A DNA stretch of 64,000 bases from Chlorokybus atmophyticus (taxonomy: Eukaryota > Plantae > Mesostigma and Chlorokybus algae). How positions within the stretch are numbered: the stretch's first letter is position 1; each line of letters begins with the position of its first letter. A program made the translations under genes and the position numbers. The stretch spans positions 30,730-94,729 of the forward strand of contig RHPI01000249.1 of NCBI GenBank assembly GCA_009103225.1, written 5' to 3'. The notes beneath the pieces were generated by a model that did no database searches, was not told the origin of the DNA, and was given only the letters and a program-made list of their open reading frames with translations. Shown piece after piece: positions 1 to 64,000 of this stretch.

Positions 1-99
1 GCCTGCTGGAGAGAGAGTGGGGGAGAGAGAGAGGGGGAGAGAGGGGGAGGGAGAGGGAGAGGGAGAGAGGGGGAGAGGGAGAGAGGGGGAGAGAGAGGG
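1..99. repeat. Polypurine (GA/GGGAGA) low-complexity tract, probably intronic
   Basis: Imperfect (GA)n with G-runs; lies just downstream of a GTGAGT donor on the minus strand. Confidence 0.9.
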
Positions 100-130
100 C
101 GCATGTAGACATGCTTTGGTCCAAACTCAC

Positions 131-424
131 CGGTATATCGGTAGAGCGCCAGGCGTCCTGGCCGTGCTCATTGATTTTGGGTGCACTCTGGGGCTTTTGG
201 GGTTCGTCCTCTCCCATTTCTGTGCCTGATTGAGGGGAGCGCTCTCCATCCTTCAGCACCTGCGGAGCTTCCACCTTGTATCTGAGTAACACAGCGGGCC
301 TCCGCACCGGGGTGGTTGCTGGCCCTTGATGAGGGAGAAGCTTCCCCTTCTTCCCAATAACGTTCCTCAGCCAGCGCCTGGTGCCCCCGCCGCCCTCGCC
401 GCCGCCGCCGCCAACAGCAGCCAT
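131..424 (-). CDS. Candidate exon of an unknown gene running off the left edge (MAAVGGGGGEGGGGTRRWLRNVIGKKGK...AWRSTDIP)
   Basis: ATG at 424-422, 98 open codons, then a canonical GTGAGT donor at 130; no recognisable domain. Confidence 0.45.
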
Positions 425-1589
425 TGCACACAGAACAACTGCGGGGTTGCTCCGCAGATACACCCCTACAAGAACGGCACCTGGCATTCAATTGTCGTCT
501 TCGCGAAGCAGCAGCAGCGGCCTCCTCGGCAGGTCGCGTCGCACCCCTCGCAGTAGCGATGTCACTGGACACAAAGACTGAAAAAGCCACATGACAAGAA
601 CTGGATAGGTCTCTCAAGTGACTCATGAGTCAGTACAAGCCGTGTCATGCTTCATGAAACCGACTGCCGCGACACCAAGGCAGCTTCATGACCCCGCCTG
701 GCTTTATAAAGAGGACTGCGGCACGAGGAGGAGCGCGGCACAGCTCGCTCAGGACCAACACTGAGAAGGCTAACTCAGTCAGTTGAACTGACCGGCTGGA
801 GAGGAGAGCAGAGCAGGCCACGAAGTGCAACGGGTAGGCCTAACACGGGTCTCTCTGCGTCACGGAATGACACAATGGCACAGACAAAGCTCGCACGCTC
901 ACAATATCTTTTCAAAAGCAGTGCCACTCGTTGGCAAATGCAAATTGGGGGCGGTGCTCAATGCGGCGGTCCACTGCGCTGCGATGCTTCGCCAAGGACC
1001 TCTTATGAAGCGGTTGCCAATATACTGCGGTTGCACAAGGCAAGCGCGCCATGCAAATGCAGGCATGACACGCACGCTCCCCGTAACACTGCCACCTTAT
1101 AGACTGTGATGTGGCACAGATACTTGGCTCTACAGCAGTTTAAAGTTCAATGCGCTGAGCTTAATTCAAGCTAGGGCGTGCTCATGCACAGTTAAAATAA
1201 TTAATCACGCGCAGTCCCAGCATAACGTAGTGTTGTATCGAACGCATTGTGCAGCTAGAAAGAATGGTAGCTGTGACTTATGTGCGCAAGAGTATCTCAA
1301 CAAATGCTGTACCTATTAGGTCCAGTAAATGTACACAAGTACTAGCCAACCACCCATCCCGTTCCCCGGGCTTGCCGAACGCCCTTTGCAACCAAAGCGC
1401 TGGCATTCAACGCCTGTAAGTCCTGTTTGATTACATTCATGCCCAGCACTCCTGCAACCGACCAACACATGTGTGTAAGTGCACCCATGTGGGCGTGTGC
1501 ATGCTTCCACATCTGTGCGTGCATGTGGGCTTTGCGTATGAGTGCGCGCGTGTGTGGGCATACTAATGCATGTGCGCATACAGAGAGAT

Positions 1590-2570
1590 CCGCATCAGCA
1601 TTGTGTACACACCTTTGGTGTGGGCGGCGCAGACACGCGCGTTGTTGCGTCAGTGCGCAATATTGACACGAGCTGTCCACCGACTTCCCACACCCTCATC
1701 GCAGCCACCGCCAAATACTCCCTGCTTTAGCTCTGTGCTCAGCTAATTCTTGCACACATGCAATCACTGCCGCAAAGTAGGAACAAGGCTTAAGGCGTGC
1801 TCACAACTGCACGCAATTACACATGTACGCACATGGTACATGTGCACATACGATTACGCACACTTGCAGCACCATTGATGCCCAATCGCCTACATAATAG
1901 TTTGGGTCACTTACTAGGGTGTGCGAACGGTGAAGCGCAGCATATTGATGTGATCTTCGGGCAGGATATACCCTTTGCGCACGAGCTGGTCAATGTAGAA
2001 GAGGCGGTTGTTTTCCTATATCTCAGCCTGAAAACACCATGTTTGTGCTTGAGAGCACATGTGACACAAAGCGCATGCGCGCGCACAAGCAAGCACACGT
2101 GCACCTTTACAAAAGTGCGCAGAATGCAAAGGCTTTCTCCTGTGCAGCATCACCGCGTGCTACTTGCTCCAGCCCGCCACCTTGAAGCGTCAGTTGGTTT
2201 ATTGTCGACATGTTGGCAAGTAGTCCACAATGTACTGTATCAATACACATAGTGTTTCAATGCGCCATCCTTAGCAAGTAGCAGCGCTGCACCTGAACAC
2301 ATACAGACAAGAGCCGCGTTCAGCTCCATTGCCATTGCAGTATACCTGCAAACAAATGGTGCATACGGTGAACTCAGAAAGCCAAATGTTGTTGTTGTTC
2401 GCACAAGTCCACAATCGACAACACTAACCTTCAGTCGCCACTTGATCCCTCCTGTGCAGATCGCCTGCACCAAACTACACAATAATAAAGTAGCACTCAA
2501 CTACACAACAAGTCCCGACACAACTCATACATACATAGCACGACATAACTCTCATTTCAACCCCGCTCAC
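1590..2570 (-). pseudogene. Second, internally deleted copy of the TRIM37-like MATH and downstream exons
   Basis: 1590-1730 resembles 2880-3010; 1940-2070 resembles 4190-4320; 2120-2570 resembles 4350-4760. Encodes GGIKWRLK, VYCNGNG and NRLFYIDQLVRKGYILPEDHINMLRFTVRTP*, with frameshifts. Confidence 0.75.
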
Positions 2571-3899
2571 CCTTCTATCTGCACAGCTGAAGAAGATAGT
2601 GGCTGTGGCTCTACATACCCTATAATCACGCAACACATACTGCGCCAGTTCTGTCCCTATAATTACCTTATATACACAGTGATGTAGCCAACAGTCAATG
2701 TCGACTACCAGTTTTTGCAACATCCTCCGCAACCAGAGCGCTGGTGACGGACGCCCATACGTCCCTTTAATACTTATATTCATGCGCACCACTCCTCCTG
2801 CGACTAATCAACATGTGTGTGTACGTGCACATGTGCGCATGTGCATGTGAAAATAGTATTAACACAATGTGCTCACCTTCAAGGTGTGGGCGGCACAGAC
2901 ACGTGCGTTGTGGTAGTGTCGCGCAATGCCGACACGCTTTGATTGTGCGATTCATCCCACACTCCCACTTCGGCACTGGCAAGTAGCCTCCTTGCAGCGT
3001 CCACTATGCCTCTTCCTGCTGCTACCGTACCTGCCAGAAGTTGTGTCGGGGAGAACCGCACATCGCGCATCCGTCGCGTGACGGCTAGAACCCACGTCAG
3101 CTTGGACATCACACACTGTCGATGACGCAAACTCTGACGATGACTTCACACTGCTGCTGCTAGAGACGTTGTCTTCTCGCTCCTCACCAACAACATTGTT
3201 GTTCACAAGCTTGCGTTCGGGTGAACACGTGCTCGCATCTTCACCCCGCAAAGCTGCCTCCTGCTCAATGCCAAAAAGACAACTGGTACTAGTGCTCGCC
3301 GATTCCACACTCGCCTCCAACAGACACCCATGTTGGCTTCATGCATGAGGATGTAATGCAACTCATTGGACACGCGCAAAGTGGAGTGGTCTTGAAGCAA
3401 GCACGCGCGCGCACATGCACAGACACGTGCGTGCACACGCACAGATGGGGACATATGCACACGCACACGCGTACACACAAACACGAGCTCACTTGCACAC
3501 ATGCGCACACTTGCCCATAACCACACACCTGTTGTGGCTCTGCTGGGAAGTTGGTGGCGGTTGCGCACGACGGGCACGAGCAGAAGTGGGCACAGGGAGG
3601 ACGGCGATCCCTGCCGCTGTTTTTGGTGTCGCTGAATGTGTCAGCGTCGCTGTTGCCGCCGTTGACCTGAAAACTCTCTTCTGTCCAATGACAAGAACGC
3701 CACAGCTGCCGACAAGACATCCGTGTACAGATGATGATAATGGTGCTTGCATTGAAACGCCGAAGATGTAGATGGTGAAGAAGCTTTTGGAACCAATGCT
3801 CAACGCAATACCGTCACCTGATGCGCGTGTGCAATGAGCTTGTTGTGACACATGCGGCCATGCAGACAGTACAATGCAGACATACATGCACACAATGCC

Positions 3900-6800
3900 A
3901 ACTCACATGTGCGAGCGCTTCCTGCTCCTCAGCTTGCAGCTTTGCAATCGCTCTTTGCTAATCCTTGCACTATTGTGAGTACCTGACACAGAGGAAACAG
4001 GCTTGAGCACGCGCACATTTGTGCACACGTGCACAGATAGATACGCCCGCACACACTTATATACACGCGTGCGCACACGCATGCACACATGTCTGTATGT
4101 GCTTGCACACCTGAACCTGTTCTATCAGCCCCGTACAGAAACACAATGATGTCCTCATGCCTCGCAAACAAGGGTGCGCGCACGGCGAATCGCAGGGTAA
4201 TGATGTCTTCTTCAGGGAGGAGATGCCCTTTACGCACAAGCTGGTCGATGCGGAAGAAGCGGTTGTATCCCCAACCTAAGCCACACACCCAGTCAATGCT
4301 TGAGCTCGCATGTGACATAACAAACACACGAGCGTACCTGATGAACGCAAACTCATGCACAATGCACTGTGAAGGCCGCCTTCGGTGCAACATCACCATG
4401 CGGTACTCATACCGTGCGGGCTCCGAGCCACCACCTTCAGGCATCTGTTGACGAGTTGGTCATGTTGGCACATTCAAGAGATACAGACAAGTGCGTGCCG
4501 CGTGCAACTCCATTGCTGTTGGGATATACCTGCAGACAAGCGGTGCATATGATGAGCTTAGAAGCCAATCATTGTACTTTTTTGCACACATCCACAACAG
4601 TTCAAAAGCAGTGACCTTCAGCCACCACTTAATCCCTCCCGTGCATACTGCCTGCACCCAGCGTACATTTACAGACAGTACTCAACTGCGCACCGACACG
4701 ACTCATGGCACAACCCATGCATAACACGACATAACCCTGTCTTCAACCCCGCTCACGTCGCTGTAGATGACTTCCGAGCACGCGGCATCCCCGCCATGAT
4801 GTTGTCCTCCTCCTCTTCCTCCTGCTCCTCCTCTTTCACCTCCTCTTTCAGGTCGTCAACATCGCGCTTGCTGCGCCGGCGGTGAGCCACAATCGCACTG
4901 CGGCGTAGCTTCGCGAAGAAGCTGTGGAGACCTCCATATATGAGTACGGCGGGACAACCTGCAAGTGGTTGGCGACAGGTGCAAGACAATGCATGCGATG
5001 TGCGTGTGCGTGCGTGTGCGCATACAACAGTAAGCGCGTGACTCTATGCATGTTATGCACAAGTGTATGGTACACAAGCAACTGCTGCCTGCGTCCAATT
5101 GCCATGTATACATGCACATGCACATGTATGCATGAGCATGTGCACATGTATGCAAGAGCATGTACACAAGTATGGATACAAGTAGCTGTTGTGATGGGCA
5201 CACACGCGTCATTAGCAACAAAAATTCACATACACATGCACGCTACGAGTCATAGTTTATGTGTACACATGCTTAAATCAACTCGCCTCCATGTTGGGTG
5301 GGATTGCCATACTCGACCCATACCTGAGATCCAACTCGGTGGAGACTGCCGTCTCAAAGTCCGTGGCCGTGCTACGCGGCAGGGCCGTGCAAAAAGGCAG
5401 CAGCGCGCACCGGCTCGCTACTGGTGGACACGAGCTCAGACGGGAGTTGAGCTCATGAATGCCCTCCAGCATCTCCACCTACACGCATACACGCATGCGC
5501 ACGCATGTACACATACATACATATGCACGATATGCACACGTGTGCACACGCACACACAGGAGCACACCTCACACGCGCACGCAAGCACGCAGTCGCACAC
5601 ATGCATGTGCATGCATGCGTGCAGGAGCACACAGATGAATGCCAACAACAATGTCTCAAACCTCTTCTGCCATTGCGACCTTCTGGCCCAGCAACGTCGG
5701 CAGCGGCTTTCTTTTATTAAGAGCCTGCAACCTTGCTTGCAAACAACGACACAATATTGCAGGAATGAGCACGTTGAATGATGGGCAGAAATGACTCAAT
5801 CCGAGTGAGCTTGTGCACCTGCATGCTTTCCATCGCGTGCTGCAGCTCAGCAGCATGCTCATCCTTCGCCTGCAATGCAACTATCAATAAATCAACTCCT
5901 CAAAACCGAAATACACATCCTTTCCCCAAAGTCACAACATAACAACAGCCTTTTGCACGCGTTCAATAATGTCTGTGGTCTCACAGCCGTGCGAAGCTCC
6001 TGCTGTGAACATCTCAACATGGGTTGCATTGGTTCGTATATAGTACAACGTGAAATGAAACTTCGGGCGGCGGTAGAGTCGCCGGGTCTCGGCCTGGATG
6101 GCCTCAACGTGGCAGTCATAGACGTCACTCAAGCGCTCAAACGTGTGCCCACTTTGCTCCTGAGTGGGTGAACCTCGAGTGACTAGCCTTGGGCAACAAA
6201 TGCTAACAGAATATACCGTGTGCGTGCGTGCGTGTGCATGAGCGTAAGTGCTTGAACACACATGTGTGTGTGCGCGCGCGTGTAAGCCTAAGCGTGTGCG
6301 CATGTATGTGCACGCACACGCATGCTTGCAAGTATGCATGTGTGTTCTAATTGTGTACAAGCATCCAAGCGTCAAACAAACTCACCACCGCGAACACCGC
6401 TCAATCGGAGCATATGACCGCGCTGCATGTCCCACATGTAAACACTCCCATGCTTTGTGCAAACCTGCGCAACCAACAGATCACCACATCTCACTGCGTC
6501 ACACACGCACGCACGCATGCACAACAGTGACAGCAGAACGGAATCGTACCTGCCCGTGTTGTCGTTGTTGTCTGTCGTGCTTGTGCAGAAAGCGATCCAT
6601 CCAACTCCGCCGACGCTTCAGCAACAAAACGACAGCTCACAAGTTAGGACAAGCGCAGCGAAGCGCGGCAGTGAGCGCAGGGGTGATGCCTGCCCTCTTC
6701 AGTTTATCAGCGCTGCGGGAATGATGAGAAGGTTCTGTGTGTTGTTGACGAGGGAGATTGTGGGGAGAGTGGACTCGCTTACCCTAATGCAAAGGGAGCA

Positions 6801-7100
6801 GCAGATTCTGGAGCAGCAGGGGCAAAGCTGCGCATCGACGGCCTGCAACATTGTGCAAGTGAGGTCAAGTTGCATAGTGCTGGCAGGTGTGAAGCAAACA
6901 AGTGGCAGCCACGCGCGTGTGCATGTGCACGCACGCCATATGGGTGCCTGCGCATGCGGGTATGGGTGTGGGTGTTGCTATGCACAGCTACACACATAGT
7001 TGTGTACACGCCCACATGCGCGCACACACTGACAACGTCAGCTACAAACAACCGCAGATGAACCAATCGGATGCAGCAACTGAAAACCACGCCAACAAGC
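3900..7100 (-). pseudogene. TRIM37: TRIM37-like E3 ubiquitin ligase pseudogene (RING, B-box, coiled coil, MATH/TRAF), multi-exon
   Basis: Collinear exon translations match TRIM37 as I recall it: VFSCCIRLVHLR (7090-7052), AVDAQLCPCCSRICCSLCIR (6842-6783), CAHCRASLRLS*LVSCRFVAEASAELD (~6680-6590), CTKHGVFTCGTCSAVICSD*AV (B-box, ~6459-6390), GHTFERLSDVYDCHVEAI (~6150), AKDEHAAELQHAMESMQ, TLLGQKVAMAEE, VPPYSYMEV, GGIKWWLK/VYPNSNGVARGTHLSVSLE, YEYRMVMLH, WGYNRFFRIDQLVRKGHLLPEEDIITLRFAVRAP. GT-AG boundaries are mostly present; in-frame TAA and TGA plus frameshifts. Confidence 0.85.
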
Positions 7101-7325
7101 TGTCGTGCCTGCCATGGTCGAGGGCAACCTTGTCTCGGACAGGCTGCGGAGAAGTGCTAGTGCTGCACGCATGCTAGTGCCGTGCATTGCATTGGAGTCA
7201 TGCAAGCAAAAGACACCCCCCCAATTGTGGGCATAGGCTTGAAGATGAGCCTACGCGGTGTTTAGTGCAGTGGACGAGCCGATGCCGCTCGCCACCTTTG
7301 TGTACAGGCTGTGTCGTAGTGCACA

Positions 7326-7979
7326 CAGTCAACGAGCCACTACGATAGGTAGTGCTGTGGACACAGTTCTTTGCATGAGTGGATAGAATGATACATTGTT
7401 AAGAGGTGAGGTGAATGAGTGTGCAACACCCTGACTACTGAAACAACACACCACCGTCAAGCTCACAGCAATGACAGGCACAGCGCACAAGAGCATGCAC
7501 CGTGTCTCACGCAATAAGGGAATTCTTGGCAACCGGGGCAGCGTGCTTCCAGTTCAAGTCGCTTCACAAGCTCTTTAGAAACAGAGTCTTTACTTCTTAG
7601 TACTCCTAGTACTCACAGTACTCACTTACAGTGTCACCAGCCAGTCTGGTGACGTGACTTCCTACTTATACATGTCAAATCATGACTGTGCAGTGCCACG
7701 CGGGCACTAGGCCAACGGTCACATCGAGGCCTCATGCTATTTCGGAAATCTCCTAAGACTCGATATAGCACATGTGTTAATAACAGACTTACAACTGATC
7801 AGCTACGCGCGGTCCCTACAGACAGGTCTGTAAAGTAGCCCTAGCTACATGCTACATGAGCGGTACAGTAGCTAGCAGTAGGCTGGGGCTCGCGCGGTCT
7901 TCATGCTGGTAGCCCGGGCGTGGGGCTGGGTGTAGGCATGCTCGAGAAGAACTGGCATGCGAGGGTAGATGGCATGACA
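7326..7979 (-). mobile_element. LTR related to the DNMT-Ty3 family (probably a 3' LTR of a related copy)
   Basis: Roughly 75-80% similar by eye to 43633-44091, with a ~200 bp extra segment; both end in GGCATGACA (TGTCATGCC on minus). A purine tract (minus GAGGGAGGGGGGAG, 8626-8639) lies on the far side of the gap and is PPT-like. Confidence 0.75.
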
Positions 7980-8625
7980 NNNNNNNNNNNNNNNNNNNNN
8001 NNNNNNNNNNNNNNNNNNNNNNNNNNNNNNNNNNNNNNNNNNNNNNNNNNNNNNNNNNNNNNNNNNNNNNNNNNNNNNNNNNNNNNNNNNNNNNNNNNNN
8101 NNNNNNNNNNNNNNNNNNNNNNNNNNNNNNNNNNNNNNNNNNNNNNNNNNNNNNNNNNNNNNNNNNNNNNNNNNNNNNNNNNNNNNNNNNNNNNNNNNNN
8201 NNNNNNNNNNNNNNNNNNNNNNNNNNNNNNNNNNNNNNNNNNNNNNNNNNNNNNNNNNNNNNNNNNNNNNNNNNNNNNNNNNNNNNNNNNNNNNNNNNNN
8301 NNNNNNNNNNNNNNNNNNNNNNNNNNNNNNNNNNNNNNNNNNNNNNNNNNNNNNNNNNNNNNNNNNNNNNNNNNNNNNNNNNNNNNNNNNNNNNNNNNNN
8401 NNNNNNNNNNNNNNNNNNNNNNNNNNNNNNNNNNNNNNNNNNNNNNNNNNNNNNNNNNNNNNNNNNNNNNNNNNNNNNNNNNNNNNNNNNNNNNNNNNNN
8501 NNNNNNNNNNNNNNNNNNNNNNNNNNNNNNNNNNNNNNNNNNNNNNNNNNNNNNNNNNNNNNNNNNNNNNNNNNNNNNNNNNNNNNNNNNNNNNNNNNNN
8601 NNNNNNNNNNNNNNNNNNNNNNNNN
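7980..8625. other. Assembly gap (N run)
   Basis: 646 N. Confidence 1.
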
Positions 8626-8927
8626 CCTCCCCCTCCCTCGCCTCTTCTTCCATGCCGCCGCTGTCGGAAACAATGGCTTTGCAGAAGCTGTAAAGAATTC
8701 AAATTTTATGGTTACGTTAGCGTAACTGGCCAGTTACTTATTGCGTCGAAATTACGCACCACTCCGTGTTTGCGGTATCTCGTTTTTGGGTAATGACTTG
8801 CATGTATGAAGCTATCAAGTGCAGGCATAACTGCGGGTGTGCACAGCAGCTAAGCAGAGGCAATGGCACTACAACAACGGTTGGGGCCCAGCAAAGCGCT
8901 AGCATGCTTAAATCATGTTAGATTGAG

Positions 8928-9465
8928 GCACTCCGCAAATACGTGCTGAAGTACGAGAAGAACACTTGGGATGACCACCTCCCATGGGTGGCCCTTGGAT
9001 ATCGATTGTCAAAGCAGGCGGCTCTGCGGGAGTATAGCCCGTACTACCTGCTGTTCAGGCGACCACCATTGCTCCCCTTCCGTGCGCAACAGGAGGTGGA
9101 TCGCGTCGTGAACAACCTTGACGACCCTGACTGGATGCACCACGACATCACCACGCGCGCCGCACTTTTCGAGCGCACCGTCCCCATGGCCTTCAACAAC
9201 CTGCGCATCGCGCAGCATCGCGACACGCTGCGCTACGAGCGCGTACGCAGCGGCTTCTACAAGGAGCGCCAACGGCGGTTCCAAGCAAGGGACTTTGCCT
9301 ATCGCATGGCAGCTACCAAAGACACGCTTGACACCTCCGTAGGCCGCACCGTCTACAAGGTACTCAAAGTGTACCCCACAGGGGTGCTGGACCTCCTTGG
9401 TCAAAACGGAGAAAGGTTGAAGGACAACATGGTGAACTGTGCGCCATGTCACCTTCCTTACGTAG
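8928..9465 (+). mobile_element. Ty3/gypsy integrase C-terminal fragment (same family as the 35035-44091 element)
   Basis: ALRKYVLKYEKNTWDDHLPWVALGYRLSKQ...YSPYYLLFRRPP...NLRIAQHRDTLRY...NCAPCHLP, the typical post-core integrase region of algal/bryophyte Ty3 elements. Confidence 0.85.
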
Positions 9466-12400
9466 CCGGCTTGTTGAGGTTGTATGCTATAGCACAGCAT
9501 GTTCGCAAGGAGAACACCGACTCCATCTGCCCGTACTACCCAGCAGCAGCACACCAGCTGCACGAAGCACTTGTCACCATGAGGGTGGAGGTCATCTTTC
9601 TGTTTTTGCTACGCATTACGCAGGTGGCGCAGCAGCATGTCCAGCACGGCATGGCTGTCCATGCAGCTGTCCGAGACAGCGTGACCCTCGACTCCCCTCG
9701 ACCCGACATTATGTTGTAAGCTAATGCGCAAAGAGCAAAGCAAATAAAGCCAGCAACTAGCAAACATCAATAAACAAGTACGCACTTCTCGAGCACTTGA
9801 TATTGCAAATGGTCTTCATAGCACTAAGGAAGTCCGTCTGTAATTTACCCACCAACCAAGCGTAGCGCAATTTATACGCAAATTAACAAGGTCACCACCG
9901 CTTGCACTCCCAACTTGTTGTATTAATTACGTGCAACTTGTTAGGGGACAATATTTATGTCATTATAAAGCTCGTACAAACGCACATAGGTGGACGCGCG
10001 ATGCACTCATTGCGCTCGTGCCAATGGAGCTGCCTTGTTGGAGTGTGGTTGATGAAGGATAGGGAAAAGCTAAGTGTGTCTTGTTACTATTGATGCTGGC
10101 AAAGGCATCACACACCCTAGAGGGCCACACAACCTTTTCATGGCCAGTTAGTTTGAGTCCTTGCGCATGCAAGTGTGCACCCATACACATATGTGCGTGC
10201 GCATATGTACATGTGCACGTGCGTGCAACTGCGTGCGTGCACGTGCGTACAACTGCCATTAGCAACTGGGCCTAAGCTTTTTGACCCGCCACGCCTGTTC
10301 GGCGCAACAAACTGTGCTCTGGCCGCAGCGTCCTGCTCACCTGCTTGTTGGGCCTTTATTGCGCACAGCTCCTATTCGGCCGACACATGCTGGCGGGGTG
10401 CTTTCAGCTGCTACCAAGGAGCATGCACGCTCGCTGCTGAAGCTGACTGATCTCAGCCGCAAGTTGCAGCTCTTAATGCGCACAACGAGCATTGTCAAGC
10501 AAGGCTTGAAGCGTGTCACAACAGGCCGTCTCGAGCAAATTGCCACACAGGCGCTGCTGCTCAGCGATTAGCTGGCATCTACTGCGGAAGCAATGCCCGT
10601 AACATCAATGCCAGAGATCCCGTGTGCAACAACAGTGCTTGAAGCCCTTTCTTGTTTCGGATGCACCGGTAGAAATGGGTTTCGGCAAGTTAGGCCGGAT
10701 CCGCAACTTTGTTCGTGAATTGTGCAAAGTTTGTTAGAGTTCCGCAAGATTCCTAATTAACTTATGGCTACATCCCTAATCCGGTTCGTGCCTGTTAGAA
10801 AAGCGCTTTTTCGTTAACACTTCTTTGCGAATATTTCCACAATTAAGTTGTGGCTATGTCTTGAACAAATTGCCATCAACCTTTGTTAATGCTCTATACC
10901 ATATAAATAAAGGAATACTCTTAACACTCCCACGCGAGCAGCTTGACCTCCAATGCTTGCTTGTATTGTAAAACACAGATGCCAAGTCCTGCGCAACAAG
11001 TCTTGAACTTGAGCGGTGGCAATGGCTTTGTCATGAAGTCCGCCAGCGTGTCTTCGGTATTACAGTACTGGAACTCCACCTCTCTCCGTGTGACCCTGTC
11101 TCGCACAAAGTGATGCATAACATCAATGTGCTTCATCCTTGCTGAGGCAATGGGATACTTCAACAACTTGATGGCTCCTTGGTTGTCACAGTTGATGACG
11201 ATGCACGCGGTAGGGTGCTCTAAGTCTGCCACAAGCTTGCGAAGCCAAAGTGCCTCTTTCACAGCTACTGCCGCTGCCATGTACTCGGCCTCCGATGTAG
11301 ATGCTGCAGTAGTGGGTTGTAGCCTGCTGTTCCAACTCACCACGCTTCCGTTCATCTTGAACACGTAGCCTGTTGTGGACCTCCTGCTGTCGAGGTCACC
11401 GGCAAAGTACGAGTCGCAGTACCCCTCCAACTGAGTGCTCCCGCTCCCAAACTTGATTCCAACTGTTGCGCTCCGAGCAACATAGCGTAGTACTCCCTTC
11501 GATGCTCTCCAGTGCTCCATGCTCGGTGCAGACATGTAGCGAGCAAGTACTCCCACAGCATGTGCAACATCGGGACGTGTGCACAGTGCTAGATAGAGCA
11601 TGCTGCCTACCAGCTCACTATATGGGTACCAAGCCTTGTCGAGTACCTCCCCATCCTTTGCCTTGATGAGGGCAGTGCCAAGTGCCAGTGGTGTGGTCTT
11701 GGTCTTTGCATCAGTGAGCCAGAACTTGGTGACGAGTCTTCTCACCAACTGCTCCTGACTAATCTTGATTGTGTGTGCCGCCCTGTCGCGCTCGATCACC
11801 ATGCCAAGAAACCACTTGGCCTCTCCAAGATCACGGACTGAGAGTGCTTGCTGTAGAGCAAGTTTTGTCTCCTGCAGGTGGTGCACCTGCCTGGCGGTGA
11901 TAATATCATCAACATACACGAGCAGCTAGACCTTGTTGTCTGCATGGATGAAGAGCCCATGGTCTGCAAAGAATGCGGTGTAGCTAAGTGCCTCAAGCTC
12001 CTTGGTGAGCCTAATGTGCCACATACGCGGTGCCTGTCGCAGCCCGTACAGTGCCTTGATCAGCTTGCACGCTGTGCCTCTCTCCCCTTCTTCATATCCA
12101 GGTGGTTGAAGATCTCCTCCTCCAGCTCTCCGTAGAGGAAGGCAGTCTTCACATCCAGGTGATGCAGCTCTAGGCATTCAGCAGTAACCACAGCTAGCAG
12201 TGCATGGAAGGTGGTATGATTACTTGCATGTGCAAAGAATTTGTTGAAGTCCACCTTCCTGCTGCAAAAAGCCCGTTACCACCAGTCTTGCCTTGTAGCG
12301 CTTAATGTTGCCTTGACTATCACGCTTCACCTTGAAGACCCACTTCACTGGAATGACCTTCACTCCTTGCGGAATCTGCTCCAGTAACCAAGTGTTGTTG

Positions 12401-14960
12401 GCATGGAGTAATGCAATCTCCTCGTCCATAGCACGCTGCCATTGCTCGGGATTCGGTGCTAACAATGCCTCCTCATAAGTGCTTGATTCTTCACTCTGCA
12501 TACTGGCAACGTGTGCTTTATGATAGAAGTCAGGTGCTGATCTTTGCCTCCCAGGGTATCTTCGAGCTGCACGCTCCTGCTGTAGGTGCGACTGCTTGTC
12601 TGCTACAGTGGAGTCCTGCTCACCCTTGTCGTCGATGATGGCCTTGCCTGCAACTCCCCCTGTTGTAGGAAGTTCCTCCGGCTCTGCTTCATCTCTATCT
12701 CGAGGAAAGAAGCCTGCTTTTGGTTGTGATAATCCCTCGTGGAAAACCACCTCTCTGCTCACGATGACCTTTTGAGTGTCCTCCAGCAAGATCCTGTAAG
12801 CCTTGGAACCCGGCTCATAGCCAACGAAGATGCCCTTCTTGCTGACCGGCTGCAACTTGTGCCTGAGCTGTTTAGGCACTAGTGCATATGCTGTGCATCC
12901 TAATACACGCATACCACTCACATCTGGTGTGGCTCCGTAGAAGAGCTCCCACGGCGTCTTTTGCTTCAAGCTCACCGGAGACCTGTTGCGGATGTAGTTG
13001 GCAGTGAGTATTGCCTCCTTCCACAAACTATCTCCAATCCCTACATCATTGAGCATAGCTCGAACACGCTCCAGAAGTGTCCTATTAAGGCGTTCAGCTG
13101 CTCCATTTTCCTGCGGGGTGTAGGGTGCCGTTGTCTCGTGGCGTATGCCCTTGCTGGCGAAAAACTCTTTCAACTCCTGGTTGATGTACTCCCTCCTCGG
13201 TCACTCCTCATTGCCTTCATCTTGTTGCTAGCCTGCGTCTCCAACAAGGCCACCACTGTGCGCACAGCTCCAGCAACTTCTGACTTGAGCGCCAATGGGA
13301 AGATGATGGACAGCTTGCTGTAGTCGTCGAGGAATGTAGCAAAGTACCTGGCCCCTCTTTGCCACAATGCGCATAGGGCCACAGACATCCATGTGCACAA
13401 GCTCGCAAGGATGCTGACTGCTAGAAGAGGATAACGGGAATGGCATAGCATGCTGCTTTGCAACTAGGCATGGTTCACAAAGTGCATCTGATGCATTCTT
13501 GAGTTCTTCAGTGTCGAAATGGATGCCGTTGGCCATCTTTTCAGTAACAAGGTGAGTGAGGTTAACGTAGCTAAGATGCCTGAACTTCCGATGCCATGAT
13601 GTTGGCGACTCCTTGTCCATCACCACCATGGCTTGAATATCAATCAAAGTCTTGAGGCTGCTCCACGTGGTAAAGCCCTCTCGGACCAGCGATTTCAACC
13701 ATGAGCACGACCCCATTTGAAATGACTGAGCAGCCACCCTTCAAAAATATGATCTCCGCGCCTAAGCGCTCCGCAACCCTCACAAAGAATAGACTCGCAA
13801 TAGCCTTAAGAACACGCAGGACGTTGCGTAACAACACCACGCGTAGTGTGTTACCAACCTTGCACTGCAGTCATACGTTGCCAACTCCCTCAGCCACCAG
13901 TACTTCGCCACTGAAGCCCGCTACCTTCACTGTAGACGTCAGCTTCTTGTGACTCTCCATCTCCTTATTGGGTGTGAGATGACAATCGTAGCCAGAGTCC
14001 ACCACCCAAAAAGCTGTGTACTCCCTCGAACTGGATGCGGTGAAGGCAACATGTTTCTGCTTGTGATGATGCTCGTTGCTGCTGTTGCTGGTACTTGCTC
14101 TAGGTTGCCCCTGTTGTTTCTTTCGACAGTCTCGCTCGATGCGACCCTTCCAACCACACCAATGGCATGTAAAAGGTCTTTGTAACGAGGGTTGCCCGGC
14201 TTGTTGCCCTTGTACTTCTCTTCATGGTTGCTCTTCTTTGCGTGCTTGCCGGTGTAGAAGGCGACGGCATCAGCTTGTCCTTCTTCACAACTCTTGGCTC
14301 CACGGTGAGCAGCTTCGGTAGTACATCGTCCAATGTCAACTCCGATGATGACGTCACCAGCAGGGTTGCAACGACCTCGTACTCTGCTGGTAGCCCTGCA
14401 ACAATGGCCAGCATGACCTCCGTCTCTCCCATGCTGTGGCCTATGTTGATAAGGTCCGCCCATAGCTCTCTTGCGCTTGCAACATACTTCGTGATGGGTT
14501 CTGCGGCCTCCTTCCTGAGTGCACTGAGCTGCTTGCGGTGATGCAACTTTCTGGCATTGTTCTTGGCTCTGAAGACGGCTGATAGCTTTTCCCAAGCTTG
14601 ACTACCATTCACATGCAATGAGCATGGGAAAGTGATGCGGTTTGCAGTTCAACACAAGCAAAGAGTGTGCTTTTGCTGAATGCTCTAACCACACAGTGTT
14701 TGCTCTTGGTGTTGTTGGTGGTGCCTTCGGATCAACATACTTCCACACCTTCTTATGGATGAGCAAGGCCTTCATCTCCACGCACCATGTGTTGTAGTTG
14801 TCGGTGTCCAGTTTTGCAATCTCCCCTTGTCGTAGGTCGCTTCCATCTTTGTCGTACCTGCCTTTTCTTGCAGTTGACACCCAAGGCTCTGCTACCAACA
14901 AGCTACAGTAGTGTAGAATTACTATGCACACAAGCTAGTCTCACACTCCTCAAGCGTAGT

Positions 14961-14974
14961 GTGGGCCCATAACC
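14961..14974 (-). promoter_or_regulatory. Primer-binding site of copia-1, GGTTATGGGCCCAC (copia/Osser type, internal tRNA-iMet fragment primer)
   Basis: Immediately follows the LTR end ...TCAACA on the minus strand; matches the Drosophila copia-type PBS GGTTATGGGCCCA. Confidence 0.85.
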
Positions 14975-15398
14975 TGTTGAAGGACTAGCATGCACATGTA
15001 GTTGAGGCAAGCATGGACACACAGAGATAGAGCTACCGCCACCAGAGCATACACAAGTCACATCACATTCATCTATTACCAGTTGTCCGCTGGTTCTTAT
15101 ACCAGCCAGTTACACACACGTCTACGTTTGCAAGCACTGCGTAAGCTATACTCAGCCTTTTGACGCGCTCTAAGCTGCTCTGTTATTCTGACGATTAGAG
15201 TTTTATAACAAGCTCTCACACGTCTAATATGAGTAAGTATACGCGGAGATACGAGGCAGTTAGTAGGGCTCTAGTCTGGAGTCCGGAGTCTAGTCCAACG
15301 GTGCCGTCTTGCTAAGTCCGGACCTAGTGCTCGTCCTTACAAACTTCCACTCGTGTGTGGAGGGTCGATGCTGATCGTATGTAGGAATACTCTCAACA
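14975..15398 (-). repeat. 5' LTR of copia-1 (424 bp)
   Basis: TGTTGA...TCAACA termini; its first bases TGTTGAGAGTATTCC match the stub after the PPT at 10912-10926. Confidence 0.9.
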
Positions 15399-15833
15399 GA
15401 AATCAGTACCTAGGTTGCTACTAGATACCCAATTAAGTTACAGCTGGATTCTAAACCAAGTTGTGGTCCAAGCCAGACTGCTGAGGGGCCATTTCTACCT
15501 GTGAACCGAGTGCTGGGCCCATGGGGTGTGACTGGTTCCCACCCCAGGGGCTTCCCTAACAGCAGGGGGCTCTTTAGCCCCCACTCAGCTCGCCACGCAG
15601 TCAGCCAGGCTGCGTTTTCAGCCGCTTTTCCCTCGCGCCGCTGAGGTTAGCGGATCGGCCTTCCTGCTGATCCTCTGGCCTGGCGGCCCCCTCTCTACTC
15701 CCCATACATGCATCACCTAGCGATCTGCAGTTTCCCCCACCCACCCCACCTCTATTTTCACCAACCCCTCTTCCTGCACCTGCTCCGTTGACCCCATTCC
15801 CTTGGTCAACAGAACAGGCGTGCTGCTGCGCCA

Positions 15834-17620
15834 ATGACAGCGGTGGCCATGGAGATCACGGGCTGGAGTTCCTCCCCCCAGTTTCTCCCCCCACCCCTCC
15901 TCCCTCATCACCCCCCACCCCCCACCCCAATGGACATGTTCTCCGCTTCTCCACCCCCCCCTTCGCTGCCTGCTTGGTTGACGGAGGCCGAGGACATTCA
16001 TTGCCGTCACCCCCTGCGCACTGCTGCGGGCTTGAAAGCGCGTCAACAAGGACATCCAGCTTCACAACAGCTCGCAACTTACAAAGCTAAGTGTTTGTCG
16101 GACACTGCTGCTTCCCACGGGCTAGTTCGCACGCGCGGAGTAGATTAGTCATTTGCACGTGTTGCTATCTCTTTGGATGCTGTCTCACGTTGGCAATCTG
16201 CTCTCCTCTACGCTGCTCTGGTGTTTGCCTTTCCCTTCATCCCTGTGGAACCCCAGCATATTAGCGACGAGGTCAGCATGCGCTTTCACCATCTAGCGTG
16301 GCTGCAGTCTCTGTGTGTGGATGAGTCCGGCTCCACATCTTTCTCTTCACTCCATCTCCTCCCTGTCGGGGAAGATCACGCTATCTTTCACGCTAACACA
16401 ATATGCCGATCACATCTTCCGGCGTGCACAGTCTGGTACTCTCCCTCTCTGCGGTGGTCATGTCAATTGTGTGAGGCGTTGGTCCGACTCTTCTCCACCC
16501 CTATGGATCTCCTTCTCAGGCCTTCTTCCGGTTCTCCAGCCATTCATTAACCTCGCCATGCAGCCGCACCGTCAGGTCGGCATGCCTCTTCCTCCTTCAA
16601 GCGGCCCTGCCAGTCTTGCTGCTCCAGGCTCGGATACACGCTATTGCTTCACACTTACCCCTAACGTCCCCACCCCCAGCAAGATTGCCTTTGAACTTGA
16701 GGAGCACGGCAAGTTTTGCTCGGTGGTGGTGAACGTAATTACTACCCCTCCCCCTCAGCCGTGTGCTCAGTGCGGGCCCCTTGGCCACTCATTAGCCAGG
16801 TGCTCTGCTCGTGCCCGTCTTGCAGCCCGCTTGTGGAGTAATGCCCCCCCCCCCTCCGCGCTTTGCACCTTCAGGAGCTCCACCTCGCACAGGTGCTGGC
16901 GCCCCATCAGCTGCTTGTGCTCAGCTGACGGTTGTTAAACCAGCCCATGCGCCACCTCCACGCTTTTCTCGTCGTGCTGATGCTATCGCTGCTGATGATG
17001 CAGTTACGGCCCCAGCTGCAGCTGGGCAGCCTTTTGGCCATGTTTTTACAAGTCACGAACAGAATTTTATACAGGCCCCCCTCTTCGCCTTGCTGGCAAT
17101 ACTGCATTGGCACCAGCTGCAGCTTCTCGCGCAGGAGTTGGCACGTCTTCATCTGCTGGTTCTCAGCTGGCGGCGGCGCGAAAGTGAATCAGCCCGTTAA
17201 CTTTCTCTTCGCTCTAGCCAGGCTGATGCAGTCACTGCTGGAGGTGTGGCCTCAGTCGCAGAAGGGCAAGCTTCTGGACCCCTCCTTGTAGGACAGGGGG
17301 AGGTGTCCGTGACTCCTGCTCCCCGCCTTGCTCCCGACGCTGCGCTGACAGCCGATGCAGCCGCTTGAACCCAGAAGCATGAGTTGCAGCATGTCCACGC
17401 CTCGCTTCCCTCCCTCCTCCCATCCACCATGCTGAGGCCTCTGTCGCTGATAAGAGGGAAGCGGACTCCTCTTCTTGATTACATGTTGATCTCGCCAACC
17501 CGCGCAGCTGCTGAAGGAGCTAAGGCTGCTCGCACAGCAGTCATCGCGGCGCTGATGTCCACGCCATTTCCCTCGCCCTGCGCAAGAGATGAGCCAGGCC
17601 ACTCGCCTCTACACTTATCG
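15834..17620 (+). mobile_element. L1-type LINE ORF1 remnant (zinc knuckle), no ORF2
   Basis: Frameshifted ORFs; CAQCGPLGHSLARC is a CX2CX4HX4C knuckle, preceded by LTPNVPTPSKIAFE...VVVNV as in plant L1 ORF1; Pro/Ala-rich tail. Confidence 0.65.
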
Positions 17621-17622
17621 TC

Positions 17623-19420
17623 GGTAGAAATGCGTTTCGGTAGGTTTGGCCGGATCCCTAACTTTATAGATTAAGCGCAAGTTTCCCTAGGGATTCGCAA
17701 GATCCCTAATTAAGTTATAGCTAGATCCCTATATTAGTTAGTGCCTGTCACAAACAGCCATCACGGCCGTTCTATCTATCTAGATAACAACGAGTGAGGA
17801 CCGGGCGTTACAATTGTCAACAAATATGCTTATGATTCAGACCTGTACGGTTGTTTATGCAAATTGACTAATTTCATGGCGCCGTCGGGGACACAGTGGT
17901 TACATTACAATGCATTTTGGTTGGAAAGTTGGGTCGATACGAATCTTTGTCACGTGTTTGACTGGTTCCGTCAATAACGCATGGATCTAGCCATCATAAA
18001 GCTGTAACGTTGATCATTACACCGCAATAGTACACCTTTTAAGCATTTGCAGCCAGATTATTAATACATTGCCGGTTCAAGTACCCGCATGCCCGCGGCC
18101 TACCTTAACAATGTTGTTGATGATCACGCAACCACTCCATTAATAAAAACGCACCGGCGCGATTTGGTAGGTGACCAAGGGAGTTTATGGCAACAGCCTG
18201 CCATACAGTCAACGTCGTGGGTGGATGGATACTTGGCACGGCTAAGCCATGTTTGAGTCCCCAGGCCACCCGCAAGCGGACAACTTAATAAAAACCACCT
18301 ACCAATGCCTAGCTGTTCATCTAGGTGTCAATGTTGGTTTATGATGTCTAATTATGTATATGTATATATATACATGTATATGTATATATATACATGCATA
18401 TGTATACATAAACATAAAACATATCTTTTATCATATTGTTATGCATGTATTGTTAATTCTGAAAAGGATGCCACATTATGATGTAACTTTACAGTATATA
18501 AATATACATTACTTATATATAATTATATTTTAATACAACTACTAGTCGAAATATATAAACTTATATACATATGTATATACACCTGTCAATATTAGTTACC
18601 GATTGTGGGGTAGGCGTAGCCTAGTGCTGTTGTATGCAGGTGTTGGTACATGCATTGCGTACCGGTAACAAATGAATGCAATACACCTGGCATGAATGCG
18701 TTGCGGCACTTGAGACAATTGAGACAGCCGCTGTAAGATCATCAATGTTTTAGACGCGTTGCAGCGTGTCTCGTGTCGTCATGGTCTAGTCGGTCAGTCC
18801 AAAGGTCATAGGTGGTTACCTGTCAACATGGCAGGGTTGTCCGTACAGATTCGAATCTCGGCGATAGAGCTGCGAGCTCCCCTCAATTGCGGAATTGTTT
18901 TTGGTTTTTGCCACGAATTGCGGCCATAACATTTCTGGATCACGCAGTAATCCCCTTAATACATGATCTAACCAACTCTGGTTGGATCACACATCAAGAT
19001 TAATCCCCTTGCCGCAAACTGCGGCCATAACATTTCTGGTTTGATCACGCATTAATCCCCTTAATACATGATCTAACCAATAATTAGCATATGATGTGGT
19101 TGTTTTTTTGCCGCGAACTGTGGCCATAACATTGCTGGTTACATCACGCATTAAGATTAATCCCCTTAATACATGATCTCACCAAAAATTGGTATAGGAT
19201 GTGGCCATTATGTAGTTCAACAAAGGACGGATACCAAACTTGATTTACATCAAGTACTTTTTCTTAATGGCAGCTGGATACCAAACCAAGTTGTGGCTGC
19301 AGCAGGAAAAAGTGCAAAAATTGATATGATATGTTGTTTACACGTGGATCCATAATTAAGTTATAGCTAGATCTCCATTTAAGTTGTGGGCAAGGCTGAA
19401 CTGTTGGGGGGCCATTTACC
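17623..19420. mobile_element. Non-autonomous TIR-type element of the GGTAGAAATG family with internal tandem repeats
   Basis: Starts GGTAGAAATGCG and ends GGGGCCATTTACC; arms are homologous to 10668-10911 and 15399-15499; contains a TA-rich tract (18355-18600). Confidence 0.5.
18913..19215. repeat. Tandem ~100-bp repeats (TGCGGCCATAACATT...ATCACGC...AATCCCCTTAATACATGATCT), 3-4 copies
   Basis: Units start near 18913, 19017, 19115 and 19198. Confidence 0.85.
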
Positions 19421-19429
19421 GCTATATGC

Positions 19430-19800
19430 ATGGCACCGCAGTGCTGAACACCCCACCAGCTTCGCTGCTCTCTTCGTCGTCTCCTCCTCACTCACCTGAG
19501 CGTGCCGGCCGGAGTGAGTTTCAGGAGGTAGGACCAGAGCAGCTGCCTCCGTCAGCAGATGTGCCAGCTCCCCGCCCTTCCCTCCAGCCCCAATCTCCTG
19601 CTCGGGGGAAGGGGAAAAAGCCACTACTTCCGTATGGCCGGGCGCAGACTCAAGCACGCCAGCGCACGCTCTCCCCGTTCCTCTCGGCCTCCTTGTTAGC
19701 GGCATCCTCCACATCATGGTACGTGCTAACTGAAGAGGAGGAGGCCTAGCAAGATGCAGCTGCTAGGGCTCGTTCTCTCCACCCCGTGCATCCGTTGAGG
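19430..19800 (+). mobile_element. Possible second LINE ORF1-like tail fragment
   Basis: Ser/Pro-rich basic ORF (RGKGKKPLLPYGRAQ...) similar in style to 17300-17600; weak. Confidence 0.3.
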
Positions 19801-19864
19801 AGAGCACGGGCTTGCTCTCCCCCTCGACATCTCCTTCGCCTACAGCTGCGCAGACTGGAGCTTT

Positions 19865-22155
19865 GTCGAGTACCTTCTCATCCTTTAATGACGGCAGTGC
19901 CAAGTGCCAGCGGTGTGGTTTTGGTCTTTGCATTAACGAGCCCGCAGTTGGTGACAAGTGTTCTCACCATCTGCTCCTGAGTTATCTCGATTGTATGAGC
20001 CGCCCTATTGCGCTCAATCACCATACCAAGGAACCACTTGACCTCTCCAAGAGCACAAACTGAGAATGCTTGCCGCAAAGCAAGTTTCGTCTCCTGCATG
20101 TGGTGCACTTGCCTGGCGATGATGGTGATATCATCCACATACACGAGCAGCCAGACCTTGTTGTCTGCATGGATGAAGAGCCCAGGGTCTACTCAGGATG
20201 CCATGTAGCCAAGTGCATCAAGCTCCTTCGTGAGCTTGATGTGCCACATACATCGTGCCTGTCGCAATCCGTACCGCGCCTTGATCAGCTTAAACGCTGT
20301 GCCTCCCTCTTCATATCCAAGTGGTTGCTCAATAAAGATCTCCTCCTCCAGCTCTCCGTAGAGGAAAGCATTCATCACAACCGGGTGCACTTGGATCATC
20401 ACGTGATGCAGCTCTAGATCTACAGCAGCAACCACAGCTAGCAATGCACGGAAGCTTCCTTGGGGTGGTATGCTTACTTGCAGGTGCAAATACTTCGTTG
20501 AAGTCCACACCTTCATGCTGCAAGAAGCCCTTTGCCACCATTCTTGGCTTGTAGCGCTCAATGTTGCCTTGACCATCACGCTTCACTTTGAACCCAGTTT
20601 ACTAGAATGGTCTTCACTCCTTGCGGTATCTGCTCCAGCGACCAAGTGTTGTTGGCATGGAGTGACGCAATCTCCTTGTCCATACTATGCTAGTAGCACG
20701 CTGCCATTGCTTCGCATTTAGTGCTAACAATGCCTCCTTATAGGTCCTAGCCTAGTGCCAGACTGAGGCTCCTCATTGTGCACACTGGAGACTTGTGCCT
20801 TGTGTAGGTCTCCAGGTTCCTTTGTCTGTCTCACTAAATGTCTCCAGGCTGCGTGCACCTGCTGCAAGTGCGGCTCCTTATAATCTGCTACAGTTGAGTT
20901 CTGCTCACCCTTGTTGATGATGGCCTTGCTTGCAGCCTCCACTGTTTCAGGTGGCTTCTCCGGCTGTGTTTCATCTTCATCTTTGAAAAAGAAGCCTGCT
21001 TTTGGTTGTGATAAATTTTCGTGGAAAACCACTTCTCTGCTCAATGCTCGATGATCTGCTGAGAGTCCTCTAGCAAGATCCTGTAAGCCTTAGCACCCAG
21101 TTTATAGCTAACGAAGATGCCCTTCTTGCTGATCGGCTCCAACTTGTGCCTGAGGTGTTTAAGCACCAGTGCATATGTTGTGCATCCGAAAACACGCATA
21201 CCACTCACATCTGGTGTGGTTCCATAGAATTGCTCGCACTGAGTCTTTCGAGCTCATTGGAGACATAGTGTGGATGTAGTTGGCAGTGAGGACCGCCTCC
21301 TTCCACATACTGTCTTCCATCTTTGTGTCATTAAGCATGGCTCGAACCCGCTCCAGGAGTGTCCTGCTGAGCCGTTCAGCTGCTCCATTCTGCTGTGCAG
21401 TGTGTATGGTGCCGTCGATTCGTGGCGTATGCCCCTTCTCGCGAAGAACTCCTTCAACTCCTTGTTGATGTACTCCCCTCCTTGATCACTCGTGATTGCC
21501 TTCATCTTGTTGCCAGACACGCTCTCCAACAAGATCATGACTGTGCGCACGACTCCAACAACTTGTGACTTCAGCGTCAAAGGGAAACTGATGGGCAGCT
21601 TGCTGTGGTCGTCGAGGAATGTAGCAAGTACCAACCCCTCCCTTCGCCACAATGCGCATAGGGCCACAAACATCCATGTGCACAAGCTCACAAAGATGCT
21701 AGCTGCTAGAAGAGGAGGATGGAAATGGCAAAGCATGCTGCATTACAACGAGGCATAGTTCACAAAGTGCACCTAATGCATTCTTGAGTTCTTCTGTACT
21801 GAGATGGATGCTCTTGACCATCTTTTTGGCGACAAGGTGAGTAAGGTTAACGTAGCTCAGATGCCCGAACCTTTGATGCCACAATGTTGGCGACTCCTTG
21901 TCCTTCACCACCATGGCTTGGATGTCTCTGTTATAAGGCTGCTCTACAGGGTAGAGCCCTCCCGGATCAGCGAATTCAACCATGTGCACGACCCCATGAA
22001 TGATGAATGAGCAGCCCACCCTGCCGGAATACTATTTTTGATCCTAAGCGAGTAGCAATTCTCACAGAAAACAGACTCGCAATAGCCTTTGGAACATGCA
22101 GGATGTCTCATAACACATCTTTGTATGTTACCAACCTTGCACTGGAGCCGGATGT
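19865..22155 (-). mobile_element. Ty1/copia internal fragment (copia-2), a degenerate relative of copia-1
   Basis: Collinear with ~11640-13870: WHQRFGHLSYVNL, HMDVCGPM, QGGEYINKEL, YVDD, KTKTTPLALG; many frameshifts. Confidence 0.92.
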
Positions 22156-22159
22156 TGCC

Positions 22160-22545
22160 TGTTGAAATTCAGACAAGCTACTACACATGCATGGAGCTGG
22201 TGCAAACACTGATACACACACGCATGCTAAATAATGAGCATAAGCACGCACAACAAGCTTAGATTACCATGAGTTTACGAGCTTTTGTACCCCGCCAATC
22301 TCTACACACGTTTACTCTAGCAAGCACCATGTAAGCAAGTTTTGCCACATAGCTAGTTTTACACGCTTTTCAGCAAGCTATACCACGCGCCATAAGATTA
22401 ACTACACACGGAGTTCTTGCCATCCCTCTGGAGCTTTGGGCTGCGCCAGCCTGCGCCAGACTCAGCCGAGTCCGGAGTATTCGGGCTTGCTCACACTCCG
22501 CGTTGCACACTGTCCAGATATCGGCCACTGGACTCACAACTGCTT
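22160..22545. repeat. Possible copia-like LTR remnant
   Basis: Starts TGTTGAA at the point where copia-2 homology ends; composition resembles 14975-15398; right end not clean. Confidence 0.35.
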
Positions 22546-22649
22546 GATATTAGTCCTTATACCATAACCACTGGTACATTAAAGACTTAGCCATTTCACG
22601 CTGCCGGAACTTGTCCATAATATGCACTGTGCAACTATGCAAGCCAACT

Positions 22650-23335
22650 TTTAACACTCCCATGCGGGCAGCTTGGAATGCTTCACTTCACATTTTCAAT
22701 TCTTTGTCAAGGTAGTCACCATCTTCAACATGCTCCCCGCTCTTCTCATAAGCGCCTCCTTGAAGTTCAGCACCTGCAAATCTTTATAATAGCTCACATA
22801 ATCCTTCATCACTACCTCTCTGCTTGTGCTCCCACATGCACTGCTCCTCTGGCAACGTCCTGCACTCCTCTCCGCACCGCAACACCTCCACCATGCTTCT
22901 CCTCTTTCTCCTTGCTGACGCCACCAGCTCCGTCATCTCCCACGGGCTCCGGAACCTTATTTCCCCCCATCTTGTGGCCTTCAGCAGCAACCCTCACCTG
23001 AGCAACCGCTCCCTTCCCTGCCGTCTTTGCAGCTCCAGCTCTAACTTGTACTCCGGGCACCATGGCCTTTTTCTTCTTCTGTCTCGCAACCGGTGCTGAT
23101 TTAGTCACCTCCACATCTCCAGTTTTCTTGTGCAGCTCCGCACCCATGACCGCTTCCTTGATGTAGTAAAGTCCTCCATCGTTTATCCAAACAGCCAACC
23201 AGCCGTGTGACACCATCCAACACAACCTTGCCTATGTCCCCATTAGACACTGTCATAGCACCTGCTCTAGCCGCAATGCGCACAGAAAGCAGGCTAGCTT
23301 CTAGCCCCGGGACATACAACATCTCTCTTAATAGT
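22650..23335 (-). mobile_element. Internally deleted copia fragment (copia-3)
   Basis: LYVPGLEASLLSVR...GLYYIK (PR to pre-integrase linker); TTAACACTCCCATGCGGGCAGC at ~22650 matches the PPT/LTR junction of copia-1 at 10921. Confidence 0.65.
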
Positions 23336-23339
23336 CACC

Positions 23340-24150
23340 AATGGAAATGGGTTTTTGCAAGTCAGGCTGGATCCGCAACTTGTTCATGATTGAATGCAAA
23401 GTTTGTTAAGGATCCGCAAGATCCCTAATAAATTTATGGCTACATCCCTTATCCGGTTCATGCCTGTCACAAAAGCGCTTTTTCGTCGACACTTCCTTGC
23501 AAATAGATCCATAATTAAATTGTGGCTATGTTTTGAACAAATTGCCATCAACCTCTATTGATGCTCTATACGAAATAAATCCTTAATAAAGTTGTGACCT
23601 CCTCCAGCTTTTGTGCCCCATGACCAAAGGCCCTAACAAGATTGTGACTTGAACTTGGTAATACACTTGAGTTGCAGTCACAATATACTCTTGGTTAACT
23701 CCGCAACAGTGATCCCACAACACGGTTTCGTCGTAATCCCTAAGTCGGGACCAGCTCCAGTCTAATTTTACGAGCTGGCAAAGGGTCCAATGAAGTTGTG
23801 GCCCCATGCAAAACGAAATTAACGCTAAAGGCATAAACTGTTACTTGCTTTTTTATTACTTGCTCCAGCTTCAAATGTTATGACCGCATTCATAACTTTG
23901 TTCAGCGCTACACCCAGTGTCTTTGTGTGTTTCTTGCTGAGTCCCAGATCTTATGACCGCATCCACAACTGTGTCCAGCCTTACACCTAGTGTCGTTGTG
24001 TTTTTTTTTTTGTTTTTCTGCTAAGTCCCAAATGTTATGGCTACTTCCACAACTTGTTAAATTGTCACCCAGTGCTGTTGTGTGAATTGGTCTAAGTCTC
24101 AGATGTTATAGCTGCAGCACCAAGTTGATTGCTGCTACACCCACATGGAA
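23340..24150. mobile_element. Third member of the TIR-type family (left arm plus subterminal repeats)
   Basis: 23342-23580 is closely similar to 10670-10910; followed by ~72-83 bp tandem units starting (G/C)TTATG(A/G)CCGCA-like, the reverse complement of the 18913 unit core. Confidence 0.6.
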
Positions 24151-24532
24151 TGAAGTACACAAACTCTATATTTAGGTTGCACAAAGTTCCTCTAGTGCAA
24201 GCTAGCAATGCAGGCAGTGACATACAGATCTAGCCAAGAGACAAAGCACTCAAGCTTTAAGCCTCTCCAGCAGTTGCACAATGACAGGCCCATAGGCAGT
24301 GCATGCGCTATCAATGTGCATAGGCTGTACCAATATCGTTCCACGGTATTGCATTATTTAAGGCCATTATTGATGACACCGACAGCTGCAACTCGGCGGC
24401 CAAGGTTTGTGACCTAAGATGCTTTGTTGGGGGCTGTCCATAAGTATGTAACCTTGTTATGGGTTGTCAATATCCTGCGTGCGTGCGCATACACACACCT
24501 ACATGTTTCTATCTGTAAGCGTTCGTGAATAA

Positions 24533-24580
24533 ATATATATATATATATATATACACATATATATATATATATATATACAC

Positions 24581-24612
<32 letters not shown>

Positions 24613-24613
24613 T
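24533..24613. repeat. Compound (TA)n/(TG)n microsatellite within an AT-rich segment
   Basis: Directly visible. Confidence 0.95.
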
Positions 24614-25129
24614 TACATGATATAAATATTAAAACCGCATTGCGCACCAACGAGTAGGTGTTTACTGGATGGTTGGCCACAATACTTGGTCCGTGCTGTC
24701 AATCATTCTGCGGTCTCATAAAAAGCTATAAAAATAAGCGATGTCATTTATGTATACTTTTTAACGTATGCTTTTTATGCATAATTTTAAATATATATAA
24801 GAGGTATACGTTTTTTTGAATATGTACACGAAGTATACATAAAGAAATTTACTTTTTTTATGCATACTCCTTATACATGAATTTAAATATGTATAATTAT
24901 ACATACACAAGTATTGAAGTATTATATAAGAAGTAAAAGTAATACTTAGGTGTCAACGCATAGAACATGTTAATGGTGCATGGTCACAGATTTTTGCAAA
25001 GCCCCTTACAGCTTGATTGACAGCCGGCCGCCGATTTGCGGCTGTCCACGGTGTATAGCCAGACAGTCGGTGCGGCTTGTCAGTTAACACGTTAAGTGCA
25101 CTTGTGCAATCAGGCATTTAGGCAATCTA

Positions 25130-25440
25130 TTGCACCGGTCACTAGTCCGTGCCGCACCGTACATGGTGTGGCACGGACTGTGCGGCACCGTGTACGGTGC
25201 GCGCTAGTAGGGCCACAGGACCGCGGGACCGCACCTGGTCCGTCCATGGATGGTGCGGCACGGACCATGCGTGGTGCGCGTCGCCGCGCCAGCCATTCAC
25301 GGGCCGCGGGCCCCGAGCGGACCAGGAACGATCCGTCCCCCGTGGACCAGGCAGTCCTGGCCCGCAGGATACGGTCCATGCGTGGTCCGTGGGGTCCGTA
25401 AAAGGACCATGCATGGTCCTTCAACGTCAAGCCGTGTGAA
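25130..25440. repeat. GC-rich palindrome-dense element, possibly a MITE or Helitron end
   Basis: 15-bp stem AGTCCGTGCCGCACC/GGTGTGGCACGGACT (1 mismatch); hairpin GCACCGT-GT-ACGGTGC followed by CTAG-T; many GGACC/GGTCC motifs. Confidence 0.5.
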
Positions 25441-25460
25441 TGGTATGCCGGAGTGATCTA

Positions 25461-25632
25461 CAGTCTAACCTCGATAAGTGCATACCATCGGGAACACCTC
25501 TTTCTATGCACTTATCGCGGATATGCACTTACGCTGCTTTATACTACCAGTAGAGTGCATTGGTGTCGGGCAAAACCATGCACTTATCGAGGATATGCAC
25601 TTATCAAATATGCACTTATCGAGGTTAGACTG
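25461..25632. mobile_element. Tc1/mariner-superfamily (pogo-like) MITE, 172 bp
   Basis: Perfect 24-bp TIR CAGTCTAACCTCGATAAGTGCATA; TA TSD at 25459-25460 and 25633-25634; internal repeats of TATGCACTTATC. Confidence 0.93.
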
Positions 25633-25854
25633 TACAACTACAACGCCAGCAACAGTAAGACAATACCTCTTGTTGCATGCTGATAGTGCAGCATGCAAAC
25701 CAACGCGTCGCGCTGACCAACATCTCTTGATGCAGCACGACACAGCATGCGCTCTCATGATGGTGACCTGCAACATATGCACACAGACAAATACAACATT
25801 GTGGTTTGTGTAACATGCATCGGCGGCGATGTATGCATGCGCATTGGTGGTTGA

Positions 25855-26589
25855 AGATTACCCACTCATAAGCTCATAAGCCTTGGATTGCTAGACCTCT
25901 GTTGTGGAGGCGGGGGGGCCAGCATGGGGCTACACCGCGCTGGCCTTGATGTTACAGGAGTTGACATCTAAAACCAACCAGAGTACCCATTCCCATTCAC
26001 TTTGGGCGATGCACTTACAGTCGACGTGGCTGACTACGACGTGGTATGGGCCAGCCCACCATGCTAGGCCTTTGTGCGCTGCATACCTGAGAGCCAACGC
26101 GAAGCGCACGTGCATAAATGGAACCACATCATGCTGCTACATGACTTGAAACAACGGCTCCAAGCATCAGAGAAGGCGTACATCATGGAGAACATCCTCA
26201 GTGCAGCTCAGCACATGCGGAGCGACGTCGTGCTGTGCAGCACGACGTTCGGGGTACCTACGTTCCGACACAGAGTCTTCGAGACTGTGCCCCTATTGCA
26301 GGACGAGATGGTATGCGATCATGCCAACAAGAGTCTCGGCCAGGTGTCTGAGCACCCTACACACAACTTCACCTCGCAACAGGCAATACAACACCAAATG
26401 TACCCAGTTCATGGTCAAGCTGCCTCGCGTAGAACACTTGTAGGTTGGCAAGCAGCATTGGGCATTCATTAGATACAATCAGGTTGCACTATAGTTGAGT
26501 GCATTCCACCTGCATATTCAGAGTACCTAGGTTGACAGCTGCTGCATGCCTTCGGCTACACAGTCATCAACAATCCTCTGTCATGGTAA
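25855..26589 (+). pseudogene. Intronless prokaryote/phage-type C5 cytosine DNA methyltransferase pseudogene
   Basis: One frame: [42 protein letters not shown]...[11 protein letters not shown]...AYIMENI...VLCSTTFG..TFRHRVFET...AALGIH*...ECIPPAYSEYLG*QLL. Motifs I, IV (SPPC), VI (EN), VIII (RHR) and X are present. Four stops: 25969, 26065, 26470, 26533. Confidence 0.85.
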
Positions 26590-26690
26590 TAGTATGATAG
26601 TGCGATGGTTGCAATCATGCTGTGCATGCAGAACGCTGTGGAGTTGCTGCATGTCGGGCTGATGGTTGTATGCTGTAGATGCTGCAGTTC
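26573..26690 (+). pseudogene. Degenerate PHD finger (BRPF/JADE/ATX-like PHD1) abutting the MTase
   Basis: With two 1-nt shifts it reads CHGNSMIV-CDGCNHAVHAERCGVAACRADG-WLYAVD, versus the consensus MLxCDGCNVAVHQxCYGVxxIPEGDWLCxxC; first CxxC not intact. Confidence 0.55.
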
Positions 26691-28038
26691 AATGTATGCA
26701 ACCCACTCGTGTACACGCCCTCAGGTGCACGCAGTGCCTTGTGTCACACACACGCCTTACACCCCCNCCAGGATGCTGAAGCCCACCCACCCTTATGCAC
26801 GATTGCAAGCATCGCCCCTAACTGTCACACATGCAACGAAAATCACAGTGCAGTTAACATACCACAGACAACAACTCACGCAGTGACTGCATCTGAACAC
26901 ACAGTCAACCTGTGACACGCAATTCAAAGATTTTCGATGATTCAGTCTCGTGCAAGTTGTGCACACATTGCATTACTCGTCTGGTAAGACTGTACACATG
27001 CCTAGCACTAGCATCTGCAACTTGCAATGTCAAAATTAACACAGAACTTAACTATACGAAGACAAACACTGCTATTGCCACATACAAGGCTATACAAGGC
27101 TGATAGCATATACGCACTACTAGCACTGCCAACTCTGCAAGTGTGTGCAAGCGGGTGCAGTTAAACTAGCGAAACCACACCAATGAGGTCCACTAGACTA
27201 CATGCCTACCCCAATACTTACCACAAGACAGCCAGGCTGTCAGCTGCCACCTCAGACCAACTAACAACTGTGCAAGAGGGTGCAAGGCAACAGGAGATCA
27301 GTCAACAGGCAAGCCCACACCCGCCAGCATCATTCAAGGGGACGTAGCATTACCTGAACCCTTTCTGTAACAGCACCACCGTCGCCGGTGATGCCCCTTC
27401 AATCCTCTACCCCAACACCCACACCGCCTATGACAAGCCTTTTAACGGCGTGGCCGCCACTGAGCTGAGAACTGAAAGTCCCCACATCAGATTAATGTGA
27501 CCTTTTATATCAAGAGTATATCAGCTATATACCTCTCGATAATTAACTCACAACTAGACATCGACCCTACAGATAGGGTAGTTAGGAAATCTAGCGTGAG
27601 CCAACCACAGCTTAGATAAGGTACCTATCGATAAGGTACCTATCCAAAGATACCTATCGTAAGGTACCTAACGAGATAGTGATCCCAATATATCAAATGT
27701 GACATTAAATAGGCTTGAATAAGCGGTTCTACACCCATTGGGACTTATTTAAGCTATGATAAAGCATCATAGCCTTTAATAAGCGAGGAACCGTAGAAAA
27801 GAGGTACAGTTAAGCATATTTAAATACTTATTCATACAAAATGTGTTATTCAAGTAGCAATAATACCCCTATTATTAGTGCTCCCGTAACATTCCCCCCC
27901 ACTTAGGTTTTCAACGTTCTCGTTGAACTCAAGTTGATCAGGCTTGATTGCGAGTAATTGTAACCAGAGAGATAGCAGGAAATGACAGGGTGGTAATGAA
28001 ATTGCACTGCCAGTCTGTCATAAAACCAAGCCCACAGT

Positions 28039-28473
28039 TTATGGGACATGACATGAATCCCAATAAGCTCGAAGCAACTCGTGGCAGTGCGTAAGATGCC
28101 TGTCGGGCTCCCAACTGTTATGTTCCGGGCCATACCCTTTCCATTTCACCAAATAGCGAGTTGCGCGTCCTCGACTATTTAGTTTATGGTTCAATATAGC
28201 TTCCACCTCGTATTCGAGCTCGCTGTCCACCTCAACTGGCGGTGGTGGAGGCTGTGTTCTACCGTCTGAGCGGTAAGGTTTCAACAAGTCTACATGGAAC
28301 ATGTTGTGTATACGCACACTTGGGGGCAATTGCAGTCGATAAGCGTGCGTACCAACTCTATCAGTGATAGAGAATGGACCTAACCATCGGGGCAGCAACT
28401 TGCGAGCGCCCGTACCTTTGATGGTTATTCTTGCGTTAAGCAAAACTTTATCGCCGACATCGAAAGTGGCCAT
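28039..28473 (-). CDS. Integrase GPY/F motif plus chromodomain (frameshifted from pol)
   Basis: KLLPRWLGPF; FHVDLLKPY; YEVEAILNHK...YLVKWKGYGPEHNSWEP. Confidence 0.93.
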   Translation of the reverse strand: MATFDVGDKVLLNARITIKGTGARKLLPRWLGPFSITDRVGTHAYRLQLPPSVRIHNMFHVDLLKPYRSDGRTQPPPPPVEVDSELEYEVEAILNHKLNSRGRATRYLVKWKGYGPEHNSWEPDRHLTHCHELLRAYWDSCHVP

Positions 28474-28476
28474 TTT

Positions 28477-31161
28477 TCAATGTGTATCAGCATAAGCTTT
28501 TTGCCTGTCCTGTGCTTCTGACAGACACAGCTTGGCTCGAGCCAAATTTTCTTGCATATCAGTGGCAAATTCCTTTACCGCTGGTACAGTCAGAGCATTG
28601 CGAGGTACACGCAATGACGCTGGTGTGTTCGGGCGAATCCCATAATTCAAGAAAAATGGGGTTTCCTTTACACTTTCCTGCCAAGCGTTGTTCACAGCGA
28701 ACTCTGCCATTGGCAAGTACCTATCCCAATCAGCATGATTAGGAGCCACATAGTGGGGAAGCATTTCTTCCAGTATTTGATTTGCTCGCTCAGTTTGACC
28801 GTCCGTTTGCGGGTGGAAAGCAGTCGGCATGCTTTGTTTTACCCCCAACAATTCACAGACTTCTCGCCAAAACTTGGAGACAAACCGAGGATCACGATCT
28901 GTGACAAGTTCACGCGAAAGACCGTGGACGCGAAAGACCGTGGACACAAATAAGTGTGCCAAGTCCCGTGCACTTACAGTTGTGCAACACGGGGCAAAAT
29001 GCACCAGTTTAGTCAAACGGTCGACAAAAACCACAATAGCAGTGTATTTAGCGGCTGTTTCATGTAGGTCAGTAATCAAATCCATACTGACACTATCCCA
29101 CTTTTGTTCTGGAATTGCCAATGGTTTAAGCAATCCCGCTTGTTTTTGTCGTAGTGGCTTATTACGTTGACACACGTCACATGTGCAAACATATTGATCC
29201 ACGTCAGCTGACATTGACGGCCACCAGTATAACTGTTGCGCAGATTTGAGTGTTTTGTGTTTCCCCAAATGCCCAGCATACGGCGGGTCATGCACTGAAT
29301 GCGACTTGCGTAAGCATTGCTTACGCAAGTCGCCCGAGTTGGGAATTGCCAACTGCTCCCCTTTATACCACAGATTGCTAACAGCAGTAAGCTGTTGCAA
29401 GTTGGTTTGACTGCTAAACCAATCATCTGAGTTATAACCTGTGGACACTTCCTTTAAGAAAGGATCTTCAGGCTGTTGTACATTACGCGTAGTTCCAGAG
29501 CGCGTAAGTGCCAAAAGAGCAGGGCTGCGACTTAGTGGATCCGCCACATTGGTGCGACCCGGCCGGTATTGCCAAGTGAAAAAGAAACGAGAAAGGACTT
29601 CATTCCACCTAGCTTGCCGCCTCGACAGATCTTGTTGCGTATGAAAGAATGTGAGCGGGTTGTGATTAATAATCACCAAAAACTCCACCCCTTCCAAGTA
29701 GCAACGCCATGTGCGCAGCGCGTGCACCACCCCGAGCAATTCCTGCTCAGTGGTTGTGTAATTACGTTCAGCAGGAATGAACTTTCTGCTTTCATATGCA
29801 CATGGTCTGTCATCTTGTAGAAGGACTGCCCCACACCCAATGGTGGAAGCATCGCTGATCACCACAAAAGGCTTGGTGTGGTCGGGGAAGGCTAACACAG
29901 GGGCTTGTGTTAATGCATCTTTAATGCGTGTAAAAGCAACCTCGTGTGCCTCCGTCCACACAAATTTAACATCTTTTCTTAGTAAAGATGTTAAAGGATT
30001 TGCCATGCCAGAATATGCTCGCATGAACTTGCGAAAATAATTGGCTAGCCCCAAGAAAGCACGTAACTGATGTACATCCTTGGGTGGTGGCCAATCCTTT
30101 ACCGCACACACCTTTTGAGGATCTGGTTTCAATCCTTCTTTGTGAATCACATGCCCTAACAAGGGTAGTTCATCCTTTGCAAAGTTGCATTTGGACAGGT
30201 TGGCATAGAATTTGTGTTCGCGTAACTTAGCTAGAGCCAATTCCACATGCCTGTGGTGGTCCTCCCGAGTTTTGCTGAACACAATGATGTCGTCTAGATA
30301 TACCAGTACAAACTTGTACAATTCATCAGCAAATACCGCGTTCATTGCTGTCTGAAATGTAGCCGGTGCATTTATTAACCCAAATGGTAACACTTTATAC
30401 TCAAAGTGTCCTCGTGGGGTGCGAAATGCAGTTTTTGGAATATCCGACGGGTGGATTTTGATTTGATGATAACCACTGGTCAAATCCAGCGTGCTGAACA
30501 CTGTTGCACCTGACAGCTTATCAAACAAATCATCAATCCGAGGCAAAGGGTATCTGTTTTTCACAGTTACCTTGTTCAATGCACGGTAATCAATACACAT
30601 GCGTAGCTTGCCATTCTTTTTGGGCACAAACAAAATTGGTGCACCAAAAGGAGATATGCTCTTTGTTATTAAACCTTTGTCCAATAACTCTTTGAGCTGT
30701 TTTTCCATTTCCGCGTGTTGAAAGGGACTTAGCCTATAGATAGGCCGCCAAGGTGGCTTTGCCCCCTCTTCCAACGGAATGGTATGATGTATGTTTCTAT
30801 CAGGAGGCAACTCCGGGAGTTCATCTTGAACTACATCTGCATATTGTTCCGTAAGTGATTGCACCACAGGGTCAGCTACGGCCTGTTCAACAGGTGTTTC
30901 TACCTGTTGTAAGTGCATCAAATATACTTCCTCACGTTTGCGCACGCAACATTTTAGTTGCATAGCAGAGAGGAGCGGAACATTGTCGCGAGCAACACGT
31001 GCGAGTACAGGTGCGATTAACGTCACCACGTTTACCCTTACGAAAGGTGCACGTATCTGCTCGAGAGTCCAATTGCAAACCTGCTTCGGTGTGCCACTGC
31101 TCACCCAAAAACAACATCCACCCCGGGGATACTTATATCCACCACGATGAAAGTTGGTCAA
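28477..31161 (-). CDS. Chromovirus pol: RT, RNase H, integrase
   Basis: RMCIDYRALN, LPFGLINAP, YLDDIIVFS, SDASTIGCGAVL, ELLGVVHAL, HLGKHKT..CDVCQ, VSMDLI, TDRDPRF, QTDGQTER. Confidence 0.97.
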   Translation of the reverse strand: MTNFHRGGYKYPRGGCCFWVSSGTPKQVCNWTLEQIRAPFVRVNVVTLIAPVLARVARDNVPLLSAMQLKCCVRKREEVYLMHLQQVETPVEQAVADPVVQSLTEQYADVVQDELPELPPDRNIHHTIPLEEGAKPPWRPIYRLSPFQHAEMEKQLKELLDKGLITKSISPFGAPILFVPKKNGKLRMCIDYRALNKVTVKNRYPLPRIDDLFDKLSGATVFSTLDLTSGYHQIKIHPSDIPKTAFRTPRGHFEYKVLPFGLINAPATFQTAMNAVFADELYKFVLVYLDDIIVFSKTREDHHRHVELALAKLREHKFYANLSKCNFAKDELPLLGHVIHKEGLKPDPQKVCAVKDWPPPKDVHQLRAFLGLANYFRKFMRAYSGMANPLTSLLRKDVKFVWTEAHEVAFTRIKDALTQAPVLAFPDHTKPFVVISDASTIGCGAVLLQDDRPCAYESRKFIPAERNYTTTEQELLGVVHALRTWRCYLEGVEFLVIINHNPLTFFHTQQDLSRRQARWNEVLSRFFFTWQYRPGRTNVADPLSRSPALLALTRSGTTRNVQQPEDPFLKEVSTGYNSDDWFSSQTNLQQLTAVSNLWYKGEQLAIPNSGDLRKQCLRKSHSVHDPPYAGHLGKHKTLKSAQQLYWWPSMSADVDQYVCTCDVCQRNKPLRQKQAGLLKPLAIPEQKWDSVSMDLITDLHETAAKYTAIVVFVDRLTKLVHFAPCCTTVSARDLAHLFVSTVFRVHGLSRELVTDRDPRFVSKFWREVCELLGVKQSMPTAFHPQTDGQTERANQILEEMLPHYVAPNHADWDRYLPMAEFAVNNAWQESVKETPFFLNYGIRPNTPASLRVPRNALTVPAVKEFATDMQENLARAKLCLSEAQDRQKAYADTH

Positions 31162-31772
31162 GTCTTGTGGCTATTAATAAAAAAACGCTCCTTCACCTCC
31201 CCAATTGCATTAAGGGTGGAACCAGCAGCACGTACATACGACGTGACTGGTGTGAAAGGTATGTTATTACGTTTCACCCAAGCATGTTCAACAAAGTTAT
31301 GGTTTGCACCAGTATCAATTAATGCTGTATATGGTGTACCCATAAGTTGACTCTCAAATCTCCATTTGAGTGGCACTGAGTGACCATCAAATGTAGCTAA
31401 TGTCGGAGTGCCGTGATTGGTAGCAGACTTGATAAAGATCACTTGCAACGGTGAAGATCCTGTATCTTTGCGTGAGAGTTGCATGATTACTTCTCCCCCT
31501 TTCAACAATTGCGACCACGGGCCATGATACCGAGGGATAAATACACATGCAATGACAACATGTTGTAATTGCAACTCGTGTAAGTGCTTAACAGCAGTTA
31601 CTAATTTAGAGAATGGAACATTGATTAAAACACAACCGTTTGCATTTGTCAACACAGGTGGTGTGCTCATATCAGTCCATACATCTGATACATCACAAAG
31701 AGAGGAAACTTTATCAAGAAGTACAGAGCTTTTAAAGTCATTCTGCTCGACTAAGCTACCAACCATGGACAA
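31158..31772 (-). CDS. Dam/N6-adenine-MTase-like remnant followed by aspartic protease
   Basis: VLINVPFSKLVTAVKHL...ACVFIPRYHGPWSQLLKG resembles the NPPF...P.W...W module of phage Dam-like and DIRS 'MT' domains; then ALIDTGANHNF. Confidence 0.55.
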   Translation of the reverse strand: MSMVGSLVEQNDFKSSVLLDKVSSLCDVSDVWTDMSTPPVLTNANGCVLINVPFSKLVTAVKHLHELQLQHVVIACVFIPRYHGPWSQLLKGGEVIMQLSRKDTGSSPLQVIFIKSATNHGTPTLATFDGHSVPLKWRFESQLMGTPYTALIDTGANHNFVEHAWVKRNNIPFTPVTSYVRAAGSTLNAIGEVKERFFINSHKT

Positions 31773-31775
31773 TTC

Positions 31776-32936
31776 CTATTTCTTGTCTCTCTGCTGCTTG
31801 GCCTTCTGTGCATTCTGTTTTGCATAGCACTTAGCCTCCCCATGACCTGTCTTCTTGCAGAAACTGCAAGTGATGATGGATTTGGCCGCGTTGTAGGGGC
31901 TAGCAGGATGAGATGTTTTCGCCTTTTTCACAAAAGGTTTGTTGTCAGTGGCCGGGCGCTTTGCAGCTGAAACCGGGGCTGCCTCTTTTGCCGTTGTTTG
32001 CATGTTTGCGTGAGAGCGCTTTACACTGTCCACAGCAGCAACCATCTACATCAGCATTGGTAAATCCGTCGAGGCCCACTCTTGCAAACTCGCGGGGTTG
32101 ACGGCCACATGCTGCACGAGATCTGTGTACAAGCCATGCCTGAACATATCCAGCTGATCAGCATCACTGATAGGTAGTTTGCCAGCATTGATCTTGCTGA
32201 CAAAAGATTGAAAATCCTGGATATACTGCTGAACCGGACGCCCGTTCTGACGCAGGTTGTGCAGCTGGTTGCGAGCAACCTGGGCAGGATCTGCACCACC
32301 ATAGCGCTGCTCCATGAAAGAGCACAACTGATTTACTTCCCGCCCGAGGTTTGTATCCCGTTGCTTACGGCGGTACCATTCTGCCAGAGCATTGTTTGGG
32401 ATTAGCAACTCAGCTACACGCAATTTCCCCTCCTCAAAAATGTGAAGGGAGTTGACATAGTGTCGCAACTTCACAAGCCGGTCGAAGATGGCCGCTTGCT
32501 TGTTAGGAATAAACTCGGCAGGACGAGCAAGAGCTTGAACAGGTGGACCATTATCAGCACGTTGAAGACGCTCGATCATGTTCAGAACCCGTTTGCCTTC
32601 ACCCATCTGCCCCTCCCAATCTCGCCCCATAAAGGTGGTGAGCTTTGAAACTTTTTCTGCCAAAAGGAAGAGAAAGTTCACGAGTGACACAATTGCCTCA
32701 CGAGGGTCATGATCATAGGTGCTAAGGAAATGCTCCATCAAGTCCTGCTGTGTCATGCGAATAGAAAACTCAGGAAATATAGAAGGTGATCTACCATCCA
32801 CTGAAGTTTCCGCAGCTTTGGCAGCTTGAGACTCATCAGGTGCATCATCCGGATTCAGAATATCTTCCATCGATGGAAATTCCTCCTCATGGGAAGGTTG
32901 CTCTTTTTCCGAGCTCTCCCCTTTTGAGGTGGGCAC
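31776..32936 (-). CDS. Chromovirus gag with one internal TAG (32048-32046) and a CCHC knuckle
   Basis: ARNQLHNLRQNGRPVQQYIQDF (retrotransposon gag), then CSFCKKTGHGEAKC. Confidence 0.85.
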
Positions 32937-33159
32937 CGAGTGTTCTTCCCATTGTCTGCAAAACAGGCAGAATGGGATGGTGAGAACCTCACCAATGAAC
33001 CAAGTTCAACGAGAGGATCATAATGACCCCAAGTTGTAAAAGTCCCAAACAGAGTCCAAACTAGTCTCAAAATAAGAAAGGTTGGATCTTGAGTGTCACC
33101 AAACAGAACAAGTCTGAGCGGGACCATAATGTCCTAACCCTGTGTTGTCCTCAACCAAG

Positions 33160-33660
33160 TCCCAATTTCCAGGCCGAAGCTAGAGGGGGAGGGTTTCAAA
33201 CTAACAGGGTTTGGGAACAGATTGTCCTAGAACCTCCCCACAACTGTCCTAACCAAGTCCCGATCTCCAGGCCGAAGCCAGAGGGGAAGGGTTTGGGAAC
33301 AGTTTGGTTTGGAACTTACGGACCCGGATCAAGCGACCCGGCAAAGCCATTGGTAGGTCACGGGTACGTCACAGGCATGCAACAGGCAAGCCACAAGCAT
33401 GCAACAGGCAAGCCGTACGGTGACTAAGTGTGACATGCACTGGCAAGCATAATGACAAGCAATCACCGCATGCAATGACAAGCAATCACTGCAAGCAATG
33501 ATAGTGCACTAAGTGTGACAAACAGTGATGGCACACTAGCAAGCCGCAATCACCGCATGCAATAACAAGCAATCACTGCAAGCAATGATAGTGCACTGGC
33601 ACGTCACTGTGTGATGTGCATGAAAGTACACACGTGCACCTGGTAAGCACCTGGCAAGCA
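33160..33660. repeat. Direct and tandem repeats in the chromovirus 5' leader
   Basis: Duplicated AACCAAGTCCC..CCAGGCCGAAGC.AGAGGGG..GGGTTT unit; repeated GACAAGCAATCAC(C/T)GCA units. Confidence 0.8.
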
Positions 33661-35034
33661 GCTGACAAGCAGGCAAGTCACCGACGTGTGTGATGGTATC
33701 TCACACGTGGAGAGGCCGCCTCTTTAATAGGTGGCTTCAGCTTGGAGGTAGCGCAGGGAAGCAAACTTGAAGCTTGGGCTGCGTGGACGTATAGGAGGCC
33801 GACGCCTTCCGATTGGCCGAAAGCGGGTCGCTGCCCCCTATAAGTGCCCACGTCACCCCCCAGCTCCTGGATACCAATGTAACAGCACCACCGTCGCCGG
33901 TGATGCCCCTTCAATCCTCTACCCCAACACCCACACCGCCTATGACAAGCCTTTCAACGGCGTGGCCGCCACTGAGCAGAGAACTGAAAGTCCCCACATC
34001 AGATTGATGTGACCTTTTATATTAAGAGTATATCAACTATATACCTCTCGATAATTAACTCACAACTAGACATCGACCCTACAGATAGGGTAGTTAGGAA
34101 ATCTAGCGTGAGCCAATCACAGCTCAGATAAGGTACCTATCGATAAGGTACCTATCCAAAGATACCTATCGTAAGGTACCTAACGAGATAGTGATCCCAA
34201 TATATCAAATGTGACATTAAATAGTCTTAAATAAGCGGTTCTACACCCATTGGGACTTATTTAAGCTATGATAAAGCATCATAGCCTTTAATAAGCGAGG
34301 AACCGTAAAAAAGAGGTATAGTTAAGCATAATTATATACTTATTCATACAAGATGTGTTATTTAGGTAGCAATAATACCCCTATTATTATTGCTCCCGTT
34401 ACACTTTCCCTCACGATACTACAACCTATCCCCTTACAGCCGCCGCCGCCACCGCCCATGCCGCCCAGGCCACCACCACCCTCGCCGCCCCAACACTCAC
34501 ATCCTTAATTCGCGCCAAGTATACACACCGCTAACCCTAAGTTTAAACGACGCCGTTTGTCGCGCCGAAGCGCGCAGACATTGCGAGTTCACTTGCGCCG
34601 CTACGCGCGGACTTTCAAAGAACCGCACCGACATTACAAGAACTAGAACCGGTCGGGTCGACGCGGAACATCTATCGGGAAGATATTCAGTGACTCACGC
34701 CATTGCTTTGCGCGACAAAACGAGAACCACTCGGACTCGACAGGCCACAAACCTCGTAGACTCGTTGCGGACTCAACACGACACACTGGGATCCACCTCG
34801 TCCAAATGCGCGCAGGACTTGCAAGATGGGTAGCTCGGAAAACCCCTCCGGGCGGTTCAACTGAAGATGACGAAACTTCGTTTCGACTATCACACACACA
34901 CACACACACCCCAAGCACATCTTGACGTTATTTGTGCGCGGGCGTGCGCGCTTACTACACGCCTTGCCTACTTTGCATCATGCCGTCCCCCTCAGGGCTG
35001 CGTTCCGTCTACAGTAGCTTGTGTATGCTAGCAC

Positions 35035-35689
35035 TGCTTTCTTGATGGTCTGTACCGTACGCTCGGCGAGGCCGTCGGCTTGAGGGTGATCACGCGAGGT
35101 ACGGCGGTGGTCGATGTAACATTTGTCCAAGAGGGTGTCGAATTTCACTCTGAACTCAGTACCTTGGTCAGTGATGACCTTGGCGCAACTGCCAAATCGG
35201 CTGAGAACGTGAGAGAGGAAGGCTTGAGACACCCCCCTGCTGCTCTTGTCGGGTAATGGCACCAGCTCCACCCATTTGGAGAAGTGCTCGATCATGACCA
35301 GGATGTAACGGTTGCCACGCGCTGAGGGTGCCACGTCCCCCAAGATGTCGAGTCCCCATCGGTAAAAGAGGCCGGAGATAAGGAGTGGGTGCAAGGTGGG
35401 CGCTACGCGTGTTGAGGCTGGCGCGCACCATGTCACACTGCTGGCAGTGGCTGATGAACCTTTGCACCTGTTTTGTTAATCCATACCAATATTGTGCCCT
35501 CACTAGGCTGACCGTACGCTTGACACCGAAGTGTCCAAGCTCAGTGTGGAGGGAAGTGATGATGCCCTCGCGCGTGACTGGTGTCGGCACTTCCTTGTCT
35601 TCGTCGTGGAAGCGGCGATACAGCTTGTCACCTGCCCATCGATAGTGACGGGTGCGTTGGGTGACCCGGTCCTTCTCTCGAGCGCTCAT
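35035..35689 (-). CDS. Integrase N-terminus and core (frameshifted), truncated
   Basis: HTELGHFGVKRT..CQQC; WGLDILG; ITDQGTEF; HPQADGLAERTVQTIKKA. Confidence 0.92.
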
Positions 35690-35710
35690 GCCGGAGGGAA
35701 GATGGCCACT

Positions 35711-37354
35711 TTAAAGAAAGAAGAGTGACGGCTTGTCATGCCATATGTCCTGCCTGGTGTCGGGGGGCGCCAGCTCTGTGTCATCAACGTCAATGTCGGC
35801 TGTGTGGGCGTCTTCCAAGGGTGTGGTTGCCGCAGGGTCGGTAGCCTCAAGGGCAGGAATCGCCTCTACCGCTGCTGAGGCCGTGGTGTTGGTCTTGCGC
35901 CCCGAGCGCAACGCGGCAGCAGCAAACATGGCTGCCATGGTGGGGGCTGTTGCTGCAGGGATGAGCTCATGCCGCGCTCCAGTTGCGTCGTTGGTGCTGA
36001 GGTGAGGGTTGCGACTGAGGCCATCGGCATCTTGGTTGGTGAGGCCAGCGCGGTGGTCAATCTCGAAGTCGTATTCCTGTAACAGCAGGGCCCATCGAGC
36101 AAGTTTCTCTGTCAGATGTTGGTTGGTCATCAGCCACTTGAGGGGCTGATGATCGGTGATCAGTTGAAACTGTCGACCAAAGAGGAAAGGTCGGAAGAAG
36201 GAGATGGCCCACACTGCAGCGAGGCACTCCCCTTCGTAGCTGCTGTAGTTGGCCTCGGCGCTGTTGTTGCTTCGGCTGGCGTATGACACCACCCGCTTCT
36301 TCTTGTTCTCATCGTGCTGCGCCAGCACCGCTCCCATCCCCAGCTTGCTCCAGTTGGTGTGAAGGATGAAAGGCTTGGCGTAGTTCGGACGTTGAAGGAT
36401 GGGAGCGCTGGTGAGTCTGCTCTTCAGCTCCTCGAAGGCCTGCTGTTGCGGCTCCTTCCACGCGAACTCCACCTCCTTCTTCAGTAGCTCGTTGAGGGGC
36501 CTTGCGATCTTCGCGAAGTCCTTCACGAACCGGCGATAGTAGTTGGCAAGTCCGAAGAAAGCGCGCAGGCGTGTGAGGTCTGTCGGGGCAGGGATAGCTG
36601 CCAGAGCCTCTACTTTGGCCTGCTGCACATACACACAATGGGGCACAATCACGTGCCCTAAGCACAGCACCTTGTGGGTGAAGAAGGTACACTTGTCGGG
36701 GTGTACGGTCATCCCCACTCCCTTGTTTTGTTCCAGCACCGCTTCGATGTGCTGAAGATGCTCCTCGTTGCTGCGGCTGAAGATGAGGATGTCATCGATG
36801 TAGCACCGCGCGCAGTCCAGCCCCTTAAAGGCTTTGTCCATGACGCGTTGAAACTTGGCGGGGGCATTCTTCAGCCCGAACGGCATTACCTTCCATTGGT
36901 ACAACTGTCGGTTGCCCCAGAAGGAGGTCTTGTGCTTGTCCTCGTCCTTGATGGCAATTTGGTTGTACCCCTGACGCATGTCCAGGATGCTGAAGACTGT
37001 GCAGTCTCCCACATCATCAAAAATACCCTCTGCTGTGGGCATGGGGTACCGGTCTTGCTTGGTCTTGTTGTTGAGGGGGCGATAGTCGCCACACATGTGT
37101 CGCTCTGTCCAGTTGCCTGCTGAATCCTTCTTCAGTGGCATGACGGTTGCTGCTGCGAAGTCCGATGTGGACTCTTCGATAAGGCCTGCATCCAGCAGCG
37201 CCTTACATCTCTGTTCCACCAAGTCTTCTTCCAACTTGGAGAGCCTATATTGTCGTCGGAACACCGGCTCAGTGTCCACCAGCTCGATGTCCATCTGGTA
37301 CACTGAGCATGTACCCAATTCCCCTTCACATTGAAGCTGAATTGGCTCCTCCAT
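35711..37354 (-). CDS. Reverse transcriptase and RNase H
   Basis: RHMCGDYRPLN-like, MPFGLKNAP, CYIDDILIFS, ILHTNWSKLGMGAVL (first RNase H Asp appears as Asn), ECLAAVWA, TDHQPL. Confidence 0.97.
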   Translation of the reverse strand: MEEPIQLQCEGELGTCSVYQMDIELVDTEPVFRRQYRLSKLEEDLVEQRCKALLDAGLIEESTSDFAAATVMPLKKDSAGNWTERHMCGDYRPLNNKTKQDRYPMPTAEGIFDDVGDCTVFSILDMRQGYNQIAIKDEDKHKTSFWGNRQLYQWKVMPFGLKNAPAKFQRVMDKAFKGLDCARCYIDDILIFSRSNEEHLQHIEAVLEQNKGVGMTVHPDKCTFFTHKVLCLGHVIVPHCVYVQQAKVEALAAIPAPTDLTRLRAFFGLANYYRRFVKDFAKIARPLNELLKKEVEFAWKEPQQQAFEELKSRLTSAPILQRPNYAKPFILHTNWSKLGMGAVLAQHDENKKKRVVSYASRSNNSAEANYSSYEGECLAAVWAISFFRPFLFGRQFQLITDHQPLKWLMTNQHLTEKLARWALLLQEYDFEIDHRAGLTNQDADGLSRNPHLSTNDATGARHELIPAATAPTMAAMFAAAALRSGRKTNTTASAAVEAIPALEATDPAATTPLEDAHTADIDVDDTELAPPDTRQDIWHDKPSLFFL

Positions 37355-37569
37355 ATGTTAAGAAGAGCCTCCAGCTTCTCGCGAGTGTCTTCTGTGGCCA
37401 ACGGGCCAATGGCATGGTCCCAGGAGGTTGCATTGGCAACCACAGGAATGTCCTCCACTGTCATTGCTGCTTGCTCCTCCATGTGGATCACCTCGAGGGC
37501 TGTGTGAGCTGCCTTGGTGTTGGCCACGCGATTAGCCCACCCCCCCGGCCAAGTGTTTGAGATCCTTGA

Positions 37570-38550
37570 AGGACATGTGGCGGTCCTGCAACGCGAAGCT
37601 CAGCTCCAGCAGCCATACCATGCTGTTTTGGTTCATGGCGCGACCAAGCAGCTGGCATTGCTGATTGTCCGTCAGCGATGAGCCCGTGATGCTGTTGGGG
37701 AAGAATCCCATGGCGCGTTCACGTTCGCGTGCGTTGGGTTCTTCCAGCCTGTTGGTGGTCGCATCGAACACCATCCCGTCACCACTGTTCCGGAATGCGT
37801 AGGAGCCCGGGTAGGACACCAATGTTGGGAGTGCGCGACGGGGCTGACCGGGCTGATTGCACGGGTAGAAGTGGTTGTGGTCACGATGCAGGACAGGTTG
37901 TGCTGTGCGGCCGGGGTCAAAGATGTCGTCGACCAGCAGGGTGCGCGGCCGAGCGCTGCGTGTGTATTCGGCGGTCATGAGTTCCTCCACGGCGGCCAAG
38001 TTTGTCCATTTGGCACGTACACGATGTGCGCGTGAGCCATGTCGTGCCGCGTTCACCTTGAGTGGGTGCCCCAGAAGGGAGCAAACTTGTCGGTACCTGG
38101 AGGCCACGTGCGGGCGCTTGTCGTCCGCTGAATGCACATTTTCGATGACGTACCCCAGGGGTCTGGAGATCTGGTGGTGTTGAAGGAGGTGGATGATCCT
38201 CATCAGCTCCCAGAACAGCTTGGAGCGAGGGTTTTCGAGGCCTTGCCCCTTGCCTGCCCTGGAGTGCCCTTGGCATTCCCATCCAGCTATTAACAGGTCG
38301 ACGTTGCCGAGGGACAGGAGGTGATCTTCAGTGATCAGCCGGATGTCCTGTGGCAATGCTTTGAGGCTGCTTTGCAACGCCGAGAAGGGTAGTTGACGTG
38401 GATACCTGGCGTGCAGTTGGCGTAAGTGGTGCTTGAGGACCGTTTGCGCGTGTGGGTCGCAGTAATAGTATTTGACAACCTTCACGCCCGTGTTGAGGAC
38501 CGCAGCAAGACCACTGCCAATGCCTCCAAACAGCTCCAACACCGTGATGC
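37570..38550 (-). CDS. C5 cytosine DNA methyltransferase domain (DNMT3/DRM-like fold) inside pol
   Basis: Uninterrupted within the 530-aa ORF 37532-39124: motif I VLELFGGIGSG, II YYYCD, IV LLIAGWECQGHS, RSKLFWEL, VI YVIENV, VIII AHRVRAKWTNL, IX/X PNARERERAMGF...LLGRAM. Confidence 0.93.
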
Positions 38551-41500
38551 CCTGTTGCCTGCGAAAGGTGTGGAATTCCACCACTCCGGTGGCCACCATA
38601 TGGTGGTCCTGCACCTTGACGTGGTTTCGGTAGTTGGGGAAGCGCGTGGTGATCAGGGGATGGCTGAGCAAGATGTGTGTGTCCACCTGTGCGCGCCAGC
38701 ACCGTTCAGCTGGGTCTTGTAATGCTACTTCCACGGTGGCATCCTCCTGCTCCTCGTTGTACGGGATGGGAGAGGAGTTGCCGGTTCGACACGGGGCCGT
38801 GGCACCGGCAGCGACTTGCGTCCGAGCGCCGTCGTATGTGGCCATTACAGCCTTCCGGGTGCGGGCGTGGCTACGTGTGGCCATGGCAGCCATTTTGCGT
38901 TGGGCGCGCGTGCGCGAGACCAACTCGAGAGGCAGGAAACCCTGTACCTCTCCGTCATCCTCATCCCAATGTGGCCGAAACCACGCTCGCTCTGTCCAGC
39001 AGTCGAGGCCCATGCCCACAGGGAAGTTGAAGTCCTGCCCAAGCAGAAAGTCGAAGGAGCCGGCATTGGTGACCACACATTGCTGGACGATCTCGGTCGT
39101 GTGGGTTGGGTCCAGCCCTGTCAACCGAATGCAAAAGGCTACCTGTGGCAGTGTCCAACACGTACGGGCAAGGCACCAAGTCGGAGCTGGTTATGCCTAG
39201 GGACCGCGCGAGGAAGCGCCCGATGATGACAGGCTGTGCTCCGGTGTCCAACATTACTCGCTTGGGTGCCAGACCGTTGATGGTAACGTGCTTGCCTTGG
39301 TTGGCCACCATGGCAGCATTGGCGTCGATACGCAGCCTCTTCATACGAGGTGTCTGTACCTCTGACTCAGTTGTCTCAGCTGGAGGTGCTGAGCGCATGG
39401 CAGCCAGAGCTCCTCTGCCTGCTGGGTCCGGAGAACCCCCTCCTTGCCCTCTCCCTCTGCCAAACCGACCTTGTCGTGGTGGTTGGTAGACACGGGGGGC
39501 CCTCGGTACTGGAGGTTCCGGCGCTGGTTGTGGTGGCGGCGCAGGTGAATGACGCCTCTGCGAAGCTGGATTCATGCCCGCGGGTGTACCGAATGGCTGT
39601 GGAGGAAACCCAGGCGGACCCGGTGTTTGTGGGCCTACCTCGCGATCAGCTTGCTCCGCGGCGTACGTCCATCGAACAGCATGAGCCGCTTCTCTAACCA
39701 ATGTCCCTTCCCACGTGGCCGTGGGCTCGGTGTCCGTGTCGGTCCAATGATGATATTAAGGCATGGGCTGCAGGAATACGGCGCGTAGTAGCTGTCGCCA
39801 CATGTCGTGAGTGATGGTGGGGACTCGCAAGATCCCTGCCATGTAGGCATCCCACCTTCCTTGTACCACTCCCACATCGAGCACGGTCATGGCGAGAGCG
39901 CGTGGGGTGCGCTGGAGGTCAGTATGCTGTGCGTGTAGCTTATGAGCGCTGGCGATGCGCCGCCGTTGCCGTGCGGCTTCCACCCCTGGCAGGCGCAGCA
40001 TTGCCTCTTGCACTCCCTCCAGCGTGTCCGGGGCTGTGGTGGCAGCCTCGTCGTATGCTTGTCGCAGCGAACGAACGAATGCCCCCAACCATGATGCTCG
40101 GTTGCCAAAGGCAAACAAGGGGGACAGCAGGGTGATTGGTAACGAGCCATGTCACGAGACGGGCTCGAGCGGCGCTGCCCTCTTGCATCCTCATCATCTG
40201 TCTTAATGTGTTGCCCTCAGGCCTGTGCAACATGACTGCTTGCCGGATGAGTGCGGTACGGAGTTGTTGCTCCCCCACCATACGAGCTCCTCCTCGTTGT
40301 GTGGTGTCCCCTTGCGGGGTGAGGTATCCTCGCCCTGCATCGCGTTGATCCTCAGGCATGTCTTCGACCAAAGGAGGCAGCAGCGGGGCGATTACCCCCC
40401 TCAATTGTTGCGCCAACGCCCTCGCTTGGTCTGCAACAATTGCGTGTCCTAGCTGCTCGATGGCGATTGCCGTGGAGTACGCTGTGGTCAGCGCCGTAGA
40501 GGCGTTGGCAACATTTGCTGGCGCTCCGGTCGGTACGATAACGGTGTGTGCTGCTTCATACGCTTGTCGGCGCGCGTCCACTTGGGCATCTTGGTCCATT
40601 CGATAACGATGGGCCTGTTCGAGTGCAGAGAAACGCTCTTGACGACTGCCTGGAGTGAGCCCCTGGAGAGCGGGATCAGCGCCCAGCGCGATGTCAGACA
40701 TGTTGACCACGAGGTCTTGCATTTTGTGCCGCTGGAGGCCGAGTGGGTCCAGTGGTGAGGGCTCGAAGTCGATCTGTTGAGCGGGCATGGGTTGCTGCGT
40801 TTAACTGGGTGCGCCCTGCAATCGTGCGTGTAATACCAGGAACAACTGGATGGCCAGCTCCAATACCGCAGGTCGTCGGTAGGTGACCCCGAACAGACGA
40901 TCCCTCATCTCTGGTGCAGTGCCGGCGAGGATTTCATCCTCCAGCTGTTGTTGTGTGGGTTCCGGCAGCGTGTGGTACTCTGGAGGTGGTAGGGGCAAGA
41001 TGCGATCATCGCGTGCCACGCGCGTGGTGCGTTGCCCCCCTGGTCTGTACGCAACGGTGGTGGGTTCCACGTTGCGTAGAACCGACGCCCAGGCGCGCTC
41101 TGCTTGTGACCCGCGTGGCACTTGCTGTGTGACGTCCAACGATGGTGGCGGTGCCGTTCGTCCCTCAGGAAGTGGTGCAGTGGGTATGGCAGCACTACTG
41201 GAGGCGATGGTGGTGGCACCTGCAGCAGTCGTCGTTACTGCGGTGGCGGCTGTGAGGGTGGCAGCAGTTTCGGTTGATGTGGTCGCTTTGATGGAGGCAG
41301 GAGTGGTGGACTCACCACTTACGAACGCAACGACCATGGTTGTTGCGGCGTGGGTGCTCTCCATCACCGGGGACAGCGTGGTGCCAAGAGTGGTGATACC
41401 TGCTGTCGTGGTCGGTGTGGACGCCGACGGTGTCGTCGACGGCTTCGTCCCAGCGGTGGTTGTGGCTGCCGAGGCAGCACCACTTGTGGCGTCCGACGAT

Positions 41501-41622
41501 GCCGCTGTTGACGACGCGCCAGCTTCCCTGCGCGCACGTCTGGATGGTTGTACGCGTGACGGCGTGGGAGTGTCCCTATCCCGTTTCGGTGCCATCAGTG
41601 CCCACCTAGCAGCATAGCAGGC

Positions 41623-43423
41623 TTGATAGTCCTGCTCCTTGTTCTCCTCCAGCTGTGCCACGCGCGCCATCAGGGCTGCCACTTGGTCAATAGCCGGTGG
41701 ATTGGTTGGTGCCTTCACAGCAGCAGCTCCAGCGCGAGGACGTCCCTTAAGTCCTTTGTGCTGTGGAGGGCGGTTTTTCCCTCTATAGCCAGCTTCTTCC
41801 TTGCGGGCGCCAGCGTTGTTGTTGTTGTTGGGGTTGTGGCCACCAGCGTTGTTGCCGTTGTTGCGACCACCAGCGTTGTTGCTGTTGTTGTAACCGCCAG
41901 CGTGGTTGCTGTTGTTGTAGCCCCCGTTGTTGTTGTTGTTGTTGCCGCGGTAGCCGACAGCGTTGTTGCCGTTGTTGTAGCCAATAGAGGGCCGCAGCTC
42001 AGGGAACTTGAGCCAGCATACTGTCTCCAAGTGTCCCGTCTTGTGGCAGTGGTCGCACACAAGGTTGCCGTAATCTTCGGTGCACTCTTTTTGATAGTGG
42101 CCATGTCGACCACACCGGTGGCACAGCACTGGAGCCACAAGGGCAGCATGAGCTGACCGTTTATCCTTGTGATGGATGCCTTGCGGCTCGCGGCTCGCGG
42201 CTGCGGTCTCGCCGAAGAGGCTCTGCACTTGTGCCTGCTATAGGCCGTGCGGCACTGCGATTGGTGTCCAGCACCGCTTTCTCATACACTGCGCGCTTAT
42301 GGATGGCTTGTGCCGTCTCGAAAGCTTCCTTGAGGGTGTAGCCGAGGGGCCTGCTGTAGTTCAGCGTCAGGCGCGTTGACTCACTCAGGGTGGGATCCAA
42401 CTCGGCCACATACACCACTGCTGCCGCCTCCTCACTGACGATCTTGTAGTCAATGTCTTTAAGCAACCCTTCCAACCGTGAATACAGTCGGAGAGGGTCC
42501 TCGTGGGGCTTCCGTCGGAAACGCCTCAACTCCTCCACCTTACTGTTGGTTTGAGGTGGGAAGGTGCGCCGAAGTGCGGCGTAGAGGTCCTTCAACGGGG
42601 AGTCCGACATGGCCGCGCCCACTGTGAGCGCGGGTGCACGCCATGCCACTGAGCCGAGGGTGAAAACACTGCCTCCCGCTGGAGCACGCGAGTTCGGTGT
42701 TGGTAGCAGGGGCGTACCCATCTCCAATGCTGCAGCTTGCTGCTCCTCTTGTTGCTCCCTGATGATGGCAGCGGTGCGGTTGAGTATCCTGATCCGGCGC
42801 TCGGCATTCTTGCTTTCGATCTCTGCAGCAGTCACTGAGGCCACTACCACCTCAACTTCTTCATTCTCTGCCTTCTCCATGGCTGCAGCTAGAGTGAGAC
42901 CCGTGACTGAGGCGGGCGGGGCCGCTGCTACAGGGACAGTAACCGATGGGCTGTGCAGTGACGTGGCGGCTATTGTGCTGGCCAACTCACCATAGCCATC
43001 AATCCTGTGCAACTCAGCGACGGACTTCCACACATCATGTGCTTCGTGATCAAGGTATTGAGCGGACACATGAAACGATACCTCATCTGTCCAGCCCTTG
43101 CTCTTGAGGGCCTGCTGCCGCATCTTGGAGTGGAACTTGATGATGAACTCGTCAAGTGAGGTGGTGCCAGGGCGTCCGGAGAAGCGTAGGGAGTTGGTTG
43201 AGCTGGAAGGCTCCATCTCTTCGTCGTCACTGTCCGACGGTGGTGGAGATGCTCGTTGACGAGGGGTGGAGTGAGAGGAGGTGAAGCCGAAGACGGGGCG
43301 TAAGCCTCTGCTGCTACGGTAATCGCTCCCTTCACTTGCGCGCTCGTAGGTAAGGTTGGAGGTTGGGCTCCAGCTGTTGAGGTCCCCTTCTTCTATTGGC
43401 GAGAAAGGGGTGGGCCTGCTCAT
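41623..43423 (-). CDS. Ty3 gag (frameshift near 42230) with two zinc knuckles and an N/G-rich low-complexity tail
   Basis: FSGRPG..LDEFIIKF, SAQYLDHEAHDVW, LRRFRRKPHEDPLRLYSRL; CHRCGRHGHYQKEC and CDHCHKTGHLETVC. Confidence 0.85.
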
Positions 43424-43632
43424 ACAGCTGATGCGATGGTGAAAGTGGCTGAACGGTAGAGTGTTTGTGCTCTACAATGGGATCTCCAGTGCTGCTATCA
43501 CCCAACACACTAGCGCTTGTGCGCGCTATGCGATGACGGTGACAACACTGCACTGTGATGTGTACAACTACAGATTGCGATGCTGATGTACAGCCTGCAA
43601 CTACACTCACTTGAGCAAAGAGGGTGACACTG

Positions 43633-44091
43633 TAAGTCAACAAGCCACTACTATAGGTAGTGCTGTTTACACAGTTCTTTGCGTGAGTGGAAGAGAAATT
43701 ACACTGTTAAGTGAGGTGAATGAGCAAGCAACACGTGGATGCTATGCCCTGACTGATGCCAACAAGCGCACCGCGACCAAGTACACAAAGCTCACAGCGA
43801 GGACAAGCACAGTGCATAAGAACATGCACAGGCTCTCACACGGTGAGGGGGTCATATCGAGGCTATTTCCACAGGAAACTCCCACTCGATATAGAACCTG
43901 ACTTATAACTGAACTCACAACTGAACAGCTACGCGCGGTGCCTATGTAGACTATGGTCACGAGCTACTCTAGAGACATGACCTAGCTACTGGTCAGAGAC
44001 GCGCGCGGGTTGCCATGCTGGTAAGCCGGGCGAAGGTCTCGCCGTAGGCATGCCCGATGATGACTGGCATGCTTGGGCGATAGGCATGACA
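43633..44091 (-). repeat. 5' LTR of the DNMT-Ty3 element (inner boundary approximate)
   Basis: Starts TGTCATGCC on the minus strand; homologous to 7326-7979; no clear TGG-type PBS found. Confidence 0.7.
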
Positions 44092-44329
44092 ATAACCACC
44101 ACCTCGAGAAGGGCAATTTTTGTTGACCGCTCTTATATAGCTGAACACATTGTGCAAAACATAATAGCAAAACAAGTGCAGCGCTGTCTGATCTTATGCT
44201 ACTTTCATCGCATAATTTCGCTAACTCAAAAGCAAGTATGAGCAAAACGCAATCCGCGCACGCTCAAACTTGCAGACAAGCTTTGCGCCTTCGTGACAAT
44301 CAGGCTTTCATCGGCGATAAAGGCGGCAT

Positions 44330-45330
44330 GGAGGAATCTATAACACAAGATGCCAAAGCGAATTACATGTAGCTCATGTCCTCAACTTGTTCTTGAACTT
44401 TAATAGTAAGCTTCCCCCAATTGCGCCTGTGCTTAACGCAATAGTGCGTATCATTAAGTATATTGGCGCCATCGCAAGTCGCATGCAGTGCTGAAAGAGG
44501 CACGCGCCCATTGTTTAATAAGTTGCATAAGTGTGTTGCATCTAAATCTGTCACTCACTGTTATTTGTCAACAAAGCAATGGTTGATAGATTAAGCAAGA
44601 GTTGAAGATGCTTGCTAACATGCGCATTGCCACCCATCGTATGCTACAGAGCTTGTATTGCAACAAAGGATTGTTGTAAGGAAGTATGGTTTATACTTAA
44701 TTCCCGCGCAATTAGGAGCATGCATCATTGGCGGATCTCAGTAGAGCCGAGGCTATCAAGCTGAACATTGTGGAGGAAAGCCACCCACCGGCTTTTTGCA
44801 AAAAGTGCAGCAAGTCATGAAGTTGTTGAAACCCTCTTGTGATGGTATCTGCATGTCGGAGGCTAATCGTGCTACCTTAGCGGGGTGGCTTACCACATTC
44901 TAGAGAACATGCAATGGCAGTGAATGTTATCTTTTTTATTGAATGCATCAAGAGTCGTGTCACGCGTGTCTAAATGTGGAAAGATAAAAGGGAGTGGTTG
45001 GCACAATCATTGATGTCTTCATGCTTGATGCTCTGCTCGACCCCAAGCATTATGCCACCATCGGCAACAACCGCAGTGCGATTGCACAGCTGTTGAAGAA
45101 GTGCTTCAAGTAGGGGACTTGATTACCCATTATGCATGGTCTTGTAAAAGCAGTGAATGACATAAAGGTGCAGATGCATGATGCCAACAACCCACAACAA
45201 AGCGTGGCTCTGCGTGAGTTGAGCATGTTGCGTAATGACCTTAAATGAACATTTTGAGCAAGCCTCATGGTGCAATATTCATGTGTAGTGCGGGATGTTG
45301 GTGTAATTCTTCAACCAGTGTGTAGTGTCG
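44330..45330 (+). mobile_element. hAT-superfamily transposase remnant
   Basis: Fragments VAHVLNLFL, IIKYI/RHRKSHAVLKE, QKVQQVMKLLKP..DGICMSEANRATL and ALLDPKHY occur in the expected order; heavily degraded. Confidence 0.55.
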
Positions 45331-48300
45331 CCATGCTGCCATTGCCACTTTTTGGTCTAAGGGAAGACATTTAAGAGTATTCTATAGACCAGTATTCCAT
45401 ATCTGTCTATAGAACACTCTGGGACAAGAGTATTTTATCAACTTGTCTGCTATGTTGTTCATTGAGCTTGAGCACATGCCTGATCCCGAGGTTATTACAG
45501 CTTTGTTTGAGTCAGTGATGAATGATGAAGGAGTAGTGAGCAGCTACGATGAGTTGACAATGTGTGCATTCAAGATGATATTGCTTTTACATATATATTC
45601 AGCAATCGTGTACGTAGGCAGTTTGCTTGTCAAAATGTGCACATGCAATAAGATGCAAGCATCGATATGAAGCACATGTGTAGTTACGACGTCAACTTCT
45701 TGAATTACAAGTGCAATTAACGTGCTTCGTATTCTGCCATCTAACCACCACAAGCAAAACATGATGTTTTGTAGTAGTAACATTGTCATTATTAAGGGTT
45801 TTGTTATAATCGATTATCGAGCATTATGCTATAATGAATATAAGGGCAATTCACCGTAATCAAGAAAGGCACACCCCTATATTGCACCCTGCCCTTATTG
45901 AAAAAGGCCAAGTCTTGTTTGGTACAATCTACCCCTGCTAAGAGCATATTACTTATCCTCCTCGACTTTATGCTCTTGGCGGCCATATCGTCACGCTGGT
46001 CACGCTCTTTGCGTATCATGCCTGACCCCCTTTACTAGCATACCGCTCAAACTTGACATTGACTTGGATGTCAGCATAACATGCTCTGACCTCCTGTTCT
46101 CTTGAGGCGCAGTGCCTCTAGGACACTTGGTAATCTCAAATGCTATGCTACTAGCAGGGTTAGTCTCTTAAACGAATTCTCCGGTTTGTGACCGCCACAC
46201 CTCACTGACCTTGTGCGCCTTGTGCATCGTAAGTGCGCCTGCCCCCTTTTTATCGACGGTGCCCACCGATCGGGACTTCAACGGACGGCCCACCCCGTCC
46301 GTTCAGTCCGGCCACATTTCCTGGCGCTGCCGGTGAGTGGAATTGTTTGCTACCGACTGAATACGATCGTCGGATAACGAGATCCGACGGACTGCGCTCG
46401 TCAACAAGAGCTTGCTTCTCCTATGCAGCTCCGCAGCGTCCATTGTGGCGCTGGCAGCGGCGGCGACGGCGGCAGTCAACGACGATGCCGCCGCTGGCAC
46501 TGCCTTACAAGCGGCCGTTCTTTACCCTAGCTCTGCAAGCGCACGAGATTGAGGTACTTAGCTCAGTCGTTGTTGTAGATTGACTGCGATGAATCCAGCC
46601 AAGTTTGCCTCTGCTTGGAAGCAAGCTTGTCGTGTGGCAAGCGTGGCTTGGCGGAGCCTCTTCGTTCGCCTTGCACTTGATGTGCAGCGTTGGCGTGACG
46701 CAAGTTATTGTGCGATAGCTGCGTTCAATGTCAGAGTAAACAGTCAAACACGCTCAATGCTTGTTTAGCTCTTCGTTTCGCCTTATACTTGACAGTGCCA
46801 GTTTGTAGTGTCATGCGGCTGCTGGATGGCCTCCGCTTGGCACGTGCAATGATGATTTATGTCAGCAAGGTTTGCGCAAGTAGAGCAAGCTTGGGCGTGG
46901 TTGTCGGAGACCACAATTACTTTTGCAAGCTTGTTTGTGGTTGGCAAGGCGTGCTGCACCCAGCCAGCAATGCTTGACTGTGCACGGCTGTTGAACGACG
47001 TTGTCGTTGTTGTATGCCTGCATTGCTGTGCAGCCTGTCCATGATTCCACTCTGCCAGAATCTCAAGTACCATAAGTGCCGGTGTTTTGCTCAAGTATTG
47101 GCCATCATACTCACGCTGTCTGCATGTAGCCGTTGCTGGTTTGTCAGCCGTACTCTCGCCTCATGGCAGTGGAAAAGTACTTTTACTAATATTGTTTTGA
47201 TTTTGTGTGCAGGAGGACTTGGCAGTCATCATCTCAAACACCAAGAGGAGGCGGCGCACATCACCTCCCACATCTGCACCAAGGAAAACGCAGCAGGCCG
47301 GGGAGGGCAAAAACGGCAGGGAGCATAGTTGATGCTTTGCTGAAACCATAACGTCCACCATTCCTGTTGCCCATCAGGTGTGCACAGCCGAATGGACACG
47401 TTGGTTGTTTGCGGTGCTGTTCAGGCAGCATTCCGGACAGTTTTGCTCCCTAAAATCTGTTGTCGAGTTTTCCTCTCGGTAAACAGTTATTGCTGTTCGT
47501 GAACTTCATGCTGCCTGCTGTCCAACAAAGCACAAGTAGCACATGTGTGGCGTTGTACTATGCCCTTATCAACCCCTAGGAACCAATGCTGCAACCCACC
47601 TACCATGTTAAAATAACTCATCGCCAGTGTGTGTTGCAGGAGTGCAAGGTTGGCGCGTTGACCCTTGGTCTGTATTATGGCGCCACAAAGTATATGGCTA
47701 AAGGTACAGCCAACAGCACACTGCGAGTTCACCCCCTAGTGTTCTCCGACATGTTGTGCAGCTCACAGTAGTGTTCTGACTACGTGGTACCCTTCGACAC
47801 ATGACATTTGCTGGCATGGTATCACCACTTAGCTGGCAAGGACATGTGTCTTACTGTGATTTGGAAGGCTAAAGTTGAGGCTGCCAAGAAGCAGGCAGCC
47901 AAAGCAGCAGCCCCACCTGCCATCTAGCACCCGAACACCATTGATACAGCAATAATGCCGTGTTGACTAGGAGTTGAGCTGCCGCCGTAATTGACGACCA
48001 TACATTGCACCTCTATTGATGCGCACTACGCAACGCGTTGGCGTTGGTCGCTCTACTGCTGAAGTCGTTAAGCAACATTAGACATCGCTCTTTATGATAG
48101 GATAAGCGCTCAATGATTCGTGTCTTGTCCACGCTCTGTCCTTCACACAGTGGGTGTGAGTGTGCAGGAGCGGGTGTGTGCATCTGCGCATGCCGCTTGT
48201 CGGCTGTTTGGCTGGAGCAACTGTGCATCAACGTTCGGCATATGTATAGCAAACAGGGCGGTACAAGGAAAGTCTGTGCAGAGATGCGGTGTCTATTTAT

Positions 48301-48732
48301 TGCATATGTGACTGTTGGGCAGCGAGGCTTGAGATCGCACAGAGCAGCAGGACATGCAGCTGCAGTTTGCTTGCGGTCATGGTGCATGCTGATTACAAAA
48401 CTGATGAAGTCGGTGCATAGGCTTTCCAGCAGCTGCAAAGCATAGTTGTGGGCGCTTCAGTGTGGAGATAACTTGTAGCGCTTGTGCTGTGGCATGTGTA
48501 TGCAAGGCGCTTATTTTGAGAACTCTTTGCGTAGAGTAAAGCATTGAACAGAAACATTATCATCACAGCTTGCAGCCATAACAGCAGCAGCTGCAACTTG
48601 AGAAAGCAGGACAACAACCTCAAAGAGCCCTTTGCGCAACTTGGGAGCGTCGCTCAAGCCATAAGCTCCTTGTAAATGATAGGACGGGATGACAGTACGT
48701 AGCTTGGTGTGACGATGTTGCATACTAGTGTA

Positions 48733-51066
<2,334 letters not shown>

Positions 51067-52499
51067 AGCTCACTCTCCGTGTTGTTGTTGTTGTTGTCTC
51101 TGACAGTAATATTCTCAATCAATGCGCCCCCCGAGCAGGTGGAGGCTGGCGCCAAAGTCCGATGTAAAGCTGCCGTGCTCCGTCTCTTCCTAGCAATGCG
51201 TAGCCGACAGGCGTAGCAGCAGCCGACGACAGCAACGGCAGCTATGGGGAGCAGCAGCTGGCGGCGGCGGCGGCGGCGGCGGTGTGTTGGTAGTATTGAA
51301 CAATGAGCTGGTTTGTCTGCTGTGTTCCAATAAGGGAGTTCTTAAGATTTGGGCCGGGCGGCTGCGACAGTCGTATCAATCCAATGATTCGGCGACAACC
51401 GGCTGCTCTGGGCCAGGGAAACGTTTTGAGTACGTAGGACGACGCCGTCAGACTCATCCCATGATTGAGGCGGTGGGCTGCGGCTGAGGCACGGCGCCGT
51501 TTCGACCCCTTTGTGCCTCACCATCGAAACGGGAAACGAATCCGCCCTCTGGCTAACCGACAACGTTGCAAAACAAATCGGTCAACGTCGTCGTATCCAG
51601 CCAGCGCTTTCGGTTACGCTCGCACAGTCACTACATTGCAGACGACACGAGGCGGATATTTTATGTCTGTATAGAGGACGGGCCAAATGAAGGGTCCGTC
51701 GCACAAAAGCGAACCTCGCCATTCCCCGCGGATATTTAGTGTCCATTGCGGTTATGATGTGTCAACGAGCAGATCTACGCGGCCTGGCTTCAAGAATCAT
51801 GAGTCACCCGCGGCCTCTCGCGTAACTGCCGCCGACTGCATCGGCGTAACCGAAAGGGCGTATCGGGGACAACTCTGGGCGGGAGAAAAGGCCAGCAACC
51901 CAAAAAAATCGGCAGCAAATCGTTGCTGGTAACCGTATCATGGTTGTAAAAAGCAGCGCGGTTAAAGTAGCACAGTCAACTGGACAGAGTGTGCAGTGCT
52001 GAAGGCACGTGATGTGCTGCCATCAACACTCCGTACCGGATGGCGTCAGGCCCTGCTGCAGTGGCAGTGCCCTAATCAGTGACGAACCCCAACTGTCTCC
52101 ACGCGTCGTACACTGCCAGCCGGTCTGGGAGGCAGTGACTGTCCGAGTGTGCTGACGGCGCTTCACCATATGGATGGCCAGCAACGGCCGCCATATGCCC
52201 GATGCACGAGCACCACGAGCTGAGAGGCAAGTGGCAGGATGCGCTTGTCGTGTGTCATTGAGCTCAATCACAAGCGCCTTGTGGGTGAGCAGACCGATTC
52301 TTAAGGCGACCGACGGTATTTACTGCAACTTGACCGCTATGATCCGGCCGGTGTCGATGCAGTGGGCTGATTCGTAACCGACGTGAGGAGGCGTAACGTA
52401 TGGAATACTTTCGTTGTGCTGAACTGCTGAAAGAACAGACCACTGGCTATAACGTTTGCTGCAAAATATCCATGCTTATGACCTTTCTTAAAGGGGTCA

Positions 52500-52750
52500 G
52501 TAACTCCGAGTTACGGCAAAAGGCGCTATCAGTTGCAAAGGACCCCCTCATAACGGTGGAACTCGCTGATTTTTATTGCCAACATAAGGCACGAGCTGAT
52601 ATTTTAGAACACGTCATAAAGGTGTTGGTAACTCCGAGTTACGGCAAAAGGCGCTGCCAGTTGCAAACGACCCGGCTCATAACGGTGGAACTTGCTAGAT
52701 TTTTGTCTCAGCATAAGGCACGCGCTGATATTTCGGAACACGTAATTATG
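52500..52750. repeat. Tandem duplication of a 128-bp unit starting with the palindrome GTAACTC-C-GAGTTAC
   Basis: Units start at 52500 and 52628. Confidence 0.88.
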
Positions 52751-53046
52751 GCGATACGGCGAGCAGAGGGTCGTTTACGTTGCACGCCGACGAATAGCTA
52801 GTTGCCGCGTGCGTGCCACGTGGAAGCTGCAGTGTGCATGACACATTGCAAGGGCCCGTCCAGCCATGACAAGGTTGAGCGCTCAACATAGCACTCATTC
52901 CCATAAGGTACATTGTAATGGGGCTTGCATGGAGCTTTGGGACGTTTTGCAATATACCATATTTCGTCAACTTTAACATCCCCCCCACCACCCACCCACC
53001 CTTTTTACTACACCCCATTCATGGGGGGAGGCAGGGGGGGTGGGGT

Positions 53047-53186
53047 NNNNNNNNNNNNNNNNNNNNNNNNNNNNNNNNNNNNNNNNNNNNNNNNNNNNNN
53101 NNNNNNNNNNNNNNNNNNNNNNNNNNNNNNNNNNNNNNNNNNNNNNNNNNNNNNNNNNNNNNNNNNNNNNNNNNNNNNNNNNNNNN
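53047..53186. other. Assembly gap (N run)
   Basis: 140 N. Confidence 1.
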
Positions 53187-53518
53187 GGTTATGTGAATAG
53201 GTAGCAACCGGGGGGCTTTATTTGTTAGGGGTTTATCGTCATGTATAATACGGTGTTTAAACCAGCATGGTACGATGCGAGCCGCACGCGTTATTGAAAA
53301 ACATTTTGACTGACGAAGATATTAGTATTGATATGCGCTGTGGACTTCTTATGAGACAATTGAGAATGAAGTCACGGTTGAATATGTTAAGATAATAAAG
53401 GCACGTGCATACTTATGAGATCTTCTCATTCAAGAGTACATTATTGGTGTGTATGGCAACCCTTAATTTGATATGCGTAATATAGTGATTAGTCAATAAA
53501 TGATTCAAGCTCCAACCA

Positions 53519-53568
53519 CCTGCTTTCGTATGTTTACGAGCCTCCTCTCGTAAACATACGAAAGCAGG
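53519..53568. other. Perfect 22-bp inverted repeat with a 6-nt loop
   Basis: CCTGCTTTCGTATGTTTACGAG-cctcct-CTCGTAAACATACGAAAGCAGG. Confidence 0.95.
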
Positions 53569-54079
53569 CTCGTAACTCGGTAATGAATATGATGGCAAAT
53601 GCAATCTATTAAATGGGTAGCGCAATGGAATGCAAGTTCTTGATGGCGGGAATTCTTTCTCAGCTAATGTGCATACGTTGCAAGTCGGTTAAGCAAAGTT
53701 ATTTATTCGCTACATAACCAGTGAACCTTTACTCATCACGACCTATAACGAGGTTGCTTGATGGCACATATCTCATACAACGGTGCATGTATGTGCAAAT
53801 TTTGTTGAGTGCAGCGTGAGGGCAAATAATTTGAAATCATAATAATACCGTTGCAATGTCATGTTGAGGAGATGGCGGTGGGGGTGATAGTGGTTACATG
53901 GTGTGGCCAGCGATGTAAATTGCACCGATCATAACAATGGTAGCCAACAATGCACAACAACGCCCTCCTGCCTACACGGTTCCATCCCTCCTCATACCAT
54001 GACGAGGGTATATCAATGGTGCGTATTGTCTTAAGGGTGCCACATGCTATGCTAGCTAAAATTACCACTTCTTGCAATG

Positions 54080-54730
54080 TACATGTATATATATGTATAT
54101 GTTTACATATATGTACATGTACATGTGTGCGCATATATATATATGTATATGTATACATATATATGTATATATATACACACACATATGTATATATATATAT
54201 ACATCTATATGTGTGTATATATATGTATTTGTATATATATAACTATATTTATATAACTATATATAGCTATATGACTATATATAACCATATAACTATATTT
54301 ATAACTATATATACATATGTACACATGTTGAATACAGCGTGCGAGGCACATTGCTAACTTAAGATGCATTTCTTTTGCCTCTATCCTGTAAGTAGCTTCA
54401 GCTTTGCACATACACACGCACACACACACGCACACATACACGCACAAACACTCACACACACACACGCACGCACGCACGCACCCACACACGCACACACACA
54501 CACACACACACGCGCATAAACACATAAACACATATATATATGTTTGTGTATGTATGTACATATATACGTATGTGTACATGTGTGTGCGAAGCTATAGCTG
54601 CTTACAGGATACGTACAAAATATGCATATCAAGTTAGCAACGTGCCCTGCACGCTGTATTCAATATTTTGAGTATTGTGTGATTACATACCGTACATATA
54701 TATACACATATATATATATATATATAAATA
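54080..54730. repeat. Compound (TA)n/(CA)n low-complexity tracts
   Basis: Directly visible. Confidence 0.9.
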
Positions 54731-55149
54731 TATTACAAGGCATGCTTATGTGCTTTTATATAATCCTAACCAACAATCAAGTTTCTTGCAGTTGTGACAC
54801 TGATCAGCCTACTGCACGTGCATGTCCCATAACATGTGACACAATATGCCTTCATATACTAGTAAATAATATAAATATATATTGGTATTGATATTGGCAA
54901 TACCCCACGTCCCCCTTTTGTATGTATTGCGTTATGTTATAAGTATACATCATAAGTAATTTATGATAGAGTTGTGAGCCTTATGCCAACACATGTGTAA
55001 TGTGCTGCATAATGTTACATTTGAATTGCATTGTACCAAAAATGCCCAGCAGTATCAAGTGTCAATGTGTGTAGTCTGCACAAGCATGCGATTTGCACCC
55101 GCTGCAAGCAATTTTTTAAAGCATGCATGATACGCATGACAATTAATTT

Positions 55150-56150
55150 TGAAGATTTTGTCTCAGGATGAATTCATACGTATTAGGAGACGGATTGATT
55201 GCGATGTGCAGTATCAGTTCTTAATGATGACAACATTTAATTGATTAAATGATATTAAAACATCAAATCAAAAACAAGTTTTAATAGTAATACTTTAGCG
55301 GCGCTTTCCATCAGGTATTCGGAGGAAGCACCCCGGGCTATTAGATACGCATACCAGGTTAATATGGTGGTGTTATTGTAACACCATGCTTTGCAACGCG
55401 TCATGATTGTATTTCAATTATTGTTTCACAACGTTCGACACGCTGTATGCAATTGTGCAATCTTTACGCTTGGAATGTCCTGATGAAGTTATGCAGAATA
55501 AGGGGTTTTCTCGAGGCGGTTGTACAAATGACTTGATTGTCAACATGTAGCAGCTTGCCGATTACATGCGTGCAATTCTGTGCGGCTAGGCGAAACATTA
55601 CATATTCATCGATTATTTTTAACTGATAGTACATGTAAACGTAAATGTGACATTATTATTAATGTCACACTTACGGCTTACGCGGGGCATCTTGCACTTG
55701 GTTGTGAATGCCGATATATGTTTTATTAGCAATTGAGGTGTTGTTCATGTTATGCCACCATCGTTGGTAACGCTTTGTACATATTATTGTGTTGCAATGC
55801 ACAATATGTTAATCATTTGAAGTGCAACACACAATTGCTTAATAATTTCAGACGCAAGGGATGCACAGCAAAAGCTATATCAACACATCTACATGTATAG
55901 CGACAGTTATACCATTGTACATGGCTACAGAGGTTGGTAGCCAAAGCTGATGTGCGCGCATAAAGTGGTTATGCAGCTGATCAGGTATGCGGTACTCATG
56001 AAATGGTTGTCACAACCAGAGGTTAATAACCTCTAGCACAAGAGCATGGACAATTCTGTTACAAGGCATGTTTAACAAAAGCTTAAATAGACCATCATGA
56101 TAACAGACGCAATAAACACAATGATGATATTATTACACATGTTATGATTG
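55150..56150 (+). mobile_element. Possible PIF/Harbinger transposase remnant in an AT-rich block
   Basis: Weak fragments LSQDEFIRIRRRI, LHLVVNADICFIS (compare LQAVCDADxxF) and MFNKSLNR in plausible order; very degraded. Confidence 0.3.
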
Positions 56151-56851
56151 TGTTTCGATTTAGGCTTTAAGGAGCCAATGTGGCTCTTGTTCCTTATGGC
56201 TGGAAAAAAGGCCATCAAACATGCTAAATTTACCCCCTGAAAAGGCCACACTTTGGCTCATTTATCTCCAATATTGAGATACTGGAACCACATTACGACG
56301 AAATCATGCGCATACATTATGCATCTCATTGATACAATGGCGTGCATGTTAGAGACTGTGGCTCTATTCCTTGAAATGAGATTAGTTTCAGAGCCACTAC
56401 GGAGCCAATGCAAATTCCTTAGCAGGAACATTGGTGTGGTGATGTCTTATGGGTCCTTGCATCATCATCGCAAGCTGACCTTCATCTTCATCATGACATA
56501 GTTAGTGACATTGGATGTAGTGCTGCACCACTGGTTCGTTTAACAGCATACTCAGGTCCGCTCTTTATCCTTATAGCAAAGCAGGCGGCTGTGGCGGCGG
56601 CGGCGTGGCGCTTGTCGTTGGTGTCGGAGGCGCCGTCGACAGGGACGTCATTGGGCCAGGCAGGTGTATTGAAGCTAACGATCTAGAGCCGAGTGGCGGC
56701 GCATGCACTGATGAGGAGACGAAGGAGGGAGCGGCGGCGATGGTAGGGTTGGCCAGGCCGTAAGTGACAACAAAGCTGCTACGCTGCTAGCAGCAAGAAA
56801 GAAACAAGGGTTGCCTCTGGGCAGGGAGGGTGTTTGGGAAAGTCTGAAGCC

Positions 56852-59319
56852 ATGAGCTTCCATAAGAGGCAGCAGCAGATGTGCCCCGAGTGCAAGGAGG
56901 AGACGGAGATTGCGGAGGACCACTCGGCAGGCGACATGATATGCACGGTAAGTATACAGCACCAGTCATTATGAAATCGAAAGTCGAAATTGAGCCAATT
57001 GAGCAATCCGCAGCATCCACTGGACATTATGCAAATAGCACTCACCTTATTAGGGTGGCCTTGAGACCACACACTGATCACGCAAGAACGCCAAACCCGA
57101 ACCCTAAACTCATGATATGCTTGTTCCAAATGTATGGTCGGAGTTGCGTACAAGGTGCTCTTTTGTTGCTTCATTGACAGAGTATAATAATTGTAATGAG
57201 ACATTTGGCCAATCAGAGACGAATGTTCTATTGGCATGGAGCTCTTGTTCTCATTTGTTCAACTTGGTAGTCAATGTATCACTCTTTTGTCGTCGGCATT
57301 GTGTCCCGCAAGCGCGTGCAGCTGTGCACTGTATTGCAGCGCATTGCAGTTGTGATTTGTACTGTTATCAGACGGTTGAGTTGGTGTCTCTACTATGCTT
57401 TCTGTCCTCACTCATGCGTAGATATGTTCTGGTTGGTCTTGTGCTTAGAAGGTAGTCGGAAGACACACCGTCTAACCAAGTTTCAACTATTCAACATATG
57501 GGTAACGAATAAAGGGTATTTCACAATGCAATAAAACACGCACGAATTGGATGCGCGTTGTGCTACCACAAGCACACACATGCACATGTGCACACATACA
57601 CACGCGCGCATGCATGCACGCTCTCACACGTGTGCATTCTGCGCAGCAATGCGGTCTTGTTCTCGAGGCTCGCGCGATCGACGAGAGCTCCGAGTGGCGC
57701 ACGTTTACGAACGAGTCTCCCAACAACGACCCCGTGCGCGTCGGCGGCCCGCTCAACCCTCTGCTCAGCGACGGCGGACTCTCCACCGTCATATCCAAGA
57801 CGGGCGGAGGAGCCGACGCGGCAAACTTGTCAAGATGGTCGAATCGATCGTCGAACCCGGACCGGAACCTCATCAACGCGTTCAAGGCAATCGCAGGCAT
57901 GGCAGAAAGGTAGGTGCACCCAACGTTCTTTGTATGTCATCGCAAGCGCGCCAGATCAGGGGGCTGCTGGTTGTTCAATGTCCCTGCTCACCACGATGGT
58001 GTACATTCAGGTTGAACCTCGTGACCACCATAAAGGTATGCGAACATGACAGCAACAAAGGAAGAAGAAGAAGAAAAAGTCACTGCGTGTGTCTGTGTGT
58101 GCTCGTGCATACGTGCGCTCACGTCTGTCATAGTGTAGACGATTGTTTTTGTGGTGACACACTTGTGCAGGACCGGGCGAACGAGATCTATAAGCAGATA
58201 GAGGACATGAAGTCGATACGCGGGCGCAGTCAGGATGTCATCCTCGCAGCGTGCTTGTACACCGCGTGCCGCCAGGAGGAGATGCCGCGCACGTTCAAAG
58301 GCAAAGCGATCGCGGGACGTGTGTTTGTTGTTGTCGCGCACTAGTGCTGACGTGTCTGTGTATGTGCTGCGTGCTGGCAGAGATATGTTCTGTTGCGAAA
58401 GCATCCAAAACTGAGGTGGGGCGCTGCTACAAGCTTATAGTGGGTCAGCTCAACCAGGCGATGGGTACCATTCGGGCAGAAGACTACCTGGTCAGAGACT
58501 GTGAAACGTTTGGCACCACACAGCCTTCATTGACACTCTATCTTGGGGGGTTCAGAGTTGTGATGCCTGTTGTTGTTTGCATGTGCGCAGCGGCGGTTTT
58601 GCTCCCACCTGGGCCTGTCGCATGACGTCATACGCGCGGCGACAACGGTGGCTGAGCGCGCCAAAGACATTGGCATTGCCACGCAGTAAGTCTTGGCCTG
58701 TCGCTGTGTGCGCGCGCGCCTTTGGCCTATGCTTGCGCCTGTGCTTGCATGTGCACATGCGTGCATATAAGCAGGCGCGTATGTGCGTGTGCGTATATGT
58801 GTGTACATGCGTGTGGATGATTGAGCATGTGTATGCCGTGCGCATGCATGTGCATGTGGTGGCGTGCGTAGTCGCGCGCGCATATGTTGCGGTTGGGCAA
58901 GTACGCGCGCGCACACATGTGCGTTCACCATTGCACTTTTTTAGCCTTGTTGTCAGTGCAAGTTGGTGAAAGGCGGATTTGCGTCTATTCTGTTAAGGCA
59001 AGGTAATACCTGCTGATTGCTGGGGAAACGCACCGCAGGAAGAGCCCCATCTCCGTGGCCGCTGCGGTCATCTTCATGGTCGCCCAGTTGTCAGACACCA
59101 AAAAGGCCCAGAAAGGTACTCAATTGCTGTCCATATTGACTTTCCTGCATCACTCCCACACACTCGCAACTATGTGTATTCACAGATGTGTCGATGGTGA
59201 CGGGCGTGTCGGAAGTGACCATCCGCAATGCGTACAAAGATTTGTACCCGCGGGCGGGAGAGCTGTTACCTGAATGGTTTGCGTCGCCCGCCGCCGTCAA
59301 GTCGCTCCCTGCGCCTTGA
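56852..59319 (+). CDS. TFIIB: Transcription initiation factor IIB (8 exons, 309 aa)
   Basis: Exons 56852-56947, 57647-57909, 58011-58035, 58171-58300, 58381-58490, 58591-58685, 59039-59115, 59186-59319 (930 nt). Zn ribbon CPEC...[62 protein letters not shown]. Confidence 0.97.
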
Positions 59320-60233
59320 TTGAGAGTAAAAATGTGTACATAAAGAAGCCGCGCACGTGCGCGCGTTCATGAGGCATACAGAGTGCATGTTGTGGCTACA
59401 CTTTGTGTGATCGGTGTTGTGGGCATCACTGGCGGTGACAACCACTGTTTGGTGTGATGCGAGATGGTTATGTGAATAGGTAGCAACCGGACGGGTATTG
59501 ACCATGGTGTCCTTGATTATGAATAAGAGGAAATTATGCAGTCGTGATCTGGTTTATGACATAAAGCTGTTGAAGTTGTTATTGTCCACTGTATTGGTCT
59601 AGGTATGTCATAGCCCCTACATCTGCCTTGTGTGCTCGCTGAACACAATCTAGCACACTGTCTGTTGTACACATGTACATGCATGTCCAACGCGGAGGGC
59701 CAGTACATGTTGAGTAGTGCGGTAGATGTTAGCCCGACGGTAACTACTCTGAGGTGTATAGTACTGTGCATGCAGCGCTTGAGTGGTGTGCGTGTTGCAT
59801 GGTGCTGTGTGTGCGCAACAGCACGTCATGTAATGTACACATGGACATGAAGCCCTGTCGTAGGGGTTGAGTGCTTGCCAACAACTCATGCAGGCGCCCC
59901 TGCGCTTCATTGTAGTGTAATTGCACAGCACTGGAGATACAAGCACGAGAAGGCTGTTGCTAGGGGCACTCTTGCATCAATTCCTAGTGTTGTGTGACTG
60001 AAAGACATCTTACAGTATACATAGTCAGCCAAACATACTGAAGAACATGTCACAAGTGCTTGAAGATAGAATACAGTCCTAACCAAAGGGGTGGAAATCC
60101 CAGCAAATGACCAGCACTTTTTCAAGCTCTCCACAACTTATTTATGTACAGCACAGCTACTTATGTTTATTGGAAACCCCACTACACATGTCAAAGAAGC
60201 CCTCGACGACAGATCAGCGCAGCTAACCCGTCA

Positions 60234-61659
60234 TCACATCATATGCATCCTGCGCATCATAAAATGCAAGTTAGTTCCTTGGTCAATCAAACTGCTATAA
60301 TGATGCGTTCCGGTTGCCACTCGCAACTAACGCGCGCGTGCGTGTGGCTGTGTGCGTGTGTACGTATATGTATGCGTTGCCGCATGCGGATGCTTGTGTG
60401 CCTGCATGTGTGCACACGCACGCACACGTGCGCCTGTGTGTTTGCGGGGGGGGCGCGTGTGTGTGCTCGTCTGCGCATGCGCACGTGTGCATATGTGTGC
60501 ATGTGGGCGTGATCGTTGGCGTGAGCATGCGCGCATACCGCCACGATCACAACCAGCAGCAGTCCCAAAGCGAGTGATTATTCTTACTTGAGGGTATGCT
60601 GCGTAGCCTTGCGGACGCGGCACTTTATGGTCTTCATTCCCAGCCTCTGATGCGCCTCATACCGATGACACCCAGAAAAACCTGACCGACCCCCACAACA
60701 TCTCATGACTCTATCACCACCAACACAGCAGGGTATGATGTCCAATCCAATACATGTTCTTTGCTGCCTCTCTGTCTCACTATAAGCGTGCTGGTTTGTT
60801 GTGATGCTTGTCTGTGCATTGCTACCAGGCCTTACCATAGTATTTGCCGTCCACCTCTAGCACATCGATCTGAGAACACGCCGTCATGTATTAGAAGAGG
60901 GAAGACATCAACAAGTTTGGTGGAGCAAATCAGCAAGAGAGCCAAGTTTTTTGCCATTGTTGTTGTTGTTTGCATGCATGCACACGCGTCAGAAACTTCC
61001 AAGCATGCGTGCGTGCATGGACGCATGGTTGGATGATCACACTATGTGTGTTGCCATCTGCGCGCATGCGTGTGGGGGTCTACGTGTCCGCGCGTCTTGC
61101 CTGGCGTGTGCTTGCGCTTGTGCATGCACATGTGTGGCGTGAGCTTGCAGGCGATGATGTGCAACAACAACAACCGCAGCTGCTTACCGGTACTTGTAGT
61201 CCAATCTGTTGTATGCTTTCCATGAGGTCCAACACCTTCTGCTCGTCGTTGGCTCGCGTGCGACGCAGAGGACGCCTCACAGCCTCGAGAGGAAGCTCCT
61301 CAACCCTCACATCTACAGAACAACACACATACATGTGATGTAGACCCCCCACTTGTCCCAACACCCACAACACCTTCCTCATCCTCATCCTCACCTTGTT
61401 TCCTGCGCTGGTAGTCCATCAAGTGGTTGTTGTTGCTGGTGTCGGTGCCGTTGTCGGTGGAGGCCGAGGCAGAGGCGGCGGTGGTGGTCGCAGGGTTGCC
61501 CATCGGCCTGGGCCGCCAGGAGAGGCGGCGGCAGCAGGGGCCGGGCCTGCTCGGGCCAGACAGCGTCGACGTGGCCACCCTGCTCAGGCCGGCTCGCGTC
61601 CCAGGCCAGGCCAACGAGGAGGTGGCGAAGGAGTGCTGTGCGCCTAGCAGCGCCTGCAT
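60234..61659 (-). CDS. SRX: Sulfiredoxin with a probable plastid transit peptide (5 exons, 177 aa)
   Basis: Exons 61659-61395, 61312-61188, 60869-60836, 60681-60588, 60249-60234 (534 nt); LMESIQQIGLQVP-IDVLEVDGKYYGFSGCHRYEAHQRLG with the catalytic FSGCHR motif. Confidence 0.95.
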
Positions 61660-61862
61660 GGTAGAGTAGGCTGGGAGCTTGAGCTTGTTCGTCTCGCACA
61701 GCCTGGCCTGTGGTCTGGCCTAATTGAGCGTCCGTCCTGCGCCAACAGCCGTTCGATCAACTCTTTGGGTTGAAGAGTCTACTCATCATCATTGTGGTGT
61801 GCCACGTGGCGCTCGCTGCTTGCGGTTGCGCTGCCGCCTCCACCTCCGCCTCTGGCTCCGGT
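61660..61862. promoter_or_regulatory. Shared bidirectional promoter/5' UTR region between SRX and the PUB/UBX gene
   Basis: Divergent start codons only 203 bp apart. Confidence 0.7.
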
Positions 61863-63922
61863 ATGGACGACCTGAAGGAGAAGCTCAAGGGTATCTCCTT
61901 CAAGGGCCTGACGAACCCTTTCAAGAAGGACCCCGCCGCCTCCGCCTTCAAGGGGACAGGACACAAGCTGGGCAACGCCTCGAGCACATCAAGTAGGCCG
62001 ACAACGACAACTACAACACCATCATCGTCTTCGTCGACATCAAGGTCAAGGCCTACATCAGCTGCGGCCTCCTCCAGACTCTCTGCTGCCCCACCACCAC
62101 CATCATCAACACCAACAACACCATCGTCGTTTACACCGTCATCAACTGCCACTTCCACTACCACAACCACCTCATCAGCAACAACAACAACAACAACAAC
62201 ATCATCCACAACAGAGGAGTTTGATGGTTTCCAGGCTCATTTTGGACGCGCCGGGTCCAAAAAGCCACCCAATGACTGGGCACAACAACCACAAGCAGAT
62301 GCAGAACAACGCGTCTTACAACCCCAACAAGATGGTTTGAGCGAGGATGTGGAGTGCGCGATAGCGTTGCTGCGGTCAGCTGATGATGTAGGAGATGGTG
62401 GTAGTGTTGGGACGATGGTGAAGCTGCTGAGCAATGTCGTGGACAATCCTGGCGTGGACAAGTACCGGAGACTGCGGCTGGGCAACCCCGCCATCGCGGC
62501 GGCCGTAGTCAACACGCCTGGCGGACTCGACCTCATACAGGTATAGTGGCACATCGGACAGATGTGCGCATGTTGTGGCACGCGCGTGCACGCACAGATG
62601 CACGCTTACATGCGTGTGCATGCACATGCACTTACCGACACACACGTGCACACACAAGCGCGCACGCGCATGGACACAGGCACACACGCGCATACATGCA
62701 TGCACGCACGCGTGCGCACGCATACATGTGCACCCGCACTCGCGTAAAGCTTCAACGCAGATGATACGGGCAAATGACACGCGCGATGTGTGTTGTGCCG
62801 AATGTCTGTGTTTCACGCAAGCAGTGTACACACACAGTTGGCAGATCAACCAACAGCACATCCACATGGCTAACTCTCTCTCACGCAGGCAGTCGGCTTC
62901 GAGTTGTCATTTGAAGAGGAGGAGGGCTGGGCCACGATGACGGAGGAACCCAACGCAGAGCAGGTCGCGATCGTGCGGGCGGTCGTAAACGCGCTGCAGC
63001 CGGCCACAACATCGCCGTCGTCATCATCAGCAGAAAACGCAAACGCCAAGGTGAAAGCAGAGTGTTGTCGTGCGTGCGTGCGTGCGTGCCTCGTGCCTCG
63101 AGTCTCAACGAGTCCGTTCGCTGTTGTCGACCCGTGTGCATGTGAACAGGTTGGTGGCGATGCACGCGCAGTGCTGGGAGGGAGATCCGATGCGAACGGT
63201 CATGATGTTGGCGTTCCCCCGGCATCAAACCAACCCAAAGCACCCCCTGTGAAGTTGCAAGATCGGCAGGTTGACACGCACGCAAGCACACCTCTCGTGT
63301 GTCATGTGTACGGCAGTGTGCATGCGTGTCCGTGTGCACATCCGCACACGTGCACGAGCAAAAATGCGTGCCATTGCATGCACACGCGTGCCAAAACAGG
63401 CTGTTATCAAACAGCATCCCCACGCGCGTGCCGTTTGGCTGTAGGTTGCTGTGTTTTTGCCGTCGAGCTCAGAAGCTGCGTCGAGCATGCAGCTGCCGGA
63501 CTGGTTCTATGATCGGTCATCCACGGACGTAAGCACGCGCGCACACGCACACACGTACAGACATGCGCATGCAAGCTTGGCTGCCTCACCGCATATAGGC
63601 ATGGCCGATTGCACGTTGTGTGTACATGTGGAGCATCCTCACTCCCTCAGGTTGTCGCGGACATGAAAGCGGCCGAGCGCAAGCGCGACAACGACAAGGT
63701 GAGTGGTTGGTTTCCACATACACACGTTACCATCATCATGTTGTCTCCACCCACCAACTCGTGTGTCACGCGCAGGTGTTGACGACGCGCGCGTTCAAGG
63801 AGAAGCTGTCGCAAGCGCAGTCGCGCGCGTACAGGCTGGCCCTCGTGCGCGTGCGCTTCCCCGACGGGCTCGTGTTGCAGGGAGCTTTCCTACCAGCAGA
63901 ACCCATCACACACCTATTCGAG
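61863..63922 (+). CDS. PUB- and UBX-domain protein (plant PUX2-like p97/CDC48 adaptor), continuing beyond the window
   Basis: Six phase-0 exons: 61863-62540, 62889-63050, 63150-63269, 63445-63528, 63651-63698, 63776-63922. MDDLKEKLKG...FKGTGHKLG; PUB KLLSNVVDNPGVDKYRRLRLGNP...AVGF; UBX VRVRFPDGLVLQGAF. Confidence 0.92.
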
Positions 63923-64000
63923 GTGAGACCCACCACACCCCACGTGTGGGGATGTGTAGTGTGTACGTGTGCACTCGACACACAACACGTGTCGTTCATG

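Follow-up and report, generated by a model that had tools for sequence, protein, structure and literature searches.

Decayed methyltransferase gene and its surroundings

The window analysed here is a 64-kb stretch (64,000 nt) of contig RHPI01000249.1 from the alga Chlorokybus atmophyticus. At positions 25837..26589 of its plus strand lies a compact C5 DNA methyltransferase pseudogene that probably belongs to a clade characterized by an MBD insert. The reading frame runs from 25855 to 26586 (244 codons in one frame, with a terminal stop at 26587), homology extends from about 25860 to 26586, and the single-frame alignment to homologs covers residues ~12 to 244 with no frameshifts and no introns. 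The inferred start at 25837 is the nearest upstream ATG, and starting there adds a fifth in-frame stop at 25852. One intronless frame with four nonsense changes had been claimed in a preliminary description of this DNA and was indeed found: in-frame stops occur at residues 39 (25969..25971, upstream of the catalytic motif) and 71 (26065..26067, directly after motif IV), as well as at residues 206 (26470..26472) and 227 (26533..26535), as read from the translation. The C5 motifs I, IV (PC), VI (EN), VIII (RxR), and X were all found in this order, namely a degenerate SAM-binding motif I (25894..25917), motif IV with the catalytic Cys (SPPC, 26053..26064), motif VI (ENI, 26188..26196), motif VIII (RHRVFE, 26266..26283), and the motif X region (IPPAY, 26503..26517). 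An 18-residue linker (26341..26394) occupies the site at which relatives carry the MBD insert, and a C-terminal tail (26551..26577) follows motif X.

The translated frame, hereafter the window protein, belongs to the phage-type compact C5 methyltransferases, as had been proposed. The PHROG profile phrog_363 matches it over residues 7-230 (E 1.1e-18), and 1106 homologs were obtained at E<=0.001 from 1221 candidates, the best having 34-46% identity and mostly 200-250 residues; many compact homologs share 36-42% identity with it. Among phage records, 305 of 50,697 matched, with identities of 33-35% among the 25 matches listed. Longer proteins accounted for two of 520 candidates, and both had unrelated C-terminal extensions. 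The Pfam PF00145 score was 16.2 bits, under the gathering cut-off of 22. The exclusion of DNMT1/3 was also upheld and extends to DNMT2: the compact family profile reached solved DNMT2 and MET1 only at E ~1e-6 to 6e-5, versus 1e-41 for compact homologs, and the companion domains of DNMT1/2/3 are absent. The segment is a real but dead, decayed pseudogene of a known general kind; because the first stop precedes the catalytic motif, it would yield no active enzyme.

Upstream, the flank (25636..25854) follows a MITE whose 26-nt terminal inverted repeats are perfect (25459..25634), a separate insertion that severs the upstream context, and a second short repeated element (25062..25438), to which numerous overlapping contigs and loose ends of the public sequencing runs X1 and X2 correspond. 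An upstream in-frame stretch was considered as a 2-oxoglutarate dioxygenase because of a motif-like resemblance; with no Pfam match and a single Atlas hit (0.78), this candidate was dropped. Downstream, a near-complete chromodomain Ty3/Gypsy LTR retrotransposon (27366..34403, minus strand) has a 5-bp target-site duplication and LTRs that are 96% identical; the pseudogene lies outside these LTRs, and the element, which shows high summed depth in X1 and X2, is an independent insertion. The right flank of the pseudogene gave no viral or other family match in six frames. Likewise, 198 of the 199 stop-free frames outside retroelements were searched and contained no viral hallmark gene; the families recognized there were limited to TFIIB, PUB, and copia gag.

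Other retroelements are present in the window. A further Ty3/Gypsy element (35168-43471, minus strand), for which no LTR pair was found, carries between protease and reverse transcriptase a second C5 methyltransferase domain (37532-39190, PF00145 E 4.6e-12) with EC rather than PC in motif IV; this domain, presumably of DNMT3 affinity, is unrelated to the pseudogene (best E 0.096). Two related Ty1/Copia copies (10664-14934 and 19859-23580, minus strand) share ~80% identity across 2.3 kb; LTR-like repeats occur at positions 10664, 17622, and 23336. An integrase-tail-like frame without a Pfam match (8922-9719, plus strand) marks one more retroelement, next to a gap in the assembly (7980-8625). 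Host genes occur in exons on the plus strand, encoding TFIIB (57506-58344) and a PUB-domain protein (61728-62546); the TFIIB zinc ribbon and TFIIB repeat fall in separate frames within 57.5-58.3 kb, in agreement with the earlier view of an intron-containing host. At 49192-49773, 291 perfect CT repeats lead up to an N; this (CT)n tract is possibly an assembly artefact.

Contigs from the public runs provided a second view of the locus. At low depth, an X1 contig is identical to the window across 25664-25871, and X2 contains pieces identical to 25969-26153 and 27192-27355. These two runs come from two studies and also contain the flanking MITE and LTR families; either may be the assembly's own sample. 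In addition, X2 holds a diverged copy of 25728-25816 and a second copy of 26011-26099, which has 11 differences in 89 letters (88% identity), lacks the stop at residue 71, and continues in homologous coding sequence; the X2 copies are single contigs at depth 2.5-3.4 and may stem from a second strain in the sample. In runs X3-X6 no contig lies on the pseudogene, and positions 26154-27191 are without cover.

Relatives with an insert between motifs VIII and X

An exhaustive search of 1.84 billion representatives returned the MBD-bearing protein P0134 as the top match (E 3.6e-56, 50% identity). P0134 and its kin match the window protein in two stretches, one on each side of an insert that separates motif VIII from motif X; in C5 enzymes, the target-recognition region lies between motifs VIII and IX/X. 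Relatives were enlarged by profile search and sorted by motif and alignment into group A (n=16) and group B (n=12). The window protein shares 48-52% identity with MBD members across the N-terminal 140-160 residues. Just one of the 16 group-A members scores above the Pfam DNMT cut-off, and the Atlas clusters given for P0134 indicate a compact methylase only.

The insert was recognized as an MBD (Pfam PF01429) in 11 of the 16 group-A proteins, nine of them above cut-off; two of the five proteins without a match stop or leave frame ahead of the insert. For P0283, the insert matches MBD2 with E 2.5e-8. At the R, D, Y, R, and S columns of the MBD2 alignment, which would contact methyl-CpG, the residue is kept in 11, 14, 12, 15, and 15 of 15 aligned relatives, respectively. 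Searched against all proteins collected, the group-A insert profile gave 12 weak matches (E 0.02-1), 11 of which were group-B proteins or cluster mates, and the group-B insert is probably a diverged version of the group-A insert, judging from the sequences. The fold evidence is a model of the relative P0290: from 142 sequences AlphaFold gave pLDDT 93.6 (a first fold from 7 sequences had given 56.7), and this model matches C5 methyltransferases (M.HaeIII, M.HhaI, and DNMT3A) and, separately over 61 columns, MBD2.

A tree was built from 63 rows (the window protein, 16 group-A, 12 group-B, and 34 compact proteins chosen from the best matches) and 214 columns, with insert columns largely trimmed. 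Phylogeny after profile search, which the preliminary description had proposed as a check, places the window protein with groups A and B at 98/96, apart from the 34 compact proteins, and, with 87/90, inside a subclade of group A; it sits on a long branch (1.03), and the bootstrap had yet to settle fully. In the AU test, a tree holding the window row outside the 28 insert-bearing rows was not rejected (p 0.23); therefore, the window copy could be nested in groups A and B or sister to them. The window copy also has a post-motif-IV signature and the C-terminal tail, both motifs having been drawn post hoc from the alignment. This signature is missing from compact phage methyltransferases, and the tail, whose columns fall mostly outside the tree alignment, is of group-A type, as it recurs in 13/16 group-A, 0/12 group-B, and 0/307 compact proteins. 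The frame had earlier been called intact over about 245 codons; it is indeed a single frame, but only 69 of 107 conserved columns are kept, versus 76-100% in 15 relatives (leave-one-out), and ~40-120 residues found in every full-length close relative are missing. The window copy is a degenerate relative of group A, not a working member.

The missing residues fall at the insert. Its length is 56-135 residues in 15 relatives and 18 in the window copy, and no MBD-like stretch was found in six frames of the 64-kb window. The spacing from motif VIII to motif X is 79, inside the compact range (5-95%: 64-80). The linker bears a weak likeness to the start of an MBD helix, with 25 of 5000 shuffles and none of 289 compact proteins scoring as high, in a post hoc test in which one of 15 template segments was mis-picked. 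It is likely, on this sequence comparison, that the window copy lost its MBD through internal deletion.

Clade members are sparsely distributed (16 clusters among 5.8 billion), and each was called from a DNA assembly as one frame without introns. Two come from named algae: GAQ92615 of Klebsormidium nitens, a protein of 665 residues that is internally duplicated and fused to a HIT-like frame on a 17-kb contig, and UNPLg00428 of Chromochloris zofingiensis, on a 10-kb contig. Both keep the MBD and are annotated merely as hypothetical or MBD-containing proteins. The HIT-like neighbour of the Klebsormidium gene had no match in the 64-kb window or IMG/VR. The remaining members lie on contigs of 1.3-29 kb, plus one group-B gene on a 245-kb contig. 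A DNA pattern for the clade, which detects intronless copies only (14/16 group-A and 7/12 group-B proteins), produced two true matches out of 53 in metagenomes, both of group B, none out of 63 in prokaryote genomes, and none out of one in IMG/VR; single-protein scans of IMG/VR likewise gave no clade member, and none of the 80 candidate loci in the IMG/VR check scored above compact homologs.

Marine metagenomes contributed two group-B members with a diverged MBD-like insert, L090:9761-10822 and L098. The L090 contig is densely filled with genes in short, unbroken frames (RING, cold-shock, HtrA-like, DUF3431, and GT47-like), which gives it the look of a giant virus; no viral hallmark genes were found on it, and the clade member that it carries is a group-B rather than a group-A protein. 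In BFVD, both models had their best viral structural match in the C5 methylase of Pithovirus LCPAC201 (E 1.7e-11 and 1.9e-13), which may be just the nearest compact representative. A stand-alone MBD-domain protein of Bathycoccus virus 2 is also present in BFVD (A0A7S6NYA1); algal giant viruses do carry MBDs. In P0135, P0137, P0288, P0240, and P0280, the compact methyltransferase is doubled, in tandem or permuted, within one protein.

Decay and origin of the window copy

The pseudogene contains 32 CpG dinucleotides against a shuffle mean of 50.4, with none of 5000 shuffles as low (codon use uncontrolled). Its CpG observed/expected ratio of 0.63 lies among those of the window retroelements (0.53-0.82), and L090 has 1.28-1.31; CWG is not depleted. 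The preliminary description had attributed the stops to methyl-C deamination on the grounds that three of four read as C-to-T or G-to-A. Such changes make up 44-62% of stop-making point changes at a transition bias of 2-4, so that three of four is unremarkable; the CpG depletion is the better support for deamination. At conserved columns, 10 of 27 single-step changes are C-to-T or G-to-A, a mild shift from the 15-32% expected. Decay under host CpG methylation is likely.

The explanation judged best, and held with moderate confidence, is that the window contains a stop-interrupted, intronless copy of an MBD-clade C5 methyltransferase that was likely borne by a giant virus, likely lost its MBD, and likely decayed through CpG methylation. 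Giant-virus DNA, the likely route to the host, would have carried the gene into the host genome, the MBD would have been deleted internally, and the copy would have decayed under host CpG methylation. Horizontal or viral acquisition had been proposed before, and its foreign-origin part stands; a direct donor among phages or bacteria is unlikely because the closest kin, from a virus-like contig and green-algal assemblies, form a distinct clade with MBD or MBD-like inserts. That a phage or bacterium passed the gene on directly, with an MBD never present, is very improbable and already largely refuted: the length and motif VIII-to-X spacing of the window copy in the compact range, its 36-42% identity to many compact proteins, and the AU result would all fit such a transfer, but the grouping with insert-bearing enzymes in the tree, the higher identity to MBD members over the N-terminal region, the absence of the clade tail from all 307 compact proteins, and the lack of a prokaryotic carrier of the clade signature among 63 matches argue against it.

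Alternatively, the copy might be cargo of a host mobile element, either a DNA transposon or a retro-copied unit, that spread within green-algal genomes. This is unlikely, even though the second X2 copy and the diverged copy of the upstream flank, the transposon-dense region, and the spread of Klebsormidium-like members over several contigs (with truncation or internal duplication in some) all point toward it, as do precedents in the available text of two reports, a DNMT3-carrying Gypsy (PMC5890265) and an MBD-carrying Copia (PMC6673714). No terminal repeats enclose the pseudogene and no transposase frame was found around it; furthermore, it lies outside the Gypsy LTRs, is unrelated to the Gypsy-borne methyltransferase, and has a group-B relative on L090 that is outside any transposon. 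An old green-lineage family of reader-writer orphan DNMTs, passed down by vertical descent but lost or turned into pseudogenes in most species, is quite improbable: members were called in DNA assemblies as single frames without introns, neither named algal copy is normal (one truncated, the other duplicated and fused), both lie on scaffolds of 10-17 kb, and the distribution is sparse, against which stand the presence of named members in one chlorophyte and one streptophyte and the nature of the MBD, a eukaryotic chromatin domain close to MBD2. Contamination or misassembly, finally, is highly improbable; the gene-to-flank junctions are spanned by no contig in the six runs, but a living contaminant would not have four or five stops and CpG depletion, and runs from two studies contain locus-identical pieces together with the flanking repeat families.

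Possible function of the family and comparison with known systems

The intact relatives keep every catalytic motif and, on sequence grounds, should methylate cytosine at C5. By C5 chemistry, their motif I would bind SAM, the motif IV Cys would attack C6 of the flipped cytosine, and the motif VI Glu and motif VIII Arg would be used in catalysis. Placed at the target-recognition position, the MBD would anchor these enzymes on methylated CpG, and this tethering would direct methylation to neighbouring or hemimethylated sites. The chances that the MBD steers the relatives to methylated CpG, giving maintenance or spreading, appear about even; it may instead merely add DNA affinity, since methylated DNA is not preferred by all MBDs (available text of PMC6673714). 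A broader proposal, possible and advanced here only tentatively, is that the clade would be an undescribed minimal reader-writer family, in which a phage-type C5 methyltransferase with a eukaryotic MBD, captured as target-recognition module, copies or spreads 5mC from methylated CpG, is carried by giant viruses into green algae, serves these viruses in matching or manipulating host methylation, and has been missed below the Pfam DNMT cut-off.

Methylation is maintained and spread through read-write coupling, for which large proteins such as DNMT1 with UHRF1 are normally required. The family described here joins a methylation writer, the phage-type core, and a reader, the eukaryotic MBD, in one protein of 270-390 residues, and the existence of intact natural members (such as P0134, P0283, and P0290) makes such coupling directly testable. 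The domain arrangement is apparently undescribed: no account of a C5 methyltransferase with an inserted MBD was found in the literature searched, which lay mostly outside subscription papers, and the accessible portions of PMC3417536, 10.1101/2021.11.30.470311, and 10.64898/2026.10.09.758095 contain no such enzyme. As the family shows, a DNMT inventory that relies on PF00145 overlooks orphan enzymes of green algae.

The compact phage C5 methyltransferases (phrog_363; actinophage and environmental, ~200-250 aa) share the core and motif order with the window protein at 33-42% identity, but lack the post-motif-IV signature, C-terminal tail, and MBD insert of the clade, and the window protein groups away from them. 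Orphan DNMTs of viral source are known in eukaryotes and, according to the main text of PMC12344493, generally lack companion domains; the term MBD appears nowhere in that main text, and the supplementary tree figures may include a clade member. Six orphan DNMTs are assigned to K. nitens in supplementary table 1 of the same report. In Amoebidium, 10 of 18 DNMTs, found with PF00145, lie within viral insertions according to the available text of PMC11244446. Like these giant-virus-derived enzymes (Pithovirus-like in Acanthamoeba and GEVE-borne in Amoebidium, as given in the accessible parts of PMC12344493 and PMC11244446), the window copy is foreign, lineage-restricted, and apparently non-functional; in contrast to them, it belongs to a family with an MBD inside the enzyme and has no viral block around it. 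GAQ92615 and UNPLg00428 are of the same clade, but they keep the MBD, whereas the window copy is without it and is interrupted by stops.

Selfish DNA carrying a methylation writer or reader has also been described among retrotransposons, namely the DNMT3-carrying Gypsy elements KnitGypsy-Dnmt3 (available text of PMC5890265) and the MBD-carrying CopiaMBD (available text of PMC6673714). The MBD clade resembles both in this respect. Their domains, however, are host-derived and lie inside Pol or the element frame, whereas the clade consists of small phage-type proteins that combine writer and reader outside LTR elements. Within the window, the Ty3/Gypsy element at 35168-43471 resembles KnitGypsy-Dnmt3, as presented in the available text of PMC5890265, in the placement of its methyltransferase.

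Follow-up and report, generated by a model that had tools for sequence, protein, structure and literature searches.

A decayed phage-type cytosine methyltransferase beside a probable PZP relic in Chlorokybus atmophyticus, and its relatives with an inserted MBD

A locus in the alga Chlorokybus atmophyticus raises the question of whether a DNA methyltransferase (MTase) of phage type was once joined to a eukaryotic histone reader in a single protein. We analyzed it within a 64,000-nt stretch of contig RHPI01000249.1 (hereafter, the window), in which the original prediction had placed a PHD finger directly downstream of the MTase. The DNA of the window is eukaryotic and rich in repeats, among them Copia and Gypsy elements. 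A pair of related Copia elements, which agree at about 80% across 2.3 kb, occupies positions 10664-23580 together with three LTR-like repeats, and a host TFIIB gene with introns lies at 56850-58500 on the + strand (PF00382, E 1.3e-13). Closer to the locus, a GC-rich multi-copy repeat with internal inverted motifs (25000-25440) stands directly to the left of a MITE-like insertion (25459..25634, no strand assigned) that has terminal inverted repeats and many loose-ended contigs.

The MTase itself was confirmed as phage-type. A C5 cytosine MTase pseudogene occupies 25879..26589 on the + strand, with motifs I, IV (PC), VI (ENV), VIII (RxR) and X in this order in a single frame that includes motif I (25891) and motif X (26503) and is closed by TAA TAG (26587..26592, +), at the most frequent of the short stop positions in the clade described below. 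The region matches phrog_363 with an E value of 1.1e-18; its Pfam score, 15.9, lies under the cut-off of 22. Reading the MTase as 25831-26592 with stops shown as X, we found four internal stops (25969, 26065, 26470 and 26533), one more upstream (25852) and no frameshift; with four internal stops, the ORF could not make an enzyme. Two motifs deviate, with Phe replaced by Cys in motif I and Val by Ile in motif VI, and 73 of 109 clade-conserved columns are retained, the other 36 being altered. Contigs with zero differences, from two read runs, span 25664-25871 and 25969-26153 of the MTase and may derive from the assembly's own sample; runs X1 and X2 are contig-free over 26215-27123.

Of 878 candidates, a homology search retained 677 proteins. 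The window MTase is approximately 35-45% identical to many phage-type proteins of 200-230 aa, and its top three matches (E 3.6e-55 to 4.6e-47), all longer than the phage type, belong to a distinct clade. Profile searches enlarged the set to 18 rows of the clade itself and 23 of a sister group, and a quick tree of 86 rows, with 44 short phage-type proteins as the outgroup, placed the window copy among the 18 clade rows with support of 87, at an open fork and on a long branch (1.31), and joined the clade to its sister group with support of 96. The window copy also shares the C-terminal extension that follows motif X in the clade. Judged by its sequence, the window enzyme is a member of a clade of phage-type C5 MTases that carry an MBD in the target-recognition region.

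The insert that defines these relatives, which are small single-chain proteins of 270-390 aa, sits between motifs VIII and IX, in the variable region. Among the 17 scanned clade proteins that span it, 10 pass the Pfam MBD cut-off, two fall just below and five have no match; three more clade proteins are truncated before the insert. The clade profile matches chains of Arabidopsis MBD6 and animal MBD2. For scans of the window and of other loci, an MBD profile was built from 12 clade rows, one of them (P0012) mis-cut; Arg, Asp-x-Tyr and Arg, which we take to be the methyl-CpG contacts, all occur in the 11 correctly cut rows. The structural model of one member (P0005, pLDDT 64) matches MBD2/MBD5 and DNMT catalytic domains, with weak similarity to the catalytic domains of DNMT3 and DNMT1 (E ~1e-4, TM ~0.3). 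The window copy has only 23 aa in the variable region (26332..26400, +) compared to 61-130 aa in 14 clade members and thus lacks the MBD; six-frame searches with the 12-row MBD profile gave no match in the window copy with filters off, and the conserved N-terminal extension of the clade was not detected in it either.

The clade ranges over Klebsormidium nitens (GAQ92615.1), one chlorophyte genome and metagenomes. The chlorophyte gene is labelled Chrzof1 UNPLg00428, a label that presumably denotes Chromochloris zofingiensis, and the GAQ92615.1 gene model consists of two partial MTase-MBD units running into a HIT-like ORF. Clade members sit on contigs of 13-29 kb beside such an ORF. The HIT-like proteins P0381, P0382, P0384 and P0385, each of 145 aa, share contigs with Klebsormidium-type MTase-MBD genes and have no Pfam, PHROG or IMG/VR match. 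In the 23-row sister group (rows P0135, P0137, P0140, P0141, P0145, P0148, P0150, P0190, P0304-P0324 and P0361), the same place is taken by an insert of another kind, about 100 aa long and with no Pfam match, which by eye could be a diverged MBD-like fold; the records of this group are marine, and one contig reaches 245 kb. Separately, P0128, P0131, P0134 and P0142 contain two short C5 MTase domains in tandem or permuted, P0128 representing 19 members.

A phage-type C5 MTase with an inserted MBD or a fused PHD did not turn up in a literature search whose coverage left out most subscription papers and bioRxiv supplements. For the terms searched, both architectures were likewise absent from the accessible portions of PMC11244446, PMC9998398 and bioRxiv 10.64898/2026.10.09.758095. 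As a novelty, the family with the inserted MBD stands on firmer ground than the PHD fusion. Surveys by Iyer and Aravind reportedly include numerous eukaryotic DNA methylases fused to readers, so an earlier mention of such MTases is possible.

Downstream of the MTase, on the same strand, lies what reads as a remnant of a first PHD finger (PHD1; 26588..26685, +), identified by motif statistics. It begins with NSMI at 26588, in a frame other than that of the MTase, and continues after a +1 shift with CDGC..H..CGV from 26601; beyond a further +1 shift, CCRC at 26671-26683 provides the final Cys pair and fits better than the WLYAV continuation originally proposed. The remnant thus offers ligands 3-8 over two frames, one of them replaced by Arg next to Cys, rather than the eight ligands of a C4HC3 set in one frame. 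At each of three Markov orders, none of 3000 simulations produced the pattern CDxC-x4-H-x2/3-C-G, none of 10,000 dinucleotide shuffles produced the core with a later CxxC, and the strict pattern is found once on its strand in the 64 kb, although these patterns, like those used for the zinc knuckle below, are consensus motifs applied post hoc with frame changes allowed. Pfam and PDB scans of single frames and one-shift reads gave no PHD match, on pieces of 25-59 aa from which the filters drop weak matches. Homologue alignments of the MTase reach 26577-26586, so the first Cys pair of the finger does not lie at the MTase/NSMI junction; an uncertain candidate for this missing pair (ligands 1-2), CxxC-x2-GD in the MTase frame, lies 780 nt upstream at 25807..25830 (+). 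Given that the ambiguous base 26767 is near the frameshifts, those in this part may be assembly errors.

A second element extends the finger. At 27124..27215 (+), a probable remnant of a PZP zinc knuckle comprises CxxC, five residues, GAxK, and then His and Cys (motif at 27127-27205); it contains a single stop and is broken by a +1 shift near 27185. Its strict pattern arose in 0 and its loose pattern in 4 of 20,000 shuffles, and it occurs once in the window on both strands; the knuckle reads matched nothing in Pfam or PDB. A predicted GT-AG intron of 399 nt (26725..27123, +; donor 26725, acceptor 27123), in phase 0 at both ends, would leave a linker of about 15 residues to the knuckle. The intron pairs one of three phase-0 donors with the sole phase-0 acceptor in the ranges listed, a pairing that is not rare by chance, and is compatible with a PHD-knuckle join. 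Two other arrangements were rejected: an intron joining the MTase to the PHD, for which there is one in-frame GT-AG pair, 38 nt long with a weak donor, and an MTase wholly inside an intron, on splice phase read by eye.

The order of the two remnants agrees with that of the PZP (PHD-knuckle-PHD) module, which the accessible part of PMC4705663 gives as C4HC5HC5HC2H. As in the PZP of BRPF/JADE proteins described there, PHD1 is followed by the knuckle, and six PHD1 and four knuckle ligands are recognizable, but in the remnant the first Cys pair is displaced or lost, PHD2 is unrecognizable, the frames are broken and no profile matches. The two Cys clusters previously suggested as a possible remainder of the module, CHTC (26823) and CKLCTHC (26951), do exist but bear no knuckle or PHD2 signature and probably lie inside the predicted intron. 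CxxC is nonetheless enriched downstream, with five occurrences against a mean of 1.27 (p 0.011). No signature motif of a second PHD (C4HC2H) was found in 26690-27365 or in the right flank. The predicted PZP module gains a probable knuckle, at the edge of and beyond the 26540..27150 interval in which it had been proposed, and keeps its first finger, without a recognizable PHD2. Because the PHD and knuckle remnants both beat shuffles, we consider it highly probable that the PZP relic is real.

The alternative, that the Cys/His motifs arose by chance in decayed DNA rich in TG and CA and that the MTase pseudogene alone is real, draws on the lack of a Pfam or PDB match for any PHD or knuckle read, on the downstream TpG/CpA content (o/e 1.73), which favors Cys codons, and on the way the patterns were chosen. 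It has to accommodate, however, two motifs in the right order on the same strand, at frequencies beyond composition-matched shuffles (0/10,000 and 0/20,000), each strict pattern being found only once on that strand in 64 kb, and we regard it as improbable.

If the PZP relic is real, it remains to be asked how it came to adjoin the MTase. On balance, we judge, with limited confidence, that the two were probably separate genes, both now dead, and never one protein: a dead copy of the C5 MTase would abut or interrupt a separate PZP gene, the two having presumably been brought together by insertion or deletion and then decayed, in part perhaps through C-to-T deamination. All 15 full-length close homologues end 28-37 residues after motif X, free of any PHD; the window stop falls 28 aa after motif X, exactly as in five of the 15. 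The half-PHD pattern is present in 0 of 386 other proteins of the homologue set, no PHD Pfam label appears among the 120 matches listed (79-681 aa), and the two matches among 603 longer candidates lack a PHD as well, although the last count is weak evidence. The frameshifts also differ, with three in the 230 nt of the PZP remnant and none in the 708 nt of the MTase (p ~0.015), and this confinement to the PZP remnant suggests different histories of the two parts. The junction, moreover, leaves no space for the first Cys pair of the PHD. Stop density is nonetheless alike in both (four in 236 codons of the MTase and one in about 75 of the PZP), and single C>T or G>A steps account for only 10 of the 36 altered conserved columns, which we counted against the separate-genes reading. 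The MTase-PHD fusion was thus not borne out, and the behavior of intact homologues speaks largely against it, with neither a single ORF nor a fused homologue found.

An ancestral fusion, in which the MBD was swapped for a PZP reader and the MTase was joined to PHD1 or set into its first loop, is in our estimate the less probable reading. A spliced mRNA would then have encoded a CxxC-MTase-PHD-knuckle protein that methylated cytosine at nucleosomes with unmodified H3 tails, before the gene decayed. No spacer separates the two parts: the PHD similarity starts on the stop codons themselves, which would be rare for a random breakpoint, and both parts lie on the same strand, where a single extra shift at the last codon joins the frames and also explains the Trp at a position that holds Tyr in 13 of the 15 homologues. 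The upstream in-frame CxxC-x2-GD is absent from homologues (0/36), and the fitted pattern appears in only 43 of 20,000 shuffles, but any in-frame CxxC is common in them (7094/20,000, and 2854/20,000 for the last open stretch), and without the upstream CxxC, PHD1 is short of two of its eight ligands. The MBD is missing in frame, together with the N-terminal extension of the clade; the phase-0 intron candidate provides the linker to the knuckle; the MTase family already accepts a reader domain; and there is a precedent in N4CMT with its chromodomain, according to the part of PMC8885841 available. The shifts, moreover, cluster near the ambiguous base, in a part that X1 and X2 contigs do not cover. 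Against this stand the 15 unfused homologues, the window stop at the position found in five of them, the shifts confined to the PZP part and the lack of a recognized PHD2. Somewhat more doubtful still, in our estimate, is the broader proposition that a family of phage-derived C5 MTases in green-algal and giant-virus-linked DNA has interchangeable readers, mostly an MBD but in this lineage a PZP, with the entire MTase set in the first loop of PHD1 as a spliced enzyme guided by histone H3, and the gene since decayed.

The surroundings bear on the further suggestion that the MTase traveled as cargo. A chromovirus (Ty3/Gypsy) lies on the - strand at 27366..34403, with LTRs of 526 nt at 27366-27891 and 33878-34403 that are identical at 508 of 526 positions, a Chromo domain and the target duplication CTTTC; these features confirm the predicted insertion, and because of the duplication, the flanks at 27365 and 34404 must once have been contiguous. 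The right flank (34404..34970, no strand assigned) is CpG-rich (o/e 1.39) and holds no recognizable coding remnant. From 34409 to 34970, the same o/e of 1.39 compares with 0.46-0.64 around the MTase; this CpG-rich island contains a tract resembling proline-coding sequence and, near 34533, a heptamer similar to telomeric repeats, and it may be the end of an element or a promoter.

The rejoined segments, 25630-27365 and 34404-34970, might represent a mobile element of unidentified type carrying the MTase and the PZP, such as what is left of a compact viral cassette in which genes lay side by side. In addition to the former contiguity of the flanks, this reading can point to an ATG one base after the double stop, as in compact genomes, to a contig about 83% alike that spans 34685-34863, and to the 13-29 kb contigs on which clade members accompany the HIT-like ORF. 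Yet the segments show no termini, terminal repeats, transposase or second copy in the window, neither flank has a Pfam match, no HIT remnant is present in the window, and contig depth, a weak measure, is 1-5 on the covered parts, whereas within these runs the LTR reaches ~85-190 and the LTRs overall are about 100-fold deeper. We therefore consider such an element very improbable. The MTase locus looks low-copy, contig depth being a hint rather than a copy number.

Farther to the right, a Gypsy element on the - strand (34978-43471), 8 kb from the MTase, carries a DNMT3-like domain at 37532-39190, between protease and RT (PF00145, E 4.6e-12; top PDB matches DNMT3C/3A). Its integrase is truncated near 35030, and many related contigs occur in runs X1 and X2. 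The element resembles KnitGypsy-Dnmt3 and the K. nitens elements reported in the available part of PMC5890265. Diverged repeats (69-74%) at 7327-7979 and 43635-44091 are shared with its 5' flank, and an integrase C-terminal remnant lies nearby at 8850-9440, which suggests a second, decayed Gypsy-DNMT3 copy. Such Gypsy-DNMT3 elements, EpiLTRs (bioRxiv 10.64898/2026.05.21.726589) and CopiaMBD (PMC6673714) are all cases, as far as the accessible text of these sources goes, of mobile DNA capturing writers or readers of methylation; the retroelement DNMTs in them are DNMT3- or DNMT4-like and reside within pol, whereas the window MTase is phage-type and lies outside retroelement ORFs, and the accessible text on CopiaMBD mentions no DNMT. 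Transposons and giant viruses both capture readers, according to the part of bioRxiv 10.1101/2021.11.30.470311 available.

Viral and prokaryotic matches bear on how the MTase reached an algal nucleus. Among viral structures, the methylase of Pithovirus LCPAC201 matches best (E 6e-13; 48% over 147 columns), and an MBD protein from a prasinovirus is matched as well. In prokaryote genomes, the 18 loci recovered are all of the short phage type, so that the clade is not represented among them, and the IMG/VR loci examined likewise yielded no clade member; the 12-row MBD profile had 0 matches in 18,760 ORFs of 216 loci; a metagenome search for clade members returned three matches, all by chance and in bacterial-looking contigs; when P0300 was searched in the Atlas, all clusters returned were of short MTases from bacteria and phages; and among the matches listed, none placed the contig context of a clade member in a viral contig. 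Around the window MTase, the 134 flanking ORFs scanned include no viral hallmark gene and, in Pfam, nothing beyond a Copia gag and weak unrelated matches, its neighbors being retrotransposons and the host TFIIB gene. K. nitens carries NCLDV inserts, according to the part of PMC5294986 available. From the Pithovirus match, the lack of clade matches in the prokaryote genomes and IMG/VR loci searched, and these inserts, a giant-virus route is likely: indirect evidence from sequence comparison suggests that the phage-type C5 MTase would have entered the algal nucleus with giant-virus-like DNA.

Several known systems resemble parts of this picture. The short phage C5 MTases of phrog_363 belong to the same catalytic family, but the phage members have neither the MBD insert nor the C-terminal extension. 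N4CMT of bdelloid rotifers (PMC8885841, as far as its accessible text shows) likewise combines a prokaryote-derived DNA MTase with a eukaryotic chromatin reader in a eukaryotic genome; it is, however, a functional amino-MTase that produces 4mC and bears a chromodomain, whereas the window family is C5-type and has its MBD within the catalytic domain, and the copy in the window is a dead gene. The family is not a member of N4CMT, being C5-type with another reader. The orphan virus-derived DNMTs described in the available portions of PMC12344493 and PMC11244446 are, like the window copy, foreign, apparently non-functional and related to a Pithovirus enzyme, and the PMC12344493 supplement credits K. 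nitens with six orphan DNMTs. Unlike the MBD clade, the orphan DNMTs of PMC12344493 are generally without companion domains, and the term 'MBD' is absent from its main text as available.

A putative read-write loop that would spread 5mC can be proposed for the intact relatives: their MBD would recognize methylated CpG, and cytosines close by would be methylated by the catalytic domain. As a broad idea, a chromatin-guided foreign MTase holds for the family, with the difference that the reader domain seen is an MBD and not a PHD. A reader of 5mCpG at the place where bacterial enzymes have sequence-recognition loops would amount to a minimal read-write methylation unit. The PZP fusion, if true, would be a case in which one foreign writer exchanged its DNA reader for a histone reader. 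It would also mean that the design of reading histones and writing on DNA, known in the rotifer N4CMT from the published text available, can be reached by a second route. The window copy is a relic, and the intact relatives are of greater importance: the family is relevant to the ways in which giant viruses, or their endogenised copies, deal with 5mC silencing by the host, and to the recovery of DNMTs by algae from foreign sources.

What the first reader, a model, noticed from the sequence alone, without database searches (positions are those of the whole stretch)
37570..38550. Ty3/gypsy retrotransposon carrying its own cytosine DNA methyltransferase between protease and RT
All core C5-MTase motifs occur in canonical order in a stop-free 530-aa stretch, in frame with the protease C-terminus. 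The catalytic Cys, ENV and RxR are retained; motif IV is GWECQG rather than GxPCQG. As part of Pol, the enzyme would be packaged in the particle and could methylate the new cDNA. DNMT-containing retrotransposons have been reported in Symbiodinium and the charophyte Klebsormidium (de Mendoza et al. 2018, from memory), so the class is known. This family, its E-C motif and its host may be new.
Basis: partly seen in the sequence, partly recalled or inferred. Interest (0 to 1): 0.85.

Follow-up and report, generated by a model that had tools for sequence, protein, structure and literature searches.

The report
Chlorokybus retrotransposon carrying DNMT3-like methyltransferase
This is a broken copy of a multi-copy jumping gene in the early-branching green alga Chlorokybus whose replication polyprotein contains a DNMT3-like DNA methyltransferase that likely methylates the element's own new DNA copies; the design is already known from another alga, but relatives turn up from chlorophyte algae to liverworts.

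Summary
Observation confirmed. A stop-free minus-strand frame (37535-39190) joins the C-terminal half of a Ty3/gypsy protease to a complete, non-permuted C5 methyltransferase that is DNMT3-like by profile and predicted fold. The host is Chlorokybus atmophyticus, from an identical TFIIB. This copy is dead: it has frameshifts, stops and a split integrase. Most sister copies lack the breaks that could be checked, including the DNMT-to-RT one. It is a new member of the published streptophyte Gypsy-DNMT3 family (KnitGypsy-Dnmt3, PMC5890265). The E-C motif is not special: 86 of 147 aligned relatives have it. The domain is under purifying selection in intact relatives. Beyond the papers I read: the family has about 250 clusters, reaches Closterium, liverworts, Scenedesmus and Cymbomonas, and splits into two clades by DNMT position. 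Relatives show split terminal repeats, and one clade has a leaky stop after the DNMT. Activity and substrate are untested. This scan noted the family before (16 findings, at least 4 genomes, two on other pieces of this genome).

The parts
43630..44091 (-). 5' terminal repeat (LTR-like 'A' unit), begins TGTCATG at 44091; inner boundary approximate; no tRNA-type PBS right after it
   Evidence: Contig depth is highest here and falls to about 1-2 beyond. It has the same TGTCATG start as relatives' repeats, and a ~70% similar repeat lies at 7313-7979. PBS scan.
42164..43471 (-). gag (capsid-like region)
   Evidence: 436-aa frame. No Pfam hit, but 23-35% BLAST matches to the N-termini of family polyproteins.
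39756..42237 (-). CCHC zinc knuckles, Asn-rich and Thr/Ala-rich low-complexity tracts, and an uncharacterised region; broken by stops and frameshifts
   Evidence: zf-CCHC E 0.0011; translation; breaks compared with sister copies
38966..39341 (-). aspartic protease, split by a frameshift near 39139 (DTG half in one frame, C-terminal half in the DNMT frame)
   Evidence: Asp_protease_2 E 3e-6; tblastn with P0213 gives two frames; sister contigs differ at this place
37586..38551 (-). DNMT3-like C5 cytosine methyltransferase domain, motifs I-X in canonical order, motif IV GWECQG
37321..37585 (-). DNMT-RT linker; frame break near 37540 in this copy; no stop in the frame that leads into RT
   Evidence: the break is not shared by 44.8 of 51.4 depth units in run X2
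36000..37357 (-). reverse transcriptase (YIDD) and RNase H
   Evidence: RVT_1 E 2e-30, RT_RNaseH E 1e-36
35023..35710 (-). integrase zinc finger and DDE core, cut off at about 35023
   Evidence: Integrase_H2C2 E 1e-12, rve E 8e-10; homology to relatives ends at 35023
8925..9476 (+). integrase C-terminal part of the same family in opposite orientation, beginning where the integrase at 35023 stops; likely the displaced 3' part of this copy (inversion or mis-join); no PHD match detected there
   Evidence: P0042 residues 1124-1250 map to 35403-35023 and residues 1246-1421 to 8928-9458; same pattern for P0068 and P0213

Best explanation
This is a decayed copy of a multi-copy Chlorokybus Ty3/gypsy family of the streptophyte Gypsy-DNMT3 group, whose Pol holds a DNMT3-like methyltransferase that is likely packaged in the particle and likely methylates cytosines in the element's own new cDNA before integration. 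Shown: domain order gag-PR-DNMT-RT-RH-IN, DNMT3 fold, conserved catalytic residues, family-wide presence, and purifying selection in intact relatives. Inferred: a single Gag-Pol product in active Chlorokybus copies; release of the DNMT by the element's protease; enzymatic activity with SAM; cDNA as substrate; and a benefit from arriving pre-methylated (looking like host DNA, or shielded from editing, the ideas discussed in PMC5890265). Odds by step: family membership about 0.9; active enzyme in intact copies about 0.75; own cDNA as main substrate about 0.6 given activity and packaging. This copy itself makes no functional Pol.
For: Motifs and frame. DNMT3 affinity: profile E 8e-26 for DNMT3A versus 7e-13 for the best DRM-type entry (4onj; DRM label recalled), 2e-8 HhaI, 3e-4 DNMT2. 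AF2 model pLDDT 94; VIA Z 28.4, rmsd 2.8 over 274 residues to DNMT3B, versus 24.5 HhaI, colinear over 4-330. Conservation in 150 representatives: catalytic Cys 147 of 148 aligned, ENV Glu 149 of 150, both Arg 146 of 150, motif I Gly 127 of 127. Single-ORF PR-DNMT-RT-RH-IN relatives: P0212, P0213, P0246. The DNMT-RT frame break is not shared by most depth in run X2. dN/dS 0.09-0.18 for the least saturated pairs of stop-free relatives. DNMT and RT trees split the same two architecture groups. The related SymbioDIRS-Dnmt3 domains methylate CG de novo.
Against: The isolated Klebsormidium domain gave no methylation in yeast; inconclusive, as DNMT3B failed too. The element is not CpG-poorer than its neighbours: o/e 0.77-0.84 versus 0.69 for the chromovirus and 0.53-0.56 for the copia elements. 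Against majority sister copies the domain shows 10 synonymous and 14 non-synonymous differences, a ratio of about 0.44 by my arithmetic on 238/755 sites, from 24 of the 40 rows shown of 241; this fits post-insertion decay but does not prove selection in this host. Broken relatives give 0.35-0.66, and divergent near-saturated pairs 0.24-0.35. The motif IV Pro is replaced in most members. Run X1 is uninformative at the DNMT-RT break (contigs end there). Whether the stop at 39756-39758 is shared was not shown. No Klebsormidium sequence came up among named hits, so direct grouping is untested.
Confidence: 0.55

Rival explanations
1. The enzyme is active but acts mainly on host DNA at or after integration (insertion-site chromatin, other copies, or the element's own promoter), possibly steered by the PHD finger on the integrase, so that it limits copy number or shapes the landing site.
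For: A PHD finger follows the integrase in most long relatives. In one clade the DNMT sits directly before the integrase. In another it precedes a conserved leaky stop, so it would be made in bulk. PMC5890265 raises a self-limiting role.
Against: Polyprotein fusion ties the enzyme to the particle, where cDNA is the first double-stranded DNA it meets (established LTR-retrotransposon biology). No data on flank methylation were obtained.
Confidence: 0.2
2. The domain is kept as a DNA-binding or base-flipping module (cDNA chaperone, junction or target recognition) with little or no catalysis.
For: No activity of the Klebsormidium domain in yeast. No CpG depletion. Pro of the Pro-Cys motif replaced by Glu in 86 of 147.
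Against: The Cys, ENV, RxR and SAM-binding Gly are almost invariant across 150 clusters at under 50% identity, which a purely structural role would not need. Pro and Glu both occur in both clades.
Confidence: 0.15
3. The enzyme methylates the element's genomic RNA or the RNA-DNA hybrid rather than DNA.
For: It is co-packaged with RNA (inference). The authors raise RNA methylation for SymbioLINE-Dnmt.
Against: Sequence and fold are DNMT3-like; DNMT2 scores only E 9e-5 to 3e-4.
Confidence: 0.07
4. A one-off capture or nested insertion of a host DNMT3 fragment, drifting neutrally.
For: This copy is broken and has other elements nested beside it.
Against: The domain is covered by sister-copy contigs like the rest of pol. 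It is intronless, sits at the same place in relatives from other lineages, and co-diverges with RT.
Confidence: 0.02

Closest known systems
KnitGypsy-Dnmt3 of Klebsormidium nitens (de Mendoza et al. 2018, PMC5890265); called 'streptophytes (Gypsy-DNMT3)' in bioRxiv 10.64898/2026.05.21.726589
   Same: Gypsy element with an intronless, non-rearranged DNMT3-like domain inside Pol; conserved catalytic residues; purifying selection; streptophyte alga host. The DIRS-like A-coding-B-A-B repeat layout given in the paper's Fig. 4c legend is seen in relatives (L041 fully; L018 and L053 B-A-B; L004 partly).
   Different: Host is Chlorokybus. I could not see the figure, so the DNMT position in the Klebsormidium Pol is unknown to me. 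The paper does not mention chlorophyte or liverwort members, two DNMT positions, a PHD finger, a leaky stop or the CA-NN-TG junction in the text I read.
SymbioDIRS-Dnmt3 of Symbiodinium (PMC5890265)
   Same: DNMT3 domain inside Pol; two domain orders; split direct repeats; shown to methylate CG de novo in yeast; no CpG depletion, as here.
   Different: Tyrosine-recombinase retrotransposon, not a DDE-integrase Gypsy; reported as an independent capture.
EpiLTRs of Cymbomonas and Euglena (bioRxiv 10.64898/2026.05.21.726589)
   Same: LTR elements with a cytosine DNMT in pol; one host genus (Cymbomonas) also has a member of the present family (P0335).
   Different: Their DNMT is sister to DNMT4, lies at the 3' end of pol in Cymbomonas, and comes with a DAM and a chromodomain.
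Host DNMT3A/B/C and plant DRM2
   Same: Same fold (Z 28.4) and DNMT3 signatures such as the AHRxRxxWxNL and LLG-x-(S/A) motifs.
   Different: About 25% identity; extra helix between motifs II and III; catalytic loop QGHSRAG instead of NDLSIVNP; no PWWP, ADD or UBA domains; not permuted like DRM.

Membership tests
KnitGypsy-Dnmt3 / streptophyte Gypsy-DNMT3 | Ty3/gypsy domain set and order (PR, RT, RH, DDE integrase) | tested here: met
KnitGypsy-Dnmt3 / streptophyte Gypsy-DNMT3 | DNMT inside the Pol reading frame, intronless | tested here: met
   In frame with the PR C-half here. The break before RT is not shared by 44.8 of 51.4 depth in X2. Single-ORF relatives P0212, P0213, P0246.
KnitGypsy-Dnmt3 / streptophyte Gypsy-DNMT3 | DNMT3-like and not rearranged | tested here: met
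KnitGypsy-Dnmt3 / streptophyte Gypsy-DNMT3 | Key catalytic residues conserved | tested here: met
KnitGypsy-Dnmt3 / streptophyte Gypsy-DNMT3 | Purifying selection on the DNMT (Ka/Ks under 0.2) | tested here: inconclusive
   Met in stop-free relatives (0.09-0.18). About 0.44 for this decayed copy against majority sister copies, from a partial list.
KnitGypsy-Dnmt3 / streptophyte Gypsy-DNMT3 | DIRS-like split repeats A-coding-B-A-B | tested here: inconclusive
   Met in relatives (L041 fully; L018, L053, L004 partly). This copy has lost its 3' end, and its 5' repeat could also be a plain LTR.
KnitGypsy-Dnmt3 / streptophyte Gypsy-DNMT3 | Groups with the Klebsormidium sequences in DNMT and RT trees; same DNMT position | not tested
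   No Klebsormidium protein among named hits; figure not held.
KnitGypsy-Dnmt3 / streptophyte Gypsy-DNMT3 | Methyltransferase activity and context | not testable with these tools
   Needs a bench assay; the published test was negative and inconclusive.
SymbioDIRS-Dnmt3 | Tyrosine recombinase instead of DDE integrase | tested here: not met
   rve and H2C2 integrase present; no recombinase hit among the scanned ORFs.
EpiLTR | DNMT4-sister domain at the 3' end of pol, plus DAM and chromodomain | tested here: not met
   DNMT lies before RT and is DNMT3-like. No DAM or chromodomain in 9 scanned relatives.
DRM | Circularly permuted motif order | tested here: not met
   Canonical order; colinear with DNMT3.
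Phygy (REXdb non-chromovirus lineage) | tRNA-Trp PBS and NCGN target-site duplication (PMC6317226) | tested here: inconclusive
   No tRNA-type PBS next to the 5' repeat here, and the one readable TSD in a relative is CATA (L041). No Phygy sequence was compared.

The most novel reading that the evidence does not exclude
The Gypsy-DNMT3 lineage is as old as green plants: one capture of DNMT3 before chlorophytes and streptophytes split, kept under selection ever since, with the domain before RT in the streptophyte branch and before the integrase in the chlorophyte branch. It would replicate without a tRNA primer and integrate by its DDE integrase cutting a circular cDNA at an internal CA-NN-TG junction, which yields the A-coding-B-A-B layout. 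In the liverwort-containing clade a leaky stop would make the methyltransferase at capsid-protein amounts. The Chlorokybus family would be the deepest streptophyte witness of this system.
Probability: 0.3. Interest if true: 0.72.

Novelty: new member of a known kind. Interest (0 to 1): 0.42.

Why it matters
For this locus alone, little: it is a dead copy of a described kind of element. The family picture matters more. A transposon that carries the host's own silencing enzyme was reported as a Klebsormidium-lineage acquisition; here it is a large, old lineage spanning both halves of green plants and kept under selection. That makes the open question (why would a transposon methylate itself?) testable in tractable hosts such as Marchantia and Scenedesmus. 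It also offers hundreds of compact stand-alone DNMT3-like enzymes of unknown sequence preference.

Tried and rejected
No whole genome is held for this window, so copies could only be seen through run contigs. No RNA holder was listed, which says nothing about expression. E-C as a unique motif: rejected. Viral or bacterial origin: no relative in viral contigs (20 pattern matches, none confirmed); the 2 hits in prokaryote genome bins are whole retrotransposons, likely mis-binned. CpG depletion as a self-methylation footprint: not seen. LTR pair, PBS or B-A-B for this copy: none found. Self-priming complement: clear in relatives L004, L006 and L041 (10-11 nt), not detected in this copy (fold z -1.9). 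dN/dS of the window against relatives: saturated. Root of the family: the only outgroup RT falls on the type-A side with a long-branch warning, so monophyly of type A and the direction of the domain move are not shown. Literature searches: Chlorokybus + DNMT3 + retrotransposon gave 0 papers; searches gave no listing that describes the wider range, the leaky stop or the junction (judged from titles and abstracts for most). One search gave nothing usable on the Pro before the catalytic Cys; one search found no readthrough passage.

Full report
OBSERVATION. The minus-strand frame 37535-39190 runs 552 codons without a stop and holds motifs I to X of a C5 cytosine methyltransferase in canonical order (Pfam E 4.6e-12). 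Upstream lie gag, zinc knuckles and an aspartic protease; downstream lie RT, RNase H and a DDE integrase. The frame starts in the C-terminal half of the protease. The DTG half is in another frame, and the DNMT frame stops at 37532-37534 with RT in other frames. This copy cannot make an intact Pol.

HOST. A TFIIB gene at 56852-59316 matches the record jgi/Chlat1/7330 at 100% over an 88-aa exon, against 79% for Mesostigma and 74% for Chara; four exon hits are 100% and the other three include intron overhang. I read Chlat1 as Chlorokybus atmophyticus, and its place in the earliest-branching streptophyte lineage is recalled.

THIS COPY AND ITS SISTERS. Contigs of runs X1 and X2 cover 35021-44381 at summed depths of about 30-490, against about 1-2 on the adjacent unique DNA. 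The tool warns that this is no copy number, but it marks a multi-copy family that includes the DNMT. Majority contigs do not share the frame breaks near 40117, 39139, 37321 and 35398 or the stop near 40802. The break between DNMT and RT near 37540 is not shared by 44.8 of 51.4 depth units in X2; X1 contigs end there. The frame leading into RT has no stop. The stops at 39756-39758 and 35711-35713 were not among the rows shown. Of the 31 listed differences inside the DNMT frame (of 40 rows shown, 241 in all), 17 are C-to-T-type changes in this copy: 6 CG, 3 CHG, 8 CHH. The integrase stops at 35023, and a plus-strand piece at 8925-9476 continues it almost to the residue, which points to an inversion or mis-join. 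The element's 3' end was not found. A chromovirus-type Gypsy (27366-34403, LTRs 96% alike, TSD CTTTC) lies just beyond the break.

WHAT THE DOMAIN IS. A family profile scores DNMT3A at E 8e-26, the best DRM-type entry at 7e-13, HhaI at 2e-8 and DNMT2 at 3e-4 (similar). The AlphaFold model (pLDDT 94, pTM 0.92) matches DNMT3A/B/C first by Foldseek. By VIA-align it gives Z 28.4 (rmsd 2.8, 274 residues) for DNMT3B, 25.6 for the CpG-specific entry 4dkj and 24.5 for HhaI, colinear over the whole domain. It is DNMT3-like and not permuted like DRM.

THE FAMILY. Searches found 33 and 38 homologs, including proteins named from Marchantia, Calypogeia and Closterium, and 250 clusters (50% identity) at E up to 1e-30. 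In the best 150, the catalytic Cys is kept in 147 of 148 aligned, the ENV Glu in 149 of 150 and each Arg in 146 of 150. The residue before the Cys is Glu in 86, Pro in 49 and other in 12 of 147, so E-C is the majority state. Architecture of the 150: 84 have the DNMT after RT/RNase H or directly before the integrase (type B), 20 have it after the protease or before RT (type A), and 46 could not be assigned. Type A and type B are the two sides of one branch in the DNMT tree (29 v 86 rows, support 99; rows with no neighbouring domain or under 270 aa were dropped from 165 candidates) and in the RT tree (11 v 48, support 98). These are fast trees without a reliable root. Named type-A members are all streptophytes. 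The only 2 named type-B members, of 20 clusters looked up, are chlorophytes: Scenedesmus KAF8056149.1 and Cymbomonas KAK3250090.1. This fits vertical descent since early green plants, but two names are thin, and two captures or horizontal transfer are not excluded.

SELECTION. For stop-free relatives the DNMT has dN/dS 0.126 (L001/L002; RT 0.038), 0.093 (L001/L030), 0.146 (L022/L049), 0.09 (L025/L048) and 0.168 (L003/L004). Broken copies give 0.35-0.66, and near-saturated distant pairs 0.24-0.35. This copy against its majority sisters gives about 0.44 on a partial list. CpG o/e is 0.77-0.84, higher than in the neighbouring elements without a DNMT (0.53-0.69), so there is no self-methylation footprint; the paper reports the same for SymbioDIRS-Dnmt3.

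FEATURES SEEN IN RELATIVES ONLY. (a) Split repeats: L041 is A-coding-B-A-B with TG...CA ends and a 4-bp duplication CATA; L018 and L053 show B-A-B, and L004 A...B-A. This is the layout given for KnitGypsy-Dnmt3 in the Fig. 4c legend. (b) A junction (C/T)GACA-NN-TGTC(A/G) occurs in 8 of 58 loci of both types, against a shuffle mean of 1.2 (maximum 5 in 30 shuffles), mostly a few hundred bases after the integrase, and in several loci after a G-rich tract. The window's element starts with the same TGTCATG. A-coding-B-A-B is a circular permutation of a two-LTR circle, so cutting a circle at the inner junction would explain it. This is inference, by analogy with recalled models for PAT/Ngaro elements and circle-junction cleavage by foamy-virus integrase. 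(c) A 10-11 nt complement between the 5' repeat and the bases just after it in L004, L006 and L041 suggests Tf1-like self-priming (concept in PMC6317226). (d) 24 of 26 loci with both DNMT end and RT start have an in-frame stop 57-67 codons before the RT hit (19 TAG, 5 TAA), followed by CAR in 23 and by exact CAR-YYA in 4. CAR-YYA is the tobacco mosaic virus readthrough signal (PMC2194720). Most of these loci are near-copies of one family, so about four or five lineages are independent. Their hosts were not determined; their linkers resemble the clade with the liverwort proteins. The Chlorokybus linker has no such stop.

MECHANISM. Most likely the element makes a Gag-Pol whose protease frees a compact DNMT3-like enzyme inside the particle, and the enzyme methylates the new cDNA so that the copy arrives pre-marked (0.55). 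The rivals are action on host or insertion-site DNA (0.2), a non-catalytic DNA-binding role (0.15), RNA methylation (0.07) and a passenger insertion (0.02). Sequence preference cannot be read from the model: the catalytic loop differs from DNMT3A.

COMPARISON AND NOVELTY. It works like, and most likely belongs to, the KnitGypsy-Dnmt3 group. No defining feature failed; grouping with the Klebsormidium sequences and activity are untested. It is not SymbioDIRS-Dnmt3, an EpiLTR or a DRM. What I saw of the papers: PMC5890265 main text parts 1-4 of 7, further passages and a supplement search that returned only peer-review text, no figures; bioRxiv 10.64898/2026.05.21.726589 passages, with no mention of Chlorokybus; PMC12344493 and PMC11244446 passages; PMC6317226 passages and supplement rows; PMC2194720 passages. 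The supplementary DNMT trees of PMC12344493 and of the preprint, which I could not see, may already include Chlorokybus, chlorophyte or liverwort members. Most subscription papers are outside the library. Earlier notes of this scan, read at the end (none by sequence), report the same family in mosses, liverworts, a hornwort and two other pieces of this genome, with the leaky stop and circle idea. They are unchecked repeats, not support.

VERDICT. Real; a new member of a known kind; interest 0.42. The value lies in the family's breadth and odd replication features rather than in this dead copy.

Noticed in passing
window 25855-26550 (+): A second, unrelated C5 methyltransferase pseudogene of phage/bacterial type (DLCCGGGG, WASPPC, ENI, RHRVFE), intronless, with at least three in-frame stops. 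PHROG 363 E 2.5e-7; weak matches to actinophage DNA methyltransferases at 27-31%. Possibly a viral or mobile-element relic.
   Followed up: partly
window 27366-34403 (-): Young chromovirus-type Gypsy with LTRs 96% alike, TSD CTTTC, Met-type PBS and a chromodomain; no DNMT.
   Followed up: partly
window 8925-9476 (+) and 35023 (-): The two integrase pieces meet almost to the residue 26 kb apart in opposite orientation: a likely inversion, or a mis-join near the gap at 7980-8625.
   Followed up: partly
window 7313-7979 (-): About 70% similar terminal repeat of a related subfamily, TGTCATG...ACGACA, abutting the assembly gap.
   Followed up: partly
window 10716-23600 (-): Two decayed copia elements about 80-87% alike with three LTR-like repeats.
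   Followed up: no
window 25459-25634: Small element with inverted ends (TACAGTCTAACCTCGATAAGTGCATA), MITE-like, seen in the sequence.
   Followed up: no
window 56852-59316 (+) and about 61860-64000 (+): Host TFIIB gene and a PUB-domain gene. The Chlat1 TFIIB model appears to read into an intron after TFK, so its annotation may be slightly off.
   Followed up: partly
L057, L058: Complete members of this retrotransposon family sit in cyanobacterial genome bins, likely mis-binned eukaryotic contigs.
   Followed up: partly
P0284, P0335, L022, L024: Type-B elements (RT-RH-DNMT-IN-PHD) are more numerous among the representatives than type A, and are often intact single ORFs in metagenomes.
   Followed up: partly
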